DNA of 64,000 nt. It comes from Myxococcota bacterium (lineage in GTDB: Bacteria; Myxococcota_A; Polyangia; JAAYKL01). The stretch lies in assembly GCA_028278265.1 (NCBI GenBank), contig JANQET010000406.1, forward strand, positions 3,171 to 67,170. Reading direction: 5' to 3'. This document shows, one piece after another, positions 1 to 64,000 of this stretch. The notes under the pieces were generated by a model. The model saw only the letters and a program-made list of their open reading frames with translations, made no database searches and had not been told where the DNA came from. The stretch's first letter is position 1. Every line of letters begins with the position of its first letter. Both the position numbers and the translations under genes were made by a program.

Positions 1-2
1 TT

Positions 3-116
3 CTGCTGACCCTCTACACCATCACGATGATGGTTTTCTTGGGCGTCAAGTGGTTCAACGAGCGCCGCGGCGATCCGATCAACGCCGGTGACGGTACGGA
101 CAAGGAGCAGTCATGA
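3..116 (+). CDS. 3' end of an upstream CDS (hydrophobic C-terminus ...TITMMVFLGVKWFNERRGDPINAGDGTDKEQS); the stop overlaps the next start (ATGA)
   Basis: Open frame runs in from the window edge and ends in TGA at 114-116, overlapping the ATG at 113. It has a TM-like hydrophobic stretch. Confidence 0.4.
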   Translation: MLTLYTITMMVFLGVKWFNERRGDPINAGDGTDKEQS

Positions 117-1732
117 ACATCTCCTTCGTAGAGTTGGTCAAAATCGGACTCGCCGCGAGCGCGGTGATCGCCGTTGCCGGGGTCTTCATCTTTCGCAAGT
201 TGGAACGCCACGAAGCGACCGCCCCCCTGCTGGAGAAATCCGATTTTTTGCGAATCGGCAAGTTCAGTTGGTCGGCCAAGCAGATCTTTCTCGCCGCGCT
301 GTTATTCTTCGCGGTGATGTCCGCGGGCAACTACTTCAGGTTTTCCCTGCCCACCATTTTCGACAAATACGATGAATACGACATTTTACACTATTATATC
401 AACGCCAAGTATTCCGACGAGCTGGGCTACGACAACCTCTATCCGGCGCTGATCATCGCCGACGCGCAGACCGTCAATCGGTTCGAGGGGCGAATCACCA
501 AGTACCGCCACGCGGCCAATCACGAGTATCGTCAGCGGTCCCAAGCACTTGAAATGACCGATGAAATCCGCGCCAAATTTTCGAAGAAGCGGTGGCAGGA
601 ATTTGTCTCGGACTACGTCTACATTCAACCGAAAATCGCCACATCGAAGTGGAAGACCATTTTGCAGGACCGGGGGTACAACGCCACTCCGATTTGGAAC
701 ATGATGGGGCGGGCCCTGGGCAACATGGTGGATATCGACGACCTCAAGCTGCTCTGCCTCGTCGATCTGGTGCTGTTCATCGCCATGCTGGCCGCGATCT
801 ATTGGGCTTTCGGTCCCTACGCGCTGGCCTTCGCCCTGATCTTTTTGGGGGTCAGCTACTCCTTTCGCTGGCCGGTGGTGGGGTGGTCGGTCTTTCGCTA
901 CGATTGGCTCGCGGCCCTTATCGCCGGCACCGCGTTCATGAAGAAGGAGCGCTACAAGACCGCCGGATTCATGTTCGGCTATGCCACCTGCATGCGCATC
1001 TTTCCCGCCGTGTTCATGTTCGGCCTCATCGCCAAGGGGATCCACGGCGTGATTGCCCACCGCTCTGTTCCCTGGAGCAAACCGATCGAACGGATTCGCC
1101 GCGGTGTGCCGCAGCACTACTGGATCATGGCCGGGGTGATGCTCCTGACCATCGCGGTCGGCACCGGTGCGGCGATGGCAACGGACGGGGCCAGTTCTTT
1201 CTCCAGACATTTCAGCGATATGGCGGTTCATCTGAAACCGGAAAACCTCTCCTCCCAACGGTGTGGTCTGGGCACTGCGCTCGTCTTCGACAACACCCAC
1301 GGCACGAAAAAGGGCTACATCCCCAAGGAGAAAAAGCTCGAAGTGGGGGAGAAGGTGGGCCTCAAGTACGCCATCGCCTTTGCATTGCTGATCCTCTTGG
1401 GCATCGGCGCGACGCGCTTGAAAGATCACGAGGCGGTGCTCTTCGGATTCATTCCGTTCTTCCTGCTCAGCATCGCCTCGTACTACTACTATGTGATGCG
1501 GATGAGTGTGATTGTGGCCCATGCCCACCGCATTCACAAACCGATGCACGCCCTGGGACTGGCGCTGTTGCTGATGATCGAACTCGTCACCTGGGTGGCC
1601 GAACTAACCGAACGATCCCGGTACTTTGCCATCGGCTGGATGGGCTGGACCTTGACCCTCTACATCCTGGTGATGATCGGCATCCTCTTCACCGACTGGT
1701 GGCTCGCACGAAAAGCGGACCAGTCGGCATAA
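113..1732 (+). CDS. polytopic integral membrane protein (about 12 predicted TM helices), function unknown; possibly a GT-C-like glycosyltransferase fold
   Basis: 539-aa ORF with many long hydrophobic segments. GC-rich codon usage matches the bulk genome. Antisense ORFs 386..1549 and 592..1788 are typical high-GC shadows. Confidence 0.7.
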   Translation: MNISFVELVKIGLAASAVIAVAGVFIFRKLERHEATAPLLEKSDFLRIGKFSWSAKQIFLAALLFFAVMSAGNYFRFSLPTIFDKYDEYDILHYYINAKYSDELGYDNLYPALIIADAQTVNRFEGRITKYRHAANHEYRQRSQALEMTDEIRAKFSKKRWQEFVSDYVYIQPKIATSKWKTILQDRGYNATPIWNMMGRALGNMVDIDDLKLLCLVDLVLFIAMLAAIYWAFGPYALAFALIFLGVSYSFRWPVVGWSVFRYDWLAALIAGTAFMKKERYKTAGFMFGYATCMRIFPAVFMFGLIAKGIHGVIAHRSVPWSKPIERIRRGVPQHYWIMAGVMLLTIAVGTGAAMATDGASSFSRHFSDMAVHLKPENLSSQRCGLGTALVFDNTHGTKKGYIPKEKKLEVGEKVGLKYAIAFALLILLGIGATRLKDHEAVLFGFIPFFLLSIASYYYYVMRMSVIVAHAHRIHKPMHALGLALLLMIELVTWVAELTERSRYFAIGWMGWTLTLYILVMIGILFTDWWLARKADQSA

Positions 1733-1850
1733 TCCGCGGCAATCCGCCCAAATCCGTCCCAATCCGTCAACGATTGGTATCGCTATAATCGATATTTCTC
1801 ATCGGTAAACGATAAACCTCCTGTCAGCTGGCGCGCTCGATTACCGCACC
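1729..1850. repeat. intergenic repeat element, copy A (about 122 bp). Starts GCATAATCCGCGG and contains 3 tandem 10-mers (CAATCCGCCC / AAATCCGTCC / CAATCCGTCA) followed by ...ATAATCGATATTTCTCATCGGTAAACGATAAACCTCC...GGCGCGCTCGAT
   Basis: About 90% identical to 19325..19470, which carries 5 decamer copies. Both copies start at a gene stop codon. Confidence 0.6.
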
Positions 1851-2413
1851 GCTTCGGCGGGGTTCGAGAGCACTCGGCGGACACGCATCCCGGCCCTCTC
1901 TCCCGTGGCTACCAGCCCCTGCACCGAGGCAGCGGTCATCCCGGCGAGCACGGGATACTCATCCGCGAGCCGGTCATAGTCGCCGTCATCGAGGATTGAG
2001 CGACGCTGAAGCAGGCGGATCACTCGATGGGCGGTCGTCTCCACGATTTGCCGAACATCGTCCTCCGTGAGCTCTGGGGCCCGAATGAAGACCGGGATGT
2101 CTTCGCCTTCGCCAGCGGTGTACACCCCGTCGAGCTGCAAAACATGAAAATGAGGATTGCTGTTTAAGCTGGAGCCAAAACGCTGGGCGAACGTAACCGA
2201 ACCGTAGCGGATGTTTTCATGGCCGGCTTCCTTGACCTTCCTGTAGTACCATCCCCTGACGACCCGCAGGAACACCGCGAGCAAATCGGAGAGCAGCTTG
2301 CCGTCGTAGGACAACCGGTATCTGATCTCGATGGGGAGGCTGATCACCCATTGCCTCACCGGAGCGTTCGTCGGAAAGACGTTGTCCACCAACCGCGCGG
2401 CAGTGTCGGCCAT
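1841..2413 (-). mobile_element. IS91-family (HUH/Y2) transposase, N-terminal about 190 aa only; truncated gene fragment
   Basis: N-terminal ...VRQWVISLPIEIRYRL... and the HUH motif NPHFHVLQLDGVY are typical of IS91/IS801 TnpA. The ORF stops before the zinc-finger C-terminus. Segment 1961-2058 is repeated at 16756-16852. Confidence 0.6.
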
Positions 2414-2429
2414 GCGCCTGCCTGTACGA

Positions 2430-2669
2430 TTTAATGAAAATCACGTCAGTGACATCAGCGCGCTTAGCGGTTTGGACAACTTGAACTATTTACGGATGCA
2501 ATACAACCAAATCAGCGACATCTCACCATTAGTCGATAACACTGGGATCGGCATTGGAGATAATGTAAGCATTCGCTATAATCCCATCGACTGCGACGAC
2601 GCGAGTGTGCGGCAGCAGATTCAGGCCCTGATTGATCGGGGAGCAACAGTCTATCATGATTGCCCCTAG
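2430..2669 (+). pseudogene. leucine-rich-repeat protein remnant (C-terminal LRR units only); the 5' part is lost or overlapped by the IS91 fragment
   Basis: ...NHVSDISALSGLDNLNYLRMQYNQISDISPLVDN... LRR periodicity. No credible start or signal sequence, and the upstream part lies inside the transposase fragment. Confidence 0.4.
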
Positions 2670-3115
2670 TAGATGCCAAGTACGTCGGCTACGCGGAGCC
2701 GATCATCGCGAGAGCCCACAACAGGTGCCACCGTCAGCCCCCCAATAAATCGGTCTTTGATTCAAATGTAACCTCGAAATGTATCCGAGGCGATCACTAT
2801 TCCTCAATGTAACGTAACATCCGCCGAACTCTTCTATTTTTTGTATTCTGAGACCGATTGCCATCGACAAAGAGAAACTTTACTAAGGGGACTGGTCAGC
2901 CGCCGATAAGTGCTCGAAAAATCAATGGCACGAGTAGTTCGGAGCCGTCACGACGAGCGTAGAGGCGGGTTCGATCATCCCACCCGAAATGGTCATCAAA
3001 TAGGCCAGTTGACCGGGCCAAAACCTTGGCACGGAAATTTCAGTTGCAGCAAGTGCCGGTACACACCGGCAGGAAAACCACCCGGGCAAACGCCCATAGG
3101 ATTGGGAGCGAAATA

Positions 3116-3649
3116 ATGCACTTGAGAAGAAACGTTTTGGGATTGTTGCTATTTGCCGGCATGCTGGGCCTCTGCTCGTATGAAGAGTACTATGAGGAAA
3201 ATCTCGAGCCGTATGAGGAAGAACAAGCAATCGGCAAGAATCGCGTAGGCGTCTCAGGCTACTACACATTAGCAGTATCGAGTACTCCGTACGGTGACGC
3301 GGATGATTGGGCCGATATAACGTGGACAACGGAGACGAGCTATACCCATTGGAGAGGTGGCAAGTACGGGCTCAAAATTCTCGATAGCGGACCCAACAGA
3401 TTTTTGCATGCACCGGGTGGGGATTGGAGCAAGGCATTTGCCTCGAATCGAATTGATTACAAATCAGATTCTGGCGAGTGGTACTCCGCTCGGTTCGGAT
3501 TTCACAATAATTTTGTTCACGAGCACTACTTCGACGGCTCCGCCCACATCAGCGACCGCATCCATTTTATAAGTAGTTACGGCAGTAAGATTTGTGTCCG
3601 CTTGAAACACAAATTCATTCACGAAAGTGACTACATTAATGCTGTGTGA
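3116..3649 (+). CDS. small secreted lipoprotein, hypothetical (177 aa)
   Basis: ATG at 3116 gives MHLRRNVLGLLLFAGMLGLCSYEE, a signal peptide with a lipobox LGLC. The region is lower-GC. Confidence 0.55.
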   Translation: MHLRRNVLGLLLFAGMLGLCSYEEYYEENLEPYEEEQAIGKNRVGVSGYYTLAVSSTPYGDADDWADITWTTETSYTHWRGGKYGLKILDSGPNRFLHAPGGDWSKAFASNRIDYKSDSGEWYSARFGFHNNFVHEHYFDGSAHISDRIHFISSYGSKICVRLKHKFIHESDYINAV

Positions 3650-3661
3650 TTCCTGTTTTAG

Positions 3662-5848
3662 CTAGGGTTTTTCCCATCGAACAATTGTGAGTTGGTTGTT
3701 TGCTACATCGGTGTTCACATATGCCCAAACCACATCTCCACTATTCATCCATGCGAATTCATCGTGAACTGGGAAGCGCTCGGGAATTGATTGAGGCCAT
3801 CTTACGAAGTTGCCGTTGCCGTCGATTATCGCGACATAATGCTTGGTTGATGTAGCAAATACAGTGTCCCATGCAACGAGGAATAGCCCTTTGCTATCAC
3901 TGCCTATTCGTTGTATGTGCGGTACGATTTCCGGCTCGGGAGTTTTTGTGAGAAATATGGGAGCCGCGTTAAAGCCATAATAATACTGGCATCCAACTGG
4001 TTGATTGTAATCAAAACAAGGGGGCATTCTCATGAATATGAATTCCGATGGAGCACTATTGTCTCTAAAGTACCAACAATGGGGCGGGTTTTCCATGTAT
4101 GGGTTTCTGTTGGAACGCTCGGACCACCTGCTTCCGCGCATTTGATCATCAATATGGCTGGTCATGCTCATTGCAAAACCATCCTCGAAGGGAACTAACC
4201 CGCCAGTGTCGTTGGGACTATCCTGACCATATTCAAATGGTATGGCCCAAATGGTGCTGTGGCCGCCACCTCTGGAAACGCGAAGGGATCCACCGGAATA
4301 TGCCTCGGCCCTACAAACCCTGGAGAACATTCCTATTGAGGGATTGTATGCTGCGCGTTCTTCTAGGCTGTGGCCGCATCCATTTCCACCCGGGGCATTT
4401 GATGAGCCAACTCCGCTTTGAGAATACAAATAGTTCAAATCGTCAGTATCAGCCACCAGCCATGAGTTTGCAGCATCGTGACCACCGTCGTTTATCTTTG
4501 AGAAAACCAGGAACACACCACCTTTATACGCAGTGCTTCCACCATCGGTCGAGCTGAGACCCACTGGGTTTTTTCCAAATACCATCCGCCCTTCAAAGCC
4601 AGAATTGGTCTGACCAATACATCTTCTAATTACCTTTCCATCGTCACTGATACTACTCGAATGGCTAGTTCCATCAGATGCGCATTCAATAACCGGAGGT
4701 GAGTTCAAAACTCCATTTGATTCGGGAGGGCTGTTAGGGCTTCTCAAAACCACCACATCTCCCCTCGATCCTTCGGATAGAAACCTACGAACGTACACCG
4801 CCACATGCTCAATGTCGTTAATGGCCAAGCCATTGCATTCATTTGCGTCTGGAACAATAACGTCATATTCGAGGGTGGCTAGGTCGTTACCGATTTTCGC
4901 AAGATGAACTTTTGTGTCATCATCGTTCCAACATAACATTAGTGAATCGTCTGAATTAGGTACAATATAATTAGGTCCTGGATCTCTCCACCAGTAGGGT
5001 TGACCTACGTTCTTGGGAAGTACTACCTGCGTTGTAGTTGTAGGAGGATCCTCCATTTTAGGATCCTCAACGCCTTCGAAAGGAGGGGCTCTTCTACCGG
5101 AGAATTCGTTAACCAATATTGCGACTTCCAAACTTGGTTTCGATTGTTGATTGCTACTGTTGTTAGCGGTTACTCGATATCTATGCGTTTCACCACTCGA
5201 TACACTGCTGTCGGTATATTTAAAGACGTCGGCGTCAACAACAACGATCGCGATATTGTTTCTATTTATTTCATAGGATTTTATGTTGTCGCTAGGAGAT
5301 GGCAGCCAATGTAGTTCGACTGTTTTCGGATCTGATTGTCGCACCCAAATTTTAATAGGTGGAGCGAGAGGGTCATCGTATGATTCCATCCCCTCTGGAT
5401 TTTCAAGGCTTGGACACCAACTATCAGGATGCTCGAATTTCTCGCAATCAGGTGAGCACATACCGTCACAAGCTACTGTGTCGCCATCGTCGCATAGCTC
5501 GTTTGATTCTCGTATATTATTACCGCAAATAGAAGCTGATGGGTCGCCGCAACCAGATGTGTCGAATAGACAATCATCTGTGCAAGCCAATATACCTTCT
5601 GAAAAACCCAGGTCAGCACAGGTATATCCGTTTAAACTATCACCATCGCACTCTTCGAACACGTTTGCATAGCCATCGCCACATACCTCTGGGGACTCGG
5701 TATCCGAATCCGAATCAGTATCAGCATCAATATCAATGTCACTGTCGCCACCGCCACTGCCGTTATTACCATCGGAGCAATTAAACGATGTGATCGATAA
5801 TGCCAGTCCAGCGATCAGGGTAATGAAGATCGTTTTGAAGTACGTCAT
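3662..5848 (-). CDS. large secreted lipoprotein with a short Asp-rich repeat, a Cys-rich repeat of myxococcal type (CGDGYANVFEECDGD...), an FN3-like domain and a large uncharacterised C-terminal domain
   Basis: Signal peptide MTYFKTIFITLIAGLALSITSFNCS (internal ATG 16 codons into the ORF). Matches the pattern C-G-[DN]-G-x(5-7)-E-E-C-D-D/G. FN3-like segment KIWVRQSDPKTVELHWLPSP...YRVTANN. GC is about 45%. Confidence 0.75.
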   Translation of the reverse strand: MTYFKTIFITLIAGLALSITSFNCSDGNNGSGGGDSDIDIDADTDSDSDTESPEVCGDGYANVFEECDGDSLNGYTCADLGFSEGILACTDDCLFDTSGCGDPSASICGNNIRESNELCDDGDTVACDGMCSPDCEKFEHPDSWCPSLENPEGMESYDDPLAPPIKIWVRQSDPKTVELHWLPSPSDNIKSYEINRNNIAIVVVDADVFKYTDSSVSSGETHRYRVTANNSSNQQSKPSLEVAILVNEFSGRRAPPFEGVEDPKMEDPPTTTTQVVLPKNVGQPYWWRDPGPNYIVPNSDDSLMLCWNDDDTKVHLAKIGNDLATLEYDVIVPDANECNGLAINDIEHVAVYVRRFLSEGSRGDVVVLRSPNSPPESNGVLNSPPVIECASDGTSHSSSISDDGKVIRRCIGQTNSGFEGRMVFGKNPVGLSSTDGGSTAYKGGVFLVFSKINDGGHDAANSWLVADTDDLNYLYSQSGVGSSNAPGGNGCGHSLEERAAYNPSIGMFSRVCRAEAYSGGSLRVSRGGGHSTIWAIPFEYGQDSPNDTGGLVPFEDGFAMSMTSHIDDQMRGSRWSERSNRNPYMENPPHCWYFRDNSAPSEFIFMRMPPCFDYNQPVGCQYYYGFNAAPIFLTKTPEPEIVPHIQRIGSDSKGLFLVAWDTVFATSTKHYVAIIDGNGNFVRWPQSIPERFPVHDEFAWMNSGDVVWAYVNTDVANNQLTIVRWEKP

Positions 5849-6479
5849 GCCTACACCTCCGATGAAAATTGTAGTTCTGCGAATAAGTGCCGTCAACTAT
5901 CGAATGTGAGTTTACGTTCTCTTACGTTCTATTTGATCGAATCAAATCAGCAATTATCATGGGATTGTAAAATCATAGCTATTGCAGCATAGTTCAGAAG
6001 GTGAATGGCTTGTTAAAAATACATATGGTCATCTTCAGTATTTCATATGAAAACAAACCGCTATTTGTGTTGTTCAATGGAGGACCGGGTTCGAGAACTG
6101 CTATTTTGCTCGCGTTGTGAAAGGGGAGAGAAGATCTACACAACCTAAAAATAAGCGACTTTTGGTCTAGACAATGGGGTCCACTTTAAATCTGTAACTT
6201 TTCGTCATATTCTCGGGCCCACAGCCCCCCGGGGTGCCAGCATTGGTTCTGACTGAGCGCTGGATTTACAGACTCGCCGCCGGCGGTTTCGCCGCTTCGC
6301 CACCTTTCTCGCCACCCCAGAATGCTGGAAGCCATGAATAAACCTAAGGATTACGTGATGTTCCAATTGGCGCGAAAGCTGGCCCACATATTGCCGGTAT
6401 TGCCAGGGCTATGCTTGTCGCCCCACAGTATGAAGCGTTTTCCTACCAGCGCCGGATACCCGAGCAGGAGCTGCTGCAC

Positions 6480-6600
6480 CAGATCTTGCTCGAACACCTG
6501 GAGACGTTTCTCGACCGCGCTCGCACGCTCAAAGACGAAGATGTCAAACAAATAGTAGAAACCACGGCCCATTCAACGCTTCAAATCGGGGCAAACTGCT
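6480..6600 (+). mobile_element. short IS91-family transposase remnant (...TLKDEDVKQIVETTAH...)
   Basis: Translated frame resembles PELTEDDVRQIVETTAHRVIRLL of the 1841..2413 fragment. There is no intact ORF. Confidence 0.3.
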
Positions 6601-6767
6601 TGACGGTTGGTCTCAAGAGGCCTTTTATTTCACCTATGTCTGAGTATTTCATGCTATAATGCCAATGGGGTAGTGACTAAAGAACACCAGAGTTTTCTTA
6701 ACTACGGCGGGTTTCGGCGCCTGCCAAGTGCAGAAACACTTTATGGTGAAAACGAAGGAGAGTATCG

Positions 6768-9473
6768 ATGAAAGCGTTACTAAAGTACTCCTTATATATT
6801 ATCTACACCGGCGCCATAACAGCCAGTGTGTTCTTCTTGTCCCGTGACTGGGATTTTCGAACACAAAATATCGATGAAGAGAAAGTCGACCCCATACGAC
6901 CCACTCTAGTGTCCCTCGAGCACGAAGAAGAAGACGAGTATGACCCCGAGAAGAACCGTGCTTGGACAGCGGAAGAGGCAAGAGAACACCAACAGGCATT
7001 GAGGCGCAAACTCGCGTTAACCCCTCCCAAAAGTAAAGATGCCGATCCGGTGGAGAGATACGCTGATGACACCTTAGTGGGAGTCTGGAAATCCAGGGGG
7101 CCCAGAAATATGCCGGGTTGCTGGCAGTTTGCCGAGATGCTGGACGGAACAGATGTCATCTACGGTGTTACTTGTGGTCACTATGGCGGCCTTCATTTCA
7201 TATATAAGGGTTCCCTCGCAGGAGATGATTTCACTCTCATCAATCGCCACTATCCCAACCGCTTTCGCCATTTACTTGCGTTCGAATTCGATGGGGAAAC
7301 TCGGCTTGTTGCCACCGTAGAAAACGGCCCGGTGGCCTATAGCGATGGTGACGGCACAGATTGGATTCCCTCCACAGGATTGCCCGACGAGATACACGGA
7401 ACTGCGGTAAACAGACAAGACAGCAATCGGGTATATGCAGTGGATGGTACAAAGGTGTATGTATCTGACGACGGAGGACAGTCATTTACTACACTTCAAA
7501 CATTTAGCTCCAGCAAGCAGAGTCGTGTTTACTCGCCTAGGTACGATAGTCAACCGGGGTCGTCCAATGTTTACATGGTGCGCGCTGGGGAATTTTTGAA
7601 GCTCAATAGTGCCGGTACCAGCTTTAACTCAGTTGGTTCATTTCCCTGGCCCGGTGACAACAAGGGATGCGCCATCGCCGGAGATACCCGAAAGTTCTAC
7701 GTGACAGTGGATTCAAAGTATTTCTCTTCCAGCAATCAAGGGGCCGGTTGGACACAGAAATATCCAGAGGGGGGATACTACAGTTCTGTCGGGGAGATGT
7801 CAGCGGGAGTATCAATGGAATATCTGGCCGTGCATCCGGAGAACCCCGAGATTGTTACCGGCGGCTACACCCACCCCGTCTATTCCAGCAACGGGTTGAC
7901 CAGCACTGCGCATGATTATGACAACTGGGGATTTTATCAAGTCATTGGCGACCCAGAAACCCGGCACCGCATCCGCTATCATCCGGACTTCCAAGCATCC
8001 CATTTCTTTTACGATGCAAACGATGATTTGCTGACGATACGATGCTCTGACGGCGGATTGTTCAAGTCTTACAGAGAGTGGATTGATTACGCCTTTGACG
8101 ATTATCCCTCCGATACCTATTACAACATCACGCTCTACGGCGTTCCTTCCCGAGAAACCTATCGCGCCGGACTGATGACGGGCCACAAAAACCCGGACCA
8201 CATGGTTGTAGGTACTCAGGACCAAGGTGTGCAAACCACCACCAATACCGGGGTGCAATCTCTGAATGTGCGGCAAGGTCCATATGGAGATGGTAGCACG
8301 GCAATAACCGCAGACGGAGTCACTGGATGGTCATTCGATTCCAGCAAAGTCTATTATCCATTCCCTCTGTACACAGGAGATGACTTTAAAGGCCAAGAAA
8401 ACCTCAATAGTGACAACTTTACTGAGTTTTCCGGCGAAGGGTATTGGCCCTACGGGGTAGTCGACGAAAAGGCACCGGGGCAGAGAGTATGGGTGCTGGC
8501 TCAAAATCTTCAACGGGCAGAGTGGAACGGTTCCAGTCTCACCGGCAAAGAAACCAACTTTGCAGCCGGTGGCTACGTATCTGCTCTGGCGCAATCTATT
8601 ACTTCGGATAAAATATGGGCGCTCGAAGCCGGAACCGTCTATCGATCGACCGATCGAGGTGACAATTGGAACAGTGGCACCCAGACGCCCCTCGGTACCA
8701 CCAATGGAATTTGGTCAGAGAATAACAAAGGTGGCGGCTGGTGTTCTCCGGTCAACGAAAATCTTATTCTATTTGCATCACCATCGAACAACAGTGTCGT
8801 CTCAGTTTTTTCTAAAGACGGTGGATCTTCATGGCAGGATGTTTCGGGAGTCTACCCCAACGCCAGTACGAACTGCATGAAGGGCACTCCAGACGGTAAG
8901 TTTGTTTTTGCGTCTACCAAGTATGGTCCCTATGTGTTTGCGGTGGAGTTGGAGCAGTGGTTTGATCTATCCGCGGGCATGGGTCCCGCCTTCTACGGTC
9001 AACATTGCGAATACATAGAGTCCATCAACGTGATGAGATTCTCCACTTGGGGCCTGGGGATTTGGGACTTTGCCATCGGCTCGGACACCGATATAGACTC
9101 GGACACAGATTCAGACACTGACACAGATTCGGATTCGGATTCAGACTCGGACTCAGATTCGGACTCAGATTCGGACTCAGATTCAGACTCGGACTCAGAC
9201 TCGGATTCAGATTCGGATTCAGATTCGGACTCAGATTCGGACTCAGATTCAGACTCGGACTCAGACTCGGATTCAGATTCGGACTCAGATTCAGACTCGG
9301 ACTCAGACTCGGATTCGGATTCAGACTCGGACTCAGATTCGGACTCAGATTTGGACGACGACGATCCGGAGGAGGAACTAATTCCCAGCGAAGAGAATTC
9401 ATGTGGATGCCGGACGGTGGGACAGCCCGCAGACGTTTCGGTTCTAGTTTCAACTTTTTTCGCACTCTTCTAA
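6768..9473 (+). CDS. secreted BNR/Asp-box repeat (sialidase/sortilin-like beta-propeller) protein with an ~80-unit Ser/Thr-Asp dipeptide repeat run (mostly SD/DS) and a C-terminal CGC-plus-hydrophobic tail resembling a MYXO-CTERM sorting signal
   Basis: N-terminal hydrophobic signal/anchor. BNR motifs [23 protein letters not shown] and [11 protein letters not shown]. Repeat run runs [20 protein letters not shown]... to ...[10 protein letters not shown]. Tail is ...[24 protein letters not shown] followed by a stop. Confidence 0.85.
9080..9355 (+). repeat. hexanucleotide tandem array (GAYTCRGAY)n, about 45 units, encoding the SD dipeptide run
   Basis: Visible periodic gactcggac/gattcagac units. 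Similar coding arrays occur at 11050-11340, 17560-17740, 38930-39070, 48030-48240 and 58990-59375. Confidence 0.8.
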
Positions 9474-9481
9474 GCGGGTAA

Positions 9482-10516
9482 TTGGGGACAGTGTTTTTTC
9501 AGTTCGAATGTCTTTCCAAACACTGCAACAACCAGGTTCGCTGCGACGACGGGGGAAATTGCTGCAACGAAGTGAATACAAGCCATTGTGATCTGTTCGT
9601 GTGCAATACAGATGTGTATCAACGTGTCGAGGATTGCGGCACAGCGGTTGAGCAGAATCAATTTTGCATTGCAGACTATCACTGCGAAGCCGGAGATTGT
9701 GTCCCAGACCTCGACAACGGCAGTTTCTGTGATGAGCCCAGCGATTGCGCATCCGACAATTGCAACAACGACACCTGTTGTCCCGCGGGCGGCACCTGTT
9801 GCACGGGACCAGAAGTCTGTGCTCAGGAACAGCCTATTTGCGGAGCGGAGTTTCAATGTGTGGATTGTAATGTGGAAGACCTGTGCGAGAATCAATACCG
9901 ATTGACTCCAATCTGCGATACTTCTTCGGGTAGATGTGTCGAATGCCTTACCAATGAGCATTGTTTATTGGAAATGGATACCGACAGCGAGACAGATATT
10001 GATACAGATACGGAGCTTCCTTTACCCTTCAAATCACCGTTGGGGGCTTGCACACCTGATCATGTATGCACTTGTTGGGTGGATCACGATACATGGCAGT
10101 GTACTACTTCTGCTGATTGCGATAGTGGATATCTCTGTGCGCAAGATTTTATCGGAGGATTTCACGCAACTTGTTTGAGGAGCTGCTCAACGGCGCAAAC
10201 ACCTTTTAACGGTGTCGCATGCGAAGAAAGAGATATAGCCGAGCCTGGCTCGCGACTCGTCTGGGTACCGGTAACCACATGCTACGCGTTCAATCGATTT
10301 GGTATCGATTCCTCGGCGGGTGAAGAGATTTGCAGCGTGGACGGTCCGGATGGTTTGGAAGACGGTTTTGGACACATGTTCGATGGACAAAATTGCTGCA
10401 CCTACTCCTGCAATAGCGAGCTAGACACAGACGATGACAATTGGTCCCGAGTGCAAGATCTGTGGAAGCGGTTCCAAGCTCTACGTGCCCTAGCCCCTGA
10501 TTACCTAACCTTATAA
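9482..10516 (+). CDS. cysteine-rich protein (about 40 Cys in 344 aa) with an internal acidic DT stretch; no recognisable signal peptide
   Basis: Only a TTG start, 8 nt after the upstream TAA, with a second in-frame TAA directly before it. Cys density is far above chance, so it is a real coding sequence. GC is about 48%. Confidence 0.5.
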   Translation: MGTVFFQFECLSKHCNNQVRCDDGGNCCNEVNTSHCDLFVCNTDVYQRVEDCGTAVEQNQFCIADYHCEAGDCVPDLDNGSFCDEPSDCASDNCNNDTCCPAGGTCCTGPEVCAQEQPICGAEFQCVDCNVEDLCENQYRLTPICDTSSGRCVECLTNEHCLLEMDTDSETDIDTDTELPLPFKSPLGACTPDHVCTCWVDHDTWQCTTSADCDSGYLCAQDFIGGFHATCLRSCSTAQTPFNGVACEERDIAEPGSRLVWVPVTTCYAFNRFGIDSSAGEEICSVDGPDGLEDGFGHMFDGQNCCTYSCNSELDTDDDNWSRVQDLWKRFQALRALAPDYLTL

Positions 10517-10804
10517 ATTGTACTTCTGCTGATAAGCTTTCTTGATAGCGGCGATCATTCGTTCGTGGCCGAACGTATCGTCTTCGTAGGCGTCGATCAG
10601 TATTCCCGTATTGAGATCGATCACACCGGCCCACAGGGACACGGCTCCCGAACTGGATGCCGGCAGGTAGTCGGCGTAGTCATTGCGAGCGTAGTACCCC
10701 ACTTCAAAGTAGGGATTGAAGTAACCGTAACATTCGGTCGCCGGGCCGAGTTGACCACTGTCGTGGTACATCCCCAAAAAAGCGCTCTCATAATCGTTCA
10801 TCAC
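10511..10804 (-). CDS. hypothetical 97-aa protein (Tyr/Asp-rich, not repetitive)
   Basis: Clean ORF convergent with the Cys-rich gene. No shadow-ORF explanation and no homology recognised. Confidence 0.35.
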   Translation of the reverse strand: MMNDYESAFLGMYHDSGQLGPATECYGYFNPYFEVGYYARNDYADYLPASSSGAVSLWAGVIDLNTGILIDAYEDDTFGHERMIAAIKKAYQQKYNL

Positions 10805-10858
10805 GTCTAGCAGGTCTGATGAATTAACTAATTCATCCAGCCAGACAGCACAGTTCGC

Positions 10859-11497
10859 TCACGCCTCGTTGCCCACAATGTAGAGCACTGATTGAAAGTC
10901 ATCGCAGAATACATCTTCTAAATTAAAGATGGTCTCGTCTAGCTCACTGCCGTCAATTTGGCCGTCGTGGTTGCGATCATATATGCCGTCGAACTGCCAG
11001 TTGGGCGCGGACTGGCCAATTTCGAGGGTACCGTCCTCCCCCCAAATTGCCGTTGGCTCGCAATCCGTGTCCCCATCGCTGTCGCTGTCTGTATCAGCGT
11101 CTGAATCGCTATCGGCATCACTGTCCGTATCTGAGTCCGTATCTGAGTCCGAATCAGCGTCTGCGTCGGTATCCCCGTCTGCGTCCGCATCCGCGTCACC
11201 GTCGGCATCTGAATCTGAATCGCTATCGGCGTCGGTGTCGGCATCCCCATCTGCGTCCCCGTCCGCATCGCTATCGGCATCTGTATCCGCATCCCCATCT
11301 GCGTCTGTATCAGCGTCGCCGTCACCATCGCCGTCAGCATCTCCGTCCGTTGATGAGTCATCATCGTCCGCTGGGTCGTCCGGTGAACCTTCCCCTTCTC
11401 CGCTACAGGCATTGATCACCGCTAACCAGGGGACCGCCAGCGCTATCAACAGCACCGCGATTGTGTTTAGCCATCTTCGTACATTCAGCACATTCAC
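10859..11497 (-). CDS. secreted lipoprotein with an Asp-Ala/Asp-Gly/Asp-Ser repeat linker and a C-terminal EF-hand/dockerin-like Ca-binding loop
   Basis: Signal with lipobox ...LAVINAC. Repeat [21 protein letters not shown].... Loop [14 protein letters not shown] fits DxNxDGxIDxxE. Confidence 0.75.
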
Positions 11498-11702
11498 CTC
11501 CGGACCGTTTTCAACCTCAAATAAACGAGTCTTTGTTTGGAAGACACATTATAACCGCATACTTAGTCAATGAAGTGTATTTTTTTGATTTTTAGGTGGA
11601 AAATTCTCAAATCAGTTCGATGAAGTTTCAATCAGCCTGTTCGATTTCGTTCTGGTGGATCGAACGCCTACGATGAGATTCTTTCGGAGGATCCGTTAGA
11701 AG

Positions 11703-11945
11703 CTAGGGTTGATTGAGGACGCAGCGGAGTACCCGACCGAGCTCGCCCAACCGATAGGGCTTGGCCAAGACCCCGCAAAAGCCCTGGGAGCGATATTCTG
11801 ACATGACCGGATCGTTGCTATAGCCACTGGAAACGATCGCCTTGATCTGCGGGTCGATCTCTTGAAGTTTTAAGACTGCTTGCTGTCCGCCCATTCCGCC
11901 GGGCACGGTTGAATATAGATAGAATAAAGGGCCTCTTGAGACCAA
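11703..11945 (-). pseudogene. C-terminal remnant of a receiver (REC) domain of a response regulator or hybrid kinase; the 5' part is missing
   Basis: ...PGGMGGQQAVLKLQEIDPQIKAIVSSGYSNDPVMSEYRSQGFCGVLAKPYRLGEL matches the last half of a CheY-like receiver. The ORF begins abruptly at the border of the AT-rich island. Confidence 0.5.
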
Positions 11946-12080
11946 CTGTCAAGCAGTTTGGGTCTTGATTGGATAGAATTTTCCATCTTCTATATTAAAG
12001 CCCCCCGTATTGATGGAAAATGTTTGAAAACTTTTTATGTTACCACCGTTTTTAATGTGCGTCTATATTTTTTTGACTTT

Positions 12081-12115
12081 TATTGACAACACAAGGGTTA
12101 GTTGATATCTTTTAT
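12081..12115 (+). promoter_or_regulatory. candidate sigma70-type promoter (TTGACA, 17-nt spacer, TATCTT) upstream of the AT-rich-island genes
   Basis: Hexamers read directly from the sequence and followed by AGGGAG. Not tested. Confidence 0.25.
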
Positions 12116-12211
12116 AAGAGGGAGTGAACGCGGTTTTAATGATTAATAAATTGACAATTTTAGAAAAGCGCGATGAAGTAGCCTTACACTTTAACAAGAA
12201 TTCTGCCGCCT

Positions 12212-12493
12212 ATGCTCGAATTTCTAAATACAGCTCAAGAATACTTGAAAGAGCTTGGTGCATTCCAAGGATCGCTGGTACTATTCTTTTTTGTTGCACA
12301 TTATGCGATATGGAGAATGTATAGAGGAAGGCTTAGAGATCGCCAAAAAGAGATCAACAGAATGGCAGAACACTGCAAAGACGTGAGAAAAGACAATTTA
12401 AGCTTAAGAAAACAGCTTTTTGAATATAACAAGTTGATGCTGAACGAGACTGTTAAACAAAAACGAACAAACAAGAAACAGAGGAGAAAATGA
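12212..12493 (+). CDS. small membrane/coiled-coil protein (93 aa), hypothetical
   Basis: One TM segment (GSLVLFFFVAHYAIW) then a charged coiled coil. The stop overlaps the next start (ATGA). An alternative small ORF at 12139..12324 with a better RBS cannot be excluded. Confidence 0.35.
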   Translation: MLEFLNTAQEYLKELGAFQGSLVLFFFVAHYAIWRMYRGRLRDRQKEINRMAEHCKDVRKDNLSLRKQLFEYNKLMLNETVKQKRTNKKQRRK

Positions 12494-13023
12494 CATATTT
12501 TTTATTGATTCCTGTTTCGGTGTTTCTTTTTTACCAGTTCTCTAGACTTCGGTCTTTAGCGAAGCACGACAAAATACTGTTCCCGATTTGTCAGATCCGT
12601 AGAGACATCATGTCTTTTTTTATGAAGAACGGCGTTGAAATTTCTGAGGTAAATTATCGCGAAGCGTTAGATTTATTAAAGGCGGTGGATATAACGATCC
12701 ACTATTACAATCCATTAAAGACGAATTTCTTCAACCTTCGCCGGTTTCAAGAACACGTTACTAAAACTCGCGAAGGTAAAAAAATAATAAACAAGCTGTC
12801 AAAGAATGAAGAGATTCGTGATCTTCAAGGGCGGTTTGGCAATGCGATTATCAAGGGATTTTTGGCTTATACGCCGTTCGTTCGCTCCGAATTTTGTTTA
12901 AAAACAATTTTGTTTTTAATCACCCGTATTGCGAATAAAAACATAGAAGAAATCGATCGTTCGGTTGAACAGGCTCGCCAACTCCGCAAGGAGTACTTAA
13001 TTTCCAACAAGGTTGCTTGTTGA
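12490..13023 (+). CDS. hypothetical protein with an N-terminal TM helix (177 aa), AT-rich island cargo
   Basis: Strong RBS GAGGAG upstream of the ATG. 37% GC. No recognisable domain. Confidence 0.55.
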   Translation: MTYFLLIPVSVFLFYQFSRLRSLAKHDKILFPICQIRRDIMSFFMKNGVEISEVNYREALDLLKAVDITIHYYNPLKTNFFNLRRFQEHVTKTREGKKIINKLSKNEEIRDLQGRFGNAIIKGFLAYTPFVRSEFCLKTILFLITRIANKNIEEIDRSVEQARQLRKEYLISNKVAC

Positions 13024-13220
13024 GTACTCATTGATCCAGCAGACCTTGCTTCAATTTTAACTGCCCTTCAATAAAATATGGCTAACATGTTGATATTATT
13101 GGTTTTTTCTTGATATCTGAATTGGAATATCGGCTGGATCGCCTTACAGATAAAGCACTATCAGTGTTTCTTCCATCGTTTGAGTTTAGTTTTTAGCAAC
13201 AATCCAACTATCCAACTTGG

Positions 13221-13991
13221 TTATTTTTTTCTACCTCGCTTCTTCCTTTTCTTCTTTTTCTGTTCAAGACTAACGCTCGGGAGTTGAACTTTGACTTTTT
13301 GAATTGAAAAGCCCTTCCTCGGCACGATTAGCTTCAAATCCGCCACCGCGGAGATCAACGGTAGTTCAAACGCCGTCATGCTCTTCTTTCTGATTCCGGG
13401 TTGAAGTTGTGTGAACATGTCTTTTTTACCGCTCATCGCGAGCGCCGTGGTGGCCGCAGAGGACGGGCTGTATTCGATGAACCGAGCATCTATGATTTTA
13501 AAATCGTCCGTGATCACCGTGTCTGTTGCTCCCTGAAGATTCTCAATTTCAAAATGGATCACGTAAAACACACCGTTTTCACCCGCTCGTTCTCCATAAA
13601 ATCGATTTCCGATGTAACGTGTAACGGTCACGTCGAGAATTCGATACGCGAAACCGCCAAGTTTGAAACGCTCGCCGATAGAGTAGATCTTTTCCGCTCT
13701 TTTCTTGGCGACTTTCTTCTCCTTTTTCTCTTTCTTCGGTTTTGGTTTGCTCGGCACGATCGGCGGTCTGGAGAGTGATGAACCTTCTGAGTTTATGCCT
13801 GTTTCTCGTTGTTTCGTACCAGATCCACCTGCCCCGGCACTCGTGATGATCAGACTCAGCACTAGCCACCCAAACGCGAGGCCTTTAACCACCTTTGAAT
13901 AACCTTTTCGCAGAGTGAACCAAGCGAACACCAGGGGAATGAAGACAATACCGACGCCGAGACCGAGGCTGACCTTTCGTTTCTCCGTCAT
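13221..13991 (-). CDS. membrane-anchored protein with a Lys-rich linker and a DUF4352-like Ig-fold domain; Lys-rich C-terminal tail
   Basis: ATG MTEKRK preceded by AGGAGG. TM segment LGVGIVFIPLVFAWF. Linker PKPKKEKKEKK. Domain pattern ...FKLGGFAYRILDVTV...VFYVIHFEIENL...FKIIDARF.... Confidence 0.55.
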   Translation of the reverse strand: MTEKRKVSLGLGVGIVFIPLVFAWFTLRKGYSKVVKGLAFGWLVLSLIITSAGAGGSGTKQRETGINSEGSSLSRPPIVPSKPKPKKEKKEKKVAKKRAEKIYSIGERFKLGGFAYRILDVTVTRYIGNRFYGERAGENGVFYVIHFEIENLQGATDTVITDDFKIIDARFIEYSPSSAATTALAMSGKKDMFTQLQPGIRKKSMTAFELPLISAVADLKLIVPRKGFSIQKVKVQLPSVSLEQKKKKRKKRGRKK

Positions 13992-14224
13992 GACTTTCCT
14001 CCTGCCCAACAAAAAAGGCGAGTGAGCCGCCGAGAGCTAAACCCACCCGCCTTTCCGTGAACAGAGGTAGTCACTCCCCTGCTGTAACGGCGCGGTTGTG
14101 CTCTCGGCTAGTTTTTAAAGGGCCAGGTGTTTTCGGCTTTAGAACGGCTGGGTGACTAGTCCGGCCTGGCGCGGAAACGATTGACCTTTTACGGTTATCG
14201 GTGTCTCGCTGTTTGTTGTCAAGG

Positions 14225-14330
14225 TCTTTTGTTTAATCCATTGTTATTTGACACTGTTTAATAGAAATTATTGTTTAATTTTAGCATATTATACGATATA
14301 ACATTGTTTATATTGACAGTATACAACAGA
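14225..14330. promoter_or_regulatory. four direct copies of an ATTGTTTAAT-like motif in a divergent intergenic region (candidate operator or iterons)
   Basis: ttgtttaatcc / tgtttaatag / ttgtttaatttt / ttgtttatattg lie between the divergently oriented genes 13221..13991 and 14360..14839. Confidence 0.3.
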
Positions 14331-14359
14331 AATGTTAGATATCCGCATGAGGAACCGCA

Positions 14360-14839
14360 ATGGACAATAGCGAAAAATATGACTACGAGCAGTCCGGGAA
14401 ACAACTGGTTGAACGACTTCGGGAAATCAAAAAAGAAATCAAAAGGTTAAAGCGCGAACAAAAATGGATCAACAATCTGCTCGTTAATAAAGATTCGGAG
14501 ATGCAAAAAGCGGGTCCTAGGTCGGTAAATGATGGTGTCACTAGGAAAACTTCTAGCAAAATTGCAGAGATCGCTAAGCAGGTCCTTCTTAAGCATCCGA
14601 ATGATTGGTTCGGTTCAGCGCATCTGGCCGATAAAGCGGTTGAGATGGGACTATGGGATGATCACCCAGCAACCTACCAGTCAGTAATGTCACAGACACT
14701 CAAGCGATTGATCGGACGAACTGATTGGTTATTCACCAAATCGGGTTCGGGTCGTAGCATGCTTTACAAGTTAGATTTCGATTCCGAAGCTGTAAAAGAG
14801 AAACACCGAGAAATTATGCGAAAGGAGGAAAATGAGTAG
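14360..14839 (+). CDS. hypothetical protein with an N-terminal coiled coil and a possible winged-helix (HARE-HTH-like) region
   Basis: Clean 159-aa ORF in AT-rich DNA. The segment KIAEIAKQVLLKHPNDWFGSAHLADKAVEMGLW has HTH-like character. Weak. Confidence 0.5.
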   Translation: MDNSEKYDYEQSGKQLVERLREIKKEIKRLKREQKWINNLLVNKDSEMQKAGPRSVNDGVTRKTSSKIAEIAKQVLLKHPNDWFGSAHLADKAVEMGLWDDHPATYQSVMSQTLKRLIGRTDWLFTKSGSGRSMLYKLDFDSEAVKEKHREIMRKEENE

Positions 14840-15189
14840 GTCGAAAGCAAAAGCACAAATGCCCTGAGTGTTGCATCACCCAAGGCACTTGAAAATCGGC
14901 GGGTACATTTTGGGCACCCATACAGATGCTCAAAATGTACCGCAGATGTCGCCGTAAATCAACATAATTCCCTCGAAAAAGCACCTGTACGAGAGAAGAA
15001 AGGGTAGGACTATGCTGAAGCGGTTCAAGAGGGCACGGGTGCGTCTGAGGCTTCGTGTCCGAAAAAACGGCGTCATCGTAGAAATCGAATGGATAACGGT
15101 AGCTTACGGCGATTCCCTCCCCAGGTACCCGTGAGCTTTCCCCCGGTGGAGAGGGCCACTGGGGTTTCTCTTCCTACATACAACTTTTA

Positions 15190-16075
15190 CAATATATCGG
15201 AGATATGCGAATGCCAAAGCGATTACCATTTGAGAAAAAAGTATCAGTGATCCACGCCCTCGTGGAGGGATGTTCAGTCAGATCCACAGAACGCCTCATG
15301 GGCGTGAACTTCGAGACGGTCCTTCGTCTTCTGGTAAGGGTTGGTGAAGCCTGTGAACGGTTTCTCTATCGAACCATGTTTGACCTCAACATCGATGACC
15401 TCCAAGTGGATGAGGTCTGGACGTTTTGTGGAAAAAAACAAGGCCACCTCACGAAGGAAGAAAAAAAGTTTAGATCAGACCTCGGCTCTCAAATATGTTT
15501 TTACAGCCATCGATAGGAGAACAAAGCTCGTGCCGCTGTACAGGATTGGCAAACGAAACGCGGAGATCGCGACGGAGTTTATGAAAGAGTTGAGGATGCG
15601 CGTCAAGACCCCGGTTCCCCAGTTGACCACGGACGGCTGGCACATCTTCCGAGACGCCGTGGAAAAGGCATTCGGGTGCGATGTGCACTATCAGGTTCAG
15701 ATCAAGGACTACTATGGTCCGGCAGCGGGCCACCAACACCGTTACTCGCCTCCAAAAGTGAAGATCGTTCATAAAGAAACAGTCAGTGGATCCCCCGTCA
15801 ACGCCTCCACGGCCCACGTGGAACAACAGAATTTAACCTTGAGAATGCGTCAACGGCGATTCACTCGACTCACCAACGGTTACTCGAAGAAGTTGCGAAA
15901 CCTGAAAGCGGCCGTAGCTCTACATTACGGGGACTATAACTTCTGTCGTGTACATGAGAGCCTCGGGGTAACACCCGCGATGGAGGCAGGGATCGCGGAT
16001 CGTTTGTGGACGTTGAATGAGTTTTGCGAAGAACTCGGCCTTTAATTCATAAGTTGTAAAATTCTATAAGACCGA
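15190..16075 (+). mobile_element. IS1-family insertion sequence (InsA-like HTH ORF plus InsB-like DDE ORF in different frames joined at an A8 run); imperfect terminal inverted repeats containing TTGTAAAA
   Basis: ORF1 15205..15516 and ORF2 15341..16045. ORF2 ends ...TAHVEQQNLTLRMRQRRFTRLTNGYSKKLRNL, like the IS1 InsB C-terminus, and has the DDE-region motifs DEVW...TDGWHIF. A8 tract at about 15434-15441. Confidence 0.6.
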
Positions 16076-16385
16076 CACCGCAGTTTGTTCGGCTTCACTG
16101 GATCATTTTCAGGCTGATTCGCGCTTAACCCAGGGTCTTGGAGTACTTGATGCCGACATCGGTGAGTCAGAATCCGGTCAAGTAGCGAGCGTTGTCCTGG
16201 AAGAGTCATTTGACGCCTGATCCTCTGCCGGTCAGCTTGTGTAAACGACGGCATTTGTATTGATATTTCGTTAACTTACACGATGCAGACGAGACCGCTG
16301 AAAAGATCGACCGCTGCTCATCGAGAGCGCACCCCAGCCCGAGGCCTCGTTTGGTTGGGCCGATTTGGGGCATTTTTTTGGGGGC

Positions 16386-16852
16386 CTAATAATCCATTTC
16401 TGTCTGGGGCGGCGCCCGCGCCGGGGCAAGCGTCGGGATCTGTGCAGATTGGCCGGTCCCTTCCAGATAGTGACGAACCGAGGAGGGATCGGTGACCGCG
16501 GCTACGAACTTCATCTTGCCGCCGCAATGTGGGCATTTCATGTCGATCTGGAAAATTCGGGCGAGCAGGGCACTCCATGAAAGTCTGTACGTGCGGGACG
16601 CGGTTCCCTCGTTGTCATCAGCGGCGGCGTCGTCATTCGAAGTCCGACCGGCGGGGACAATCTTATCGCGGTCCCGGGCATGTGGCGCTAAAACCCCATG
16701 ATATCTCACGATATTTTGTCGAGGCGGGGGCACTAAGGCCGAGCACGGATTACTCATCCGCGAGCCGGTCATAGTCGCCGTCATCGAGGATTGAGCGACG
16801 CTGAAGCAGGCGGATCACTCGATGGGCGGTCGTCTCCACGATTTGCCGCTAT
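16386..16852 (-). mobile_element. IS91-family transposase C-terminal fragment (zinc-finger CPHCGGKM... and RYHGVLAP tail), same strand as the 1841..2413 fragment
   Basis: C-terminal motifs of IS91/IS801 TnpA. 16756-16852 is near-identical to 1961-2058. No N-terminal part. Confidence 0.6.
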
Positions 16853-16881
16853 ATCGCCTTACGAGGTGAGGTGTGTCGTTG

Positions 16882-17364
16882 ATGCGGTTTAAAATCCTGT
16901 CTGCTTGGTTCGATGACCTGGACCCTACGGACCCGATGCGGCCCGCGGTCATTGTCCATGTCTTCGGTAGCGATTCCCATCGTTACTATGAAGCAATCGT
17001 CCGCCAGTATGCACTCGGGCTCGGTCCGCTGCCAAAGGGCAGCACCGAGGTACTGCGGCGCTCCCTTCATGACACCTGGTTTGTAGACACTGCGGCTTGC
17101 GCAGAAGAGGCATTGGCTTTCGTAAAGCGCAACTGCTATCACGCCATTATCGTCGATGATGAGCTCCACGACAAAAGCGGCATCTGGCTGCTGAGCAAGC
17201 TAAAAAACCTCTCTCCATTAACCCGGCGCTGTATGCACGCCACAACCGCACCCCGGGAGCTGGATCTGCATTTGGCAGACGGGGTCATTCAACATTTCTG
17301 GATGAAACCGGTCTCCCCTCGGGAAATCTCAACCACCCTTATCCCTTCTCGGGGGAGCAAGTAG
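16882..17364 (+). CDS. stand-alone receiver-domain (CheY-like) protein, atypical (GSD in place of the acidic pair)
   Basis: RBS GAGGTGAGG then ATG. Motifs HAIIVDDELHDKSGIWLL, ...ATTAP..., HFWMKPVSPREI map to the REC D/T/K positions. Confidence 0.5.
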   Translation: MRFKILSAWFDDLDPTDPMRPAVIVHVFGSDSHRYYEAIVRQYALGLGPLPKGSTEVLRRSLHDTWFVDTAACAEEALAFVKRNCYHAIIVDDELHDKSGIWLLSKLKNLSPLTRRCMHATTAPRELDLHLADGVIQHFWMKPVSPREISTTLIPSRGSK

Positions 17365-17394
17365 AACAAAAAAGTAGACGCCCCACTTTCACCA

Positions 17395-17422
17395 TTGGAC
17401 GGCCATTCTAATTTTGCTATAA
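17395..17422 (+). promoter_or_regulatory. near-consensus sigma70-like promoter (TTGGAC, 17-nt spacer, TATAAT) ending 7 nt before the ATG at 17430, implying a leaderless or very short-leader mRNA
   Basis: Hexamers read from the sequence. No Shine-Dalgarno sequence between the -10 element and the ATG. Confidence 0.35.
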
Positions 17423-17429
17423 TTTTGTA

Positions 17430-19229
17430 ATGTTTTTTCGTCTGCCTGCGAGCTTACCTTTTTCCATTCTACTTCTTTGCATCATCTCCTGCGGCCGGAT
17501 TGAATTCGAAAATCTCGATTTCTCGGATGGTGGTGGCACCGGGGATGCTGATACAAACAGCGACGCCGATGTAGACACCGACACTGATACGGATACGGAT
17601 GGGGACACAGATAGTGATGCCGACACAGATAGCGACAGCGATACGGACACAGATGTGGACACGGACACAGATTCAGACACAGATACGGACACAGATTCAG
17701 ACACAGACACAGATAGCGACGGAGACACAGACATCGATACCTGTCCCGATGGTTTTATCTGGAGCGGTACTATCTGCACCGAGGTAAACAACTGTGGGGA
17801 GATCCAAGAGCTAAACAGCAATCTTCCCAGTGGCGACTATTCCATCATTCCCCCCACTGCGCCGCCGCTTCCCGAGGCGGGTTGCACCTATCACACCTAC
17901 AACCACCACGCCTACTATTACTGCGATACCCCCACAGAGTGGGCAACCGCTCGGGACAACTGCCGCCAGGTGGGAATGGAACTGGTCCGGATAAACGATG
18001 GCGATGAGAATATTTTTGTCCACAGCACCATCACGGCGGACTGCTGGTTAGGGGGCAACGACATTGAGAGCGATACCAACTGGTATTGGGTAAACGGCCA
18101 CAATAGCGCCACTCCATTTTGGCAGGGGTGGGCAGATGGCAATGCGGTGGATGGGTTGTACGAGAATTGGGCGCCAACAGAACCCAACGATGGGGCAGAA
18201 GATGAAGATTGTGCCGAGATGATCAGCGGAAGCTCCCAATGGAATGATCGCCCCTGCACCGGATACGATAGACCCTACATGTGCGAGTCCGCGTTTACCC
18301 CAAGAGCGCCCAGTGGCGATTGCCACCATTGGATATACAACCAACACCACTACTATTTCTGTCGCATTGGTCTCTCCTGGGCAGAGGCGCGGGACGCCTG
18401 CCGAGGGGTGGGAATGAATCTGCTGCGCATCGACGACTCTGACGAAAACAGCTTTGTCACCAGTCATCTGGAAGTGAGCACCTGGCACAGCGCCAATGAT
18501 CTGGCAGTGGAGGGGGCATGGCGATTTGCGCAAAACGGCAACCGGGAAGGAGATCAGTTCTGGAGCGGTGGCAGCATCGGCAACGGCGGTTCAGCCGTCG
18601 ATGGGCACTACAGCAACTGGAATACCAATGAGCCCAATGACCCCGGGAACAATGAGAACTGCGGCATGATAGCGGCCACAGGCACCTGGAACGATGGGCT
18701 CTGCACCGATCCGCTTGACTATGTGTGCGAGCAAACCTACTTTGCTATCCCCGCTGCGATTCCGGCTGGCAGCTGCGCCCACATTCCATTTGAAGAGAAA
18801 AACTACTTCGCCTGCGTGGATAAAATGGCCTGGATCGATTCTCGGGACAACTGCCGGGCCGCGCAAATGGAGCTGGTGCGCATCGACAACCCGACAGAAA
18901 ACGCCTTGATAAAAGGCCTCATCGAGTGGCACACCTGGATGGCGGCCAACGATCTCTCTGTGGAAGGGGAATGGCGATATGCTGATAACGGCACCAACGA
19001 CGGCGATCAATTCTGGAGCGGTGGCTCCGTGGGTAGTGGCGGCGTGCCCGTGGGCGGACTCTTCAGCGACTGGTATGTGGATGAACCCAACAATTTGGGC
19101 ACCGCGGAGCACTGCGCCACCATGCAATTCGCCACCCATCAATGGAACGACGACTACTGCACCAATTATGAGAACAACCGGGTTTGCGAAGCAGCCAATC
19201 CCACCCAAACGGTCACCTGTACGTTCTAG
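17430..19229 (+). CDS. secreted lipoprotein with an Asp-Thr/Asp-Ser repeat linker followed by three C-type lectin-like domains (CTLDs)
   Basis: Signal with lipobox ...LLLCIISCG. Repeat [25 protein letters not shown].... Each CTLD shows the motifs W-x-x-A-R-D-x-C, WIG/ND-like, EPN and WND-x-x-C (for example NWAPTEPNDG...WNDRPC). Confidence 0.85.
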   Translation: MFFRLPASLPFSILLLCIISCGRIEFENLDFSDGGGTGDADTNSDADVDTDTDTDTDGDTDSDADTDSDSDTDTDVDTDTDSDTDTDTDSDTDTDSDGDTDIDTCPDGFIWSGTICTEVNNCGEIQELNSNLPSGDYSIIPPTAPPLPEAGCTYHTYNHHAYYYCDTPTEWATARDNCRQVGMELVRINDGDENIFVHSTITADCWLGGNDIESDTNWYWVNGHNSATPFWQGWADGNAVDGLYENWAPTEPNDGAEDEDCAEMISGSSQWNDRPCTGYDRPYMCESAFTPRAPSGDCHHWIYNQHHYYFCRIGLSWAEARDACRGVGMNLLRIDDSDENSFVTSHLEVSTWHSANDLAVEGAWRFAQNGNREGDQFWSGGSIGNGGSAVDGHYSNWNTNEPNDPGNNENCGMIAATGTWNDGLCTDPLDYVCEQTYFAIPAAIPAGSCAHIPFEEKNYFACVDKMAWIDSRDNCRAAQMELVRIDNPTENALIKGLIEWHTWMAANDLSVEGEWRYADNGTNDGDQFWSGGSVGSGGVPVGGLFSDWYVDEPNNLGTAEHCATMQFATHQWNDDYCTNYENNRVCEAANPTQTVTCTF

Positions 19230-19324
19230 CCGCGGAGTCTACCGTAACGCAGAAAGCGTAAAGCCAAAGACTGAGAGATGCTCGGTCTGGGCATCATTCC
19301 CTATTTCTGGCTGACCACATCGTG

Positions 19325-19470
19325 GCCTTTGCATAATCCGCGGCAATCCGCCCAAATCCGCCCAAATCCGTCCCAATCCGTCCCAATCCGTCAATGATTA
19401 TGTCGCAATAATCGATATTTCTCATCGGTAAACGATAAACCTCCGGTCAGTCGGCGCGCTCGATCCCCCC
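19325..19470. repeat. intergenic repeat element, copy B (about 142 bp; 5 tandem 10-mers)
   Basis: See the copy at 1729..1850. Begins at the stop codon of the CTLD gene. Confidence 0.6.
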
Positions 19471-19654
19471 TTGATCAGCTAACCATTAGGATTATCTCAC
19501 TTTTTCAGATAATCTCTTTTTTAGAGAAATATATTGCGTTTTTCTTCAAAAGGAATGATATATGGAAATATATTTGATGCTGTGCTAGTTAATTAACCGT
19601 TATAGGCACGTAAGAAAAAGGACAGGAATAAAGAAAATAGTCGAGAAGATAGCG

Positions 19655-20434
19655 ATGGACAACATTATCTCAAATGAGGCGCTGGAAAGGCTCGATAATC
19701 GAGCTGAACGCGTTCGACAATTGATGACGTCCAGCACGCAAGCTCAAATCACCCAACTCTGGAAACAACTCGATTTCTCACTGATTTATCACGATTGTGC
19801 GCTGGAAGGGCAAGTGGTCAGCTCGGATGAGCTCAATGCGGCGTTCAACGAACGGACGGTGACCGATGCGTCCTCGCTGCAGCTTTACAACGCGCTCCGA
19901 TCGCAGCGACGGGCCGTTGATCTGGTTCGGGAGATGGCCGCTCAAGAACAACTCGTTTTTTCGATCGATTTATTCAAGCAGTTTCACCACCTCTACGTTC
20001 CCTCCGCATCGAACCCGGAAAAAATCAAACACGGCCACTATCGCAAAGAGATTCCCCTACACCGCTCCTATTTTCACGAGATATCCGAGCCCGCGAGAAT
20101 CTCCGGCAACATGCGCCAGCTGATCGCTTGGCTCAACGACCCCGAAGAAGCGTTGGCCCTGCACCCCCTCAAGTGGGTGGCCAAGTTTCACTACCGCTTC
20201 ATGCGCATTTTTCCCTTTGCTGAAACGTCGGGCAAAATCGCCCGGGCGACGATGAACATGGTGCTCATTCGCACCGGCTACCTGCCGGCGATCATCCACG
20301 CCACCGAGCGGCAGCGCTACTACGAGTGCATTCGTCAACCCCTGCCCGAGCTCACCCGGTTGCTGGCGGAATCGGCCAACTCGTCCCTCGACGCGGCAGA
20401 GAAATTCCTGCGCAGACGGGCCAAGGCGTCATAG
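19655..20434 (+). CDS. Fic/Doc-fold protein with a degenerate active-site motif (FPFAETSGKIAR instead of HPFx[DE]GNGRxxR)
   Basis: Overall Fic-domain context ...VAKFHYRFMRIFPFAETSGKIARATMNMVL.... The catalytic His is replaced by Phe and GNG by TSG. Confidence 0.6.
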   Translation: MDNIISNEALERLDNRAERVRQLMTSSTQAQITQLWKQLDFSLIYHDCALEGQVVSSDELNAAFNERTVTDASSLQLYNALRSQRRAVDLVREMAAQEQLVFSIDLFKQFHHLYVPSASNPEKIKHGHYRKEIPLHRSYFHEISEPARISGNMRQLIAWLNDPEEALALHPLKWVAKFHYRFMRIFPFAETSGKIARATMNMVLIRTGYLPAIIHATERQRYYECIRQPLPELTRLLAESANSSLDAAEKFLRRRAKAS

Positions 20435-20466
20435 GGAAACGAACAGGGCGCCGGCGTTCCGGTCTG

Positions 20467-21348
20467 CTAGAGTCTTCGCAAAAACTCCGGACGAATAAAG
20501 GGAGAATCCGGCTTGGCCAGGGCGGTGTCGATCTGTTCGAGCAACCGTGCTTTGTCGGCTTGGAGCTCCCCGGCGAGGGCCAAGTAGTTCGACGCGTGAT
20601 TGGAGCGGAAGGTGATGCCGTCGGCGTGCATGTTTTCGATCAGGACGCGACATTCGGCGAGCGATTCGGCCGCATCCAGAGGCCGCCAATCCGGATCGCC
20701 GAAGACCTCCTCGAAGCTCGGTTCTCTCGGTTCGATCATCAGGGTCAGTGCAGAAGCGTACTTGGGGGTGATCCGGTCGAGAACCTGCGCGGTGGCCACA
20801 GCGTGCTCCTGTGAGAGACGGGGACCGCCCAGCCCCAAAATGCAGGTGATCGACAAATCGATACCCGCCTCGGTCGGCTTGCGGCAGAGCTCAATGATTT
20901 CACGGGAGTCGACCCCCTTGTGAATCCGGCGCAGCACTTCGTCGTGTCCCGATTCCAGCCCCACGTAGAGCATGGTCAGCCCGGCCTCGCGCAGCCCCTT
21001 GAGCTCCTCGACACTCTTCTTTTTGAAATTCTGCGGGCAGGCATACATGGTCACCCGCTTGAGCCCGGTCAGCTCTGCATACAGTTTTTCCAAAATGGCC
21101 AGCAGTTTATTGGAGGACAAGACGAGGGCATCCCCGTCGGCGAGAAACACCCGGTCGACCGACGGAATCTCCCGGCCGGCCCATTCGATTTCGGTAAACA
21201 ACTCCTCCTTGGGGCGCACGCGAAACGGCTTCTGCTGATAACTGACACAAAACGCACAGCGATTGTGCGAACACCCCCAAGTGGCTTGAAAGATGAGTGA
21301 ATGGGCCTCGGACGGTGGTCGGTAGAGCGGCTCTCGATAGCGGATCAC
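20467..21348 (-). CDS. radical SAM domain protein with a non-canonical Cx4Cx2C cluster spacing (WGCSHNRCAFC)
   Basis: Cys triad near the N-terminus and TIM-barrel-like glycine-rich segments (FLADGDALVL, LYVGLESG). Last gene of a three-gene minus-strand operon. Confidence 0.7.
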   Translation of the reverse strand: MIRYREPLYRPPSEAHSLIFQATWGCSHNRCAFCVSYQQKPFRVRPKEELFTEIEWAGREIPSVDRVFLADGDALVLSSNKLLAILEKLYAELTGLKRVTMYACPQNFKKKSVEELKGLREAGLTMLYVGLESGHDEVLRRIHKGVDSREIIELCRKPTEAGIDLSITCILGLGGPRLSQEHAVATAQVLDRITPKYASALTLMIEPREPSFEEVFGDPDWRPLDAAESLAECRVLIENMHADGITFRSNHASNYLALAGELQADKARLLEQIDTALAKPDSPFIRPEFLRRL

Positions 21349-21372
21349 GGTTCCTCGTTCCTCGGCGCTTCG

Positions 21373-22548
21373 CTACTTGCGCATCACTGCGGCAAGTGCC
21401 TGCAATGCCCCGTCGATGGTCTCATCCTTGACGCAGTAGGCGATGCGAAAATACCCGGGTTGGCCGAATCCGGTGCCCGGCACCACCAATACCCGCTTTG
21501 CTTTGAGGGTCTCGATGAAGGCCATGTCATCACCGCCGGGCGCTTTGGGAAAGAGGTAGAACGCCCCACCGGGATAGGGGGTCTGATAGCCCAGCTCGGT
21601 CAAAGCGCTGTAAATTCGGTCTCTCTTTTTGCGGTACCAGTCCAGATCGATCACATCATCCTGCAAGGAGGCCACCACCCGCTGCATCAGCGCCGGTGCG
21701 TTGACAAATCCCAAACAGCGGTTTGCAAACGCCATCCCGGCAAACACCCGCTGCCACCCCTGACACCGGGGGGAGATCAGCAAAAATCCGATGCGCTCCC
21801 CGGGGATGCCCAAATCTTTGGAGTGGCTCGACGCGAAGAGGGTATTTTCATAGGCCTTGAGGGAGCTCGTGCAGAGGTCCATATCGTAAACCAGTTTTCG
21901 ATAGGGCGCGTCATCCAGCAAAAAAATCGGGGCTTCCCGGCCGGCAGAGTGTCGCCGCAGCACGTCTCCCACCTCGTCGAGGGTTTGCTGAGGATAGACC
22001 ACTCCACTGGGATTGTTGGGATTGTTGATCAGCACCACCTTGGTCTTATCGGTGATCGCCGCTTCAATCGCTTGGGGATCGAGATCGAAATCCGCCTTGG
22101 TGTCCACGAAGACCACCTTGCCCCCGTGATTTTCGGCGTAGAACTGGTATTCGACAAAGTAGGGTCGGGAGACGATCACCTCATCGCCTGGGTTGAGCAG
22201 CACTTTCAGCGCCACATTGATCGCCCCTGCCGCGCCGACGGTCATCACCACCTGATCCTTGCTGCAACCATCGAGCCCCGCGTCGCGACCGACCGATTGG
22301 GCGACCGCTTCCCGGGTTTCCTCATACCCGGCATTCGCCATATATTTGTGCGCGCCGGGAACGTTGCCACCCGCCGCATGTTCCAACGCCGTTTTGAACT
22401 TTTGAATCGGCTCCAGATCCGGATTGCCGATGGTCAGGTCATATACCGGCTCGGCGCTCTCCTTGCTCAGTCGCTGGCCCTCTTCGAACAGGTTTCGGAT
22501 CCAGGATCCCCGCTTGAGATACTCGCTTAGCTGTTTGGAAATAGGCAT
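21373..22548 (-). CDS. PLP-dependent aminotransferase, class I/II (Asp/Ala aminotransferase-like)
   Basis: Motifs ...LTIGNPDLEPI..., NAGYEETREAV and SHSKDLGIPGERIGF (PLP-lysine context). Confidence 0.85.
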   Translation of the reverse strand: MPISKQLSEYLKRGSWIRNLFEEGQRLSKESAEPVYDLTIGNPDLEPIQKFKTALEHAAGGNVPGAHKYMANAGYEETREAVAQSVGRDAGLDGCSKDQVVMTVGAAGAINVALKVLLNPGDEVIVSRPYFVEYQFYAENHGGKVVFVDTKADFDLDPQAIEAAITDKTKVVLINNPNNPSGVVYPQQTLDEVGDVLRRHSAGREAPIFLLDDAPYRKLVYDMDLCTSSLKAYENTLFASSHSKDLGIPGERIGFLLISPRCQGWQRVFAGMAFANRCLGFVNAPALMQRVVASLQDDVIDLDWYRKKRDRIYSALTELGYQTPYPGGAFYLFPKAPGGDDMAFIETLKAKRVLVVPGTGFGQPGYFRIAYCVKDETIDGALQALAAVMRK

Positions 22549-22626
22549 CTTCTCACCTCACTTGTGGCTCAGCTAGTGCATCGGTCGCGCCGGCCGAATT
22601 TTCACCGATCTACTGAACAGACGAGG

Positions 22627-23088
22627 TCAATCCGCGCCGGGCGGTCCGTGGAGCGCTTCTCTGAGCGTTTCGGGTAACCGAGTCGGTCGACCATTGGGAT
22701 TGACCACGGCGTGACGGGTGTACCCCCGAACCAGCTCTTTTCCCCCACAGCAGATCACGTACTCGAAGCGGACTTGCGCACGCCCCACATCGGCGACCTT
22801 TGTCTTGATTTCCAACAGATCGTCGTACCGGGCGGGTTTGAGATACTCCGCATGGGCCTCGACGACCGGAAGGCTCAGGCCGCTCTTCTCGACCTGGGAA
22901 TAGGGCATATTGCGAATGCGCATGTAGTGTGCGCGGCCGGTTTCGAACCAGCGAAGATAGGTGGCGTGGTAGACCATACCCATGCCGTCCGTGTCCGCAT
23001 AGAGCACGCGGGCCTGACATTGCGCTGTTTGGTGTTCCCCCGAATTGGCCGTTTCCCCGGTGAATGGCGCACAGGTAGCAGTTCTCAT
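22627..23088 (-). CDS. acyl-CoA thioesterase, 4HBT/YbgC family
   Basis: Hot-dog-fold signature ...YADTDGMGMVYHATYLRWFETGRAHYM.... The start could be up to 12 codons further upstream (23124). Confidence 0.7.
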   Translation of the reverse strand: MRTATCAPFTGETANSGEHQTAQCQARVLYADTDGMGMVYHATYLRWFETGRAHYMRIRNMPYSQVEKSGLSLPVVEAHAEYLKPARYDDLLEIKTKVADVGRAQVRFEYVICCGGKELVRGYTRHAVVNPNGRPTRLPETLREALHGPPGAD

Positions 23089-23140
23089 GTTCGGTCGAAT
23101 ACCACTTGCGCGCTTGTACGGCAAGAAATACTTGGGATGA

Positions 23141-24448
23141 CTAGAATTTTGTAGCGCTGGTGAAATTAAACTCGCTCGCCTTGATCACCGGAACATAGGA
23201 CATGCCCCAGTTGGAGACCAGCTGCGGCCTGCCCACCGCGGTGACCCGGCTCAGCAGGCCGACCGCGCTGTCGTTGAAGCGAAGATTCTTGACCGGGCCC
23301 TTGATCGCTCCGTCTTCCACGAGAAAGGTGCCGTCCCGGGTGGTTCCGGTGTAGAGGTCGCGCATCCGGTCAACGGAACGAATGTACCAAAACCGGGTGA
23401 TCAGCAGTCCCCGTTTGGTCGATTTGATCATCTCCTCGGTGGTGGTGGTTCCCCCGGCGATGATGATGTTGGGGGGATAGCCGGTGAACGTCCGGCCCTG
23501 CTTCTTGGCCCAAAACCGGGAGTACATCAGGTTTTTCACCACGCCGTCGCGAATCCAATCCAGGCGCTGGAGCGGCATGCCTTCATCGTTGAAGGGACGG
23601 GCCGGACAGGCTGCTTCGTGGGGATCGCTGTACAGGTGGATCAGCGGCGCGGCGATCTGGGCGCCATTTTTGCCGCTCATGAAGGTCCGTCCCTCGTCGC
23701 TGGCCTTGGCGTCCAGTTGGTTCCAAATGAACGACGAAATCAGACTTCCCACGGCCGACGGCTCCAAAATGACCTCGTACCGGCCCGGCTCGAGATCCTG
23801 CGGAGCCCGTCCGTTGAGCGCTTTGTCCACCCCCCGCTGGGCAATGGACTCGATGTCGAGGGCCGACACATCGCGGGAGACGCCCTGGGCCCATCCCACG
23901 CTGTCGTCGGAGGTCGCCGAGAAGGTCAGCTCGGCCGAGGTGTTTCGACCGTAGACGAAATGTCCTGCCGAGTTGCCCATCGCCCTCAACCAACCACCGG
24001 TTTCGAACGCGCCGGCACCGGTCAGTCCTTTTTTATCCGCCAGAGTGACGGCTCGGGCGATCGCCGCCGCGCGATCGGTCGGGGTAGCGGTGGCGGTACC
24101 TTCGGACCAGGCGTCGGTCTCCTCTATCTCGGCGGGTTCCACCGGGGGCATGTACTCCGGATCAGGGGGGGTCAGCCGGGCGATATCCTCGGCTTGCTTG
24201 ACGCAGGCGGCGATGGCATCGGGTTTGAGCACATTGGTCGACGACTGGCCCGAGCTGGCACCGAACGTGGCTTCGACAGACAAGGTCAGGTCTCCGCGCA
24301 CCACGTTTTGATTGATCTCACTGTTGGCATATCGCGTGGCGCCGGACTGGAATCCGCTGACATTCACCACGGTGTTGTCCGCGATGGACGCCTTGAGCGC
24401 CCGATCGATCAACGACTGAATGGTCTCTTTTTTCCAATTGTTCATCAT
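23141..24448 (-). CDS. TldD/PmbA-family (peptidase U62) protein, cytoplasmic member of a pair
   Basis: ATG ATG at 24448 preceded by GGAG. U62 family motifs throughout. Confidence 0.85.
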   Translation of the reverse strand: MMNNWKKETIQSLIDRALKASIADNTVVNVSGFQSGATRYANSEINQNVVRGDLTLSVEATFGASSGQSSTNVLKPDAIAACVKQAEDIARLTPPDPEYMPPVEPAEIEETDAWSEGTATATPTDRAAAIARAVTLADKKGLTGAGAFETGGWLRAMGNSAGHFVYGRNTSAELTFSATSDDSVGWAQGVSRDVSALDIESIAQRGVDKALNGRAPQDLEPGRYEVILEPSAVGSLISSFIWNQLDAKASDEGRTFMSGKNGAQIAAPLIHLYSDPHEAACPARPFNDEGMPLQRLDWIRDGVVKNLMYSRFWAKKQGRTFTGYPPNIIIAGGTTTTEEMIKSTKRGLLITRFWYIRSVDRMRDLYTGTTRDGTFLVEDGAIKGPVKNLRFNDSAVGLLSRVTAVGRPQLVSNWGMSYVPVIKASEFNFTSATKF

Positions 24449-24459
24449 TATACTCCGCC

Positions 24460-26103
24460 TCACACCGCGCGTCGCACAGTGATGTTCTTGAATCTGGCCG
24501 GAACGCATTTGTGCGAAATCTGGCTGCTCTGCATCGGATCCCCCTTGCCACAGTAAAACGTGCCGTAGGGCTGCCAGGCCCGTTCGTCGCACAGGGCGTC
24601 GCAGGAGCCCCAGAAATTGGGGGTAATCGCCGAGTAGGTGACATCGCGGAGCATGCGCAGCTTTTTACCGTTCTTGATTTCGAAAAAGGCGTCGCCGCCG
24701 AATTGGAAGTTGAGCCGTTTGTTGTCGATGCTGAACGATCCCGACCCGTCGATCAGGATGCCCCGCTTGGTGTCGGCGATGATGTCATCGAGGGTGGCTC
24801 GCTGCTCGCCGGGCATCAGGCAGATGTTGGCCATGCGCAGGATCGGAATCGACCGCCAGGAATCGGCGCGGCAGGAGCCGTGACTGGTCTTGTGGTTCAT
24901 CGCGTGCACCACTTCCCGATTGCTGGAGTAGCCCACCAGCGTTCCTTGGCGAATGATATCCCAATCCTGACACCTGACCCCATCGTCATCGTAGCCCACC
25001 GACGCGAGCAATCCCGGCGGGGTGTTGAGCGCCTTGATATTGACCTTTTTCGAGCCGTACTCGAGCTTGCCCAACTGGTCGATGGTGGCGAAACTGCCCC
25101 CGGACAAGCTTTCTTCCATTCCGAGCACCCGATCCAGCTCGGTGGCGTGGCCGATGGACTCGTGAATGGTCAACCACAAATGGCTGGGCAGGAGGATCAA
25201 ATCGTACGGTCCGTCCGGCGAGGGGGTAGCCGTCAGCATCTCGACCGCCTCCCGGGCCACCCGCTTTGCGTGATCCGGGAACGCGGCCCCTTTGACGAGC
25301 TCGTAGCCGCCGGCATACGGGGGCGGGCTGTAGCCCCGGGATTTGGCGTCACCCTTTTCCACCGCGGTCGCGCGAATGCCCGATTGCACCCGCAACATAT
25401 CGGTCTCGATCAGCGAGCCGTCACTGTTGGCGATGGTTCTCAGCTCGTTGGAAAAATGCATGTAGGAGCGGGCTTTGCGCACCTTGCCCACCCGGAGCAT
25501 CTTGTCATTGACCGCCAGCAACAGGGCCACTTTTTCGTCACAGGACACCTCGAACGGATCGCTCAATCGGGGCGAGGAAAACTGGTCCTGATGGGGGGGT
25601 TCGTCAGCCAGTGTAATCGGCGGACCTTTGCGCACGGTGGCGCTGGCTTTGCCCACTTCGACCGCAGTGGCCGCCGCCGCTTCCACACCCTCGGGGGACA
25701 GATCCGCAGTGGCGGCAAATCCCCAGGAGCCGTTGGCGATGACGCGAATGCCAATCCCCTGACTCAAGCTGTCAGAGATACCGCTGACCCGTCGGTCTTC
25801 GGTCGAAACGTACTGGTCGCGCTCGATCATCACCCGGGCGTCGGCAAAGGTGGCCCCCAGACGCTGGGCCACGGCCACAGCGCTCTGTGCGAGATCGCGA
25901 ATCGCCGATGGGGGCAAGGCCAACTGATCGGCAGTCCGACCCATCAGGGTGCCGGAAGCCCCTGTTTGGAGTCCCGGACCACAACCGGTCGAAAGCGCCC
26001 CTGGCACACCGGCCGAGACCGCGGCAAGGCCCATCGCCTTGAGCGCCTCACGTCGACTGAACGCACCAAACGGACGGTGCTTGATCTTCTTGCTCATCTT
26101 CAA
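24460..26103 (-). CDS. TldD/PmbA-family (peptidase U62) protein with an N-terminal twin-arginine (Tat) signal
   Basis: SRREALKAMGLAAVSAG... Tat motif. AAGGAG RBS. Paralogous to the downstream gene. Confidence 0.85.
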   Translation of the reverse strand: MKMSKKIKHRPFGAFSRREALKAMGLAAVSAGVPGALSTGCGPGLQTGASGTLMGRTADQLALPPSAIRDLAQSAVAVAQRLGATFADARVMIERDQYVSTEDRRVSGISDSLSQGIGIRVIANGSWGFAATADLSPEGVEAAAATAVEVGKASATVRKGPPITLADEPPHQDQFSSPRLSDPFEVSCDEKVALLLAVNDKMLRVGKVRKARSYMHFSNELRTIANSDGSLIETDMLRVQSGIRATAVEKGDAKSRGYSPPPYAGGYELVKGAAFPDHAKRVAREAVEMLTATPSPDGPYDLILLPSHLWLTIHESIGHATELDRVLGMEESLSGGSFATIDQLGKLEYGSKKVNIKALNTPPGLLASVGYDDDGVRCQDWDIIRQGTLVGYSSNREVVHAMNHKTSHGSCRADSWRSIPILRMANICLMPGEQRATLDDIIADTKRGILIDGSGSFSIDNKRLNFQFGGDAFFEIKNGKKLRMLRDVTYSAITPNFWGSCDALCDERAWQPYGTFYCGKGDPMQSSQISHKCVPARFKNITVRRAV

Positions 26104-26166
26104 ACTCCTTATTATCCGCGCTTTTTAAGGAACCCACTTGTCACAAATTGGCCTAAACTCTACCGC

Positions 26167-26826
26167 CTAAACAACAACGCGACAAGGCATCTTCGCTCCA
26201 TCGATCCTGGCGACCACCCGCACCGGTGAGGAGTCGGCGTCCAATTTGAGGGGGAAGGCGAAGAGCTCGACCCGATCCCGGTTGACCAACTCCGCCAGAC
26301 CACAGAGGTTCTCCAGGATGCAGATGCCCGCCTCGAAGAATTTCCGATGCGCGGGGTAGGGCGGTTTGTCCGGCGAGGGTGAATCCACGCCGATGATCTT
26401 GATCTGCCGCTCGACCAAGTAGTCGACCAAGCCCTCATCGATCACCGGATAGTCGGTAAAGTACCGCTCGGATCCCCAATAGCGATCGAAACCGGTGCGA
26501 AACAAGACGATATCCCCGGCGGATATGCGCTGTTCCATTTGTGTGGTCCGGACGATGGGATCCGCCTTCGAGCCGTCGAACACCACGGCGTTGCCCGCGA
26601 ATCGATCAATCGGGAAATCGGCTACGAATCCGGGCCGAGGCAAAAAATGCAACGGCGTGTCCAGATGGGTCCCGCTGTGAACATTCATCGACACCTGATA
26701 ATTCGAATAGTTGTCGACGTCGATGTGGCGGTATTGTTCCACAGTCACAGCAGATTCACCGGGAAACACCGGCGTTCGGGAATTCAACCGTTGGGTCAAA
26801 TCAACCCACGAGCTGTCGCTTTTCAT
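26167..26826 (-). CDS. cyclase-family protein (kynurenine formamidase-like)
   Basis: HSGTHLDTPLH metal-binding motif (HxGTHxDxPxH). Confidence 0.8.
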   Translation of the reverse strand: MKSDSSWVDLTQRLNSRTPVFPGESAVTVEQYRHIDVDNYSNYQVSMNVHSGTHLDTPLHFLPRPGFVADFPIDRFAGNAVVFDGSKADPIVRTTQMEQRISAGDIVLFRTGFDRYWGSERYFTDYPVIDEGLVDYLVERQIKIIGVDSPSPDKPPYPAHRKFFEAGICILENLCGLAELVNRDRVELFAFPLKLDADSSPVRVVARIDGAKMPCRVVV

Positions 26827-26860
26827 CAGACGATCCTTTTTTTATTCACCACCGCAACGC

Positions 26861-28009
26861 CTACCCGGAGCGCTGATCGATCGGCACGAACTTCTTGTCG
26901 AAGCCGCCGGTGTAATTGGAGGTGGGCCGAATCAGCCGGTTGTCTCTGAATTGTTCGATCACGTGAGCGGTCCAGCCGGCGGTGCGGGCCACGGAAAAGA
27001 TGCAGGTAAAGAACGATTTGGGGATGCCCAGGGCTTTTTGGGTGAGGGCTGAATAGAAATCCACATTCGGGCGCATCCGGGTCAGGGCGAGCACTTTTTG
27101 CTCGACCTTTTGGGCCAAATCGGGGAGGTGGGGCTGGCCCTCCTTTTCGTGCAGTCTCCCCACATGTTCTCGCAACAATGCGCTGCGGGGATCCTCGGTT
27201 CGATACACCCGGTGACCAAACCCGGAGACGCGAGTCTGGCCCGAGCCCATGCCTGCGATGTACGGGGTCAATTGCTGACCGAAGTCGATGTTTTCCAGCA
27301 TCTCGAGCACGCGGAGATTGGCGCCGCCGTGAAGGGGTCCTTTGAGACAGGCCAGCCCCGCCGAAATTGCCGAATGCATGCCGGCCAAGCTGCTCACCGT
27401 CACCCGCGCGGCAAAGGTCGAGGCGGTCAGACCGTGATCCGCCAGAAGCACCAGCAACGTATCAAACGCCCGTCGTTCGGTCTCGTCGGGCATCCGGCCG
27501 TGCAGCATGTACAAAAAATTTTCAGCCAAGCCCTTGCGTCGGTCCGGCGACAGAATCGGCTGACCCGAATGGATGCGGTGCAGGGTCGCCACGATGGTGG
27601 CCACCTGGGCGAGAATGCGGATCGCCTTGCGCATGTTGGCGTCCTCGGTGTTGACGCCCCCGTCCGGGTCGAACATGCCCATCGCCGAGACTGCGGTGCG
27701 CAGCACGACCATCGGATTGGCGCTCGGCGGTGTGACGCGCAACAGGTCGTGAACCTGACCGGGGAGCCTCATTTCGTTGATCAATCTCGACCTGAGCTCC
27801 TCGAGGGTCTCCTTTCCCGGGAGCGCCCCGTACCACAGCAGGTAAATCACCTCTTCGAACGACACATTTCCCGCCAGCTCGTCGACATTGTATCCGCGAA
27901 AAACGAGCCGTCCGTTTTGGCCGTCCACAAAGCAAATCTGGGTATCGGCGGCGACGACCCCCCGGAGGCCCCGGGTCGTCTCCCCCTTGGTGCCGTATGG
28001 TTCACTCAT
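26861..28009 (-). CDS. gltA: citrate synthase
   Basis: Motifs GFGHRVYRTEDPR and ...LHGGANL... are hallmarks of citrate synthase. ATG at 28009 is preceded by GGAG. The GTG at 28030 listed in the ORF track is less likely to be the start. Confidence 0.9.
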   Translation of the reverse strand: MSEPYGTKGETTRGLRGVVAADTQICFVDGQNGRLVFRGYNVDELAGNVSFEEVIYLLWYGALPGKETLEELRSRLINEMRLPGQVHDLLRVTPPSANPMVVLRTAVSAMGMFDPDGGVNTEDANMRKAIRILAQVATIVATLHRIHSGQPILSPDRRKGLAENFLYMLHGRMPDETERRAFDTLLVLLADHGLTASTFAARVTVSSLAGMHSAISAGLACLKGPLHGGANLRVLEMLENIDFGQQLTPYIAGMGSGQTRVSGFGHRVYRTEDPRSALLREHVGRLHEKEGQPHLPDLAQKVEQKVLALTRMRPNVDFYSALTQKALGIPKSFFTCIFSVARTAGWTAHVIEQFRDNRLIRPTSNYTGGFDKKFVPIDQRSG

Positions 28010-28279
28010 AAAAGCAACTCCTATCTCCACCTTCCGACAATTGTCGATATTGTAATGAGAATGTACCTGTTATCATATTGCAGCGCATAGTAGCAGAAAA
28101 TGCGCACAAACGCAGCGGCCGATCGTCGCGTAGGATGTGGACAGCAATCGGATGGCCCGAAGCCGCGGCGAAGGCAATTTTGACCACGCCGATACGACGT
28201 ACCGCCCCGTTCTTCATCGGTTGTCGGTGTATGGCCACGATGATATACTCCCACCATCAATTCACCGGGAAGGGCCGCG

Positions 28280-29518
28280 ATGTATATCACCTCTTTGACA
28301 CTAGAAAATTTTAGAACCTTCAAAGTAGCTGAAATCGAGTTTGTTCATCCCGATCGGGAGTGGAGTGATAACTGCAACATTCCCAAACCGCGGTACCCCA
28401 ACATCAACCTACTGTTGGGTGACAACGGCTCGGGCAAAACATCCCTGTTAAAAGCGGTGGCCCTCTCAGCGCTGGGCCCGTCCATCGAGGATTCCGGCAT
28501 TTTGCCCTATCGACTCATTCGTCGTTCCGCGACCTTCGACGCCAAAACCGATACCACCATCGCCCGAATCGAAGCGCGGTTCACGCCGCACGACCAAGAT
28601 AGTGTCCCGTCGGACATCCGGCAGATCGAATCGGCGATTAAAATTTCGAGGCGGGGAGATACGGAGCGTATGCGCTGGGATCATCCCGACGACAAGACGT
28701 GGCACCCGGTTTTCAGCTCAGATTCCGATGCGTTCTTTTTTGTGGGCTATGGTGCGACGCGGCGCGTCGAGAAGGGCGAAAACGTGGACATGGGCAGCCG
28801 AAGACAATCGGTGACCACACGCGCTCTGCGCGTCAGGAGCATCTTCGAGGAAGCCTATTCGCTCGTCCCGTTTACCGCCTGGCTACCCCGACTCGAAACC
28901 GAAAATCCAGGGCGTCACAAACAGGCCGTCGACCTCATCAGCAAGCTCCTCGGCGATGAGGCGATAGCGTTCACCGGCGAGCGGGAGCAGGGAGAATACG
29001 TCTTCGATCAACAGGGAATCAAGATCCCCTACCCAGCACTCTCGGACGGATATCGCGCGTTTCTGGGTTGGATAGGCGACCTACTCTACCATGTGTGCGA
29101 CACCTGCCCCAGCGGCAAAAAGCTCGTCGACAATCAAGGCATTGTGATGGTGGACGAAATCGATTTGCACTTGCACCCGCGATGGCAATTGAAGGTGCTG
29201 GGCTTGCTTTCGCAGACCCTGCCGAATATTCAATTCATTTTGACGTCCCATAGCCCGCTTCTCGTCGGCTCTTTGGAGTGGATGAACATCGTTGTGATGG
29301 ACAGCCAAAACGAGTCGAATCAGGCCGTGCGCATCAAAGAGGCGATCCGCGGACTGGACGCGGATCAGATTCTGCTAACCGAATTCTTTAAACTGGCCTC
29401 GACTCGCACCGGCGAAAAACGGGAGCAGTTGGCCCGTCTTACAGAGGCCGCACGTAAAGGTGATGCGGAGTCCGCACTGGAGTTGCTGCGCGAAATGAGC
29501 CGGGGTTTGGAGGAATAG
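28280..29518 (+). CDS. AAA_21/ABC-type ATPase (Walker A, ABC signature, Walker B, H-loop), PtuA-like; first gene of a Septu-like defence pair
   Basis: GDNGSGKTSLL (Walker A), LSDGYRAF (signature-like), IVMVDEIDLHLHP (Walker B) and LTSHSPLL (H-loop). The stop lies 1 nt before the next start. Confidence 0.75.
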   Translation: MYITSLTLENFRTFKVAEIEFVHPDREWSDNCNIPKPRYPNINLLLGDNGSGKTSLLKAVALSALGPSIEDSGILPYRLIRRSATFDAKTDTTIARIEARFTPHDQDSVPSDIRQIESAIKISRRGDTERMRWDHPDDKTWHPVFSSDSDAFFFVGYGATRRVEKGENVDMGSRRQSVTTRALRVRSIFEEAYSLVPFTAWLPRLETENPGRHKQAVDLISKLLGDEAIAFTGEREQGEYVFDQQGIKIPYPALSDGYRAFLGWIGDLLYHVCDTCPSGKKLVDNQGIVMVDEIDLHLHPRWQLKVLGLLSQTLPNIQFILTSHSPLLVGSLEWMNIVVMDSQNESNQAVRIKEAIRGLDADQILLTEFFKLASTRTGEKREQLARLTEAARKGDAESALELLREMSRGLEE

Positions 29519-29519
29519 G

Positions 29520-30404
29520 GTGATCCGATATCCCATATCACAGGCTGATCTGGAGCAGCGGATCGAGGATTTCAAGCCGGGCTGGAAAGCGCGGGCCGAC
29601 GCGAGAACCACCACCTTCCGCAGCGAACACAAATACAGCGAGAAGAGCTCGATCTGGAGTGAGGTCAAGCCGGTCTACATGACCCTGCAAGGTGAGAGCA
29701 AGTGCGCCTATTGTGAGCGTAAAATGGAGTCCGTCGCGTCGGGCAAGGGCGAGCAGGACGTCGAGCACTTCCGCCCCAAAGGCAACATCAGCCCGTGGGT
29801 GCCGCCCGACAGCATCGATACCAACGCGATACGGATCACCCAAGTGCCGGCAGACGCCACAGGCTACTACCTGCTCCCCTACCACCTGTTCAACTACGCT
29901 GCCTCCTGCAAACCGTGCAACTCAAAGTACAAAGGTGACCGCTTTCCCATCGCCGGCAGGTATGATCAAGCCGGAGACGATCCGGACGCCCTGAGTGCCG
30001 AACAGCCCTATCTGATCTATCCGATTGGCGACATTGACGCAGATCCCGAAGACCTGATCAGCTTCAACGGCGTTTCCCCCTATGCCAGCGGGAGTGGAGC
30101 GCGCGCGATACATCGGGGATTGGTGACGATCGCCTTCTTCGGGCTCGATGACTTTGACCAGCGGAAAAATCTCTTGCTGGAGCGCGCCCGCGTCATCACG
30201 TTGCTCTACGACAAACTGGTTGCGAGTGACAGCGGTGATGCCGAAACTGCACAGCGGGCCGGGCAGTTCATCGCCGCACTGACCAACCCCAAGGCGCCGC
30301 ACACCAATTGTGCGCGAAGCTTCCTGAGGCTGTACCGGGCCGACAGGAACGAGGCCAAAGCGTTCAACGCCGCGGCGGAACAACTGCTCATCTCCAGTTC
30401 CTGA
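29520..30404 (+). CDS. HNH nuclease-domain protein, PtuB-like; second gene of the pair
   Basis: CAYCERKME...DVEHFRPKGN...CKPCNSKYKGDRFP matches the CxxC...H...CxxC HNH zinc-finger arrangement. GTG start with a GGAGGA RBS. Confidence 0.7.
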   Translation: MIRYPISQADLEQRIEDFKPGWKARADARTTTFRSEHKYSEKSSIWSEVKPVYMTLQGESKCAYCERKMESVASGKGEQDVEHFRPKGNISPWVPPDSIDTNAIRITQVPADATGYYLLPYHLFNYAASCKPCNSKYKGDRFPIAGRYDQAGDDPDALSAEQPYLIYPIGDIDADPEDLISFNGVSPYASGSGARAIHRGLVTIAFFGLDDFDQRKNLLLERARVITLLYDKLVASDSGDAETAQRAGQFIAALTNPKAPHTNCARSFLRLYRADRNEAKAFNAAAEQLLISSS

Positions 30405-30432
30405 CGGCTCTCAAGTTATACTGGCGGTTGTT

Positions 30433-32040
30433 CTACTGACTACAATCGTAACTTTTGGAATAGCAGGCAGCATCGACACCACAGCACTTCTCGGTTTTCC
30501 CGTTGCAACAGGTGAAGTGACTCGAGGTGCCGCACTTTATCTCGTGACAGTCGCAGACGTCGTTGTTGGGAAAGATTCGCGCCGGCCCGGTCGAGGTCAG
30601 CTTGACGGTTTTTTGGGCACCGTTCAGGCTAAATGAACCGGATTGTTCGTACGATCCCGCAGCGAGTCGCAAAATACTCCCGTTCCAGGCGCCGTGTCCG
30701 CTCCATTTGTCGTAGAGGGTGTACCCTATCGGATCGCAACCGTGGTTTCCGTCACTGTTCGGGTTCACGTCAATCACGCTGGTGTAGTGCTTGAACCAGA
30801 TCGAATTGTCCAGACCATTGTTGTTGAGCAAAATGGCGTGCAGCTCGCCCTTATGCTGCCCGTATGCTTTGTCGGTGATGTCAGTGTAGTCCAGCCCCTC
30901 TGGTTCTTGATTGAATTCGGTCTCGTACTTGAACGGGTGTTGGCTGTTCGATGATCGCTTCATCAACCACCAGCTCCCCGATCCGGTGCGAAAAACATTG
31001 ATTGTCCCTTCGTTTTCCAAGACGTAGAAATACTCACCGTCAGCGGAAAAATCGCCCCCCTGGAGCCAGTTCCCATCGTCTACCCAAAACGGGTCGCCAT
31101 TGGCCTCGAGCAGATTGTGTTCCCAATGACCGAGCAGCTGAAGATTGACCGGAGCCCCGGCGTTCTGCACATCTGGCCACGATATTCGATACCGATGCAC
31201 TGTGTTGTGTTGATCATCTTTCGAAGAATAGATGAACCCATCGTTATCTACTGCGACCCACGGTGTCTTGCCCCCCTGGAAGTAATTCACCGATACCTGC
31301 GCCATGTGTTTCAGGTCGGAGGCTCGAAAAAAGGCCAACAGGGCGCTGTTGCTGCACCCCTCGATCGGGATCACCAAATACGTTTCGCCGTTGAATCGAA
31401 ATTCGTCCAAATCGCCGAAATGGTCGCAGCCCCATTGCTCCAGCAGAGGATAACTGTGATCTTGCAGCCGTCTCGTCGGATTGCACCAATTGTCATTTTC
31501 ATCGTCCAAGCTGCAGGTCAGCGGCACTCGCCAGAGCATATTGGTGCGGCCCAGAGGACTGCGCACATGGGTGTTCGTGAAGAACCAGTGCGCCCCATCG
31601 CTCGCCACGCCCTGAAGCCGATAATAGTACCACCCGGCCTCTTCGTCGTTCAGCGCGTTGCCCAAATAGTTGAACGATGCCTGAAACCCCTCGGAGACCG
31701 GACTCGTCCCCACCCTCGGGCTCACCGTAACCGACGCCTCTTGCGCCAACGCCAAATGCTGGTCTGTTCCGTCATCCCCATCGAGAATGTCAGGTAACGG
31801 GCGCGCCAGAGCCTGTGCCGGAGAGGATGCAGTTTGGCGATGTCCAGTTGCCATCGCCGGATTCTCAACCAACCGGGAATTGGATTGAGCAACCGGCGCT
31901 TCATAAAGTGCCGAGCCGCTCTCCCACTCCCTGGTCTCGCAGGCCAGTATACAACCGACCAGTAGCAATAACCCCCATGGCCTCAATCCCTCGCCAGTTC
32001 CAACCATCCACTCGAAATCAAGCCGCTTCATTTCATCCAT
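30433..32040 (-). CDS. secreted lipoprotein, hypothetical (535 aa), Cys-rich C-terminus
   Basis: Signal with lipobox LLLLVGC. No recognised domain. Confidence 0.65.
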   Translation of the reverse strand: MDEMKRLDFEWMVGTGEGLRPWGLLLLVGCILACETREWESGSALYEAPVAQSNSRLVENPAMATGHRQTASSPAQALARPLPDILDGDDGTDQHLALAQEASVTVSPRVGTSPVSEGFQASFNYLGNALNDEEAGWYYYRLQGVASDGAHWFFTNTHVRSPLGRTNMLWRVPLTCSLDDENDNWCNPTRRLQDHSYPLLEQWGCDHFGDLDEFRFNGETYLVIPIEGCSNSALLAFFRASDLKHMAQVSVNYFQGGKTPWVAVDNDGFIYSSKDDQHNTVHRYRISWPDVQNAGAPVNLQLLGHWEHNLLEANGDPFWVDDGNWLQGGDFSADGEYFYVLENEGTINVFRTGSGSWWLMKRSSNSQHPFKYETEFNQEPEGLDYTDITDKAYGQHKGELHAILLNNNGLDNSIWFKHYTSVIDVNPNSDGNHGCDPIGYTLYDKWSGHGAWNGSILRLAAGSYEQSGSFSLNGAQKTVKLTSTGPARIFPNNDVCDCHEIKCGTSSHFTCCNGKTEKCCGVDAACYSKSYDCSQ

Positions 32041-32372
32041 GTCGCACTCCTGTACCGGTTCGCGCGTTCGCTAAGCCCCTATGTCGCAAGAGCCGTACCA
32101 AACACATTCGTCAACCTACCAAGGTCGTATCCCTTCGTAATATTTTCTTTATTCAGTAAAGTTCGGATGGAATGACATCTTCTGGGAGTGTAACCACTCA
32201 CCCCTCGCAGACTTGCTCATCAGTGCCGGAAACCCCGTGTTTACAGGTCTCAACGCCGATGCGGTCTGTTACCTGAGCAGAGGTTCCAGTTACGTCTCAT
32301 CAGACGACGGCAAAAGGGTTACAATATCGATTGAGCGGCGATCTGAAACCCACATCTCAAGGGAGCAACCCG

Positions 32373-33425
32373 ATGAACCATCGAACCATTGTCCTGCTGT
32401 CGCTGGCACTGCTCTTGGCGTGTACCGACGACACTTCGGTTGAGTGGCAGGCCGCCTATGATCTCAACCACGAGCTGTTCGTGTTCGACGCCCACTGTGA
32501 TTCGGCGTTAAACATCGTCGACCATGGGGCAGACCTGGGACAGCTGTTGGAGATGGGGCATGTGGATCTTCCCCGGATGATCTCGGGGGGGTTGAATGCC
32601 CAGGTGTTCGCCGCCTGGACCGCTCCTGATTACTGGCCCGATCACGCGACAGAGCGGGCCCGGGAGCTGCTCACCGGGGTGCGGCGGTTCGTCGACAGCT
32701 ACCCCCAGCAGATCGGTATCGCCCTTAGCGGAACGGAGGCGGAACAGCTCTTTGGGGCCGGCAAAATCGCCGTCTTCTTGGGTATCGAAGGGGGGCACGC
32801 CATCGAGGACAGCCTCGAGACCCTGCGCCAATTCCACGGTGAAGGGGTACGCATCATGACGTTGACCTGGATGACCAACACCAATTGGGCCGATGCCTCT
32901 GGGGACACACCAGTGCACGGAGGACTGACCGAATTCGGGGTCCAGGTGGTCCGGGAGATGAATCGCCTGGGCATGGTGGTGGACATTTCCCACGTTTCGG
33001 ACGACACGTTTTACGACACCTTAAAAGTGAGCAGCAAGCCTGTGGTCGCATCCCATTCCTGCGTCCGGTCCCTGCACGACCACCACCGCAACATGACCGA
33101 TGAGATGCTCCGCGCCCTGGCCCAGAACGGCGGTGTGATCGGCCTCAACTTCTTTCCGGATTACCTGGCGCCCCGCGGCGCGCCGGTCACCGTCGAGACC
33201 CTCGTCGACCACATCGATCACGCGGTCCGGGTGGCCGGCATTGACCACGTGGGGCTGGGCTCGGATTTCGACGGAGTGCCCGCCCTGCCCCTGGGTATCG
33301 AAGACGTCTCCGATCTGCCCGCGATCACCGAGGTGCTGATGGCTCGAAGCTACACCCGCGACGATATCGAAAAGATTTTGGGGGGCAATCTCCTCCGGGT
33401 TTTTAAAGCCGCATTGGACAATTAG
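32373..33425 (+). CDS. membrane dipeptidase, peptidase M19 family, lipoprotein
   Basis: GGGAG RBS then ATG. Lipobox LLLAC. M19 motifs DAHCDS, GIEGGHAIE and GLGSDFDG. Confidence 0.85.
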   Translation: MNHRTIVLLSLALLLACTDDTSVEWQAAYDLNHELFVFDAHCDSALNIVDHGADLGQLLEMGHVDLPRMISGGLNAQVFAAWTAPDYWPDHATERARELLTGVRRFVDSYPQQIGIALSGTEAEQLFGAGKIAVFLGIEGGHAIEDSLETLRQFHGEGVRIMTLTWMTNTNWADASGDTPVHGGLTEFGVQVVREMNRLGMVVDISHVSDDTFYDTLKVSSKPVVASHSCVRSLHDHHRNMTDEMLRALAQNGGVIGLNFFPDYLAPRGAPVTVETLVDHIDHAVRVAGIDHVGLGSDFDGVPALPLGIEDVSDLPAITEVLMARSYTRDDIEKILGGNLLRVFKAALDN

Positions 33426-33546
33426 ATCACGAGTCTGAGAAAAGATGGCACCATCACCTGCTGGGGTGACAATCGGGATGGACAATGCGACCCACCTGCC
33501 GTTAAGTAGTTCAATCAGTTTTTTATTGTCCAAAAGGAAATCGCCC

Positions 33547-34938
33547 ATGATGGTATTGACTCTACCGAGAAACAGGTTGCTTCCCACCATCACAATTTCT
33601 GCTTTCGCCGCCCTTCTTGCTGCAGCTTGCCAGTCCGGTCCGATTGAGCTCGCTCGGGAGGTTGACCATCCGGGAGACGTACTGTCGATGGGGGAGCGGA
33701 GTGAGCCTGTTAACCGTATCACTCGTACGCGGCTCGAGAAGTTGCTGCCCCGGCTGATGCGGGAGGCCGGGCTCGACATGTGGTTGGTGATCAACCGGGA
33801 GTACAACGAGGACCCGAGCTACTTGACCTTGGTCTCGGCGCCTTCGTTCTCGGCGGGGCGGTTGACTATACTGCTGTTTTTTGATCGGGGGGCCGAGCAG
33901 GGGGTGGAGCGGATCAATGTCGGCCGCAACAGCTTTGCCGGACTCTACGAATCGGGCTGGCAGGGCAATCGTCCCGAAGCGCAGTGGCAACGCCTGGCCG
34001 AGCTGGTCGAGGAGCGGAATCCCGAGCGCATCGGAATCAATGTCAGCCGCAACTGGGCCTTTGCCGACGGGCTCAGCGTATCACTCAAGGCGCAGCTCGA
34101 AGAGGCCCTCGGCCCGACCTTGGCCGGTCGGCTCACCAGCGCCGAGCAGTTGGTCATCCGCTGGTTGGAGACCCGAACGGCAGAAGAGCTGGCGATCTAT
34201 CCCGACATCGTCGCGCTGGCCCGCGAGGTGATCGCGGAGGCCTTTTCGGACCGGGTCATCACTCCCGGGAAAACGACCACCGACGACGTGGCCAACTATA
34301 TCGCCCAGCGCTTTGCCGATCTCAATTTACAGGTCTGGTTCTACCCCTGGGTCAGCGTGCAACACCCCGCCACCACCTGTGCCGCCGACACCCCGTTTTG
34401 CGGCGGCGACGGTCAGATCAATTCGGGGGATCTGCTGCACACGGATGTGGGCATCTGCTATCTCCGGCTGTGCACCGACACCCAGGAGATGGGGTACATC
34501 CTCCGCGGGGACGAGTCAGTAGTGCCGGCCGATCTCCGCGCGGCGCTGGCCAAGGGCAACCGGTGGCAGGATCTGCTCACCGACGAATTTCAAACCGGCC
34601 GTTCGGGCAACGAGATCCTCCTCGCCGGACAGGAGGCGATGGCGGCGGCCGGCATTTCCGGCAGCATCTATTCACACCCGTTGGGCATGTTCGGTCACGG
34701 CCCGGGCCCGCTGATCGGACTGTGGGATCGACAAGAGCCGATTCCCGGTCGCGGTGACTGGAGGCTCTACCCCAATACCGCCTATGCCATCGAGGGCAAC
34801 ATCAAGGTGGCCGTCCCGAGTTGGAGCGAGCAACTGGCCCAAATCAAGCTCGAGCAAAGCGCGATCTTCGACGGCGAACGGGTGCAATACCTGGCCGGCA
34901 GGCAAACCGAATGGCATGTGATCAGGGGAACAAGATAG
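33547..34938 (+). CDS. M24-family peptidase (Xaa-Pro aminopeptidase/creatinase-like), lipoprotein
   Basis: AAGGA RBS then ATG. Lipobox LLAAAC. Creatinase-like N-terminal region plus a pita-bread C-terminal domain (HTDVGICY..., ...EGN...). Confidence 0.75.
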   Translation: MMVLTLPRNRLLPTITISAFAALLAAACQSGPIELAREVDHPGDVLSMGERSEPVNRITRTRLEKLLPRLMREAGLDMWLVINREYNEDPSYLTLVSAPSFSAGRLTILLFFDRGAEQGVERINVGRNSFAGLYESGWQGNRPEAQWQRLAELVEERNPERIGINVSRNWAFADGLSVSLKAQLEEALGPTLAGRLTSAEQLVIRWLETRTAEELAIYPDIVALAREVIAEAFSDRVITPGKTTTDDVANYIAQRFADLNLQVWFYPWVSVQHPATTCAADTPFCGGDGQINSGDLLHTDVGICYLRLCTDTQEMGYILRGDESVVPADLRAALAKGNRWQDLLTDEFQTGRSGNEILLAGQEAMAAAGISGSIYSHPLGMFGHGPGPLIGLWDRQEPIPGRGDWRLYPNTAYAIEGNIKVAVPSWSEQLAQIKLEQSAIFDGERVQYLAGRQTEWHVIRGTR

Positions 34939-34944
34939 GCGGGC

Positions 34945-36219
34945 CTACCGCCTTCTACGGCCAGGTCGAGCACGGCTCTTGCGCGCTCGACCCGGTCGGG
35001 TGACTTTTTTATACCCGCTGGGCAGGAAGGTGACGATTTTGGCGTAGCGGGGCTGCTCGCCGATGCGGGATTCATCGACCCAAAGGGTCTTTTTCTCCCG
35101 CACATCGAGATGGATAAAGGCGGAGTTGGGATAGTACCCCACCCCCACGTTGGCGAACTGCCGCACAAAGCGATAGACCTTGCGCCGCCCCACCCCACGC
35201 ACGCGAAAATCCAACGCCCGGCCCAGGGCGTGGGTCGATTCGTTCCCGCCTCCCCGCTTCCACCGCTTGCGCCTCTTTTTCTTGAACCGCTTGACCTTGC
35301 GATAGCCGGAGATGATTTCGATCGTGTGTCCGCTGAACTGATCGGCCACCAGCTGGATCAGCCGAACCAGTCGTTCGTCGAGCAGCACCGGCGGCTCGGT
35401 GATCCCGTCGCGACCGGCAAAGGTGCTGAGAATTCGCAGGGCATCCTCGTCGACTTCGTCTTGTTGGTTCATCAGCGACAGGGTGACCTGCTGGTTGTTG
35501 CGCAGGCGAACAAAGTGGATCGGGCGATGGGCGTGCACGTGCGCCGGAATTTGTCGCAGTTGACTGACCCCGGGAATGACGATGCGCTGGTTGGGCTGAA
35601 CCGGTCTCTTCACCGACAGTTGATTGGCCCGGGCGATTCTTCGGGCCAGCATCTTGTACGCTTTGGCGATGCTCCACAACGTCTGTCCCGGTTTGACCAC
35701 GTGCATCACCCCCTTTTTGGTCAACCAACCGCTGGAGACCCGGGCGGTCAGAATTTGAGGATGAAACACCGGATGGTGGTACCGGTCCTCGAGCGGGATG
35801 ACCACCGTTCGTCCGGGATAGAGCTGGGGGTACTCGACCAGATTGTTGGCCCGGGTCAATGCGGGAATCGAGACATCAAAGCTATCGGAGATCGAATAAA
35901 GGGTGTCCCCCTTTTTAATGGTGTAGAGGCGATTGGGACGATCACTGAGAAACGCCGGTATATTGAGTTGTTGACCGATGATCAACGGAGTTGACCTCTT
36001 CATGTTGTTGACCGCCAGGAGATCCCGTACCGAGACGCCGTAGAAATCGGCGACCTTCTTAACGGTGAGATTTTTTTCAACGACGATCTTCTTCCAGCGG
36101 GCCGTGTGTCCGATCACCGGAAGGGTGACCAGAACCGTTGCGACAATCAGGAACGCCACTCCCCCCGGACGGCTTTTGGGTGCCCCCGGCTGGTTTTCCA
36201 TCTTGTTCATGTAGTCCAT
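34945..36219 (-). CDS. LysM-domain (x3) peptidoglycan peptidase, M15-like DUF882 family
   Basis: ATG MDYMNKM preceded by GGAAGAGAGGG. LysM units (YTIKKGDTLYSIS...). C-terminal H..GRALDF...YYPNSAFIHLDVR zinc-peptidase motif. Confidence 0.75.
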   Translation of the reverse strand: MDYMNKMENQPGAPKSRPGGVAFLIVATVLVTLPVIGHTARWKKIVVEKNLTVKKVADFYGVSVRDLLAVNNMKRSTPLIIGQQLNIPAFLSDRPNRLYTIKKGDTLYSISDSFDVSIPALTRANNLVEYPQLYPGRTVVIPLEDRYHHPVFHPQILTARVSSGWLTKKGVMHVVKPGQTLWSIAKAYKMLARRIARANQLSVKRPVQPNQRIVIPGVSQLRQIPAHVHAHRPIHFVRLRNNQQVTLSLMNQQDEVDEDALRILSTFAGRDGITEPPVLLDERLVRLIQLVADQFSGHTIEIISGYRKVKRFKKKRRKRWKRGGGNESTHALGRALDFRVRGVGRRKVYRFVRQFANVGVGYYPNSAFIHLDVREKKTLWVDESRIGEQPRYAKIVTFLPSGYKKVTRPGRARKSRARPGRRRR

Positions 36220-36344
36220 AACTAAACCCTCTCTTCCTTCAGGCAGAAGGGAAGGGGGCAATTCTCTTGCCAAAAAAATAATAGTGAGTGATTTCGGTCA
36301 GTTGCGCTAAATTACGTAAATACTGGACTCTTTTGACCCAAAAA

Positions 36345-36386
36345 AACGGCTGTGCCGCACACCGACGGAATGTGCCGCACACCGAT
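36345..36386. promoter_or_regulatory. tandem direct repeat TGTGCCGCACACCGA (2 copies, 5-nt spacer) upstream of the LysM peptidase gene
   Basis: ctgtgccgcacaccgacggaatgtgccgcacaccgattg. Typical spacing for a winged-helix response-regulator binding site. It lies adjacent to the hybrid kinase gene. Confidence 0.3.
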
Positions 36387-36406
36387 TGAATCGTACAAGA
36401 CTACAT

Positions 36407-38326
36407 TCACCTACATTTGAGAATTTCGGCAATTTTGACCGCTAGAGCCGCCTTGCGAAACGGCTTTTGAATGAACCCGTTTGCCCCCTCCTCCAGTGTC
36501 TCCTGGGCCTCGCCGTCGATACTGAACCCCGAGCTGACCAGGGCGACGATATCGGGATTGATCGCTTTCATATTGAGGTAGGTAGCCTTGCCGGTCATTT
36601 CGGGCATCACCATGTCCAGGATCACCAGATCGACCTTGGCCCAATGCTGCTCGTAGAAGGCCAGGGCTTCAACGCCGTTTTCACAACTCTGGACCGTGTA
36701 CCCCAAATTGAGCAGCATCAGCGACGCCACATCGAGCACCATGCGCTCATCGTCCACCAACAAAATGTGTCCCTTCGAGGAAGAGACGGAATCTACGACA
36801 GTCACATCCGGGGGCTGGGACTCGATCACACTCTGATAGGGCAGGTACAGCTTCATCGAGGTACCCACCCCCACCTCGCTGTAGACATCGATGGCCCCAC
36901 CGTGGTTTTTGATCGTGCCGTAAACCGCGGCCAGGCCCATTCCCGATCCCTTGCCCTGGGGCCGGGTGGTGAAAAAGGGTTCAAAAATACGCCGGATAAT
37001 CTGTTCGTCCATTCCCTCGCCGTTGTCATCGACACAGATTCGCAGATACAGTCCCGGCACGAGCTCGAACGGACTTTGAGTGCAGAACTCAGGGTCCAGG
37101 TCGACCAGCTCCGTGGAGACGATTATCTCCCCTCCGTCCGGCATGGCATCCCGGGCATTGAGCGCCAGGTTCATCAGCACATTTTTCAACTGTGAGGGAT
37201 CGCCGGTGGTAAACGGCTTGGGCGCACCGAGAATCTGCTTCACCGTGATGCGCTTGTCGATCGCGTGTTGGAGAATACCGACCACCTCGGCGATAACCCG
37301 GTGAATGTCCACCCGAATCGAGAGGTATTTTCCCTTGTGGGCAAAGGCCAGCAACTGGGAAGTGAGATCGGCGGCGCGCCGAGTGGCGAGCAGAATGTTG
37401 TCGGCGAATTGGGTGAGAACCCTGTCATCACCGAGCTTCTCTCTCAATAGATCCGCGTAGCCGACGATGCCGGCCAACTGATTGTTGAAATCGTGGGCGA
37501 TACCGCCGGCCAACTGCCCGATGGCCTGCATTTTTTCGCTCTGGTGGAGGCGCTCTTCCAGCTCCCGACGCTCGGTGATATCCTGAATCGTGCCGAACAT
37601 TGTCCGCAGCATCCCGTCCCCATCGGTCTCCAGATAACCCAAACCGTGCAACCAACGTATCTCTCCGTCGTTCTGCCGGACGATGCGGTATTCCTTGTCA
37701 AAGGGTTGCCGTTCCGCGACGACATCGCTCTTGAAGTGCTTTTCCACCGCTTTGCGGTCGAGGCTATGGACAATTCTGATCCATCGCGCAAACGTCCGCT
37801 CAAAGGTGTTGTCAATGCCGAAAATCTCGTCGAGCACCTCCGAGCTGGTCCACAACCCTGTGGTAAAATCCAAGACGTAGTGACCAATCCGAGACACCCG
37901 CTGGGACATCTTGAGCCGATCTTCGCTCTCTCGCTCGGCTGCCCGAGCTTCGGTGATCTTGGTGATATCGGAAAACACAGTGGCGAATTTTCCCGGACGG
38001 GGGGAGACCACCAGGATCTTGAACTGCTTTTTCATCGGACCCCAGTAGGACTCGAACGATGCGGGTTCGCGGGTGTACGCCACACGCGCAAAGATATCGA
38101 GAAAGGGCGCCTCGCCGGTAGTGTACAGCTCAGAGGCCAGCGCGCCGACCGCCTCCTGTTTGGGAATCTCGGTGATGCGCACATAAGCGGGGTTGACGTC
38201 AATGATGCGATAGTCCACCGCCTGACCGGACTCATCATAGACCATCTCGTGGAGGCAAATCCCTTCACTCACGTGCTCGAAGAGCGTTTCCAAGTCCTCG
38301 ATGCGTTCACTTCCGGGCAACTTCAT
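36407..38326 (-). CDS. hybrid sensor histidine kinase (PAS-PAS-HisKA-HATPase_c-REC)
   Basis: H-box [18 protein letters not shown]-boxes [10 protein letters not shown]-terminal receiver [11 protein letters not shown]...[10 protein letters not shown]...KP. Confidence 0.8.
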
Positions 38327-38435
38327 CGAATCCTCCTTGGGCAACAAGGGCGATTCCCCATCGTATCACTCCCTGGCATCGCTACAATGCACAATTCGGT
38401 AAATACGGCAATGAGAATGAAGCTGCGGTGACGAA

Positions 38436-39158
38436 TCAGTACGGCTGTTGACCCATGTAGTTTCCGCCGGGGGCGTAGTCACAAACGACATACCAGGCGT
38501 TGTTGACGTTCAGACCTTCGAGTGTATCGCATCGGATGATACCACATCCCACGCGTTTGGTGTCGCGCCAGACGATTTGGGTGTAGTGACCACACATCTC
38601 CCCTTCGTCACAGCTGTTATCGTCATAGTGGTAATAGGTGTACTCTGAGAACCAGCTGCCCACCACCGCGTCGGCCGATGGGGCGCTCCCGCCCCAGCTG
38701 GCATAGATATTCTCTCCCACGTAGACATTCTCGCCGCCGGCAGCGGCGTACTGCTCGGTGCGAGCGTCGTTGTGTCCCCAGACGCACAATTCGGCGTAAT
38801 TTTGAGCGACCCCGGCCAAAATGGCATCCCAAGTGAAATCGTCCAATGGCGGAGACGCGACCGGCTGTCCCGACACCTCGCCGGCGTTGATCTGCTGCCG
38901 CCGCTCATTGTGGGCTGCTGTCCAGCCCTCGATATCCCCGTCGGCGTCGCTGTCCCCATCCGTATCTGCATCCGAATCCGCGTCCGTGTCCCCGTCTGTA
39001 TCCCCGTCCCCATCCCCGTCGGTATCCCCATCCCCGTCCGCATCCCCGGACGAATCGTCATCCGAGCCATCCCCGTCACCGCTATCACACCCCGCCAGGC
39101 AGCTCCCAATCCCCCAGATCAACAGTATCACCCAAACCGCACCGCACTTGCCCATCAC
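38436..39158 (-). CDS. CAP/SCP/PR-1 domain lipoprotein with an Asp-Gly/Asp-Ala repeat linker
   Basis: Lipobox LAGC. Repeat [26 protein letters not shown].... CAP motifs HNERR...GENVYV...GHYTQIVW...CDYAPGGNY. Confidence 0.8.
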   Translation of the reverse strand: MMGKCGAVWVILLIWGIGSCLAGCDSGDGDGSDDDSSGDADGDGDTDGDGDGDTDGDTDADSDADTDGDSDADGDIEGWTAAHNERRQQINAGEVSGQPVASPPLDDFTWDAILAGVAQNYAELCVWGHNDARTEQYAAAGGENVYVGENIYASWGGSAPSADAVVGSWFSEYTYYHYDDNSCDEGEMCGHYTQIVWRDTKRVGCGIIRCDTLEGLNVNNAWYVVCDYAPGGNYMGQQPY

Positions 39159-39232
39159 TCAAGCTCCTTTTCCAAGATTTCGCGATAAGTATACCCGATT
39201 TCGCCGAACAAAGTAGCCAGGGGGAATCACGG

Positions 39233-39472
39233 TTACCGGGGGCGGGCAGCGCCGGTGCGACATCTGTTCCAATACTCGAGCGCGTTCACCGCCGAAGCCC
39301 GGCATCGAGCCTGCCGCTGGGAGATCTTTTCAGCCTTTGCTTCTGCGATACAGGATTCCTTCATCGCCTGATCGCTCTCCTTTTTGCGCAATTCCACCAG
39401 ACGCCGGCACATCTGCTCGATCTCTTCGTCAGTGGCTTGCGGGCTACATGCCAAGGCCAGCGCCGCCAACAT
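39233..39472 (-). CDS. small lipoprotein (about 80 aa), hypothetical
   Basis: Internal ATG gives MLAALALAC (lipobox). Charged coiled-coil remainder. Upstream of the CAP gene on the same strand. Confidence 0.4.
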   Translation of the reverse strand: MLAALALACSPQATDEEIEQMCRRLVELRKKESDQAMKESCIAEAKAEKISQRQARCRASAVNALEYWNRCRTGAARPR

Positions 39473-39770
39473 TCCAATCGCCCACCATCCAATCGGACTC
39501 AACGAGCCGCTCCGGCGCTTGCCGTCTGAATGGCGCAAAATTCTACCCTTGATGAGGGGAGTCAGTGAAAAGCAGCCCATCTATCGACCCTACCCCGAGC
39601 TGTTCGAAACGGCAAATCGGCCGTTGATCCCCCTGCACATCGTCGATAGCCGTTGCTGCCATCGTCAATTCCGTTACCGGCGATTTCATCGGGATTTCCC
39701 GACGGGTCATCCCTTGTCGTTGACTCCACCGCGGGCGTGACTACATTGGGCCCGAGATTGAGGTGAGTCG

Positions 39771-40472
39771 ATGATAGGTTTTTTTGATCCGCTCTATTTT
39801 GTTTTTCTGGCGCCCGGACTGCTGCTGGCCGGATGGGCCGCGATCAAGGTCAAGGGAAACTTCAACCGCTACAGCCGCGTTCGAGCAGCGAGCGGCATGA
39901 CCGGCGCCCAGGTGGCCCGGGAGATATTGCGCAGGAACAACATCCACGGGGTTGCGGTGGAGCAATCCGAGGGCATGCTGACCGATCACTACGATCCCCG
40001 AACCCGGGTGGTGCGGCTGTCGCCCAAGGTCTACGGCCAACCCTCGGTGGCCTCGGTGGCGATTGCAGCCCACGAAGTGGGGCACGCCATCCAACACGCG
40101 ACCAACTACGCACCGTTGGGACTGCGATCTGCCGCGGTACCACTGGCCAGTGTCGGATCGTGGGCCCCCTGGATCCTGATGGTGCTCGGGGCGTGGTTCG
40201 GCATGGTGGGGCTGATCTACCTGGGCATTGTCCTCTTTTGCGGGGTTATCGCCTTCCAGTTGATCACCTTGCCGGTGGAGTTCAACGCCTCGACCCGCGC
40301 CCGGGCCCAGCTCCAGGAGCTCGGCCTGGTCTCTGCCGGGGACGCGGAGGGGGTGCGCCGGGTGCTGTCTGCCGCGGCGATGACCTACGTGGCCGCCGCA
40401 GTAACCGCCATTTTAACCCTGCTGTACTACCTGTTTCGTCTGGGCATCATCGGCGGCGGTAGCGACGACTGA
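39771..40472 (+). CDS. membrane zinc metallopeptidase, YugP-like (Zn_peptidase_2)
   Basis: HEVGHAIQH motif. N-terminal and C-terminal TM helices. Confidence 0.8.
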   Translation: MIGFFDPLYFVFLAPGLLLAGWAAIKVKGNFNRYSRVRAASGMTGAQVAREILRRNNIHGVAVEQSEGMLTDHYDPRTRVVRLSPKVYGQPSVASVAIAAHEVGHAIQHATNYAPLGLRSAAVPLASVGSWAPWILMVLGAWFGMVGLIYLGIVLFCGVIAFQLITLPVEFNASTRARAQLQELGLVSAGDAEGVRRVLSAAAMTYVAAAVTAILTLLYYLFRLGIIGGGSDD

Positions 40473-40481
40473 CAACCGCCG

Positions 40482-41999
40482 CTATTGGCCGGGAGGTGGG
40501 GATTCGATCTCCACCAGCAGTCGCCTCGCCTTGGCCGACACCCCGCTGCCGCTGTGTTTGGCGACGACTTGCTGGAGAATGATGACCGCTTTGTTTTTCC
40601 TACCGAGCACCAACAGGGACTCGCCGAGCCGAACCATCGCCTCGGCCTCCATCGGTTTTTCGACGTTACTGGTTCGAAGATACGCCCTGAAGAAGGTGAC
40701 CGCTTCGGAGTGCCGAGCGAGCCTTTCCTGGAGGATCACCCCACAGCGGAACCGGGCCATGTTCGCCTCCCCAGGGGAGGCCAAGTCGATCAACCGGCGG
40801 TAAGACGAGATCGCGGCCTGCCATTTTCGCGACTTGCGCTGGCAGCTGGCCAGCAACCGCCAGGCTTCTCTGTTCTTGGGATACGCCTCCAGAAACGGCC
40901 CGAGCGCTCGCTCGGCACGTGCATATTCCCCTTGGAAGATCCATTCTCGCCACAGATTCAATTGGTCGTCTGCAGCGCCCTTGGGGGGTAAAGGCTCTGG
41001 TGGCGTCGACCCATCGACCGGTTCTGACTTGGACCGCGCGGGCTTGCGCTGCTTTTTCTTTTCCGGACCTGTACCCCGGTGTTTGGGGATCACCTCGGAG
41101 CGCTCCGACTCGTCCGGCGCTTCGGTGTACAATAACCCCCCCAGCTCCCGCCGGATCTCTTCGCCGATGCGATGACGCTTCGCCTCGCCGCCTGTAGAAC
41201 CGATGAGCGCCTCGCCCTTCTTCAACATCCATCTTTGATCGCCGGCTCCGGTCACCTCCACGATGCCCTTTGCCACGGCCACCCGCACGGCGCCATCCGA
41301 ATGACGGGCCACCAAAAAACGGGTACCGACCACAGCAACTTCGAACGGTCCCGCGCGCACAATGAATCGGCTCTGACGCGGCCTGTGTTCAATCGAGCAC
41401 GCCAGGGTGCCCTGTTCGAGCTCGAGTACGGTTTTTGTCGGTTCGGCGTCGACGATTCGCAGTTTGCCGCCAGAACCGAGCGCAATTAGGTTTCGGTCAA
41501 AAGTAATCATAAGTCTTCCGTCATTCGGTGCATCGAGCGAGCGAGCGGGTTGGGGACGCCAGCGTTCTGTCGTCGTCCCCTCCCGCGAAACCCATTGCAC
41601 GGTCACCGGGATAGAGGGGGTTATCTGTTTGGCGTGTTCTCGTGGGGATGACCCACCCGATAGCTCGGCGGTTCGCTCCCAGCCCTCAAAGAACAGACCC
41701 ATGGCAAGGAGCAGCACCAGACCGGCAGCAGCGCTGAATGCCACCTTCGTCGTTAGCTGTCGGGGTTTTTGACGCTCGTCGCCCTGCCGGATCAACCAGT
41801 TGGCGACCAGCGCGTCGTCGGGATTGCTGTTCATCTCAATAACCTGACCCATCTCGCGGAGTTCGACGGCCAGGTGTCGCCAATCGGAGACCGCGCGCGC
41901 ACAGCGGGGGCATTCTCCGAGATGATTCTCCAGCTCAATCGAGGGAATCGAGCGGAATTCGGCGTCCAGGTACCGCTCCCATTTGGCACAGTGCTTCAT
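40482..41999 (-). CDS. anti-sigma factor: zf-HC2, TM helix, FecR domain, Pro/Lys-rich linker and TPR repeats
   Basis: HLGECPRCARAV zinc motif. TM VAFSAAAGLVLLLAMGLFF. FecR-like ...FEVAVVGTRFLV.... TPR-like C-terminus. Confidence 0.8.
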   Translation of the reverse strand: MKHCAKWERYLDAEFRSIPSIELENHLGECPRCARAVSDWRHLAVELREMGQVIEMNSNPDDALVANWLIRQGDERQKPRQLTTKVAFSAAAGLVLLLAMGLFFEGWERTAELSGGSSPREHAKQITPSIPVTVQWVSREGTTTERWRPQPARSLDAPNDGRLMITFDRNLIALGSGGKLRIVDAEPTKTVLELEQGTLACSIEHRPRQSRFIVRAGPFEVAVVGTRFLVARHSDGAVRVAVAKGIVEVTGAGDQRWMLKKGEALIGSTGGEAKRHRIGEEIRRELGGLLYTEAPDESERSEVIPKHRGTGPEKKKQRKPARSKSEPVDGSTPPEPLPPKGAADDQLNLWREWIFQGEYARAERALGPFLEAYPKNREAWRLLASCQRKSRKWQAAISSYRRLIDLASPGEANMARFRCGVILQERLARHSEAVTFFRAYLRTSNVEKPMEAEAMVRLGESLLVLGRKNKAVIILQQVVAKHSGSGVSAKARRLLVEIESPPPGQ

Positions 42000-42598
42000 C
42001 GCTCCCCCTCTCTTTCGCCACGCTCAGACAGCTGGGTCGCCCGCAACAGCGTTTTTCGCGCGCGGTGCATTCGGGTGCGCACCGCCCGATGGCTGATCTT
42101 GAGAATCTGAGCGGCTTCCTCACCGGAGAACCCCTCGACCGCACAGAGCATCAGCACCTCCCGCTGGTTTCGCGGTAGGCGCTCCACCAGTTGGGCCAAG
42201 GTTTCTCTCAGCTCAGCCGTTCTGGCCGGTGAGCCCTCGGTCCGCAGCGCTATCCCCACCGGCTGATCACTCTGTTGGCGCAACAGCTGACGGTGCAACC
42301 AGGTGTCCCGGCGCCAGTGCCGCGCGACCCGTACGGCAATACCGAACAACCAGGGGCGAAACTTGGCGTCACTGCGGAAACGGGCCGCGGTCCGACCCAG
42401 GGTGAGAAAAGTCTCTTGAACCAACTCGTCGCACTCTGCAGCGGAGATTTCCGGCGCAAAGCGGCCGATGGTCACCCGAACCGTACCGGCATGGCGTCGG
42501 TAGAGCTCGCCCAAACCGGCATTTTTACCGCGGCTCAGATCGAGCAGCAGCTCCTCGTCGCTGCGTTTGCCGTTGGATGTTGCCAGTAGTTCGGTCAC
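41996..42598 (-). CDS. ECF-type RNA polymerase sigma-70 factor
   Basis: Regions 2 and 4 (...LVQETFLTL..., ...REVLMLCAVEGFSGEEAAQILKIS...). A GTG start is presumed, about 200 aa. The ORF-track extension to 43015 lies in the lipoprotein gene and is not credited. Confidence 0.7.
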   Translation of the reverse strand: MTELLATSNGKRSDEELLLDLSRGKNAGLGELYRRHAGTVRVTIGRFAPEISAAECDELVQETFLTLGRTAARFRSDAKFRPWLFGIAVRVARHWRRDTWLHRQLLRQQSDQPVGIALRTEGSPARTAELRETLAQLVERLPRNQREVLMLCAVEGFSGEEAAQILKISHRAVRTRMHRARKTLLRATQLSERGEREGER

Positions 42599-42617
42599 GG
42601 TCCACTCGATCCCGTTA

Positions 42618-44297
42618 TCACTCGATATTAATCGGCTTGATCCCCACCCCGGCCAGGTAGCCGTAGGATTGATAGGCCGACACGCCCACCACCGAAACAC
42701 CGACCGGCTCGTCGGCGCTGAGAATCTGCACACCGTCCTGACACCCCGTGGGTTCAGTAGGATGATCGATGTATACCCGCGCGACCTCCCAGTTGGTCGT
42801 ACCCACCGCTTCGAAAAAGCTGGCAGGCAGCTCGCCACGGCACTCCAGGTGCACTGATGTCCCTTTTTCCCGGACAACGATGATGTGGTCCCACTCATAG
42901 TCGAAAACATGATCGGTGGTGAAAACGTATTCCTTGAGGAACTGACCGGCGGGCGGTGCGAACAGCATGTAGGGGTCCCCGTACTCGTGGGTATTGTCAA
43001 TCCCGGCGCAAGCACCGGTTTGGCGCGCGCTGGTCATCAGCTGGTACGCCAAAAACGCCGCCTCCGGTTTCAACGGATCGGATGGCGCATCGAGCACAGC
43101 CGAGGCAAAGTGGTCACCAGAGCTGAGAAATTGGACCATCTCGCCGCGCACGGCAAAATGATGGCTCGCCCCGATCGGTTCCGGCGCCGGTGGATCAAAG
43201 CTGATAGTCATGTTGGCATCTCCGGCGATGATACGCCACAGGGTCAAGTCTTCCTCATAGGTACAATCCAATCGGGGTGCGTGTCTGGCCAGCACGGCGC
43301 TCGAGCCCCAGGCCTCGAGGGGGAGCAATTGGTCCTCCACATGGTCACAGCAGCAGAACTCGTCTGTTTGAGGCTGCCCCCCGTTGATGGGTGCATTGGC
43401 ACAGGGGTTGCCCACGAACACGGCAATGGGCTTGTTCGCTTTTATGATCGTTCCCGATAGCCCATCCGGGGAAAACAACTCTGAGGCAATGGTGAGCACG
43501 TCAGCCCGATCGAGCACAAAGGGGATAGTCGTGCTGCCCGCATCGTAGGGCCCGATGCCCCCGTAGTTCGGGACTTCAGCAGTGACTTCGAACGATACGG
43601 TCGTCCCATCCTCAATGGCGGCGACGGTGATTTGGGACCGTTGGCCGACCGCCCAGGTCGCTGCCACATAATGGCCGCCGAGTCGGGGGGTGGGAAACAG
43701 CAACGACGCATCGTTGGAATGGGCGTTCGTGCCGTAAGGCTGCCATTGATAGGCCACGATGGGGATATTCGAGGTGATGCGGAACGCCCCTTTTTTGCGC
43801 AGCCCCTGGGCGAGGACGGCACGGGGTTTGTCCAGACAAGAAACCCCCGCCAATTGCAGTTCTTCGTTGCAGGTGAGGTTTATTACTTCCAGCGTTTGTG
43901 GCGCCAGAGAGGTGGTGTACAGTCGCTCCTGATCACCGCCGATCACCGCGACATTGGCCGGTTCGGACGCGCTCGGGTTGGACACTACAACAGCGAAAAT
44001 TCCATCCCAATTATCTGCTTCGGACTCCATCTCCACGGCGTAGAAGTCACAGCCCTTTGCTGTCAGCTCTCCTCCTTGCTCGTCACACGGTCCGTATAAT
44101 GGGTCGATTGGTGTATCGGTATCTATTTCGCTATCCGTGTCAGCGGCCCCACTGGTATCCGAGTCGGTCTCAGGTTCAAAGGTGTGGAGTTGTCGACGGT
44201 GTTCTTCACACCCGACAACGAGGCATGCCGCAACAAAAACGCACCACCATTCCTTCGGTACCTTGCTGCGGGATTGGACGGTGTTCAACCGGCTCAT
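42618..44297 (-). CDS. secreted lipoprotein, hypothetical (559 aa), short acidic DT stretch after the lipobox
   Basis: Lipobox LVVGC. ...ETDSDTSGAADTDSEIDTDT.... No domain recognised. Confidence 0.7.
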   Translation of the reverse strand: MSRLNTVQSRSKVPKEWWCVFVAACLVVGCEEHRRQLHTFEPETDSDTSGAADTDSEIDTDTPIDPLYGPCDEQGGELTAKGCDFYAVEMESEADNWDGIFAVVVSNPSASEPANVAVIGGDQERLYTTSLAPQTLEVINLTCNEELQLAGVSCLDKPRAVLAQGLRKKGAFRITSNIPIVAYQWQPYGTNAHSNDASLLFPTPRLGGHYVAATWAVGQRSQITVAAIEDGTTVSFEVTAEVPNYGGIGPYDAGSTTIPFVLDRADVLTIASELFSPDGLSGTIIKANKPIAVFVGNPCANAPINGGQPQTDEFCCCDHVEDQLLPLEAWGSSAVLARHAPRLDCTYEEDLTLWRIIAGDANMTISFDPPAPEPIGASHHFAVRGEMVQFLSSGDHFASAVLDAPSDPLKPEAAFLAYQLMTSARQTGACAGIDNTHEYGDPYMLFAPPAGQFLKEYVFTTDHVFDYEWDHIIVVREKGTSVHLECRGELPASFFEAVGTTNWEVARVYIDHPTEPTGCQDGVQILSADEPVGVSVVGVSAYQSYGYLAGVGIKPINIE

Positions 44298-45952
44298 TTG
44301 ACACCCCCGAATTCATGGGCCCCCATATCGGCATAATCGGGTGTGCCGGCGCCGGTATTGGCGGTTTGGGGATCGTCGAATCGGAGGTTGCCCTCAATGT
44401 CCTCATCTGGGGCTTTCTCCCCGTCAGCGGCGTCGATACACGGCGATGTCGGTTGCAGCTCGAAGTCTCCAGTCCCTGGGTCGACAAATAGCGGATCCGC
44501 GTCGATATTGCCGTCGCCTTCGTGCCCCCCCTCGAACACGCTGTACCCAACGGAAACGGTGAGCTCGGTCAACTCTCCCGTGTTGCCCCCGATCAGTTCT
44601 CCGCTGTTGTGCCACTGAATACTGTTCCAAATCTCGACCAACTCCACACCGGGGTTGTCACCGGAGTGTACCAAGCTCCCGCTCGGGGCGTCATTGGCGT
44701 GCAAAACAGTGTGATTGAACTTAACGGCATATACGGAGGCATCGCCGCCCAAATGCAAGGCGCCGCCGGCAATTTCCGCTGAATTGTTTGCGAAGATGCT
44801 ATTGACCAGCACTAGGGTGCTCACCTCTGTCTGTATATCGATCGCTCCCCCCACTCCGGCGGTGTTTGAGAAAAACCGGTTATTCGTCCAGACCATCGAG
44901 CTGTACCCACCATCCGACAGGTAGATGGCGCCACCGCCCCACAAATTTGCCAAGGATTTATCAATCACATCATTTCTAATGAACCAGTTGTTGTGAACGG
45001 TTATCGCGGTAGAGGCAGTGATAGAGACAGCTCCTGCTTGATGATGGGCTCGATTTTCTTGAAATTTTGAATTCGATATGACTAAGGACTTCGCAGCCAC
45101 AACCTCCAGCGCACCACCAGCTCCGGCAACATTGTTCGAGAACGTACAGCCTTCCACAACCAGACCGGCCCCATCACTGCAGTGCCCTCCGTGAAAGTAA
45201 ACCCCCGCGCCGGAAGTTTGTCCGGTGCCCACGCTGTGGGGATCAATCGAGGTCTGATGGTCGAAAATCGAGCTGTTGCGGATCGCCGTTGCACACCCCT
45301 CGACGTAAATACCGGCCCCGGCCGTCTGGTATGCTTGTACATCGCCGTCGGCGCGGCCCCCGGCAATGGTCAGACCATCCATGGTCACCTTGTCCCCCGA
45401 GACCGTCACCACGTGATAGACCTGCTCTATCTGATTCGGATCGTTCGGGTCATGCCCATCGATGATCACCGGGTGGTTCTCGATGTCGCGCTGCTCGAGA
45501 GCCGTTTCACTGCCGTCGAACCCCCCGTAGAGTTCGACAAAGGACCATACTCTCAACGTGTCTTCGCGGGATGACACCCATACGGGATACGACCCCCGGG
45601 CGATCCAGACCTGACAGTTTTGAATACTCGGACATTCGGTCACCGCGCAGTGGGCCGCGTCGACCCCCTGCTGCAGTGTGGTAAACGCCTCAGCCCAGTT
45701 GAGCCCATTCCCCGAGGAATTCGCTGTTGCGTCGACATAGCGCACACAGGGGCTTTGGCAATCGATCTCATTGGAACAGTCCGGTCCCCCGTCCGGGTCG
45801 GTGTCCGTATCCGAGTCCGAGTCCGCGTCCGTATCCCCATCTGCATCCGAATCTGTGTCAGCATCTGCATCGCCGCCGGGATTGTCCTCCACGTGCACAT
45901 CTTCGGTGCACCCCCAACAGCACAGCAAAACGACCGTCACCCATTTCTTCAT
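44294..45952 (-). CDS. secreted right-handed beta-helix (pectin-lyase-fold) protein with PMP-like FxNNxAxxGGAL repeats; Asp-rich linker
   Basis: Signal [57 protein letters not shown]... (choice-of-anchor-Q-like) and FSNNVAGAGGALEV. Overlaps the next gene by 4 nt. Confidence 0.75.
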   Translation of the reverse strand: MKKWVTVVLLCCWGCTEDVHVEDNPGGDADADTDSDADGDTDADSDSDTDTDPDGGPDCSNEIDCQSPCVRYVDATANSSGNGLNWAEAFTTLQQGVDAAHCAVTECPSIQNCQVWIARGSYPVWVSSREDTLRVWSFVELYGGFDGSETALEQRDIENHPVIIDGHDPNDPNQIEQVYHVVTVSGDKVTMDGLTIAGGRADGDVQAYQTAGAGIYVEGCATAIRNSSIFDHQTSIDPHSVGTGQTSGAGVYFHGGHCSDGAGLVVEGCTFSNNVAGAGGALEVVAAKSLVISNSKFQENRAHHQAGAVSITASTAITVHNNWFIRNDVIDKSLANLWGGGAIYLSDGGYSSMVWTNNRFFSNTAGVGGAIDIQTEVSTLVLVNSIFANNSAEIAGGALHLGGDASVYAVKFNHTVLHANDAPSGSLVHSGDNPGVELVEIWNSIQWHNSGELIGGNTGELTELTVSVGYSVFEGGHEGDGNIDADPLFVDPGTGDFELQPTSPCIDAADGEKAPDEDIEGNLRFDDPQTANTGAGTPDYADMGAHEFGGVK

Positions 45953-46033
45953 TGGCGTACTCCTACCTCTTCAATTTTCCGGCCCGCTCACCCATACATG
46001 CCTCAAGGGGCGACAAATGTTACCGAGGCCCAC

Positions 46034-47149
46034 TCAAAATCGAAATTGCAGACCGGTCGCCAACTGCCAATCCAAAACAGGTGTGGAAAAGATCAGGCTA
46101 TTATCGGAATCGCGGAGATAGTTCCGCTGCTTTCCGTGCACGCCCAACGAGGGCATCAGCACAATCGAGGCCCGTTCGGCCAGCCACAGGTGAAGCGAAA
46201 CTCCTGCCGCGCCCCTTAGATCCCACCAGGAGAAGGTCTGGTTTTCCTGGGCGTCCACATCGATCCACGTCGCCGAGCGGATACCCCCTACCGTCAGAAA
46301 CGGCCCGATGCCGATGTGCCCGAAACGCCAGCTGTAACCGACCCCTACTTCGCCGCCGACGGCCCACCCCCCGATACTCCCCTTTCTCTTCACCGAAATG
46401 GGGACACGACTGACTGCGAACGAGACGCGCAGGTGGGTGGCCCCACTCAGCCAGATCTCTCCGGTCAGACCGCAGCCCAAACGCCACGAAGGTCCGCTGT
46501 GTTTGGCGATACCACCGCCGGTGGTCAATAGGGTCCCCGCGCTCAACCGAAAGTGATCGGCTACTTGATCATCAACGCTTTGTTTGTCCCCGATGAGAGC
46601 GTTCTCTTCCACGGGTATCACCGGATCGCTTTCCCGCTTCGGACCGAGCAAATACGCCTGACCGAGTAGCTCCTGCAGGGCCAGGGCCAACTCGGACTCA
46701 GCGGCCGGGCCGGATGACGCTTCGACGACCCGCAGAAACGCCCGCCCGGTGGCCAGGGTTACCAGGTATAGGGTCAGCGATGCATCACCGGCCGGTTCGA
46801 GCCAGACCGCTGCTTCGGCGCTGTGCTGATTGATCACCGGTCTGAGCCAGGCGATTCTTTCGTTAATGGATGAAGAGATGAACGCAACGGGCGCGCGAAC
46901 GGAGCTGACCGTCACCTGCTCGAGAGCCAATCTCACTTCGGCGAGACACCGATCTTCGCGCCGAAGCTGGCCCGCCTCCTGTGCGACGGTGAGGAACAAC
47001 ACCATTGGATCTGGTGGAGGATCAATCCCCCGAGCTTCGGCTGCGTCGATTCCACCCAGGGGAATGAACAGGATCAACACCGTCGCCCCTATGAATCGCC
47101 GCCATTGGGCCGCTTGATCTTGATCTCGATTAAACTTACAGGCCTTCAC
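46034..47149 (-). CDS. outer-membrane beta-barrel protein, hypothetical
   Basis: Signal peptide. Alternating amphipathic strands. C-terminal ...LQFRF terminal Phe. Confidence 0.6.
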   Translation of the reverse strand: MKACKFNRDQDQAAQWRRFIGATVLILFIPLGGIDAAEARGIDPPPDPMVLFLTVAQEAGQLRREDRCLAEVRLALEQVTVSSVRAPVAFISSSINERIAWLRPVINQHSAEAAVWLEPAGDASLTLYLVTLATGRAFLRVVEASSGPAAESELALALQELLGQAYLLGPKRESDPVIPVEENALIGDKQSVDDQVADHFRLSAGTLLTTGGGIAKHSGPSWRLGCGLTGEIWLSGATHLRVSFAVSRVPISVKRKGSIGGWAVGGEVGVGYSWRFGHIGIGPFLTVGGIRSATWIDVDAQENQTFSWWDLRGAAGVSLHLWLAERASIVLMPSLGVHGKQRNYLRDSDNSLIFSTPVLDWQLATGLQFRF

Positions 47150-48317
47150 ATCCGTTGATAAATCCGTTGCCGTACAATTCCCAAAGCCATGACAGCGACG
47201 GAAAGGGGCGAGTGAGCTCTAGAAAAGACGAACTGCACTCTTCAGTGAATTCAATCACCACTTTCGTTTTATTCACTGCGTTGAGTTTATCGCCCTCGGT
47301 GGAGGTAACGGTGAGCTCCAGGCCGTCCCATTCGTAGGTCGAGGTGGTCACTTGGTTCTGGCTTTCGGACTCGCATTTGGTGATCGTGCCGGTATCACCG
47401 GCGTATTCACAAGTGGTGATTGTCGTTAACGGTGTCGTGCTGTCCACGAAGTATTCGCAGCTGGTCAGCTTGGCCAAACGGCTCAGGGAATCGTACTCAT
47501 ATTCCTCGTAGCCCTCGGTCGGCACCCAATCGCCATCCACGTAGGCAAGCGCTTCTGCGCGTTCCAAGCGGCCTTTATCGTCATACTTGTACACCCATGC
47601 CATGCTGGCGCTCGGATCATCAGCCACAAAATCCTGGTACTGGGTGAGGCGCCCCCCGGCTCCATACTCGAATCGAAGGTCCAGCACAGTGGTCAGCTCC
47701 CCACCGATGTCGTATTCCCACTGTTCCTGTGAAATCCGCACCTGGTCGTCGAAGCTGTACAGCCGTTGGCGGGCCGACCCGTCCTGCACCCAATCGAGGC
47801 TCTTGAGCAACCCGTCGTTATCGTATTTGTACGTCCGGTCAGATTCGAAAATGACTTGACCGTTCTCCCACAGCTTGAGAACAAAAGCGGTTCGCTCTCC
47901 CTCGTCATCGTATTCATAAAGCAGCTCCTGTGAGAGCTCCCACTGCTCGTTGTCAGCCGCCTGGGGTATATATTGGGTCCACGATTTCATACCAAAGTCG
48001 AGCAACGGCGCCCCGTCGTCGCAATCGAACGGCCCATCGTCACCGTCTGAGTCTGAATCAGAATCTGAGTCCGAGTCTGAGTCAGAATCCGAGTCTGAGT
48101 CTGAATCCGAGTCTGAGTCTGAGTCTGAGTCCGAGTCCGAGTCTGAGTCTGAGTCTGAGTCAGAATCCGAATCCGCGTCCCCGTCGCTATCCCCGTCGCT
48201 ATCCCCGTCGCTGTCACCGCCGCTGTTGTCGTCATCATCGTCGCTGGGGTCATTCGTAGCGCAACCCCACACAACTCCACACAACAAGAGACTGTAAACT
48301 AACGTACGAATCATCAT
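47136..48317 (-). CDS. lipoprotein with a long (SD)n repeat and YD-type repeats (YKYDNDGLL, YKYDDKGRL)
   Basis: Signal [41 protein letters not shown]... run. The 3' end overlaps the outer-membrane protein gene by 14 nt. Confidence 0.75.
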   Translation of the reverse strand: MMIRTLVYSLLLCGVVWGCATNDPSDDDDDNSGGDSDGDSDGDSDGDADSDSDSDSDSDSDSDSDSDSDSDSDSDSDSDSDSDSDSDSDSDGDDGPFDCDDGAPLLDFGMKSWTQYIPQAADNEQWELSQELLYEYDDEGERTAFVLKLWENGQVIFESDRTYKYDNDGLLKSLDWVQDGSARQRLYSFDDQVRISQEQWEYDIGGELTTVLDLRFEYGAGGRLTQYQDFVADDPSASMAWVYKYDDKGRLERAEALAYVDGDWVPTEGYEEYEYDSLSRLAKLTSCEYFVDSTTPLTTITTCEYAGDTGTITKCESESQNQVTTSTYEWDGLELTVTSTEGDKLNAVNKTKVVIEFTEECSSSFLELTRPFPSLSWLWELYGNGFINGCEGL

Positions 48318-48535
48318 TACATCCTCCTTGTGTCCGGTCTATTAACGATTGACCGGTACACTCATGACAAAAAAATATACAGTTCAGTGGTACGAGACGG
48401 TGCGTTCCTTCCACACCTATCGGATAAGGACGAAAGTCACGAACATTTGGGGAAAAGAATCGACCAGGGTTATGAATCGAAATTTGATTAGGGAGTGCCT
48501 GGCGCGAAATGGAGCGATGGGTTATTTTTGCGGTG

Positions 48536-49300
48536 ATGATCGCTATTTCACTACAATCCGGCAGCAACGGTAACTGCATCTATCTCGAATCCCAGGGCCG
48601 TGGGGTGCTGATCGACGCCGGCATCAGCGGCATCCAGGCCGAGCGCCGCCTAGCCCATCACGGGCGCGACATTCGCGATGTCGAGGCGGTGATCATCTCC
48701 CACGATCACGCGGACCACGTCCGGTCGGCCGGCATCTTCAACCGCAAGTATGGGCTACCGGTCTACATGACCCACCACACGTTTCTCTCCGCTTCGACGG
48801 CAGGGGGATTGGGACGCATCGGTGCCCTTCACTACTTCTCCGCCGGGGACAGGCTCACCTTTGAAACCCTCTCACTGGAGACCGTTCCCACCGCCCACGA
48901 CGGTGTCGACGGTGCCGCCTTTGTCGCGACCGACGGCTCCTGTCGTCTGGGGGTGCTCACCGACTTGGGGCACCCCTTTGCCGGACTGGTGGAGCTGGTA
49001 CAATCGCTGGACGGGGTAATTCTCGAGAGCAACTACGATCCACAGATGCTCGAACGGGGCCCCTATCCCCGCTTCCTCAAAAACCGCATCTCAGGTCCCG
49101 GGGGCCATCTCTCCAACGATGAGGCCGCGGCGGTTCTCCTACGGGCCAAACAGGGGCTGCGCTGGGCCTGTTTGGCGCACCTGTCCGAGATGAACAACAC
49201 GCCGGACTGCGCGCTCCACACCCACCGACGGATTCTGGGCGGCGAGCTCCCCCTGCACGTGGCCAGCCGGTACAAAGTGGGCGCGGCGCTCGAGCTATAA
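48536..49300 (+). CDS. MBL-fold metallo-hydrolase
   Basis: ...SGSNGNCIYLE...LIDAG...ISHDHADH (HxHxDH) motif. Confidence 0.75.
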   Translation: MIAISLQSGSNGNCIYLESQGRGVLIDAGISGIQAERRLAHHGRDIRDVEAVIISHDHADHVRSAGIFNRKYGLPVYMTHHTFLSASTAGGLGRIGALHYFSAGDRLTFETLSLETVPTAHDGVDGAAFVATDGSCRLGVLTDLGHPFAGLVELVQSLDGVILESNYDPQMLERGPYPRFLKNRISGPGGHLSNDEAAAVLLRAKQGLRWACLAHLSEMNNTPDCALHTHRRILGGELPLHVASRYKVGAALEL

Positions 49301-49313
49301 TCGGCGGGCTCGA

Positions 49314-50444
49314 TCAGCTCCTCAACAGCTCGGTCCAAAAACGGATGATTTGCCAATAACTGACAATGGCGTGGGTGGTGGTCTGATCCTGGCCCAGCTC
49401 CACATGCCGGATCAGGTCACTGATCACCACGGTGGCGTCGGTTGCTTTCGACGCCCACTCGTGTAGCGCCGCCGTTTCCGACGGGGGAATGACATTGTCC
49501 ACGCTGCCGTGCAGGAGAAACACCGGACAGCTGGGCGGCTCCCCCTGCACCGGTGAGAGAATCGCCGGCGGATGATAGTTGCGGACAAACGGTTCGAGCA
49601 GGGCCCCCAACGCTTCGGTGTTCCGTTCCAAGCACTGCTCGATGATCCGCTTTGCCGATGGTCCCAGTTGGTCGAGTTGGGCCTTGATCCCCGCGTGATC
49701 CTCTCGAAGATAATCGAACAACGCTTCCCTCAACTCTATCTCGTCGTCCGGCGATACCAATTGATCGACAAACCGAAGCGCGATCACCGCCTGACCGTAG
49801 ACGTGGGGCGGCAGCTTACTGCCCCCCGGCAAATCACCGGTCACCAAGTAGGTCATCGTTCGTTTCAGATCGGCGTGCCCACCAAAAGAAAACACAAATC
49901 GAACCCGGTCTCGCAGCTCAAGTGAAGCCGCGGCGCTGAGACCGAGCCCGCCGGAAAAACTGATCCCCAAAATCCCGATGCGGTGGTCGTCGGCCGCCCC
50001 GGTCAATCCCGAATCGTTCAAGGCCCAGAGGGCGGCCTGTTTTATATCTTCCACCGCCATCGGGTTGATATCGTAGTGCTTCAGATGTGCTATCTCGGGG
50101 GTGACCACCGCGTGTCCGAGACCAGCCAGTATCCTGGCAAACCGAACCAATCGAACCTCGTCATACCCCTCCCGATGAACCCCGTGGATCACCAACAGCA
50201 CCGAATGGTATCCCTCTCGGGGAAGGTACATCCGGATCGGGATGCGCCTTTTGGGGAGTTCAACGACACTTTTGACGATATGAAACGGATGGCCAGCTCT
50301 CGCCACAGCTTCGTCGGCACTCCTCATGCGCAACAAAAATGAGGCGCCGGGAACAACGAGGCGATAAAAGACACCCCCGGCGATTGACGCCAACAAGAGC
50401 ACTGCGATGAACCATCGATGTTGTAAGAATGATCCAAATCTCAT
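49314..50444 (-). CDS. alpha/beta hydrolase (dienelactone hydrolase/peptidase S9-like) with an N-terminal TM anchor
   Basis: GISFSGG nucleophile elbow. N-terminal hydrophobic helix. Confidence 0.7.
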   Translation of the reverse strand: MRFGSFLQHRWFIAVLLLASIAGGVFYRLVVPGASFLLRMRSADEAVARAGHPFHIVKSVVELPKRRIPIRMYLPREGYHSVLLVIHGVHREGYDEVRLVRFARILAGLGHAVVTPEIAHLKHYDINPMAVEDIKQAALWALNDSGLTGAADDHRIGILGISFSGGLGLSAAASLELRDRVRFVFSFGGHADLKRTMTYLVTGDLPGGSKLPPHVYGQAVIALRFVDQLVSPDDEIELREALFDYLREDHAGIKAQLDQLGPSAKRIIEQCLERNTEALGALLEPFVRNYHPPAILSPVQGEPPSCPVFLLHGSVDNVIPPSETAALHEWASKATDATVVISDLIRHVELGQDQTTTHAIVSYWQIIRFWTELLRS

Positions 50445-50514
50445 GGCACGACCTGGATTGGGTCATCTATCATCTAACAGGGATTGTCAATCGCGACGCC
50501 AGGAGATGTCAGTA

Positions 50515-51789
50515 TTACTGAAACCCGTCGAGATAATCCTGCTGCCAGACGGCGGTATCCATTGAGGTGATCAAGCCGGTTTTGTACACGGCTCGCTCGA
50601 GCTGGTGCAGGCGATCGGTCAGGCTGCCGGTGATCCCCACCGACATTCGGATCAATCCCGAGGACAAGCCCATCTCTTCTTGGGCCGCTGCCGGAATTTC
50701 CGATGAGGTGGTCGATCCTGAACAGGACATCAGGGTGTCGTAGTACCCCAACGAAACGGCCATTAGGCCAAACTGTTCGTCGTTTTGTAGTGCGGCGATC
50801 AACTGTTGGGCCTTCTCGTTGGTTTTGCAGTCGATCGCCACCACGCCGCCGAATCCGTAGCCGTGGTTGAACATGCGCTTGACCAGGGCGTGTTGGGGAT
50901 GGGAGGGCAGCCCGGGATAGGCGACCCGTATCCCCATCTCCTCCAACCGTCGGGCCACGGCCATCGCCCGGCGGCCGTGTTCGCGCATGCGCACCGGCAG
51001 GTGGGGCAGTCGTTGGATGATGTCATAGGCTACCCGGGGATCCATTGTCGGACCGAAGAGCATCACCCGGCCGTGGTGCAGGTCCATCAGCTCATCGATA
51101 AAACTCTGCGGCCCGCAGATCACCCCGCCTAGGATATCGCAGGCCCCGTTGATGTGCTTGGTCAGCGAGTGGATCACGATGTCAGCGCCGTGGTGCGCCG
51201 GGGTCACCAGGGTCGGGGCAAAGGTGTTGTCGATGACCAACGGAAGGTGGTGGTCGTGGGCCACAGCGGCCAACTGTTGAATATCGACCAGACTCAAGGT
51301 GGGATTGCCCATGGTTTCGGCAAAAATCAATTTTGTCCGCGGGGTGATTTGTTCGAGAAATCCCGCTGCATCGGCGTGGTGCACAAAACTGGTGGAGATT
51401 CCCATTTGGGGAAACACCTCGCTGAGCAGGGCATGGGTACCACCGTACACCGTATTCGAGGAGACGATGTGATCCCCGCTTTGACACAATTGCAGCAGCG
51501 TGCAGGTAATCGCCGCCATACCGCTGGCCGTACACAGGCCCGCCTCCATCCCCTCCAGACCGGCCAATTGGCGACCCAGCACCGATACGGTCGGGTTGTA
51601 ATGACGACTGTACAAATAGCATCCGCCGTTGTCCGGCCCCCGCTCCCCCTCAAAGATCAGGGGCATTGTCTCCGGCTCCATCACCGTAAATGTCGTGGAG
51701 CGTGAGATAGATGGCACCACGCCGCCGTGTTCCCCAAATTCGCGTCTGACGTTGCACAACAATTGCTCGGGATCGTCTCTTCTCATCAT
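50515..51789 (-). CDS. Cys/Met-metabolism PLP-dependent enzyme (cystathionine gamma-synthase/lyase or O-acylhomoserine sulfhydrylase family)
   Basis: SLTKHINGACDILGG PLP-lysine motif. Family-typical glycine-rich regions. Confidence 0.8.
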   Translation of the reverse strand: MMRRDDPEQLLCNVRREFGEHGGVVPSISRSTTFTVMEPETMPLIFEGERGPDNGGCYLYSRHYNPTVSVLGRQLAGLEGMEAGLCTASGMAAITCTLLQLCQSGDHIVSSNTVYGGTHALLSEVFPQMGISTSFVHHADAAGFLEQITPRTKLIFAETMGNPTLSLVDIQQLAAVAHDHHLPLVIDNTFAPTLVTPAHHGADIVIHSLTKHINGACDILGGVICGPQSFIDELMDLHHGRVMLFGPTMDPRVAYDIIQRLPHLPVRMREHGRRAMAVARRLEEMGIRVAYPGLPSHPQHALVKRMFNHGYGFGGVVAIDCKTNEKAQQLIAALQNDEQFGLMAVSLGYYDTLMSCSGSTTSSEIPAAAQEEMGLSSGLIRMSVGITGSLTDRLHQLERAVYKTGLITSMDTAVWQQDYLDGFQ

Positions 51790-51956
51790 TCCTCCTATCG
51801 TTTCGATAAAAGTCGAGTTAGGACCAGTGTCACTGCCCTGTCATGGCTCGGTGTTACGTACAAAAAGACAACATCGGTTTATTTTTGCTAAACTGTAGGG
51901 ACCACGTTTGCAATTGGACAAAAAGAAAGGCCAACGGGCAGATAGACAGCAGAATC

Positions 51957-53504
51957 ATGAATGGGCAAAGGGGACAGAGGGAAATGGGGCTGGCCCATGG
52001 CCGGTGGCGCGGGCCGGTGTTCGCACTCGTCTGCTGGTTGGTGGGGTCGTTTGCGCTTTCAGGGACGGCCCAACGGAATCCGGTATCGAGCAGCCCTGTC
52101 TATCCCGGAAAATCCATCGGCGATTTCTACGATCGATTGGCCGGCGACTTGAAACAGGGTAAGCCACTGGTGGTTACGGTGTACGTGGCGCTTTGCGACA
52201 ACGCGTCCCAGGGAATCGTTCGGACGAAGAATCCGCGCATTTGTCAGGGAGATCATCCGGAGCGCAATCTCTACTGGGCCTCGAGCGGCGGCCTGATGGG
52301 TCATCTGCGCACGCAGCCCTGGAAGCGGGTCCTCTACCGACCCTCGGCAACCGACAAAATAGCCATCACAGGTGTATGGACCCGACGTTTTCGCCCGGGC
52401 GGTGCGCTGGCCAAGCGGGGGGTAAGCGGTAGATTTCCGGTCTATGTGGTTGGGCTGGGGTATCGGGGAACCGAAATCCATGGGGCGATGGTGGACTACC
52501 TAAAGGCGGTTTCAGGGGATCGACCGGAGATCATTGACATCGATGGGCAGACGACCATCCAATTCGGCGGTGGCGCCCACATCGTCGGTTATGTGGGACA
52601 TGACTACTTCATGGACGTGCGCGATGAGGCGTCGCTGCTGTCCCACACCCGCGGGCAGACGACCCTGCACAAAGGGGTGTTCGGCCTGGCCTGCCATAGC
52701 GACAACTACTTCCGCCCCGCGATTCAACGCCGGACCAATCACATCCTCGCGCTGAACACCCAGCTCACCTTTCCCAGCGCCTTCACCGTGCTGGGCATAA
52801 TCCGCGCCGTCGCGGCGGGCAAGGATCACCGGGGTATCCACCGGGAGGCCGCCCGGGCGTTTGCCAAGGGACAGCGACAAACCGTGCGCACAATGCTGCG
52901 CGCGTTGTCATACGGGGACAAACCCCTGACCGAAGATGGCCCGCACGATCAGGTGGAAGTCGTCTGTCGCCAGCAGTGGGGTGCCAAGCCGATGACACGA
53001 TCCTATCGCGATCATCATATCCACCGAATAACCCTCCATCATCAAGGAGTACGTCACACCTCAGCGCAAAACACCGCCGAGCGGCTAAAAAAGATGCAGC
53101 AGTATCACCAGAGCGAGACCGTTGGTTTTAACGACATTGCATACCACTTCATTATCGATCCAAACGGCGGGGTGTACGAGGGGCGGCCGTTCAACGCGGT
53201 CGGTGAAACCCAGACCGACTACGATCCCACCGGGCACCTGTTGATCTGCCTGCTGGGGGATTTCGACGAACAGACGCCGACCAAGCCGGCTATCGAGGCG
53301 CTGACGAAATTGTCGACCTGGGCCGTGCAAGCGTTCGACACCGATGTGGAGACCATCCAGGGTCACCGGGATCACACCGAAGGAACCTGTCCTGGATCCA
53401 ACCTCTACCGTCTGATCCAAGAGGGAACACTGAAGGCACGAGTCCGCGAGCTGGCATCGTCACAGCGAATGGAGCTGCACATCCGTTGCGAGCCGGAGAT
53501 CTAG
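51957..53504 (+). CDS. secreted protein with a C-terminal N-acetylmuramoyl-L-alanine amidase (Amidase_2/PGRP) domain
   Basis: Signal ...GPVFALVCWLVGSFALSG. PGRP-like ...HHQGV...YHFIIDPNGGVYEGR...GHRDH...CPG. The start is chosen at the internal ATG before the signal peptide. Confidence 0.7.
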   Translation: MNGQRGQREMGLAHGRWRGPVFALVCWLVGSFALSGTAQRNPVSSSPVYPGKSIGDFYDRLAGDLKQGKPLVVTVYVALCDNASQGIVRTKNPRICQGDHPERNLYWASSGGLMGHLRTQPWKRVLYRPSATDKIAITGVWTRRFRPGGALAKRGVSGRFPVYVVGLGYRGTEIHGAMVDYLKAVSGDRPEIIDIDGQTTIQFGGGAHIVGYVGHDYFMDVRDEASLLSHTRGQTTLHKGVFGLACHSDNYFRPAIQRRTNHILALNTQLTFPSAFTVLGIIRAVAAGKDHRGIHREAARAFAKGQRQTVRTMLRALSYGDKPLTEDGPHDQVEVVCRQQWGAKPMTRSYRDHHIHRITLHHQGVRHTSAQNTAERLKKMQQYHQSETVGFNDIAYHFIIDPNGGVYEGRPFNAVGETQTDYDPTGHLLICLLGDFDEQTPTKPAIEALTKLSTWAVQAFDTDVETIQGHRDHTEGTCPGSNLYRLIQEGTLKARVRELASSQRMELHIRCEPEI

Positions 53505-53567
53505 CCCCAAAACAAAGGGGTCCGATTTCGCTTGACAATTAGAGTTCTAATCATTAGATTTCAAATC

Positions 53568-54017
53568 ATGAAGCAGCCACCAGACACCATTATGGCCCGA
53601 ATCAGTTTTTTACACCTGACCTGGGTTCGCCATTTGACGCGTGCCCTGCGGCCTTGGGGGGTGACCCCGAAGCAGATTTACTTGTTGCGACAACTTTCAG
53701 AACGTCCATACCTGTATCCCGCTCAGGTCGCACGTTTATTGTTCTGCGATCGCCCCACTGCGACATCGATCGTCAATACGATGGAACGCAGGAAATGGGT
53801 CAAACGAACGACCGATCCAGACAACCGAAAATTTGTTCGCATTGCAATTACTGCAAAGGGTAAAAAAAAGCTGGCCGCCGTTCCTCTAGACAAGTATCGG
53901 ACCGGTCACACCGAATTTGATCCAATCTCCTGTTTGAAACCAAACGAACAGCAACAGCTGTCGCGGTTGCTCAAAAAACTGCGCGAGCACCTCGAGCAGC
54001 TCAACGAGGAGGCATAA
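53568..54017 (+). CDS. MarR-family transcriptional regulator
   Basis: wHTH ...LTPKQIYLLRQLSERPYLYPAQVARLL...TDPDNRKFVRIAITAKG. Start uncertain (alternatives at 53532 and 53592). Confidence 0.75.
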   Translation: MKQPPDTIMARISFLHLTWVRHLTRALRPWGVTPKQIYLLRQLSERPYLYPAQVARLLFCDRPTATSIVNTMERRKWVKRTTDPDNRKFVRIAITAKGKKKLAAVPLDKYRTGHTEFDPISCLKPNEQQQLSRLLKKLREHLEQLNEEA

Positions 54018-54021
54018 TTTT

Positions 54022-54696
54022 ATGATTATCTCTACATCAGAAGAACAAGTCAGGGCCAAAGCCCGACAAGAATATGAAACCGGCTCGGCCAATTTTACGA
54101 TTGATCGAAGCAAGTGTGCTCTAATCGTCATCGACATGCAAGAATCGTTTGTGACGCCAGGGCGCTCTCCATACTGGGTTCCAGCAGCAACAGGTCAAAT
54201 CTCAACGCTGGGAAAACTGATTGAGCGTTGCCGGCGACAGAAAGTACCAATCATCTACACTGCGTTTGGCCATACGCACCACCGTTTGGATCGTCCCCAT
54301 TCGCTGTCCCTGATGCCGCTGGGGAAACCACTCGAGCATCACCCTCAAACGACGGCTGACGAGCGCGATCCAATTTGCGACGCATTGAGCCCGGAGCCGG
54401 AGGATGTGGTCATTTACAAACCATCATACGGCGCCTTTATTGATACCCCTTTGGAAACCATCTTGAAGAATTTGAATAAAGACACCGTGATCATCAGCGG
54501 AACATTGACCAACTTCTGCTGCGGCGCCACCGCACGTCAAGCATTCGAACGGGGATTCAAGGTGGTGTTCGGAAGTGACGTCAATGCCACCGATCTACCA
54601 GAGATGCACGAAAACGAGCTCAAAGTGCTTCGCCGTGGATTTGCAAAAGTTTTGAACGCCCAAGAGATTATTGAGGCGTTGGAGAACACCCCGTAG
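54022..54696 (+). CDS. isochorismatase-family cysteine hydrolase
   Basis: ALIVIDMQESF...ISGTLTNFCCGATARQA (catalytic Cys context). Confidence 0.8.
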   Translation: MIISTSEEQVRAKARQEYETGSANFTIDRSKCALIVIDMQESFVTPGRSPYWVPAATGQISTLGKLIERCRRQKVPIIYTAFGHTHHRLDRPHSLSLMPLGKPLEHHPQTTADERDPICDALSPEPEDVVIYKPSYGAFIDTPLETILKNLNKDTVIISGTLTNFCCGATARQAFERGFKVVFGSDVNATDLPEMHENELKVLRRGFAKVLNAQEIIEALENTP

Positions 54697-54942
54697 CACG
54701 GATCGCCTGCGCGGTCTATTGGCCTATTTCCCACTCACAAACCCACTGCACATACTCGATGACCACCAATTCGGCTCTCCCCCGGTTCGCTGCCAGACGG
54801 TAACTTTTCCTTGGAGCAAAAAAACTGAACATTGTGAAGCGGACCGTCATTAAACATGCAGCAAGTATTGTTTCGAAGTCTCAAAAGCGGGGATTGGATG
54901 TATCGATCCGCTCTTGCGCGGATTTTAACAAGGAGGAGAGCA

Positions 54943-57900
54943 ATGAAGCGACTGTTGGTTGGATCGGTTTTGCTGATGGCGTTGTCACTTTCCGTTGGAT
55001 GTGATGATGAAAGCACGCCTCTCGACGTGGACAGCATCTCATTGGATCAGGCGCGACCGCCCTCTGCCCCGGAGCGGCACACCCTCACCCTGATTACCGG
55101 TGACCGGCTCGAGGTCTTAAAAAGCGCCGATGGATCATGGAAAGTGGCGATTGACCAAGCGCCGCGGTCTTCGGGACCAGTAGCTTTTACGCGATTTCGC
55201 CATCCGAAAAAGGGGCTTTATGTGATGCCCGTGGATGTGAAACACCTCATTCCCGAGGTGATGGATGCACAGTTCTTCAACATTGAATATCTCATTGAGC
55301 ACAAAATGGATGATGCGCATCAGAGTTTTGTCTCGGCGATCGTTTCCACTGAAGACTCGTCCGCGCACCAGCGAGCCACGGTCAGCACTGCGCTCAACTA
55401 CCGCCGACTACCTGCCGCCGGTTTGAGCACTATCACCGTGAGCAAAAATCAGCTGCGCGGGCGGGCCAATCCCCTCTGGCAATTTACCGGTCAGCGGGCC
55501 GGTTTGACCCTGAGCGGAGTCAAAAAGCTTCGCCCCAATCGGGTATTCAAAGCGCTGCTCGCCGAGGCGGTTCCAGCAGTTGGCGGAGACGTGGCCCAGC
55601 AGACCCACGGACTCTACGGCAAGGGGATCAATCTGGCGGTGCTCGACACCGGGGTGGACAGCGCCCATCCGGATTTCTATTTTGAAGATGGTTCGTCAAA
55701 GTTGGTGGTCGATGAAAACCTGACCTGTTTTACCACCGACGATCCCTTTTATTGCGAAGACACCCCGCTGGACCTGGAAGGCCATGGAACCCATGTCTCC
55801 AGCATCGCCGTGGGCACCGGCGCGGGCAGCGACGGTCTGTACCGAGGGGTGGCGCCTGAAGCCTGGTTGATGAACGTCAAGGTACTCAACAGCATGGGGT
55901 TCGGCTTGGAGACCGATATTATCCAAGGGATCTTCGTCGCGGCATTGGGCACCAATGACGTTCGCGGGGATGAGCCGGAGATCGAAGCAGATGTGATTTC
56001 GATGAGCCTGGGGGGACCGGTGCTCACCGATGGAGAAGACCCGATGATTGCGGCGGTCAACCAGGTGGTCAACGACCACGGAGTTATTGTAGTGGTCGCC
56101 GCGGGCAATGATTGGAATGCCTTTACGGTAGGGAGCCCGGCAGCCGCCGCGGGGGCCCTCGCCGTGGGGTCGAGTACGAAATGGGCGCCGTTTGTGGTGA
56201 GTGACTTTTCCAGCCGCGGTCCGACCCGAGGCGAGTTCGCGCTCAAACCCGATATCGTCGCCCCGGGGGAGGAGATCATCGCCGCGTGCAGCTCTTTTTC
56301 CTACTGGTTGGAGTGTGATCCCCTCGCGCCCTACATCGCCATGTCGGGCACCAGCATGGCCACCCCGGTGGTTGCCGGTGGGGCGGCTCTCCTCGTCGAG
56401 CACGCCGCCGGGAGCGGTCAATTGTTGAGCCCCCAGGCGCTGAAGGACCGGTTGCTCTCGAGCAGCGAGGTGTTGACGTCTTTGTGGGATCCGGATCAGC
56501 CCGCCAGCGCATATGAGCAGGGCGCCGGATTGATGAAGCTCGATCGGGCCCTGACCGCCGAGCTCGTTTTCTCGCCGGCCAATCTGAGCCTCGGATTGTT
56601 CACCTACGATGTGGCCGAGTGGGAGCGAACCGCGCAACTGACCAACCGGTCCGACCAAACAAAAACGGTCGATTTGGCCATTGCCCTCACTTCGGAATAT
56701 CTGGACTACAGCGACGCTATTTCCCTCACCCCGTCTCAAGTAACCCTGGCACCGGGGGCTACCGCCGAGCTGACCGTTCGGGTCGACCTGCAAGCGCTGC
56801 CCTTGCCCAAATTGCAGCAGGCGTTCGACGGTCGAATCACTGCCCAGGTGAATGGGCAATTGGCGGCTCACAGCATCTTGGGCTTTACCAAGGAGGGAGA
56901 GCTCTATCCACTCACGATCCAAACCATCGGCCTCGACGGGGGGCCGCCGTTCTGGCCCGATGTGTATGTCTACGATGCTGAAGATTCAGCAGGCTTCTTC
57001 AATGATCCGTGGGTCACGTTTCCCGATGCTGAGGGCTACTTGCGACTGCGCGTACCGGCAGGCATCTACAATCTGACCCTGGAAATCTACGACTTCGCTG
57101 ACGAACTCGCCAGGCACACCCGGGTTTCCGAGCTGGAGCTGGAGGTGGCCAATACCGCAACGAGCGCGGTGCTCGACGCCCGCTTGGCCGAGCCGGTGGT
57201 CTTCGATCTGGCGGCCGATCCCCTGGCCACATCGACCAAGGAGTTCAGCACCACTTGGGAGTATGTCTGGCCTGGAGACGGGTGGTCTATTTCGGTCGGC
57301 TCCAGTGGGTTCGATCAGTTGATGGTGTACAGCAACAAGCAATCGACCATCGGCACCTTCGGCGTGCTCAGCCAGTGGGTCAGGGGACACGAGCCGTGGT
57401 GGGAAAGTGAAGTGCTCTACAACTGGACCGACACCCGGGGCCGGGACGAGCCCTACCTGCTTCGCGTCACAGAGACAGACCTCGAGAATGCGGGAATGGC
57501 CGACATTCACTATCACTCCGAGCGACTCACCGAGGGATATATCGGCGAATGGGCCTGCCCCACCGATCTGACCGTGCTGCCGCTCTACTGCAATTTCGTT
57601 TGGATCTGGTCGTATCTCACACCGCTACCCGCGGTCCAGCGCCAGTACTACAACCCGCTGGTTGCCGCCCACAACACCCTGTACGAACCGCTGCCCTGGG
57701 AGCTCCTCTTGTGGGACAATGAACAGACTATCGTCGACGGCGTATTGATTGAAGGAAAGGTCTGGCAACCCGGAGAGCAACAACGGGTCCATTGGGGTCA
57801 ACGACCGATGAAACCGGCCTATCAGCACGTTTGGCAAATCGACAACACCCTGGGTATTTGGGGTCATTCAGTTGAAGATCCACAGGGCCACTATAGCTTG

Positions 57901-58479
57901 GACTATGTCAGTTGGCCCGACGGATTGAGCCTGGCAGTGTCGGTCAACGGAGCCCAAACCGCCCTGCTCGACGACATCTACTACGCCGAGACACCCCTGC
58001 CCACCGCGCCGGCGCTGGTGGACCTGACCCTGAAAAGCAAGAGCAGCCCCAGCCTGACCGACTATCCGGTCGAGACCACCACCTCGGCGACGTTTATTAC
58101 GACAGGCAATGAGGTAGTACCGGTTCAAATCCCCAACACTCGCTACCAGGTTCGGGACCTCAACGACTTCAATCAAGTCATCTGCCAGGGCGACCGCACC
58201 TGCCGGTTGCGATTTTCCGTAAATTTCGAACCGATTAATTACGCAATCGAACCAGTATCGTTTTTCGGTTGGATACTGTTGTCGACCGACGACGGCGCAA
58301 CCTGGTTCTCCCCGGATTGGCAATACAAAAAAGGCAGCGCTCTCACAGTGCGTTCCCGTATCAGGCTATCCGAGGACGATCCGTTGCCGGTCAGCGTGAA
58401 GTTGTTCGCCTTTACCAGTGATGGGGTGCTGCTCAGTGAAACCGTGAAACGAGCTTTCTTGCTCAAGAAGAATCAATGA
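54943..58479 (+). CDS. giant subtilisin-like serine protease (peptidase S8) lipoprotein with an N-terminal pro-region and an about 650-aa C-terminal extension
   Basis: Lipobox LSLSVGC. Catalytic triad contexts AVLDTGVD, HGTHVSS and GTSMATPVVAG. Confidence 0.85.
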   Translation: MKRLLVGSVLLMALSLSVGCDDESTPLDVDSISLDQARPPSAPERHTLTLITGDRLEVLKSADGSWKVAIDQAPRSSGPVAFTRFRHPKKGLYVMPVDVKHLIPEVMDAQFFNIEYLIEHKMDDAHQSFVSAIVSTEDSSAHQRATVSTALNYRRLPAAGLSTITVSKNQLRGRANPLWQFTGQRAGLTLSGVKKLRPNRVFKALLAEAVPAVGGDVAQQTHGLYGKGINLAVLDTGVDSAHPDFYFEDGSSKLVVDENLTCFTTDDPFYCEDTPLDLEGHGTHVSSIAVGTGAGSDGLYRGVAPEAWLMNVKVLNSMGFGLETDIIQGIFVAALGTNDVRGDEPEIEADVISMSLGGPVLTDGEDPMIAAVNQVVNDHGVIVVVAAGNDWNAFTVGSPAAAAGALAVGSSTKWAPFVVSDFSSRGPTRGEFALKPDIVAPGEEIIAACSSFSYWLECDPLAPYIAMSGTSMATPVVAGGAALLVEHAAGSGQLLSPQALKDRLLSSSEVLTSLWDPDQPASAYEQGAGLMKLDRALTAELVFSPANLSLGLFTYDVAEWERTAQLTNRSDQTKTVDLAIALTSEYLDYSDAISLTPSQVTLAPGATAELTVRVDLQALPLPKLQQAFDGRITAQVNGQLAAHSILGFTKEGELYPLTIQTIGLDGGPPFWPDVYVYDAEDSAGFFNDPWVTFPDAEGYLRLRVPAGIYNLTLEIYDFADELARHTRVSELELEVANTATSAVLDARLAEPVVFDLAADPLATSTKEFSTTWEYVWPGDGWSISVGSSGFDQLMVYSNKQSTIGTFGVLSQWVRGHEPWWESEVLYNWTDTRGRDEPYLLRVTETDLENAGMADIHYHSERLTEGYIGEWACPTDLTVLPLYCNFVWIWSYLTPLPAVQRQYYNPLVAAHNTLYEPLPWELLLWDNEQTIVDGVLIEGKVWQPGEQQRVHWGQRPMKPAYQHVWQIDNTLGIWGHSVEDPQGHYSLDYVSWPDGLSLAVSVNGAQTALLDDIYYAETPLPTAPALVDLTLKSKSSPSLTDYPVETTTSATFITTGNEVVPVQIPNTRYQVRDLNDFNQVICQGDRTCRLRFSVNFEPINYAIEPVSFFGWILLSTDDGATWFSPDWQYKKGSALTVRSRIRLSEDDPLPVSVKLFAFTSDGVLLSETVKRAFLLKKNQ

Positions 58480-58863
58480 GAAAGATATCGACATCTGACC
58501 CAATCGCCTGCCTACGTTAAAAAAAACCACATTTCTCCGCCAAAAAAAGCCGCTCGCAGGAGCAAACTTCGCTTGTTTTGGGCATAGTGCTTCAAATCCA
58601 TATTTCAGCGGCATTCGAGTGACGCTCCATCAGCCTCCACTGCGGTGTGCTCCCTCGATGTACCTCTCTAGGCATGCCTCAGTCGTGAGTCTTGGGGAGG
58701 CGGCGGCTCAGCGCTCTCGGTGCGTCGCTGTATTGCTGGATTGCGGTACCCAGCATGAATTAATTCGTCCAAAATGTTGCCCTAAATAGTTTTTAGATAA
58801 ACAAGCGAAGGTCGATTTGACAGAAAAAGGACCGATAAAATACCCGAGAGGAAGGAGAAATCG

Positions 58864-60423
58864 ATGAAACGATTGGTCGCTTTTATCATGGTATTTAGTT
58901 GGGCTCTTTCTGGGATAATGATCGGTTGTGGCGGCGGAGATGGTGATGCTCCTGAACCGGACGGAGGTGATACTGAAACCGACAACGGAGGAGACACGGA
59001 TACCGACGCCGATATGGATACAGACACAGATACGGACACAGATACGGACGCCGACTCGGATTCGGACACCGACGCCGATTCGGATGCAGACACGGATTCC
59101 GATACCGACGCCGATTCGGATGCGGACACGGACTCAGACACGGATTCCGATACCGACACGGACTCGGATTCGGACACGGACTCAGACACGGACTCCGATA
59201 CCGACACAGACTCGGATTCGGACACGGACTCCGATACCGACACCGATTCGGATTCGGACGCGGACTCCGATACCGACACAGACTCGGATTCGGACACGGA
59301 TTCAGACACGGACTCCGATACCGACACCGATTCGGATTCGGACGCGGACTCGGATACCGACACCGATTTGTCGCCCGGCTACCCCAAATTGTTCGTTGCG
59401 GACGGCAGTTCCTCGAGCTCGGCATTGATGATATGGGAAGAAGCCGATCAGATTACCGCGGATCGGGATGCTGATATTACCGCAGCGCCGTTGCCTGGAT
59501 CGTTCGTCGGTAGAGGACTCGGTTTGCATCGGGATCGGTTGTTTGTCTACGCCACAGGAGGGACGAAGCCGGTTCATGTCTATGATAACGCCTCGAAGCT
59601 GGCCGACGGCGCCGAAGCCGATGAACATGTGAGTGCAGGGGGTGCAAAAATGTTCTTCGACAGTGGGAATCACCTCTGGGCGCTGAATGGCACCGATATC
59701 CAGCTTTTCGACGACGCACCGAATTTGAGCGGTACCTCCCCGGTCCAGGCCAGTTTTTCCCACAGTTCGGAGCAGATTGAATCCGGCTGCTATGATGAGG
59801 TGGGCCAAAGATTGTTCGGTGGCCAAACCTCCGGGGCAGGGGTGCTGGTCTGGAACAACCCGCTGAATCAATCCGGAGACAACCCAAATGATTGGACCCT
59901 GGCCGCGTCGGTCAACCCCTGGGCCATGGCGATCGCCAAAGATCGGTTGTATGTGGGGAACGTCGCCGAGCCGTTCCTCAGAATTTGGAACAATATTTCT
60001 CAAGTGAGCAGCGCCAAACCGGCCGATGCGACATTGGGGGCAGCATCTGAACTCGGTGATATTACCGACATCTACATCCGCGGCGATCGCCTGGTGGTGA
60101 CGGTTCTCGAGTACCCGGTGTACAAAGTGCTGGTTTTCGACAATGCCTCATCCATTAGCGGGGAACAGGATCCACTGGCCGTGATCGGAGACGAGCATCT
60201 GGTGCTGCCCTATCAATCGATCCTCGATCAAAACGGATTCCTGTACGTACGTGACTCGGATGGGATTGCCATTTATCGAGGCGCCAACACGGCAATGCCG
60301 TCTTTTGTGACAAAGCTGGAAGATGCCTTTTCATACCCCGAACACATGCTGTTAATGGAATGCTCGCCGACCCATCGTTGCAACGGAGAAGCTACCTGCG
60401 TCAACGGCACCTGCACGCCATAG
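58864..60423 (+). CDS. secreted lipoprotein with an ~85-unit Asp-Thr/Asp-Ser repeat run and a C-terminal propeller-like domain
   Basis: Signal [49 protein letters not shown]... through ...DTDTDL. Confidence 0.8.
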
Positions 60424-60458
60424 CCTATCCCCACTTGGGATGTGTGGAGGTTATTCGT

Positions 60459-61274
60459 CTATCCCGTCAAACTCGGCGGCAGTTCTCCTTGCGTCCCTTT
60501 GACGATGATGCTGGCCAGTGTCCATCCGTTGTATCCCACCACGGGAATGTACTCATCGATGGTCCAGTGGTTGAGTAATTGATTGGGAAAGACCTCTGCG
60601 TCAGGCGGAAAGTGAGTATCTTTGTCAAAACTGATGTTCTCGATTTGAGAGATTTCGTTGCCCTCAACCGGTCCGACAAGATGACCCCGTAGAATCTCGG
60701 GCATGTCGGGGAGGGGTCCGGTTGTCTGGTTCTGCGTAAAGTTTATCACCCGTTTTACGTTGGTTGGGATGATGTTCTTCTGGCTGTTGCCTGTGTCCAA
60801 GCTCTCATCCGGATCGATGAGAATCATCAAGTCCGTGTCGATTGGCCGGTATTTCCTTTTTCTGCCAATTCCGGAAACGCCGCGTACAATATCGAACCCG
60901 CCAAAGCTCTTGCCCACGGCAATCACAAACGGATTTTCGAATTCTTCATCAATGCAATCCCGCATCTCCAAATTCATCCACTTTTCGGTTTTGCCGAAGA
61001 AGGTTCCCCTGGAAAAAAAGATACGAAATTCGTCGATCTGATTGTTCTCCTTCAGCTCAATCCCGGCGTCGATGCACGCTTTGAACAAATATCCCCATTT
61101 CACCATTGCGCCTATTTTATCGGACTGGCAGACGACACTTTCGCGAAGATACTGATCGTACCGGCTCGAATTCGAAGGGGTGAGCCAGGGCACTCGCGGA
61201 TTGTGGGAGTCGTTCCACCCCGCGTTTGTCCCGCCCATACCGTGTGCACATCCGATGATTAGGGTTCGCGCCAT
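60459..61274 (-). CDS. putative alpha/beta-fold serine hydrolase (HGMGG oxyanion-hole-like and GKSFG nucleophile-elbow motifs), lower-GC gene
   Basis: MARTLIIGCAHGMGG...FVIAVGKSFGG. About 45% GC against about 60% in the flanks. Confidence 0.45.
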   Translation of the reverse strand: MARTLIIGCAHGMGGTNAGWNDSHNPRVPWLTPSNSSRYDQYLRESVVCQSDKIGAMVKWGYLFKACIDAGIELKENNQIDEFRIFFSRGTFFGKTEKWMNLEMRDCIDEEFENPFVIAVGKSFGGFDIVRGVSGIGRKRKYRPIDTDLMILIDPDESLDTGNSQKNIIPTNVKRVINFTQNQTTGPLPDMPEILRGHLVGPVEGNEISQIENISFDKDTHFPPDAEVFPNQLLNHWTIDEYIPVVGYNGWTLASIIVKGTQGELPPSLTG

Positions 61275-61551
61275 AGATCACCTCTTTGCGTTGTGGGGTG
61301 ACGCCCGGTCATCACAATGAACGAAACGCCTTTTGATATTTCCCACAGTTCGTTCTTTCGCCAGCCTGAGCTGAGCATTTATTATTCTCATTCAACCGCC
61401 AAGGATAACCCGAAGTACAACGGACTTGTCATCACCCAAATGGGTGATTTTCCAAGTAACCTCGTTTGTGATGATCCTTCTTTTTTCGTCCAACTCATGC
61501 CGTCACCTCGTTTTATCTTTACAGAGCGGGATCAACAACAGGAGTGAAGCA

Positions 61552-64000
61552 ATGAATCGACTGATGATTGGACCGGCGATCCTTGTGCTCTGGTCATTGT
61601 GCGGGGGGTGCTCGGGCAATATCGAATCCCTTGAAATGGAACACACCCCATCGGGCGTGACGCAGCCACCGAAAAAAGTGGCCCATCATACCCTGACGCT
61701 CATTACCGGCGACCGCCTCGAAGTGACCAAGACCAGCGACGGCAGATGGACGGTCGTGGTCGACCAGGCAGCCAGGCCGACGGGACCGGTGGCGTTTTCC
61801 CGCGTGAGCCACCCCCAAAAGGGGCTGCATTTGATCCCCGCGGATGTCAAACACCTGGTCCCCGGTGTTGTGGATGCCCGGTTCTTCAACATTGATTATC
61901 TCATCGACAACAAAATGGATGACGCGCATCAGCGCTTCGTCTCGGCGATCATCACGACCGATGATTCGACGACAATGCAGCGATCTGCGATCGGCAAGGC
62001 ACTCAATTATCGGCGCTTGGCGACCGGCGGCTTGGCGACCATCAGCGTTGACAAAAAACAGCTGCATTCACGAACCGATCCCCTCTGGCAGCAAACCGGT
62101 CGGAAGCCCACCATAACGCTTGCCGGTATCAGCAAGTTTCGGCCCAATCGGGTGTTCAAGGCTCTGCTCGACCAAGCGCTTCCAGCGGTCGGTGCCGATG
62201 TGGCCCACCAGGAATTCGGCTTGCGTGGCGACGGGATCAATGTTGCCGTGCTCGATACCGGCGTGGACGACGCCCATCCGGACTTCTTTTTTGAAGACGG
62301 TACGTCAAAGTTGGTCGTGAATGAGGATTTGACCTGTTTTACCACAACCGATCCCGAACAATGCGACGGTACACCGGTTGATACTTATGGTCACGGCACC
62401 TTTGTCGCCAGCATTGCCGTGGGAACCGGCGCTGCAAAAGAGGGGCTGTACCAAGGAATGGCCCCGGGTGCCCGATTGATGAACGTCAAAGTTATCAATC
62501 GATACGGATGGGCGCTGGAAAGCGACGTTATGCAGGGTATTCTCGTTGCGACCTTGGGCACGAACGATATTCGTGGTGACGAACCGGCAATCGAGGCCGA
62601 TGTCATTTCCATGAGCTTGGGCGGCTGGGTTACCCCTGGTGAGGAAGATCCCCTGGTTGAGCTGGTCAACCAGATGGTCACCGAGCATGGGGTGGTCATT
62701 GTGGCCGCGGCAGGCAATGACGGGGGCTACTATTCGATTAACAGCCCGGCCATCGCCGAGCAGGCCATCGCGGTCGGCGCGAGCAACAAATCCGAGCCGT
62801 TCTACGTTTCGGGCTTTTCCAGCGGCGGTCCCACTGCCGGCGATTTCCATCTCAAACCCGATCTCGTCGCACCTGGCGTGGACATTATCGCGGCATGCGC
62901 CTCCTCTGTGCCCGACTTGGGTTGCGATCCGCTCGATCCCTACTTTGCCGAGTCCGGTACCAGCGCTTCTACGCCCGTTGTCTCCGGCGGCGTTGCGCTG
63001 ATGATCCAGCAGGCGCGCGAAGACGGCCTCCTGCTGACCCCCCAGCTGGCAAAAGACCGGTTGCTCTCCTCCAGCGAAACCATCATCGCCTATTGGGATC
63101 CCGAATACAAAATCAGCGTGTATGAGCAGGGCGCAGGGTTGATGAAAATCGATCAGGCGCTGTCCACCGAGTTCGTATTTTCACCGGCCAATGTCAGCAT
63201 CGGGCTGGTCACCTGGGAAGTCGAGCACGTGGAACGCACGGTCACGCTGCGCAATCACACCGAACAGACCAGGACGCTCGATCTGTCGATTGAGCTTCGC
63301 TCTGAAGAAGCGTCGTTTGATCACGCGATTTCCCTCTCCTCACCACAGGTGACCCTTGCGCCGGGGGAAATCGCCGAGGTCACTATCGGAATCGATATGA
63401 CGTTGTTGCCGTCGCCAAAAATGCAGCAGGTATTCGAAGGAGAGCTCAAAGCATTCGATGGTGAGCGTCTTGTCGCCCGCGGCATCCTCGGACTGACCAA
63501 ACAGGCACGGCTCTACCCGTTGATCGTTGATACGATCGGACCGGACGGGGCCGCTGATCCCGACATGACCGATGTGTACGTCTATGATGCCCTGGATCTA
63601 CAGGGATTCATTTCTGACCCCTGGACCGACCATCCCGATCACAACGGTCGACTCCATCTTCGGGTCCCGGCCGGCACCTACAATATCATGATGAAAATGT
63701 GGAAGCTGGATGGGCCGAAGTTTTCTCTGTATCGGGTTTCCCATTTGGAGCATTTGGTGGGAGCGGGCAGCTCCGGCGTGACCCTGGATGCCCGTCAGGC
63801 AAGACCCGTGCTGCTCGAAATCGAAGCGGATCCGCTCGCCACGGAGACGCGATATTTTCACTCCTATATGGAGTACACCTGGCCCAACCAAATCGGCTCA
63901 TATCCGTTTGGCATCTCCGGCGTGCACGAGTTGTATACCTTCAGCAACAAAAAACCGACCGTCGGCCAGTTTGGGGTGATCAACAATTGGATCCGGGGGC
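61552..64000 (+). CDS. second giant S8 subtilisin-like protease lipoprotein (paralog of 54943..58479), 3'-partial at the window edge
   Basis: GGAG RBS then ATG. Lipobox LCGGC. VAVLDTGVDDAHPDF, HGTFVASIAVG and ESGTSASTPVVSG. About 60-65% identical to the first protease over about 500 aa. Confidence 0.8.
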   Translation, partial: MNRLMIGPAILVLWSLCGGCSGNIESLEMEHTPSGVTQPPKKVAHHTLTLITGDRLEVTKTSDGRWTVVVDQAARPTGPVAFSRVSHPQKGLHLIPADVKHLVPGVVDARFFNIDYLIDNKMDDAHQRFVSAIITTDDSTTMQRSAIGKALNYRRLATGGLATISVDKKQLHSRTDPLWQQTGRKPTITLAGISKFRPNRVFKALLDQALPAVGADVAHQEFGLRGDGINVAVLDTGVDDAHPDFFFEDGTSKLVVNEDLTCFTTTDPEQCDGTPVDTYGHGTFVASIAVGTGAAKEGLYQGMAPGARLMNVKVINRYGWALESDVMQGILVATLGTNDIRGDEPAIEADVISMSLGGWVTPGEEDPLVELVNQMVTEHGVVIVAAAGNDGGYYSINSPAIAEQAIAVGASNKSEPFYVSGFSSGGPTAGDFHLKPDLVAPGVDIIAACASSVPDLGCDPLDPYFAESGTSASTPVVSGGVALMIQQAREDGLLLTPQLAKDRLLSSSETIIAYWDPEYKISVYEQGAGLMKIDQALSTEFVFSPANVSIGLVTWEVEHVERTVTLRNHTEQTRTLDLSIELRSEEASFDHAISLSSPQVTLAPGEIAEVTIGIDMTLLPSPKMQQVFEGELKAFDGERLVARGILGLTKQARLYPLIVDTIGPDGAADPDMTDVYVYDALDLQGFISDPWTDHPDHNGRLHLRVPAGTYNIMMKMWKLDGPKFSLYRVSHLEHLVGAGSSGVTLDARQARPVLLEIEADPLATETRYFHSYMEYTWPNQIGSYPFGISGVHELYTFSNKKPTVGQFGVINNWIRG

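Follow-up and report, generated by a model that had tools for sequence, protein, structure and literature searches.

The AT-rich region downstream of a truncated receiver-domain gene in the 64,000-nt stretch of Myxococcota DNA analyzed here (hereafter, the window) very probably belongs to one mobile element: we propose that positions 11961-16079 constitute a single 4,119-bp IS1-family "transporter IS" with passenger genes, horizontally transferred into a genome of ~58% GC. The observed borders, the collinearity with another copy and the homology of the encoded proteins turn what a preliminary description had called the least explainable coding region of the window into a mobile element with exact limits, which is of help both to genome annotation and to reading the history of the region.

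Borders and composition of the element

The unit is delimited by terminal inverted repeats at 11961-12003 (left or distal, plus strand, GGTCTTGATTGGATAGAATTTTCC...) and 16037-16079 (right, minus-strand reading, GGTGTCGGTCTTATAGAATTTTAC...), which are identical at 31 of 43 positions, ungapped and in register, with GGT at both tips and a ATAGAATTTT core 12 nt from the tip at each end. When the IS1 right end, located just past the insB stop codon, is reverse-complemented and compared with 11801-15260, the left repeat is the top match and scores 32 against a maximum of 26 among 300 shuffles, none of which reached the observed value (0/300). Flush with both tips lies an identical 8-bp direct repeat, GCAGTTTG, at 11953-11960 and 16080-16087, which we assign as the left and right copies of a target-site duplication; members of the IS1 family duplicate 8-9 bp of their target. 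The passenger genes P1, P2, P3 and P4 are all found between the left repeat and insA, and the combination of terminal repeats and a flush duplication therefore places P1-P4 and the frameshifted transposase in one transposon. Over 9322-15512, left junction included, the window is identical to an independently built Logan assembly. No empty site was seen, and joining the flanks in silico (...CAAGCAGTTTG directly to TTCGGCTTCACTGG...) restores no ORF.

The left border had initially been equated with the truncation of the receiver-domain gene. The receiver fragment is indeed present at 11703-11945, but its homology stops near 11900 and the true boundary is at 11961 rather than 11946, with a 46-nt repeated segment (11915-11960) separating the receiver homology from the element. 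We also considered 6592-11960 as a transposon bounded by 46-nt inverted repeats and rejected it, as the segment features neither a transposase nor a flanking duplication.

Windowed GC (300 nt) bears out the abrupt fall: values of 0.47-0.52 give way to 0.35 around 11.95 kb. The value of about 37% that had been ascribed to the whole island does not hold beyond 11961-13220 (36.5%): GC content is 42.0% over 11946-14900 and ranges widely by feature, from 26.9% in the P4 promoter, 36.5% in P1 and 38.0% in P2 to 43.5% in P4, 48.0% in P3 and 55.1% in the P3 leader. Similarly, the estimate of roughly 60% GC for the surroundings is close to the background of 58% over 20-64 kb but not to the immediate flanks, which reach only 50-55%.

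The transposase and a second copy of the element

The IS1-family transposase is encoded on the plus strand at 15205-16045 in two frames, InsA (15205-15516) and InsB (15470-16045), joined at an A7 run (15461-15467). Removal of one A yields a 279-aa fused protein, InsAB', whose top NCBIfam match is to the IS1-family model NF033558 (E 1.5e-15; 57.7 bits, under the curated cutoff of 100) and spans the junction. Weaker NCBIfam matches are to IS1595 (3.6e-8) and IS6 (1.5e-5), while Pfam returns DDE_Tnp_IS1 at 25.7 bits (cutoff 24.1) and DDE_Tnp_IS240 at 26.6 bits (cutoff 27). The sequence comparisons thus put the transposase closest to the IS1 family, as a distant member. The exact InsA protein is not on record elsewhere, and P3 and P4 are absent from five IS1-like relatives in species-representative genomes, all of which are at most 54% identical.

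From the IS1 family we infer a transposase activity in which InsAB' would recognize the GGT...ATAGAATTTT repeat at each tip and mobilize the whole segment, the latest transposition having presumably duplicated 8 bp of target, GCAGTTTG. The two frames of the E. coli IS1 transposase are joined by a -1 frameshift. Given that the terminal repeats here are only 72% identical and that the transposase needs either a +1 shift or the loss of one A in its mRNA, the present copy could be inactive.

We found the cargo-bearing element in only one further copy, on a sister-sample contig of 33% GC (L002), and it preserves the same order of P3 homologue, conserved leader, P4 homologue and IS1 genes. Identities between the window and L002 amount to 44% for P3, 38-40% for P4, 77% for InsA and 74% for InsB at the amino acid level, and to 72% over 208 nt for the leader. 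In the contig, the homologues of P3 and P4 and the IS1 genes all lie between a separate pair of inverted repeats (19 nt, 95%; 1055-1073 and 4580-4598), and the two-frame transposase layout is retained with an A8 run. The distal cargo segments (11961-13220 in the window, 3931-4600 in L002) share no significant similarity, and P1-P2 are absent from L002. Together, a composition that differs from that of the host, the repeats with their 8-bp duplication and this diverged collinear copy support horizontal acquisition of the cargo, as was originally suggested.

Passenger genes and their predicted regulation

All four ORFs of the preliminary description are present, as is the ATGA overlap between P1 and P2. 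P1 (12212-12493, plus strand), identified as an ORF and through neighborhood homology, encodes a 93-aa single-pass membrane protein with one hydrophobic segment (residues 15-33) and a coiled-coil tail, and appears as the small partner of P2 (12490-13023, plus strand), an all-helical protein of 177 aa whose N-terminal helix is hydrophobic and which belongs to an uncharacterized family with the motif KHD..LF.FCQ.RRD. P2 is modeled by AF2 with a pLDDT of 90.4, and searches of Pfam, NCBIfam, PHROG, PDB sequences and PDB folds yield no match. An exhaustive search (E<=1e-3) recovered 218 P2 relatives among cluster representatives, so that the absence of any from a word-indexed protein search reflects the sensitivity limit of the latter, and in five other loci (L008, L009, L011, L023 and L025) a small gene homologous to P1 immediately precedes the P2 homologue. 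By sequence, P1-P2 is thus a conserved, uncharacterized two-gene membrane cassette rather than a pair of orphan genes, and one that may repay follow-up; with P1 the conserved partner of a protein with many relatives and P3 a DUF4352 protein, the earlier view of these genes as unexplainable no longer applies to all of them. The overlapping pair would be transcribed from its own sigma-70-like promoter, TTGACA-17-TATCTT (12083-12111, plus strand), a candidate by consensus match only, at 10/12 positions plus a TG extension. The element had been noted before but assigned to the divergent intergenic region, whereas it lies upstream of P1.

The P3 ORF spans 13221-14012 on the minus strand, and the more likely start is the ATG at 13991, which is preferred because it matches both the gene call and the homologue alignment. 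The resulting 256-aa protein (13221-13991) has an Mpr-like architecture: a KRK motif precedes the first of two N-terminal hydrophobic segments (~residues 5-29 and 34-56), which are followed by a K/P-rich linker, a DUF4352 domain and a Lys-rich tail. While P3 itself matches DUF4352 below threshold (22.5 bits, E 1.5e-4; cutoff 25.9), its homologue P0005 does so at 56.7 bits (E 3.6e-15), and the previous description of a membrane-anchored, DUF4352-like protein with Lys-rich linkers is upheld. P3 further matches the phage protein families phrog_806 (4e-19) and phrog_37565 (1e-15), and by hhalign its family aligns with Fionnbharth gp44, an experimentally tested phage DUF4352 protein (PMC12596739), with 95.6% probability and an E-value of 1.2e-8; P3 itself is ~24% identical to gp44, in the DUF4352 domain only. 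No relatives of the P3 family were found in IMG/VR.

A promoter and a GC-rich leader of ~200 nt precede P3 (13992-14225, minus strand), with the -35 TTGACA at 14222-14217. At the end of the leader, immediately before the RBS and ATG, a long hairpin (14054-14042 / 14026-14014) and a U-run form a terminator, which a terminator scan also picks up. Since P3 transcription would pass through this structured leader and its intrinsic terminator, the gene is probably off unless read-through occurs. The leader is better conserved between the window and L002 at the nucleotide level than P3 is at the amino acid level, and 31/31 proposed pairs are kept in both copies with three compensatory changes, a covariation that is anecdotal because it comes from only two sequences. 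Rfam 15 yields nothing at gathering score in the window and only chance-level matches (E<=1) in contigs L001-L003, and two different patterns of the leader motif found nothing in a viral collection. Three matches to the motif in a metagenome collection were set aside as chance, as they had no other similarity to the element. We regard the leader as a candidate new regulatory RNA that may merit further study, although it could alternatively encode a small RNA or serve as a binding region for a protein.

P4 (14360-14839, plus strand) encodes a 159-aa protein whose L002 homologue occupies the equivalent position. Its earlier classification as coiled-coil and HTH-like is consistent with a weak HARE-HTH match (E 3.6e-3) and with a single-sequence AF2 model of low confidence (pLDDT 60), in which a long helix is followed by a helix-helix-helix-strand-strand arrangement of winged-helix topology; a PDB profile search gave nothing credible and a word-indexed protein search no relatives. 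As reported initially, the divergent region between P3 and P4 contains four same-strand TGTTTAAT-like direct repeats (14228-14312, plus strand; starts at 14228, 14253, 14270 and 14303), which we consider candidate operators: in the whole window only five TGTTTAAT sites occur with at most one mismatch, three of them within 52 nt. P4, transcribed divergently from P3, is probably a regulator that binds these repeats and would regulate both P3 and itself.

Alternative readings and comparison with known systems

The functions of the cargo, any role in defense or toxicity included, are ones we infer, and for P3 the most likely is that it would exclude or degrade incoming phage DNA at the membrane, to the benefit of the transposon-carrying host. 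This proposal draws on the analogy with Mpr (MSMEG_1236) of Mycobacterium smegmatis and with the DUF4352 proteins of phage lysogeny modules. Mpr consists of a single TM segment (residues 33-50), a low-complexity region and a DUF4352 domain, and is toxic and membrane-damaging upon overexpression (PMC9262609). The same toxicity, the hydrophobic anchors in three of the four passenger proteins and the terminator in the leader of P3, as might be expected for a harmful product, could also be read in favor of the preliminary suggestion of a membrane-acting toxin-type or abortive-infection module with P1-P2 and/or P3 as effectors. We find this rather unlikely: in PADLOC none of P1-P4 matches any defense-system model at E<=1, the phage defense by Mpr, the nearest characterized analogue, is reported to be non-abortive (PMC12596739), and P1-P2 occur in varied genomic contexts that suggest no particular function. 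Less likely again is the combined proposal that the leader represents a new class of cis-regulatory RNA, be it a riboswitch or a factor-dependent antiterminator, gating a transposon-borne, membrane-anchored DUF4352 phage-exclusion protein, and that P1-P2 form a widespread, undescribed accessory or defense membrane module on transposons and Mu-like phages.

Two further readings concern the nature of the unit itself. The preliminary description placed the AT-rich island next to an IS1; taken as two unrelated things, the island of foreign genes would be the older, and a compact IS1 of ~0.9 kb (15161-16079) would have landed beside it later. IS1-like genes do follow the island, and a tentative internal inverted repeat just upstream of insA (15161-15200, plus strand; ATACAACTTTTACAA vs. 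ATAGAA-TTTTACAA of the right end, with a score not above shuffles and an analogous match at 2061-2085 in L002) would allow a short IS to sit inside the long unit; the absence of P1-P2 from L002 and their GC3, unlike that of P3 and InsB, suggest a mosaic cargo. The IS right end, however, resembles the distal end at 11961 more closely than the internal site, the 8-bp duplication is found at the outer tips and not around the short IS, and P3, its leader and P4 accompany the IS1 genes in L002 despite a 26%-diverged transposase and separate inverted repeats, all of which make unrelated neighbors very improbable and argue for one element with the IS1 genes as its transposase end and the island as its load. 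We judge it about as improbable that the region is a decayed prophage or satellite in which P3 provides superinfection exclusion, P4 is the repressor, P1-P2 are lysis or membrane genes and IS1 is incidental. Such an origin would account for the PHROG matches of P3, for related DUF4352 proteins in temperate Paenibacillus and Bacillus phages, for the DUF4352 genes that phages Wanderer and Fionnbharth have in their lysogeny modules, adjacent to integrase and repressor, for the XRE repressor and primase-like genes that adjoin the P3 homologue P0009, and for one P1-P2 pair in a Mu-like viral contig. Yet 11961-16079 is devoid of genes for integrase, capsid, tail or replication proteins, its sharp borders coincide with transposon repeats and a target duplication, and P2 has no match among 50,697 phage genomes and a relative on only 1 of 2.9 million viral-collection contigs. 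The phage or plasmid derivation initially considered thus gives way to a transposon as the vehicle, notwithstanding the phage connections of P3 and of that single P1-P2 pair.

In the transporter-IS reading, an Mpr-type DUF4352 gene rides a small DDE transposon, and not a prophage, together with a putative regulator and a structured leader; if this is correct, transposon carriage would be a cheap way to spread phage exclusion between hosts of very different GC content. Insertion sequences with passenger genes are documented for the IS1-related family IS1595 (Siguier et al. 2009, as cited in PMC3129680). The element presented here resembles the transporter ISs of the IS1/IS1595 families in its DDE transposase, nearest to IS1 and encoded in two frames joined at an A-run, as well as in its GGT-starting terminal repeats, 8-bp duplication and enclosed passenger genes unrelated to transposition. 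It differs from classical IS1 in that its frame change is +1 (or one A lost in the mRNA) rather than -1, and in that its InsA has an HTH match but no zinc-finger match. The cargo set itself, a DUF4352 protein, a winged-helix protein, a structured leader and P1-P2, was not found among the other IS1-like elements retrieved.

The P3 leader resembles riboswitch and attenuator leaders in its succession of promoter, a conserved GC-rich stretch of ~130 nt containing candidate helices, a long terminator hairpin with U-run, and RBS and start codon; it differs in matching no Rfam family and in having no known ligand or trans-acting factor. Compared with the DUF4352 proteins Mpr, Fionnbharth gp44 and Stink gp33 (PMC9262609, PMC12596739), P3 has a similar layout of N-terminal anchor flanked by basic residues, flexible low-complexity linker and C-terminal DUF4352 domain, and like Mpr and the phage proteins it is located on mobile DNA and its expression appears to be tightly gated. 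Its anchor, conversely, belongs to another phage family (phrog_37565), and, unlike Mpr, P3 has two hydrophobic segments rather than one and is very rich in Lys in its linker and tail; its topology may therefore differ, and its DUF4352 domain could face the cytoplasm.

Borders and composition of the element

Both edges of the AT-rich island and the transposase genes beside it carry the marks of one mobile element. When the reverse complement of the 60 nt following the stop codon of insB, the second of two transposase frames, was run against 11801-15260, the highest-scoring match lay at the left end of the AT-rich segment (11973-11999); it scored 32, and 300 shuffles reached at most 26. Aligned without gaps from their tips, the two ends are identical at 31 of 43 positions (GGTCTTGATTGGATAGAATTTTCCATCTTCTATATTAAAGCCC vs. 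GGTGTCGGTCTTATAGAATTTTACAACTTATGAATTAAAGGCC), each beginning with GGT and carrying an invariant ATAGAATTTT 12 nt from the tip. The octamer GCAGTTTG lies directly outside both tips (11953-11960 and 16080-16087); that the two repeat cores should have a directly repeated 8-mer at matching distances has a chance probability of the order of 1e-4 to 1e-3. Such borders are what one DDE transposition leaves behind after moving a whole segment, here the 4,119 bp of 11961-16079. Over 9322-15512 the window agrees base for base with a Logan contig assembled independently from run SRR20820740, so the left junction is not peculiar to one assembly. The preliminary description correctly regarded the island as foreign cargo; it had also treated IS1 as a mere neighbor, but the paired end repeats and flanking octamer place both in one element.

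That earlier observation was largely real: the abrupt GC fall at 11.9-12.0 kb (from about 0.5 to 0.35), the receiver-domain fragment, the IS1-like genes, the four open reading frames (P1, 12212-12493, and P2, 12490-13023, both +; P3, 13221-13991, −; P4, 14360-14839, +), the ATGA overlap of P1 with P2, the Lys-rich linkers of P3, and four TGTTTAAT-like repeats at 14228-14312 were all recovered. The reported TTGACA-17-TATCTT element also exists (12083-12111, +) but sits upstream of P1 rather than in the divergent intergenic region. Nor is the island uniformly AT-rich, as GC ranges from 26.9% in the P4 promoter region to 55.1% in the noncoding stretch upstream of P3, with 36.5% in 11961-13220 (P1, P2, and flanks), 43.5% in P4, and 48.0% in P3; the originally delimited interval, 11946-14900, averages 42.0%, and the window itself has 46-55% at 2.4-20 kb and 58% at 20-64 kb.

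Insertion site and surrounding region

The element did not insert into the receiver gene, whose homology stops near 11900. Positions 11915-11960 form a 46-nt sequence with an inverted twin at 6592-6637 (89%), the repeated arm containing a small hairpin and then a T-rich run. The right arm abuts the transposon and has the duplicated target octamer as its first 8 nt, which is exactly where the similarity of the twins begins. The left arm adjoins a short frame (6411-6659) that had no match in Pfam, although its N-terminus is reminiscent of IS91-family transposases. The 2.4-16.7 kb stretch is of lower GC throughout and is bracketed by nested direct repeats: 109 nt at 98% (1945-2053 vs. 16740-16848), and an outer pair at 88-100% containing tandem 10-nt AATCCGNCCC units (1727-1841 vs. 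19331-19464). A Y2_Tnp-like frame (1841-2413) overlaps the left repeat; at 16386-16784 there is a weaker such match (E 0.011), which no longer appeared when that frame was searched again at E≤0.01. The lower GC, bracketing repeats, and Y2_Tnp-like frame together place the transposon within a larger, rearranged, and probably foreign region, and 2.4-19 kb as a whole could represent one larger island, integrated or rearranged.

The same neighborhood encodes large secreted-looking proteins with long Asp-Ser or Asp-Thr repeat linkers (3662-5896, 6768-9473, 9482-10516, 10859-11497, and 17430-19229), most of them with no Pfam match and the last with three C-type lectin domains (E 2.7e-43); DNA resembling the linker repeats recurs at ~48.1 kb and 59.0-59.4 kb. 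Composition drops sharply a second time at 19400-19699 (GC 0.38), at the right end of direct repeat 19331-19464 and directly upstream of a Fic/DOC-family gene (19655-20434). Farther along, 55078-56831 and 61687-63440, ~1.76 kb each, are 69% identical in direct orientation and presumably represent paralogous genes.

A second copy, the transposase, and the P3 leader

The closest P3 homolog, P0005 (44% identity), is found on contig L002 (4.6 kb, 33% GC, sister run SRR20820739) and on L003 (SRR20820740). L002 is collinear with ~13300-16048 of the window, carrying in order the P3 homolog, a noncoding stretch (72% nucleotide identity over ~200 nt), a P4 homolog (~40% amino acid identity), InsA (77%), and InsB (74%). 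It has its own 19-nt inverted repeats (95%), one adjoining the insB stop (1055-1073) and the other ~650 nt past the P3 homolog (4580-4598); the contig ends 2 nt after the latter, a frequent assembly behavior at repeat borders. This gene order with its own repeats marks repeat-cargo-P3-leader-P4-insA-insB-repeat as a transposon layout that has been conserved. What differs is the distal segment, occupied by P1-P2 in the window copy and by ~650 nt without convincing genes in L002; the two show no significant similarity. GC at third codon positions runs from 0.19 to 0.34 in L002 and from 0.38 to 0.63 in the window copy, the element family having evidently passed through hosts of differing base composition; within the window copy P1-P2 (0.38-0.43) look more recently gained than P3 and InsB (0.54-0.63).

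The insA frame (15205-15516) overlaps insB (15470-16045) at an A7 run (15461-15467), and removing one A yields a 279-aa fused protein, whose best NCBIfam match spans the junction (IS1 family NF033558, residues 10-154, E 1.5e-15, at 57.7 bits under the curated cutoff of 100), followed by IS1595 (3.6e-8) and IS6 (1.5e-5); Pfam DDE_Tnp_IS1 narrowly passes its threshold. The two frames are arranged likewise in L002, there with an A8 run; that this arrangement survives although the proteins have diverged by 26% speaks for programmed recoding and against decay. A weak repeat-like sequence directly upstream of insA (15161-15200; 2061-2085 in L002) tentatively suggests a core IS of ~0.9 kb that later acquired the distal repeat. 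The P4-insA spacer also contains two strong terminator-like hairpins, 14856-14891 (−) and 15141-15164 (+), the second of which runs into the possible internal repeat and may keep read-through transcription out of the transposase gene.

The P3 leader (14225-13992, −; 2985-3231 in L002) comprises a TTGACA −35 box, ~130 nt of GC-rich sequence, a long terminator hairpin of 13-15 bp with a U-run (14054-14014), a ribosome-binding site, and the ATG. Blocks such as TAGTCACCCAG and GGGGAGTGACTACC-N-CTGTTCACGGAA are identical in L002, and three proposed helices keep every one of their 31 pairs in both copies, with 3 compensatory and 4 wobble-compatible changes. The L002 leader folds better than its own shuffles (z = −2.4), the window leader does not (z = −0.65), and Rfam returned no matching family. 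There is no frame of at least 40 aa within the region, where indels are of 1-3 nt. The main argument for function is that the leader is more conserved (72% at the nucleotide level) than the proteins on both sides (38-44%). Judged from the two sequences compared, it is most simply a candidate terminator-based device that would keep a potentially harmful membrane protein off, and a candidate new cis-regulatory RNA without known family.

Passenger genes and known systems

P4 is kept beside the IS core in both copies, shows a weak HARE-HTH match, and is predicted, with low confidence, to begin with a long helix and continue as a helix-helix-helix-strand-strand unit; we infer a DNA-binding regulator of the divergent promoters. 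P2 appeared orphan-like, with no relatives in a word-indexed search, and had no sequence match in Pfam, NCBIfam, PHROGs, or PDB sequences; exhaustive search recovered 218 relatives among cluster representatives, nearly all ~180 aa and sharing a KHD..LF.FCQ.RRD motif. A confident AF2 model from their alignment (pLDDT 90.4) is all-helical, with no fold match in the PDB. A P1-homologous gene of 72-89 aa directly precedes the P2 homolog in five other contexts (L008, L009, L011, L023, and L025; not in L007 or L022), one such pair lying on an IMG/VR contig near a Mu Gam-like gene. P1-P2 thus constitute a real, conserved, uncharacterized two-gene membrane cassette, and with P3 a DUF4352 protein, the cargo no longer consists of unexplainable orphans. 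The otherwise near-identical contigs L011 and L012 differ by an insertion (L011 6620-8642) of an AAA_15/AAA_21 ATPase gene and a 249-aa gene, placed directly after a P1-P2 cassette and ahead of the S10 ribosomal operon, at what looks like a variable, defense-island-like spot.

As a mobile element, this is an IS1-family transposon with passenger genes, a kind already known and ordinary in mechanism; its moderate interest comes from an Mpr-type DUF4352 gene carried by so small a transposon, from the conserved leader of no known family, and from the uncharacterized P1-P2 family. The frame change needed in the window copy is +1, or loss of one A from the mRNA, whereas E. coli IS1 uses a −1 shift. 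Neither P3 nor P4 was found in five IS1-like relatives (at most 54% identical) from species-representative genomes. IS copies with passenger genes form an established category, the transporter ISs, whose description came with IS1595, a family related to IS1 (PMC3129680, citing Siguier et al. 2009).

The 256-aa P3 (from the ATG at 13991) consists of two hydrophobic segments, a K/P-rich linker, DUF4352, and a Lys-rich tail. Mpr of M. smegmatis also has DUF4352 at its C-terminus. Normally silent and toxic on overexpression, Mpr renders cells nonabortively resistant to phage D29 (PMC9262609, PMC12596739). Among the phage DUF4352 proteins tested in the Mpr work is Fionnbharth gp44 (PMC12596739), which the P3 family matches in hhalign (95.6% probability, E 1.2e-8, 108 columns) and P3 in BLASTP (24% identity, E 4e-5). 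The DUF4352 gene adjoins integrase and repressor genes in phages Fionnbharth and Wanderer, and another P3 homolog adjoins an XRE repressor. The likeness of P3 to Mpr is restricted to domain and architecture, and with two hydrophobic segments in P3, compared with one in Mpr, its DUF4352 domain may lie on either side of the membrane.

What the first reader, a model, noticed from the sequence alone, without database searches (positions are those of the whole stretch)
28280..30404. Septu-like two-gene defence module (AAA_21 ATPase plus HNH nuclease) between citrate synthase and a lipoprotein gene
Seen in sequence: a 412-aa protein carries Walker A (GDNGSGKTSLL), an ABC-signature-like LSDGYRAF, Walker B (VMVDEIDLH) and an H-loop (TSHSPLL). 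Its stop lies 1 nt before a GTG-initiated 294-aa protein with a CxxC...H...CxxC HNH zinc-finger (CAYCERK...VEHFRPKG...CKPCNSKYKG).

Established knowledge: an AAA_15/21 ATPase followed directly by an HNH endonuclease is the PtuA/PtuB architecture of the Septu anti-phage system. The fused TOPRIM of OLD or Gabija nucleases, and the DUF4435 partner of PARIS, are absent.

Inference: this is a chromosomal defence cassette. The pair is + strand, flanked by minus-strand housekeeping genes, and is preceded by a promoter region containing a GCGCAT-N11-ATGCGC inverted repeat (28070-28100). The PtuB-like protein is about 70 aa longer than typical PtuB and the ATPase is shorter than typical PtuA, so it may be a divergent Septu subtype.
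Basis: partly seen in the sequence, partly recalled or inferred. Interest (0 to 1): 0.75.

Follow-up and report, generated by a model that had tools for sequence, protein, structure and literature searches.

The report
Stand-alone Septu (PtuA/PtuB) defence gene pair
Two adjacent genes encode an ATPase and a DNA/RNA-cutting enzyme that match the known Septu anti-virus system of bacteria, so this is an ordinary new example of a known system.

Summary
Window 28280-29518 (+) encodes a 412-aa ABC-type ATPase. One nucleotide after its stop, 29520-30404 (+) encodes a GTG-initiated 294-aa zinc-finger HNH protein.

Residues shown experimentally to be essential in characterised PtuAB are conserved: Walker A K53, Walker B D292/E293 and HNH H83.

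In 56 of 56 metagenomic loci with enough upstream sequence, a PtuA homologue lies directly upstream of the PtuB homologue. No third gene is conserved. No reverse transcriptase, TOPRIM or DUF4435 partner is present.

The "divergent subtype" idea is weak. The 412/294-aa lengths are typical of a large, phylum-spanning subfamily that PADLOC already models.

The GCGCAT-N11-ATGCGC repeat lies at 28083-28105 and is at chance level.

Defence activity and substrate (DNA nicking or tRNA-Tyr cleavage) are inferred, not shown.

Verdict: a new member of a known kind, of low interest.

The parts
28221..28249 (+). Candidate sigma-70-like promoter (TTGTCG-17 nt-TATACT, with TG before the -10), about 30 nt upstream of the PtuA start. 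Weak evidence only.
   Evidence: Consensus scan. It found 2 promoter-like sites in 2.8 kb, against 1.0 +/- 1.1 in shuffles, so this is not above chance. Its position fits the 249-bp divergent intergenic region.
28280..29518 (+). ptuA: a 412-aa ABC/SMC-head-type ATPase. Walker A is at residues 47-55 (K53), Q106 is invariant, the signature is LSDGYR (254-259), Walker B is D292/E293, and the H-loop residue is H324.
   Evidence: - ORF.
- Pfam AAA_21 4.7e-24 and AAA_15 6.9e-15.
- PADLOC PDLC00301 PtuA1 at 1.4e-144, residues 1-411 on model positions 1-408 of 429.
- Sequence matches to solved PtuA chains (9vkz 1e-21, 8ee4 9e-18).
- Invariant motif residues in 30 homologues.
29510..29515 (+). GGAGGA Shine-Dalgarno-like hexamer inside the end of ptuA, 4 nt before the GTG start of ptuB. 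Together with the 1-nt gap this suggests translational coupling.
   Evidence: Read directly from the sequence. Coupling is inferred.
29520..30404 (+). ptuB: a 294-aa zinc-finger HNH (beta-beta-alpha-Me) nuclease with a helical C-terminal domain. The Cys4 zinc site is C62, C65, C130 and C133. The catalytic His is H83. N125 and N134 are invariant. A roughly 35-40-residue insert lies between H83 and N125. H261-x-N263-C264 is an invariant or nearly invariant motif in the C-terminal domain.
   Evidence: - ORF.
- PADLOC PDLC00318 PtuB1 at 3.7e-81, residues 1-289 on model positions 1-287 of 299.
- NCBIfam PtuB 7.7e-6 and TIGR02646 5.6e-4, both below their cut-offs.
- 40-sequence alignment with invariant residues.
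- AlphaFold2 model with pLDDT 90.9.
- H83 aligns with Ec78 PtuB H57.

Best explanation
This is a stand-alone, two-gene Septu anti-phage system, ptuA followed by ptuB. It sits alone among chromosomal housekeeping genes of an uncultured bacterium.

Shown here:
- Both proteins belong to the PtuA and PtuB families by profile and by predicted fold.
- Their catalytic residues are intact.
- The two genes form a self-contained cassette that is conserved as a pair across phyla.

Inferred from characterised Septu and retron PtuAB systems (PMC12819146, PMC13096335):
- The two genes are co-transcribed and probably translationally coupled.
- PtuA oligomerises through its ABC ATPase heads and binds PtuB through PtuB's helical C-terminal domain, holding the HNH nuclease in check in uninfected cells.
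- A phage cue releases or activates the nuclease. In E. coli Septu the reported cue is a tail-fibre protein together with falling ATP levels.
- The nuclease then nicks DNA and/or cleaves host tRNA (tRNA-Tyr in E. coli Septu EcB88). This arrests the infected cell and blocks phage production, an abortive-infection-like outcome.

Which substrate and which trigger apply to this particular subfamily is unknown.
For: - **Profiles.** PADLOC PtuA1 PDLC00301 at 1.4e-144 and PtuB1 PDLC00318 at 3.7e-81, both nearly end to end. Pfam AAA_21 and AAA_15 on gene 1.
- **Catalytic residues.** The gap-free HMMER alignment to Ec78 PtuA puts E293 on E396, and the E396Q mutant loses defence. It also puts Y258 on Q361 of the LSDGQR signature. 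PtuB H83 aligns with Ec78 H57, and H57A loses defence. Walker A and B and the HNH residues are essential in Septu EcB88. Their counterparts are invariant in 30 and 40 homologues.
- **Gene pairing.** In 56 of 56 metagenome loci with at least 1.3 kb upstream of a PtuB homologue, a PtuA homologue lies just upstream on the same strand. It is within an estimated 150 nt in 53 of them. The same holds in six loci with called genes.
- **No third partner.** No flanking gene family recurs in more than 3 loci.
- **Mobility and defence context.** Flanks are unrelated between loci. Some contain integrases, Mrr, GmrSD, DUF1156 and further AAA_15/21 ATPases. Relatives at 36-41% identity lie next to AAA ATPases on 5 plasmids, 4 of them conjugative. 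Named homologues come from many phyla.
- **Stand-alone type.** No reverse transcriptase gene flanks the pair and no Rfam family matches the region. Walker A starts at residue 47, so there is no long retron-type N-terminal extension.
Against: - No experiment exists for this protein pair. I found none for its 412/294-aa subfamily either.
- Identity to structurally characterised PtuA and PtuB is only 15-24%. PtuB sequence matches to solved chains are marginal (E 0.027 for the single sequence, 1.2e-4 for the profile).
- Pfam HNH models do not hit PtuB. The NCBIfam PtuA and PtuB equivalogs are far below their cut-offs, although those models are built for retron Ec78.
- The locus is not in a defence island. 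Base composition (GC3 0.68 and 0.76) is like that of neighbouring genes, so there is no sign of recent acquisition.
- Insertion into this site could not be tested because no syntenic close relative was found.
Confidence: 0.88

Rival explanations
1. The pair is an orphaned effector module of a type I-A retron (Ec78/Eco7-like). Its reverse transcriptase and ncRNA would have been lost or would lie elsewhere.
Against: - No reverse transcriptase gene is adjacent. The upstream neighbour is a divergent citrate synthase and the downstream neighbour is a convergent 535-aa protein.
- There is no Rfam match in the window or in the 249-bp upstream region.
- Stand-alone PtuA1 and PtuB1 models score far higher than the I-A models.
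- The NCBIfam retron Ec78 PtuA equivalog scores 132.6 bits against a cut-off of 500, and PtuB scores 25.9 against 150.
- PtuA lacks the N-terminal extension that retron PtuA uses to bind RT and ncRNA. Walker A is at residue 47 here, against about 87 and onward in Ec78.
- None of the six homologous loci with called genes shows a reverse transcriptase beside the pair.
Confidence: 0.03
2. The pair belongs to a different ABC-ATPase defence system of the OLD, Gabija or PARIS type rather than to Septu.
Against: - No TOPRIM domain is fused to the ATPase, and no DUF4435 or GajB-like helicase partner is present.
- The partner is an HNH protein with the PtuB fold.
- PtuA structures outscore AriA, GajA and OLD by 8-12 Z units.
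- All of the best 25 PADLOC hits are PtuA models, apart from one retron ATPase_I-A model.
Confidence: 0.02
3. The pair is a housekeeping DNA-repair or chromosome-maintenance pair (RecF-, SbcC- or Rad50-like ATPase plus nuclease) and not an immune system.
For: - It is embedded among housekeeping genes (PmbA/TldD, cyclase, citrate synthase, peptidases M19 and M24) with host-like composition.
- There are weak NCBIfam hits to RecF, Rad50 and SbcC, limited to the P-loop region.
Against: - Distribution is patchy across distant phyla at 50-64% identity.
- Flanking genes are unrelated in every locus examined.
- Some loci carry integrases and restriction or defence genes.
- Relatives are carried on conjugative plasmids.
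- There is no coiled-coil insertion of SMC or Rad50 length.
- The family-specific PtuA and PtuB profile matches are orders of magnitude stronger.
Confidence: 0.03
4. The pair persists mainly as a selfish toxin-antitoxin-like addiction module, or as an inactive remnant, and gives the host no real protection.
For: Retron-type PtuAB is toxic when it is not sequestered. The locus is solitary, its composition is like that of neighbouring genes, and no other defence genes lie nearby.
Against: - All catalytic and zinc-binding residues are intact, and both ORFs are full length relative to the family.
- In stand-alone Septu the PtuAB activity is reported to be tightly controlled before infection, and Septu protects against phages.
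- A toxin-antitoxin-like behaviour would not exclude defence.
Confidence: 0.04

Closest known systems
Stand-alone Septu of E. coli (PtuA/PtuB; PDB 8ee4, 8ee7, 8eea; Li et al. 2024, as cited in PMC12819146) and Septu EcB88 (PMC13096335)
   Same: - It is a two-gene ptuA-ptuB operon without a reverse transcriptase.
- PtuA is an ABC ATPase without an N-terminal extension.
- PtuB is a zinc-finger HNH domain plus a helical C-terminal domain.
- Walker A Lys, Walker B Asp/Glu and the HNH His are conserved.
   Different: - Structure-based identity is only 23% for PtuA and 15% for PtuB.
- PtuA is about 50 aa shorter (412 against 465 aa).
- PtuB is about 60 aa longer than 8ee7_C (234 residues). It has extra N-terminal residues and an insert of about 35-40 residues between the catalytic His83 and Asn125.
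- The ABC signature reads LSDGYR with an invariant Tyr. E. coli Septu is reported to have Leu at this position and retron Ec78 has Gln.
- Oligomeric state, trigger and substrate were not tested here.
PADLOC Septu type I subfamily models PDLC00301 (PtuA1) and PDLC00318 (PtuB1)
   Same: Both proteins match nearly end to end with very high scores (480 and 271 bits). The model lengths (429 and 299 positions) fit the proteins. More than 1,200 PtuB and more than 2,900 PtuA relatives exist in public data.
   Different: Nothing structural differs. This copy is a singleton at 90% identity, and its nearest relatives are 60-64% identical.
Type I-A retron effectors (retron Ec78/Eco7 and Ec83 PtuA/PtuB; PDB 9kjx, 9nnb, 9vh1, 9e8z, 9n69)
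   Different: - There is no RT, ncRNA or msDNA.
- There is no PtuA N-terminal extension.
- The NCBIfam retron equivalog cut-offs are not reached.
- Retron PtuAB forms a 4:2 complex sequestered by msDNA, whereas stand-alone Septu forms a hexameric assembly.
PARIS (AriA/AriB), Gabija (GajA/GajB) and OLD-family nucleases
   Same: They share a related AAA_15/AAA_21 ABC ATPase head used as a sensor or scaffold in anti-phage defence.
   Different: The effector here is a separate HNH protein, not a TOPRIM domain or a DUF4435 partner. Structural and sequence similarity is much lower than to PtuA.

Membership tests
Septu (PtuA/PtuB) | PtuA is an ABC/SMC-head-type ATPase of the AAA_15/AAA_21 kind that matches curated PtuA profiles. 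| tested here: met
Septu (PtuA/PtuB) | The ATPase catalytic motifs are intact: Walker A Lys, Walker B Asp-Glu, signature and H-loop. | tested here: met
   K53, D292/E293, S255-R259 and H324 are invariant in 30 homologues. E293 aligns with Ec78 PtuA E396, which is needed for defence. Walker A and B are needed in Septu EcB88.
Septu (PtuA/PtuB) | PtuB matches generic HNH domain models (Pfam). | tested here: not met
   No Pfam family matches at E <= 0.1. NCBIfam TIGR02646 scores 20 bits against a cut-off of 52. This reflects the sensitivity of the generic models. The PtuB-specific tests in the next row are met.
Septu (PtuA/PtuB) | PtuB is an HNH (beta-beta-alpha-Me) nuclease with a helical C-terminal domain and matches curated PtuB profiles and structures. 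| tested here: met
Septu (PtuA/PtuB) | ptuA lies immediately upstream of ptuB on the same strand, and the two form a self-contained two-gene cassette. | tested here: met
   A 1-nt gap separates the two genes in the window. In 56 of 56 informative metagenome loci PtuA lies directly upstream. No flanking gene family recurs in more than 3 loci.
Septu (PtuA/PtuB) | PtuA and PtuB assemble into a complex (a hexameric PtuA assembly with PtuB in E. coli Septu). | not testable with these tools
   Only monomer predictions were available. The assembly is described in PMC12819146, citing Li et al. 2024.
Septu (PtuA/PtuB) | The pair confers anti-phage protection that depends on the ATPase and HNH residues. 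| not testable with these tools
   This needs plaque assays. It has been shown for E. coli systems only.
Type I-A retron (Ec78/Eco7-like) | A reverse transcriptase gene and an msr/msd ncRNA lie adjacent to ptuA/ptuB. | tested here: not met
   The neighbouring genes are a citrate synthase (Pfam Citrate_synt) and a 535-aa protein with no Pfam hit. There is no Rfam match in the window or in the upstream region.
Type I-A retron (Ec78/Eco7-like) | PtuA and PtuB reach the NCBIfam retron Ec78 equivalog thresholds, and PtuA has the N-terminal extension. | tested here: not met
   NF041760 scores 132.6 bits against a cut-off of 500. NF041761 scores 25.9 bits against 150. Walker A is at residue 47 here, against about residue 87 onward in Ec78 PtuA.
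OLD / Gabija / PARIS | A TOPRIM nuclease domain is fused to the ATPase (OLD, GajA), or a DUF4435/TOPRIM partner is present (AriB). | tested here: not met
   There is no TOPRIM or DUF4435 hit on either protein. The partner has the PtuB HNH fold.

The most novel reading that the evidence does not exclude
The 412/294-aa clade to which this pair belongs could be a mechanistically distinct Septu subtype. Three features are fixed across the clade:
- A confidently modelled insert of about 35-40 residues, mostly without regular secondary structure, lies inside the HNH motif between the catalytic His83 and Asn125.
- An invariant H261-x-N-C264 motif lies in PtuB's helical C-terminal domain.
- An invariant Tyr sits in the ABC signature (LSDGYR), where retron PtuA has Gln and E. 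coli Septu has Leu.

These features could change ATP handling, the phage trigger sensed or the nucleic-acid substrate, compared with the E. coli systems studied so far.
Probability: 0.2. Interest if true: 0.4.

Novelty: new member of a known kind. Interest (0 to 1): 0.15.

Why it matters
The locus adds one more chromosomal, solitary Septu system in an uncultured bacterium. The nearest named relatives of its citrate synthase are Myxococcota, Deltaproteobacteria and Planctomycetota MAGs at about 53-63% identity.

Its practical value is as an annotation: both genes are unnamed in the public sources that hold them. It also points to a large, untested Septu subfamily found in cyanobacteria, Planctomycetes, Anaerolineae, Bacteroidota, Burkholderia and others. 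All mechanistic work on Septu that I found used E. coli proteins that are only 15-24% identical by structure-based alignment. A representative of this subfamily would be a reasonable choice for testing how general DNA nicking, tRNA-Tyr cleavage and ATP control are. In itself the finding would not surprise a specialist.

Tried and rejected
1. **Insertion test in related genomes.**
   - Scanning 185,579 species genomes with the flanking citrate synthase gave at best 50% identity.
   - The large protein database gave relatives at 81% identity on a 1.4-kb contig, which is too short, and at 63-68% identity. Three contexts were read, at 68%, 66% and 63% identity.
   - Those contexts are not syntenic: they contain aconitase, glutamate synthase, DapB and others.
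The test could not be made.
2. **Inverted repeat GCGCAT-N11-ATGCGC as an operator.** It is at chance frequency and its arms cannot be extended. Rejected as evidence.
3. **Promoter and terminator scans.** Counts do not exceed those in shuffled sequence.
4. **Hidden ncRNA or retron msr/msd upstream of ptuA.** There is no Rfam match at gathering thresholds in the window, and none at E <= 1 in 27950-28350.
5. **Defence-island context.** The neighbours are housekeeping genes. The only PADLOC hit nearby is a Fic protein about 8 kb upstream.
6. **Compositional foreignness.** GC3 of ptuA (0.68) and ptuB (0.76) lies within the range of neighbouring genes, 0.65-0.78. The sliding-window profile shows no sharp break.
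7. **Phage carriage.** tblastn of PtuB against 50,697 phage records found no match.
8. **Li et al. 2024, the primary Septu structure paper (PMC12318543).** It is not held in the library. Its findings are cited only through PMC12819146.
9. **tRNA genes as integration sites.** None is present in the window.
Full report
**Observation.** One is at 28280-29518 (+), ATG start, 412 aa. The other is at 29520-30404 (+), GTG start, 294 aa. The junction reads GGAGGAATAGGGTG. The TAG stop of gene 1 ends at 29518, one G follows, and the GTG of gene 2 starts at 29520. A GGAGGA hexamer lies 4 nt upstream of the GTG.

All quoted motifs are present:
- Gene 1: Walker A at residues 47-55, LSDGYRAF at 254-261, Walker B at 289-297, TSHSPLL at 322-328.
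- Gene 2: CAYC at 62-65, EHFRPK at 82-87, CKPCN at 130-134.

Homologue alignments support both start codons.

The pair is flanked by minus-strand genes. Upstream and divergent is a citrate synthase at 26861-28030. Downstream and convergent, with a 28-nt gap, is a 535-aa protein at 30433-32040 that has no Pfam or PADLOC match.

The inverted repeat GCGCAT-N11-ATGCGC is real but lies at 28083-28105. Its arms are only 6 bp. Such repeats occur about 1.4 times per 250 bp across the window, so it carries no weight. A promoter-like TTGTCG-17-TATACT at 28221-28249 is well placed but is not above the shuffle expectation.

**Family assignment.** Gene 1 hits Pfam AAA_21 (4.7e-24) and AAA_15 (6.9e-15). Gene 2 has no Pfam hit.

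Against PADLOC-DB, gene 1 matches the Septu model PDLC00301 (PtuA1) at 1.4e-144, over residues 1-411 on a 429-position model. Gene 2 matches PDLC00318 (PtuB1) at 3.7e-81, over residues 1-289 on a 299-position model. Nearly all other hits are further PtuA and PtuB models.

The NCBIfam models for retron Ec78 PtuA and PtuB are hit only weakly and far below their cut-offs: 132.6 of 500 bits and 25.9 of 150 bits.

Sequence search of the PDB links the C-terminal half of gene 1 to PtuA of retron Ec78 and Ec83 and to stand-alone Septu (9vkz 1e-21, 8ee4 9e-18). Gene 2 is linked only marginally to a TIGR02646 protein (9n69_F, E 0.027; 1.2e-4 with a profile).

**Structure.**

**Catalytic residues.** The alignment of residues 246-349 to Ec78 PtuA 349-452 has no gaps.
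- E293 therefore corresponds to E396, whose E396Q mutant abolishes defence.
- Y258 corresponds to Q361 of the 357-LSDGQR-362 signature.
- PtuB H83 aligns with Ec78 H57, and H57A abolishes defence.
- In Septu EcB88, the Walker A and B residues (K43, D316) and the HNH residues (H75, N91) are essential.
- In 30 PtuA homologues, G50, G52, K53, T54, Q106, S255-R259, D292, E293 and H324 are invariant.
- In 40 PtuB homologues, C62, C65, H83, N125, C130, C133, N134 and K138 are invariant. So are H261 and C264 in the C-terminal domain.

**Distribution and context.** More than 1,200 PtuB and more than 2,900 PtuA relatives were found. The nearest are 60-64% identical, with lengths of 289-298 and 407-430 aa. 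Named sources span Cyanobacteria, Planctomycetes, Anaerolineae, Bacteroidota, Desulfuromonadales, KSB1, Thermoanaerobaculia and Burkholderia.

In six loci with called genes, PtuA always directly precedes PtuB and the flanks are unrelated. Two loci are clearly mobile or defence contexts:
- In Burkholderia paludis the pair lies beside integrases and an Mrr nuclease.
- In another locus it lies beside integrases, DUF1156, GmrSD and other AAA_15/21 ATPases.

In 80 metagenome loci, all 56 with at least 1.3 kb upstream of PtuB have a PtuA homologue directly upstream on the same strand. No flanking gene family recurs in more than 3 loci.

Relatives at 36-41% identity sit next to AAA ATPases on five plasmids, four of them conjugative. 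No phage record carries a match.

**This locus.** In this window the pair is solitary. The neighbours are PmbA/TldD, a cyclase, citrate synthase, peptidases M19 and M24, and a LysM-M15 peptidase. No tRNA gene and no Rfam family were found. GC3 values (0.68 and 0.76) are like those of the neighbouring genes.

**Mechanism (inferred).** The mechanism is inferred by homology with characterised systems.
- PtuA oligomerises and holds PtuB through PtuB's helical C-terminal domain.
- In stand-alone Septu the hexameric complex is reported to be kept inactive before infection. It is reported to be activated by phage proteins (tail fibre) and by falling ATP levels, after which the nuclease attacks DNA.
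- Which of these applies here is unknown.
- The absence of a reverse transcriptase, an ncRNA and a PtuA N-terminal extension places the pair with stand-alone Septu and not with type I-A retrons.

**Differences from the studied systems.**
- Structure-based identity is 15-24%.
- PtuA is about 50 aa shorter than E. coli PtuA.
- PtuB is about 60-80 aa longer than the solved PtuB chains. It has extra N-terminal residues and an insert of about 35-40 residues between H83 and N125. The insert is modelled confidently but mostly without regular secondary structure.
- The ABC signature carries an invariant Tyr where Ec78 has Gln and E. coli Septu is reported to have Leu.
- These are subfamily traits shared by hundreds of sequences and already captured by PADLOC models. 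They are not peculiarities of this locus.

**What could not be done.** The test for presence or absence in related genomes failed for lack of close, syntenic relatives. Complex formation, nuclease activity and phage protection need experiments.

**Verdict.** The locus is a new member of a known kind and of low interest. The only moderately novel possibility is that this untested subfamily differs mechanistically from E. coli Septu.

Noticed in passing
window 3662-10516: Three large ORFs (744 aa on the minus strand; 901 aa and 344 aa on the plus strand) have markedly lower GC. Computed for the 744- and 901-aa ORFs, GC is 0.47-0.51 and GC3 is 0.43-0.54, against 0.65-0.78 for the other genes checked. 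None has a Pfam or PADLOC match. This looks like a compositionally foreign block of orphan genes.
   Followed up: partly
window 15341-16045 (+): A 234-aa ORF has weak DDE transposase hits (IS240 at 5.6e-6, IS1 at 2e-5). It may be an IS remnant lying between the low-GC block and the housekeeping region.
   Followed up: no
window 19655-20434 (+): A 259-aa Fic/DOC-domain protein (Pfam Fic 1.4e-10) matches the PADLOC candidate system PDC-S04 (3.2e-21) and, more weakly, SoFic (5.1e-12). It lies about 8 kb upstream of the Septu pair.
   Followed up: partly
window 30433-32040 (-): A 535-aa protein convergent with ptuB (28-nt gap) has no Pfam or PADLOC match and is a singleton in the protein collection. 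It has an N-terminal hydrophobic LLLVGC string, which may be a lipobox, and a Cys-rich C-terminus. It is not found next to PtuAB in other loci.
   Followed up: partly
window 30300-30311 (PtuB residues 261-264): A second conserved motif, H261-T-N263-C264 within 'PHTNCARSF', lies in PtuB's C-terminal helical domain, away from the HNH zinc finger. H261 and C264 are invariant and N263 is at least 90% conserved in 40 homologues. Its role is unknown.
   Followed up: no
window 17430-19229 (+): A 599-aa protein has three C-type lectin domains (Pfam Lectin_C 2.7e-43), which is unusual for a bacterial genome.
   Followed up: no
L089 (ENA ERZ21830300 contig, locus coordinates 1-14885): A homologous PtuAB pair sits in a dense island with integrases, two DUF1156 proteins, a GmrSD_N protein and two further AAA_15/AAA_21 ATPases.
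   Followed up: no
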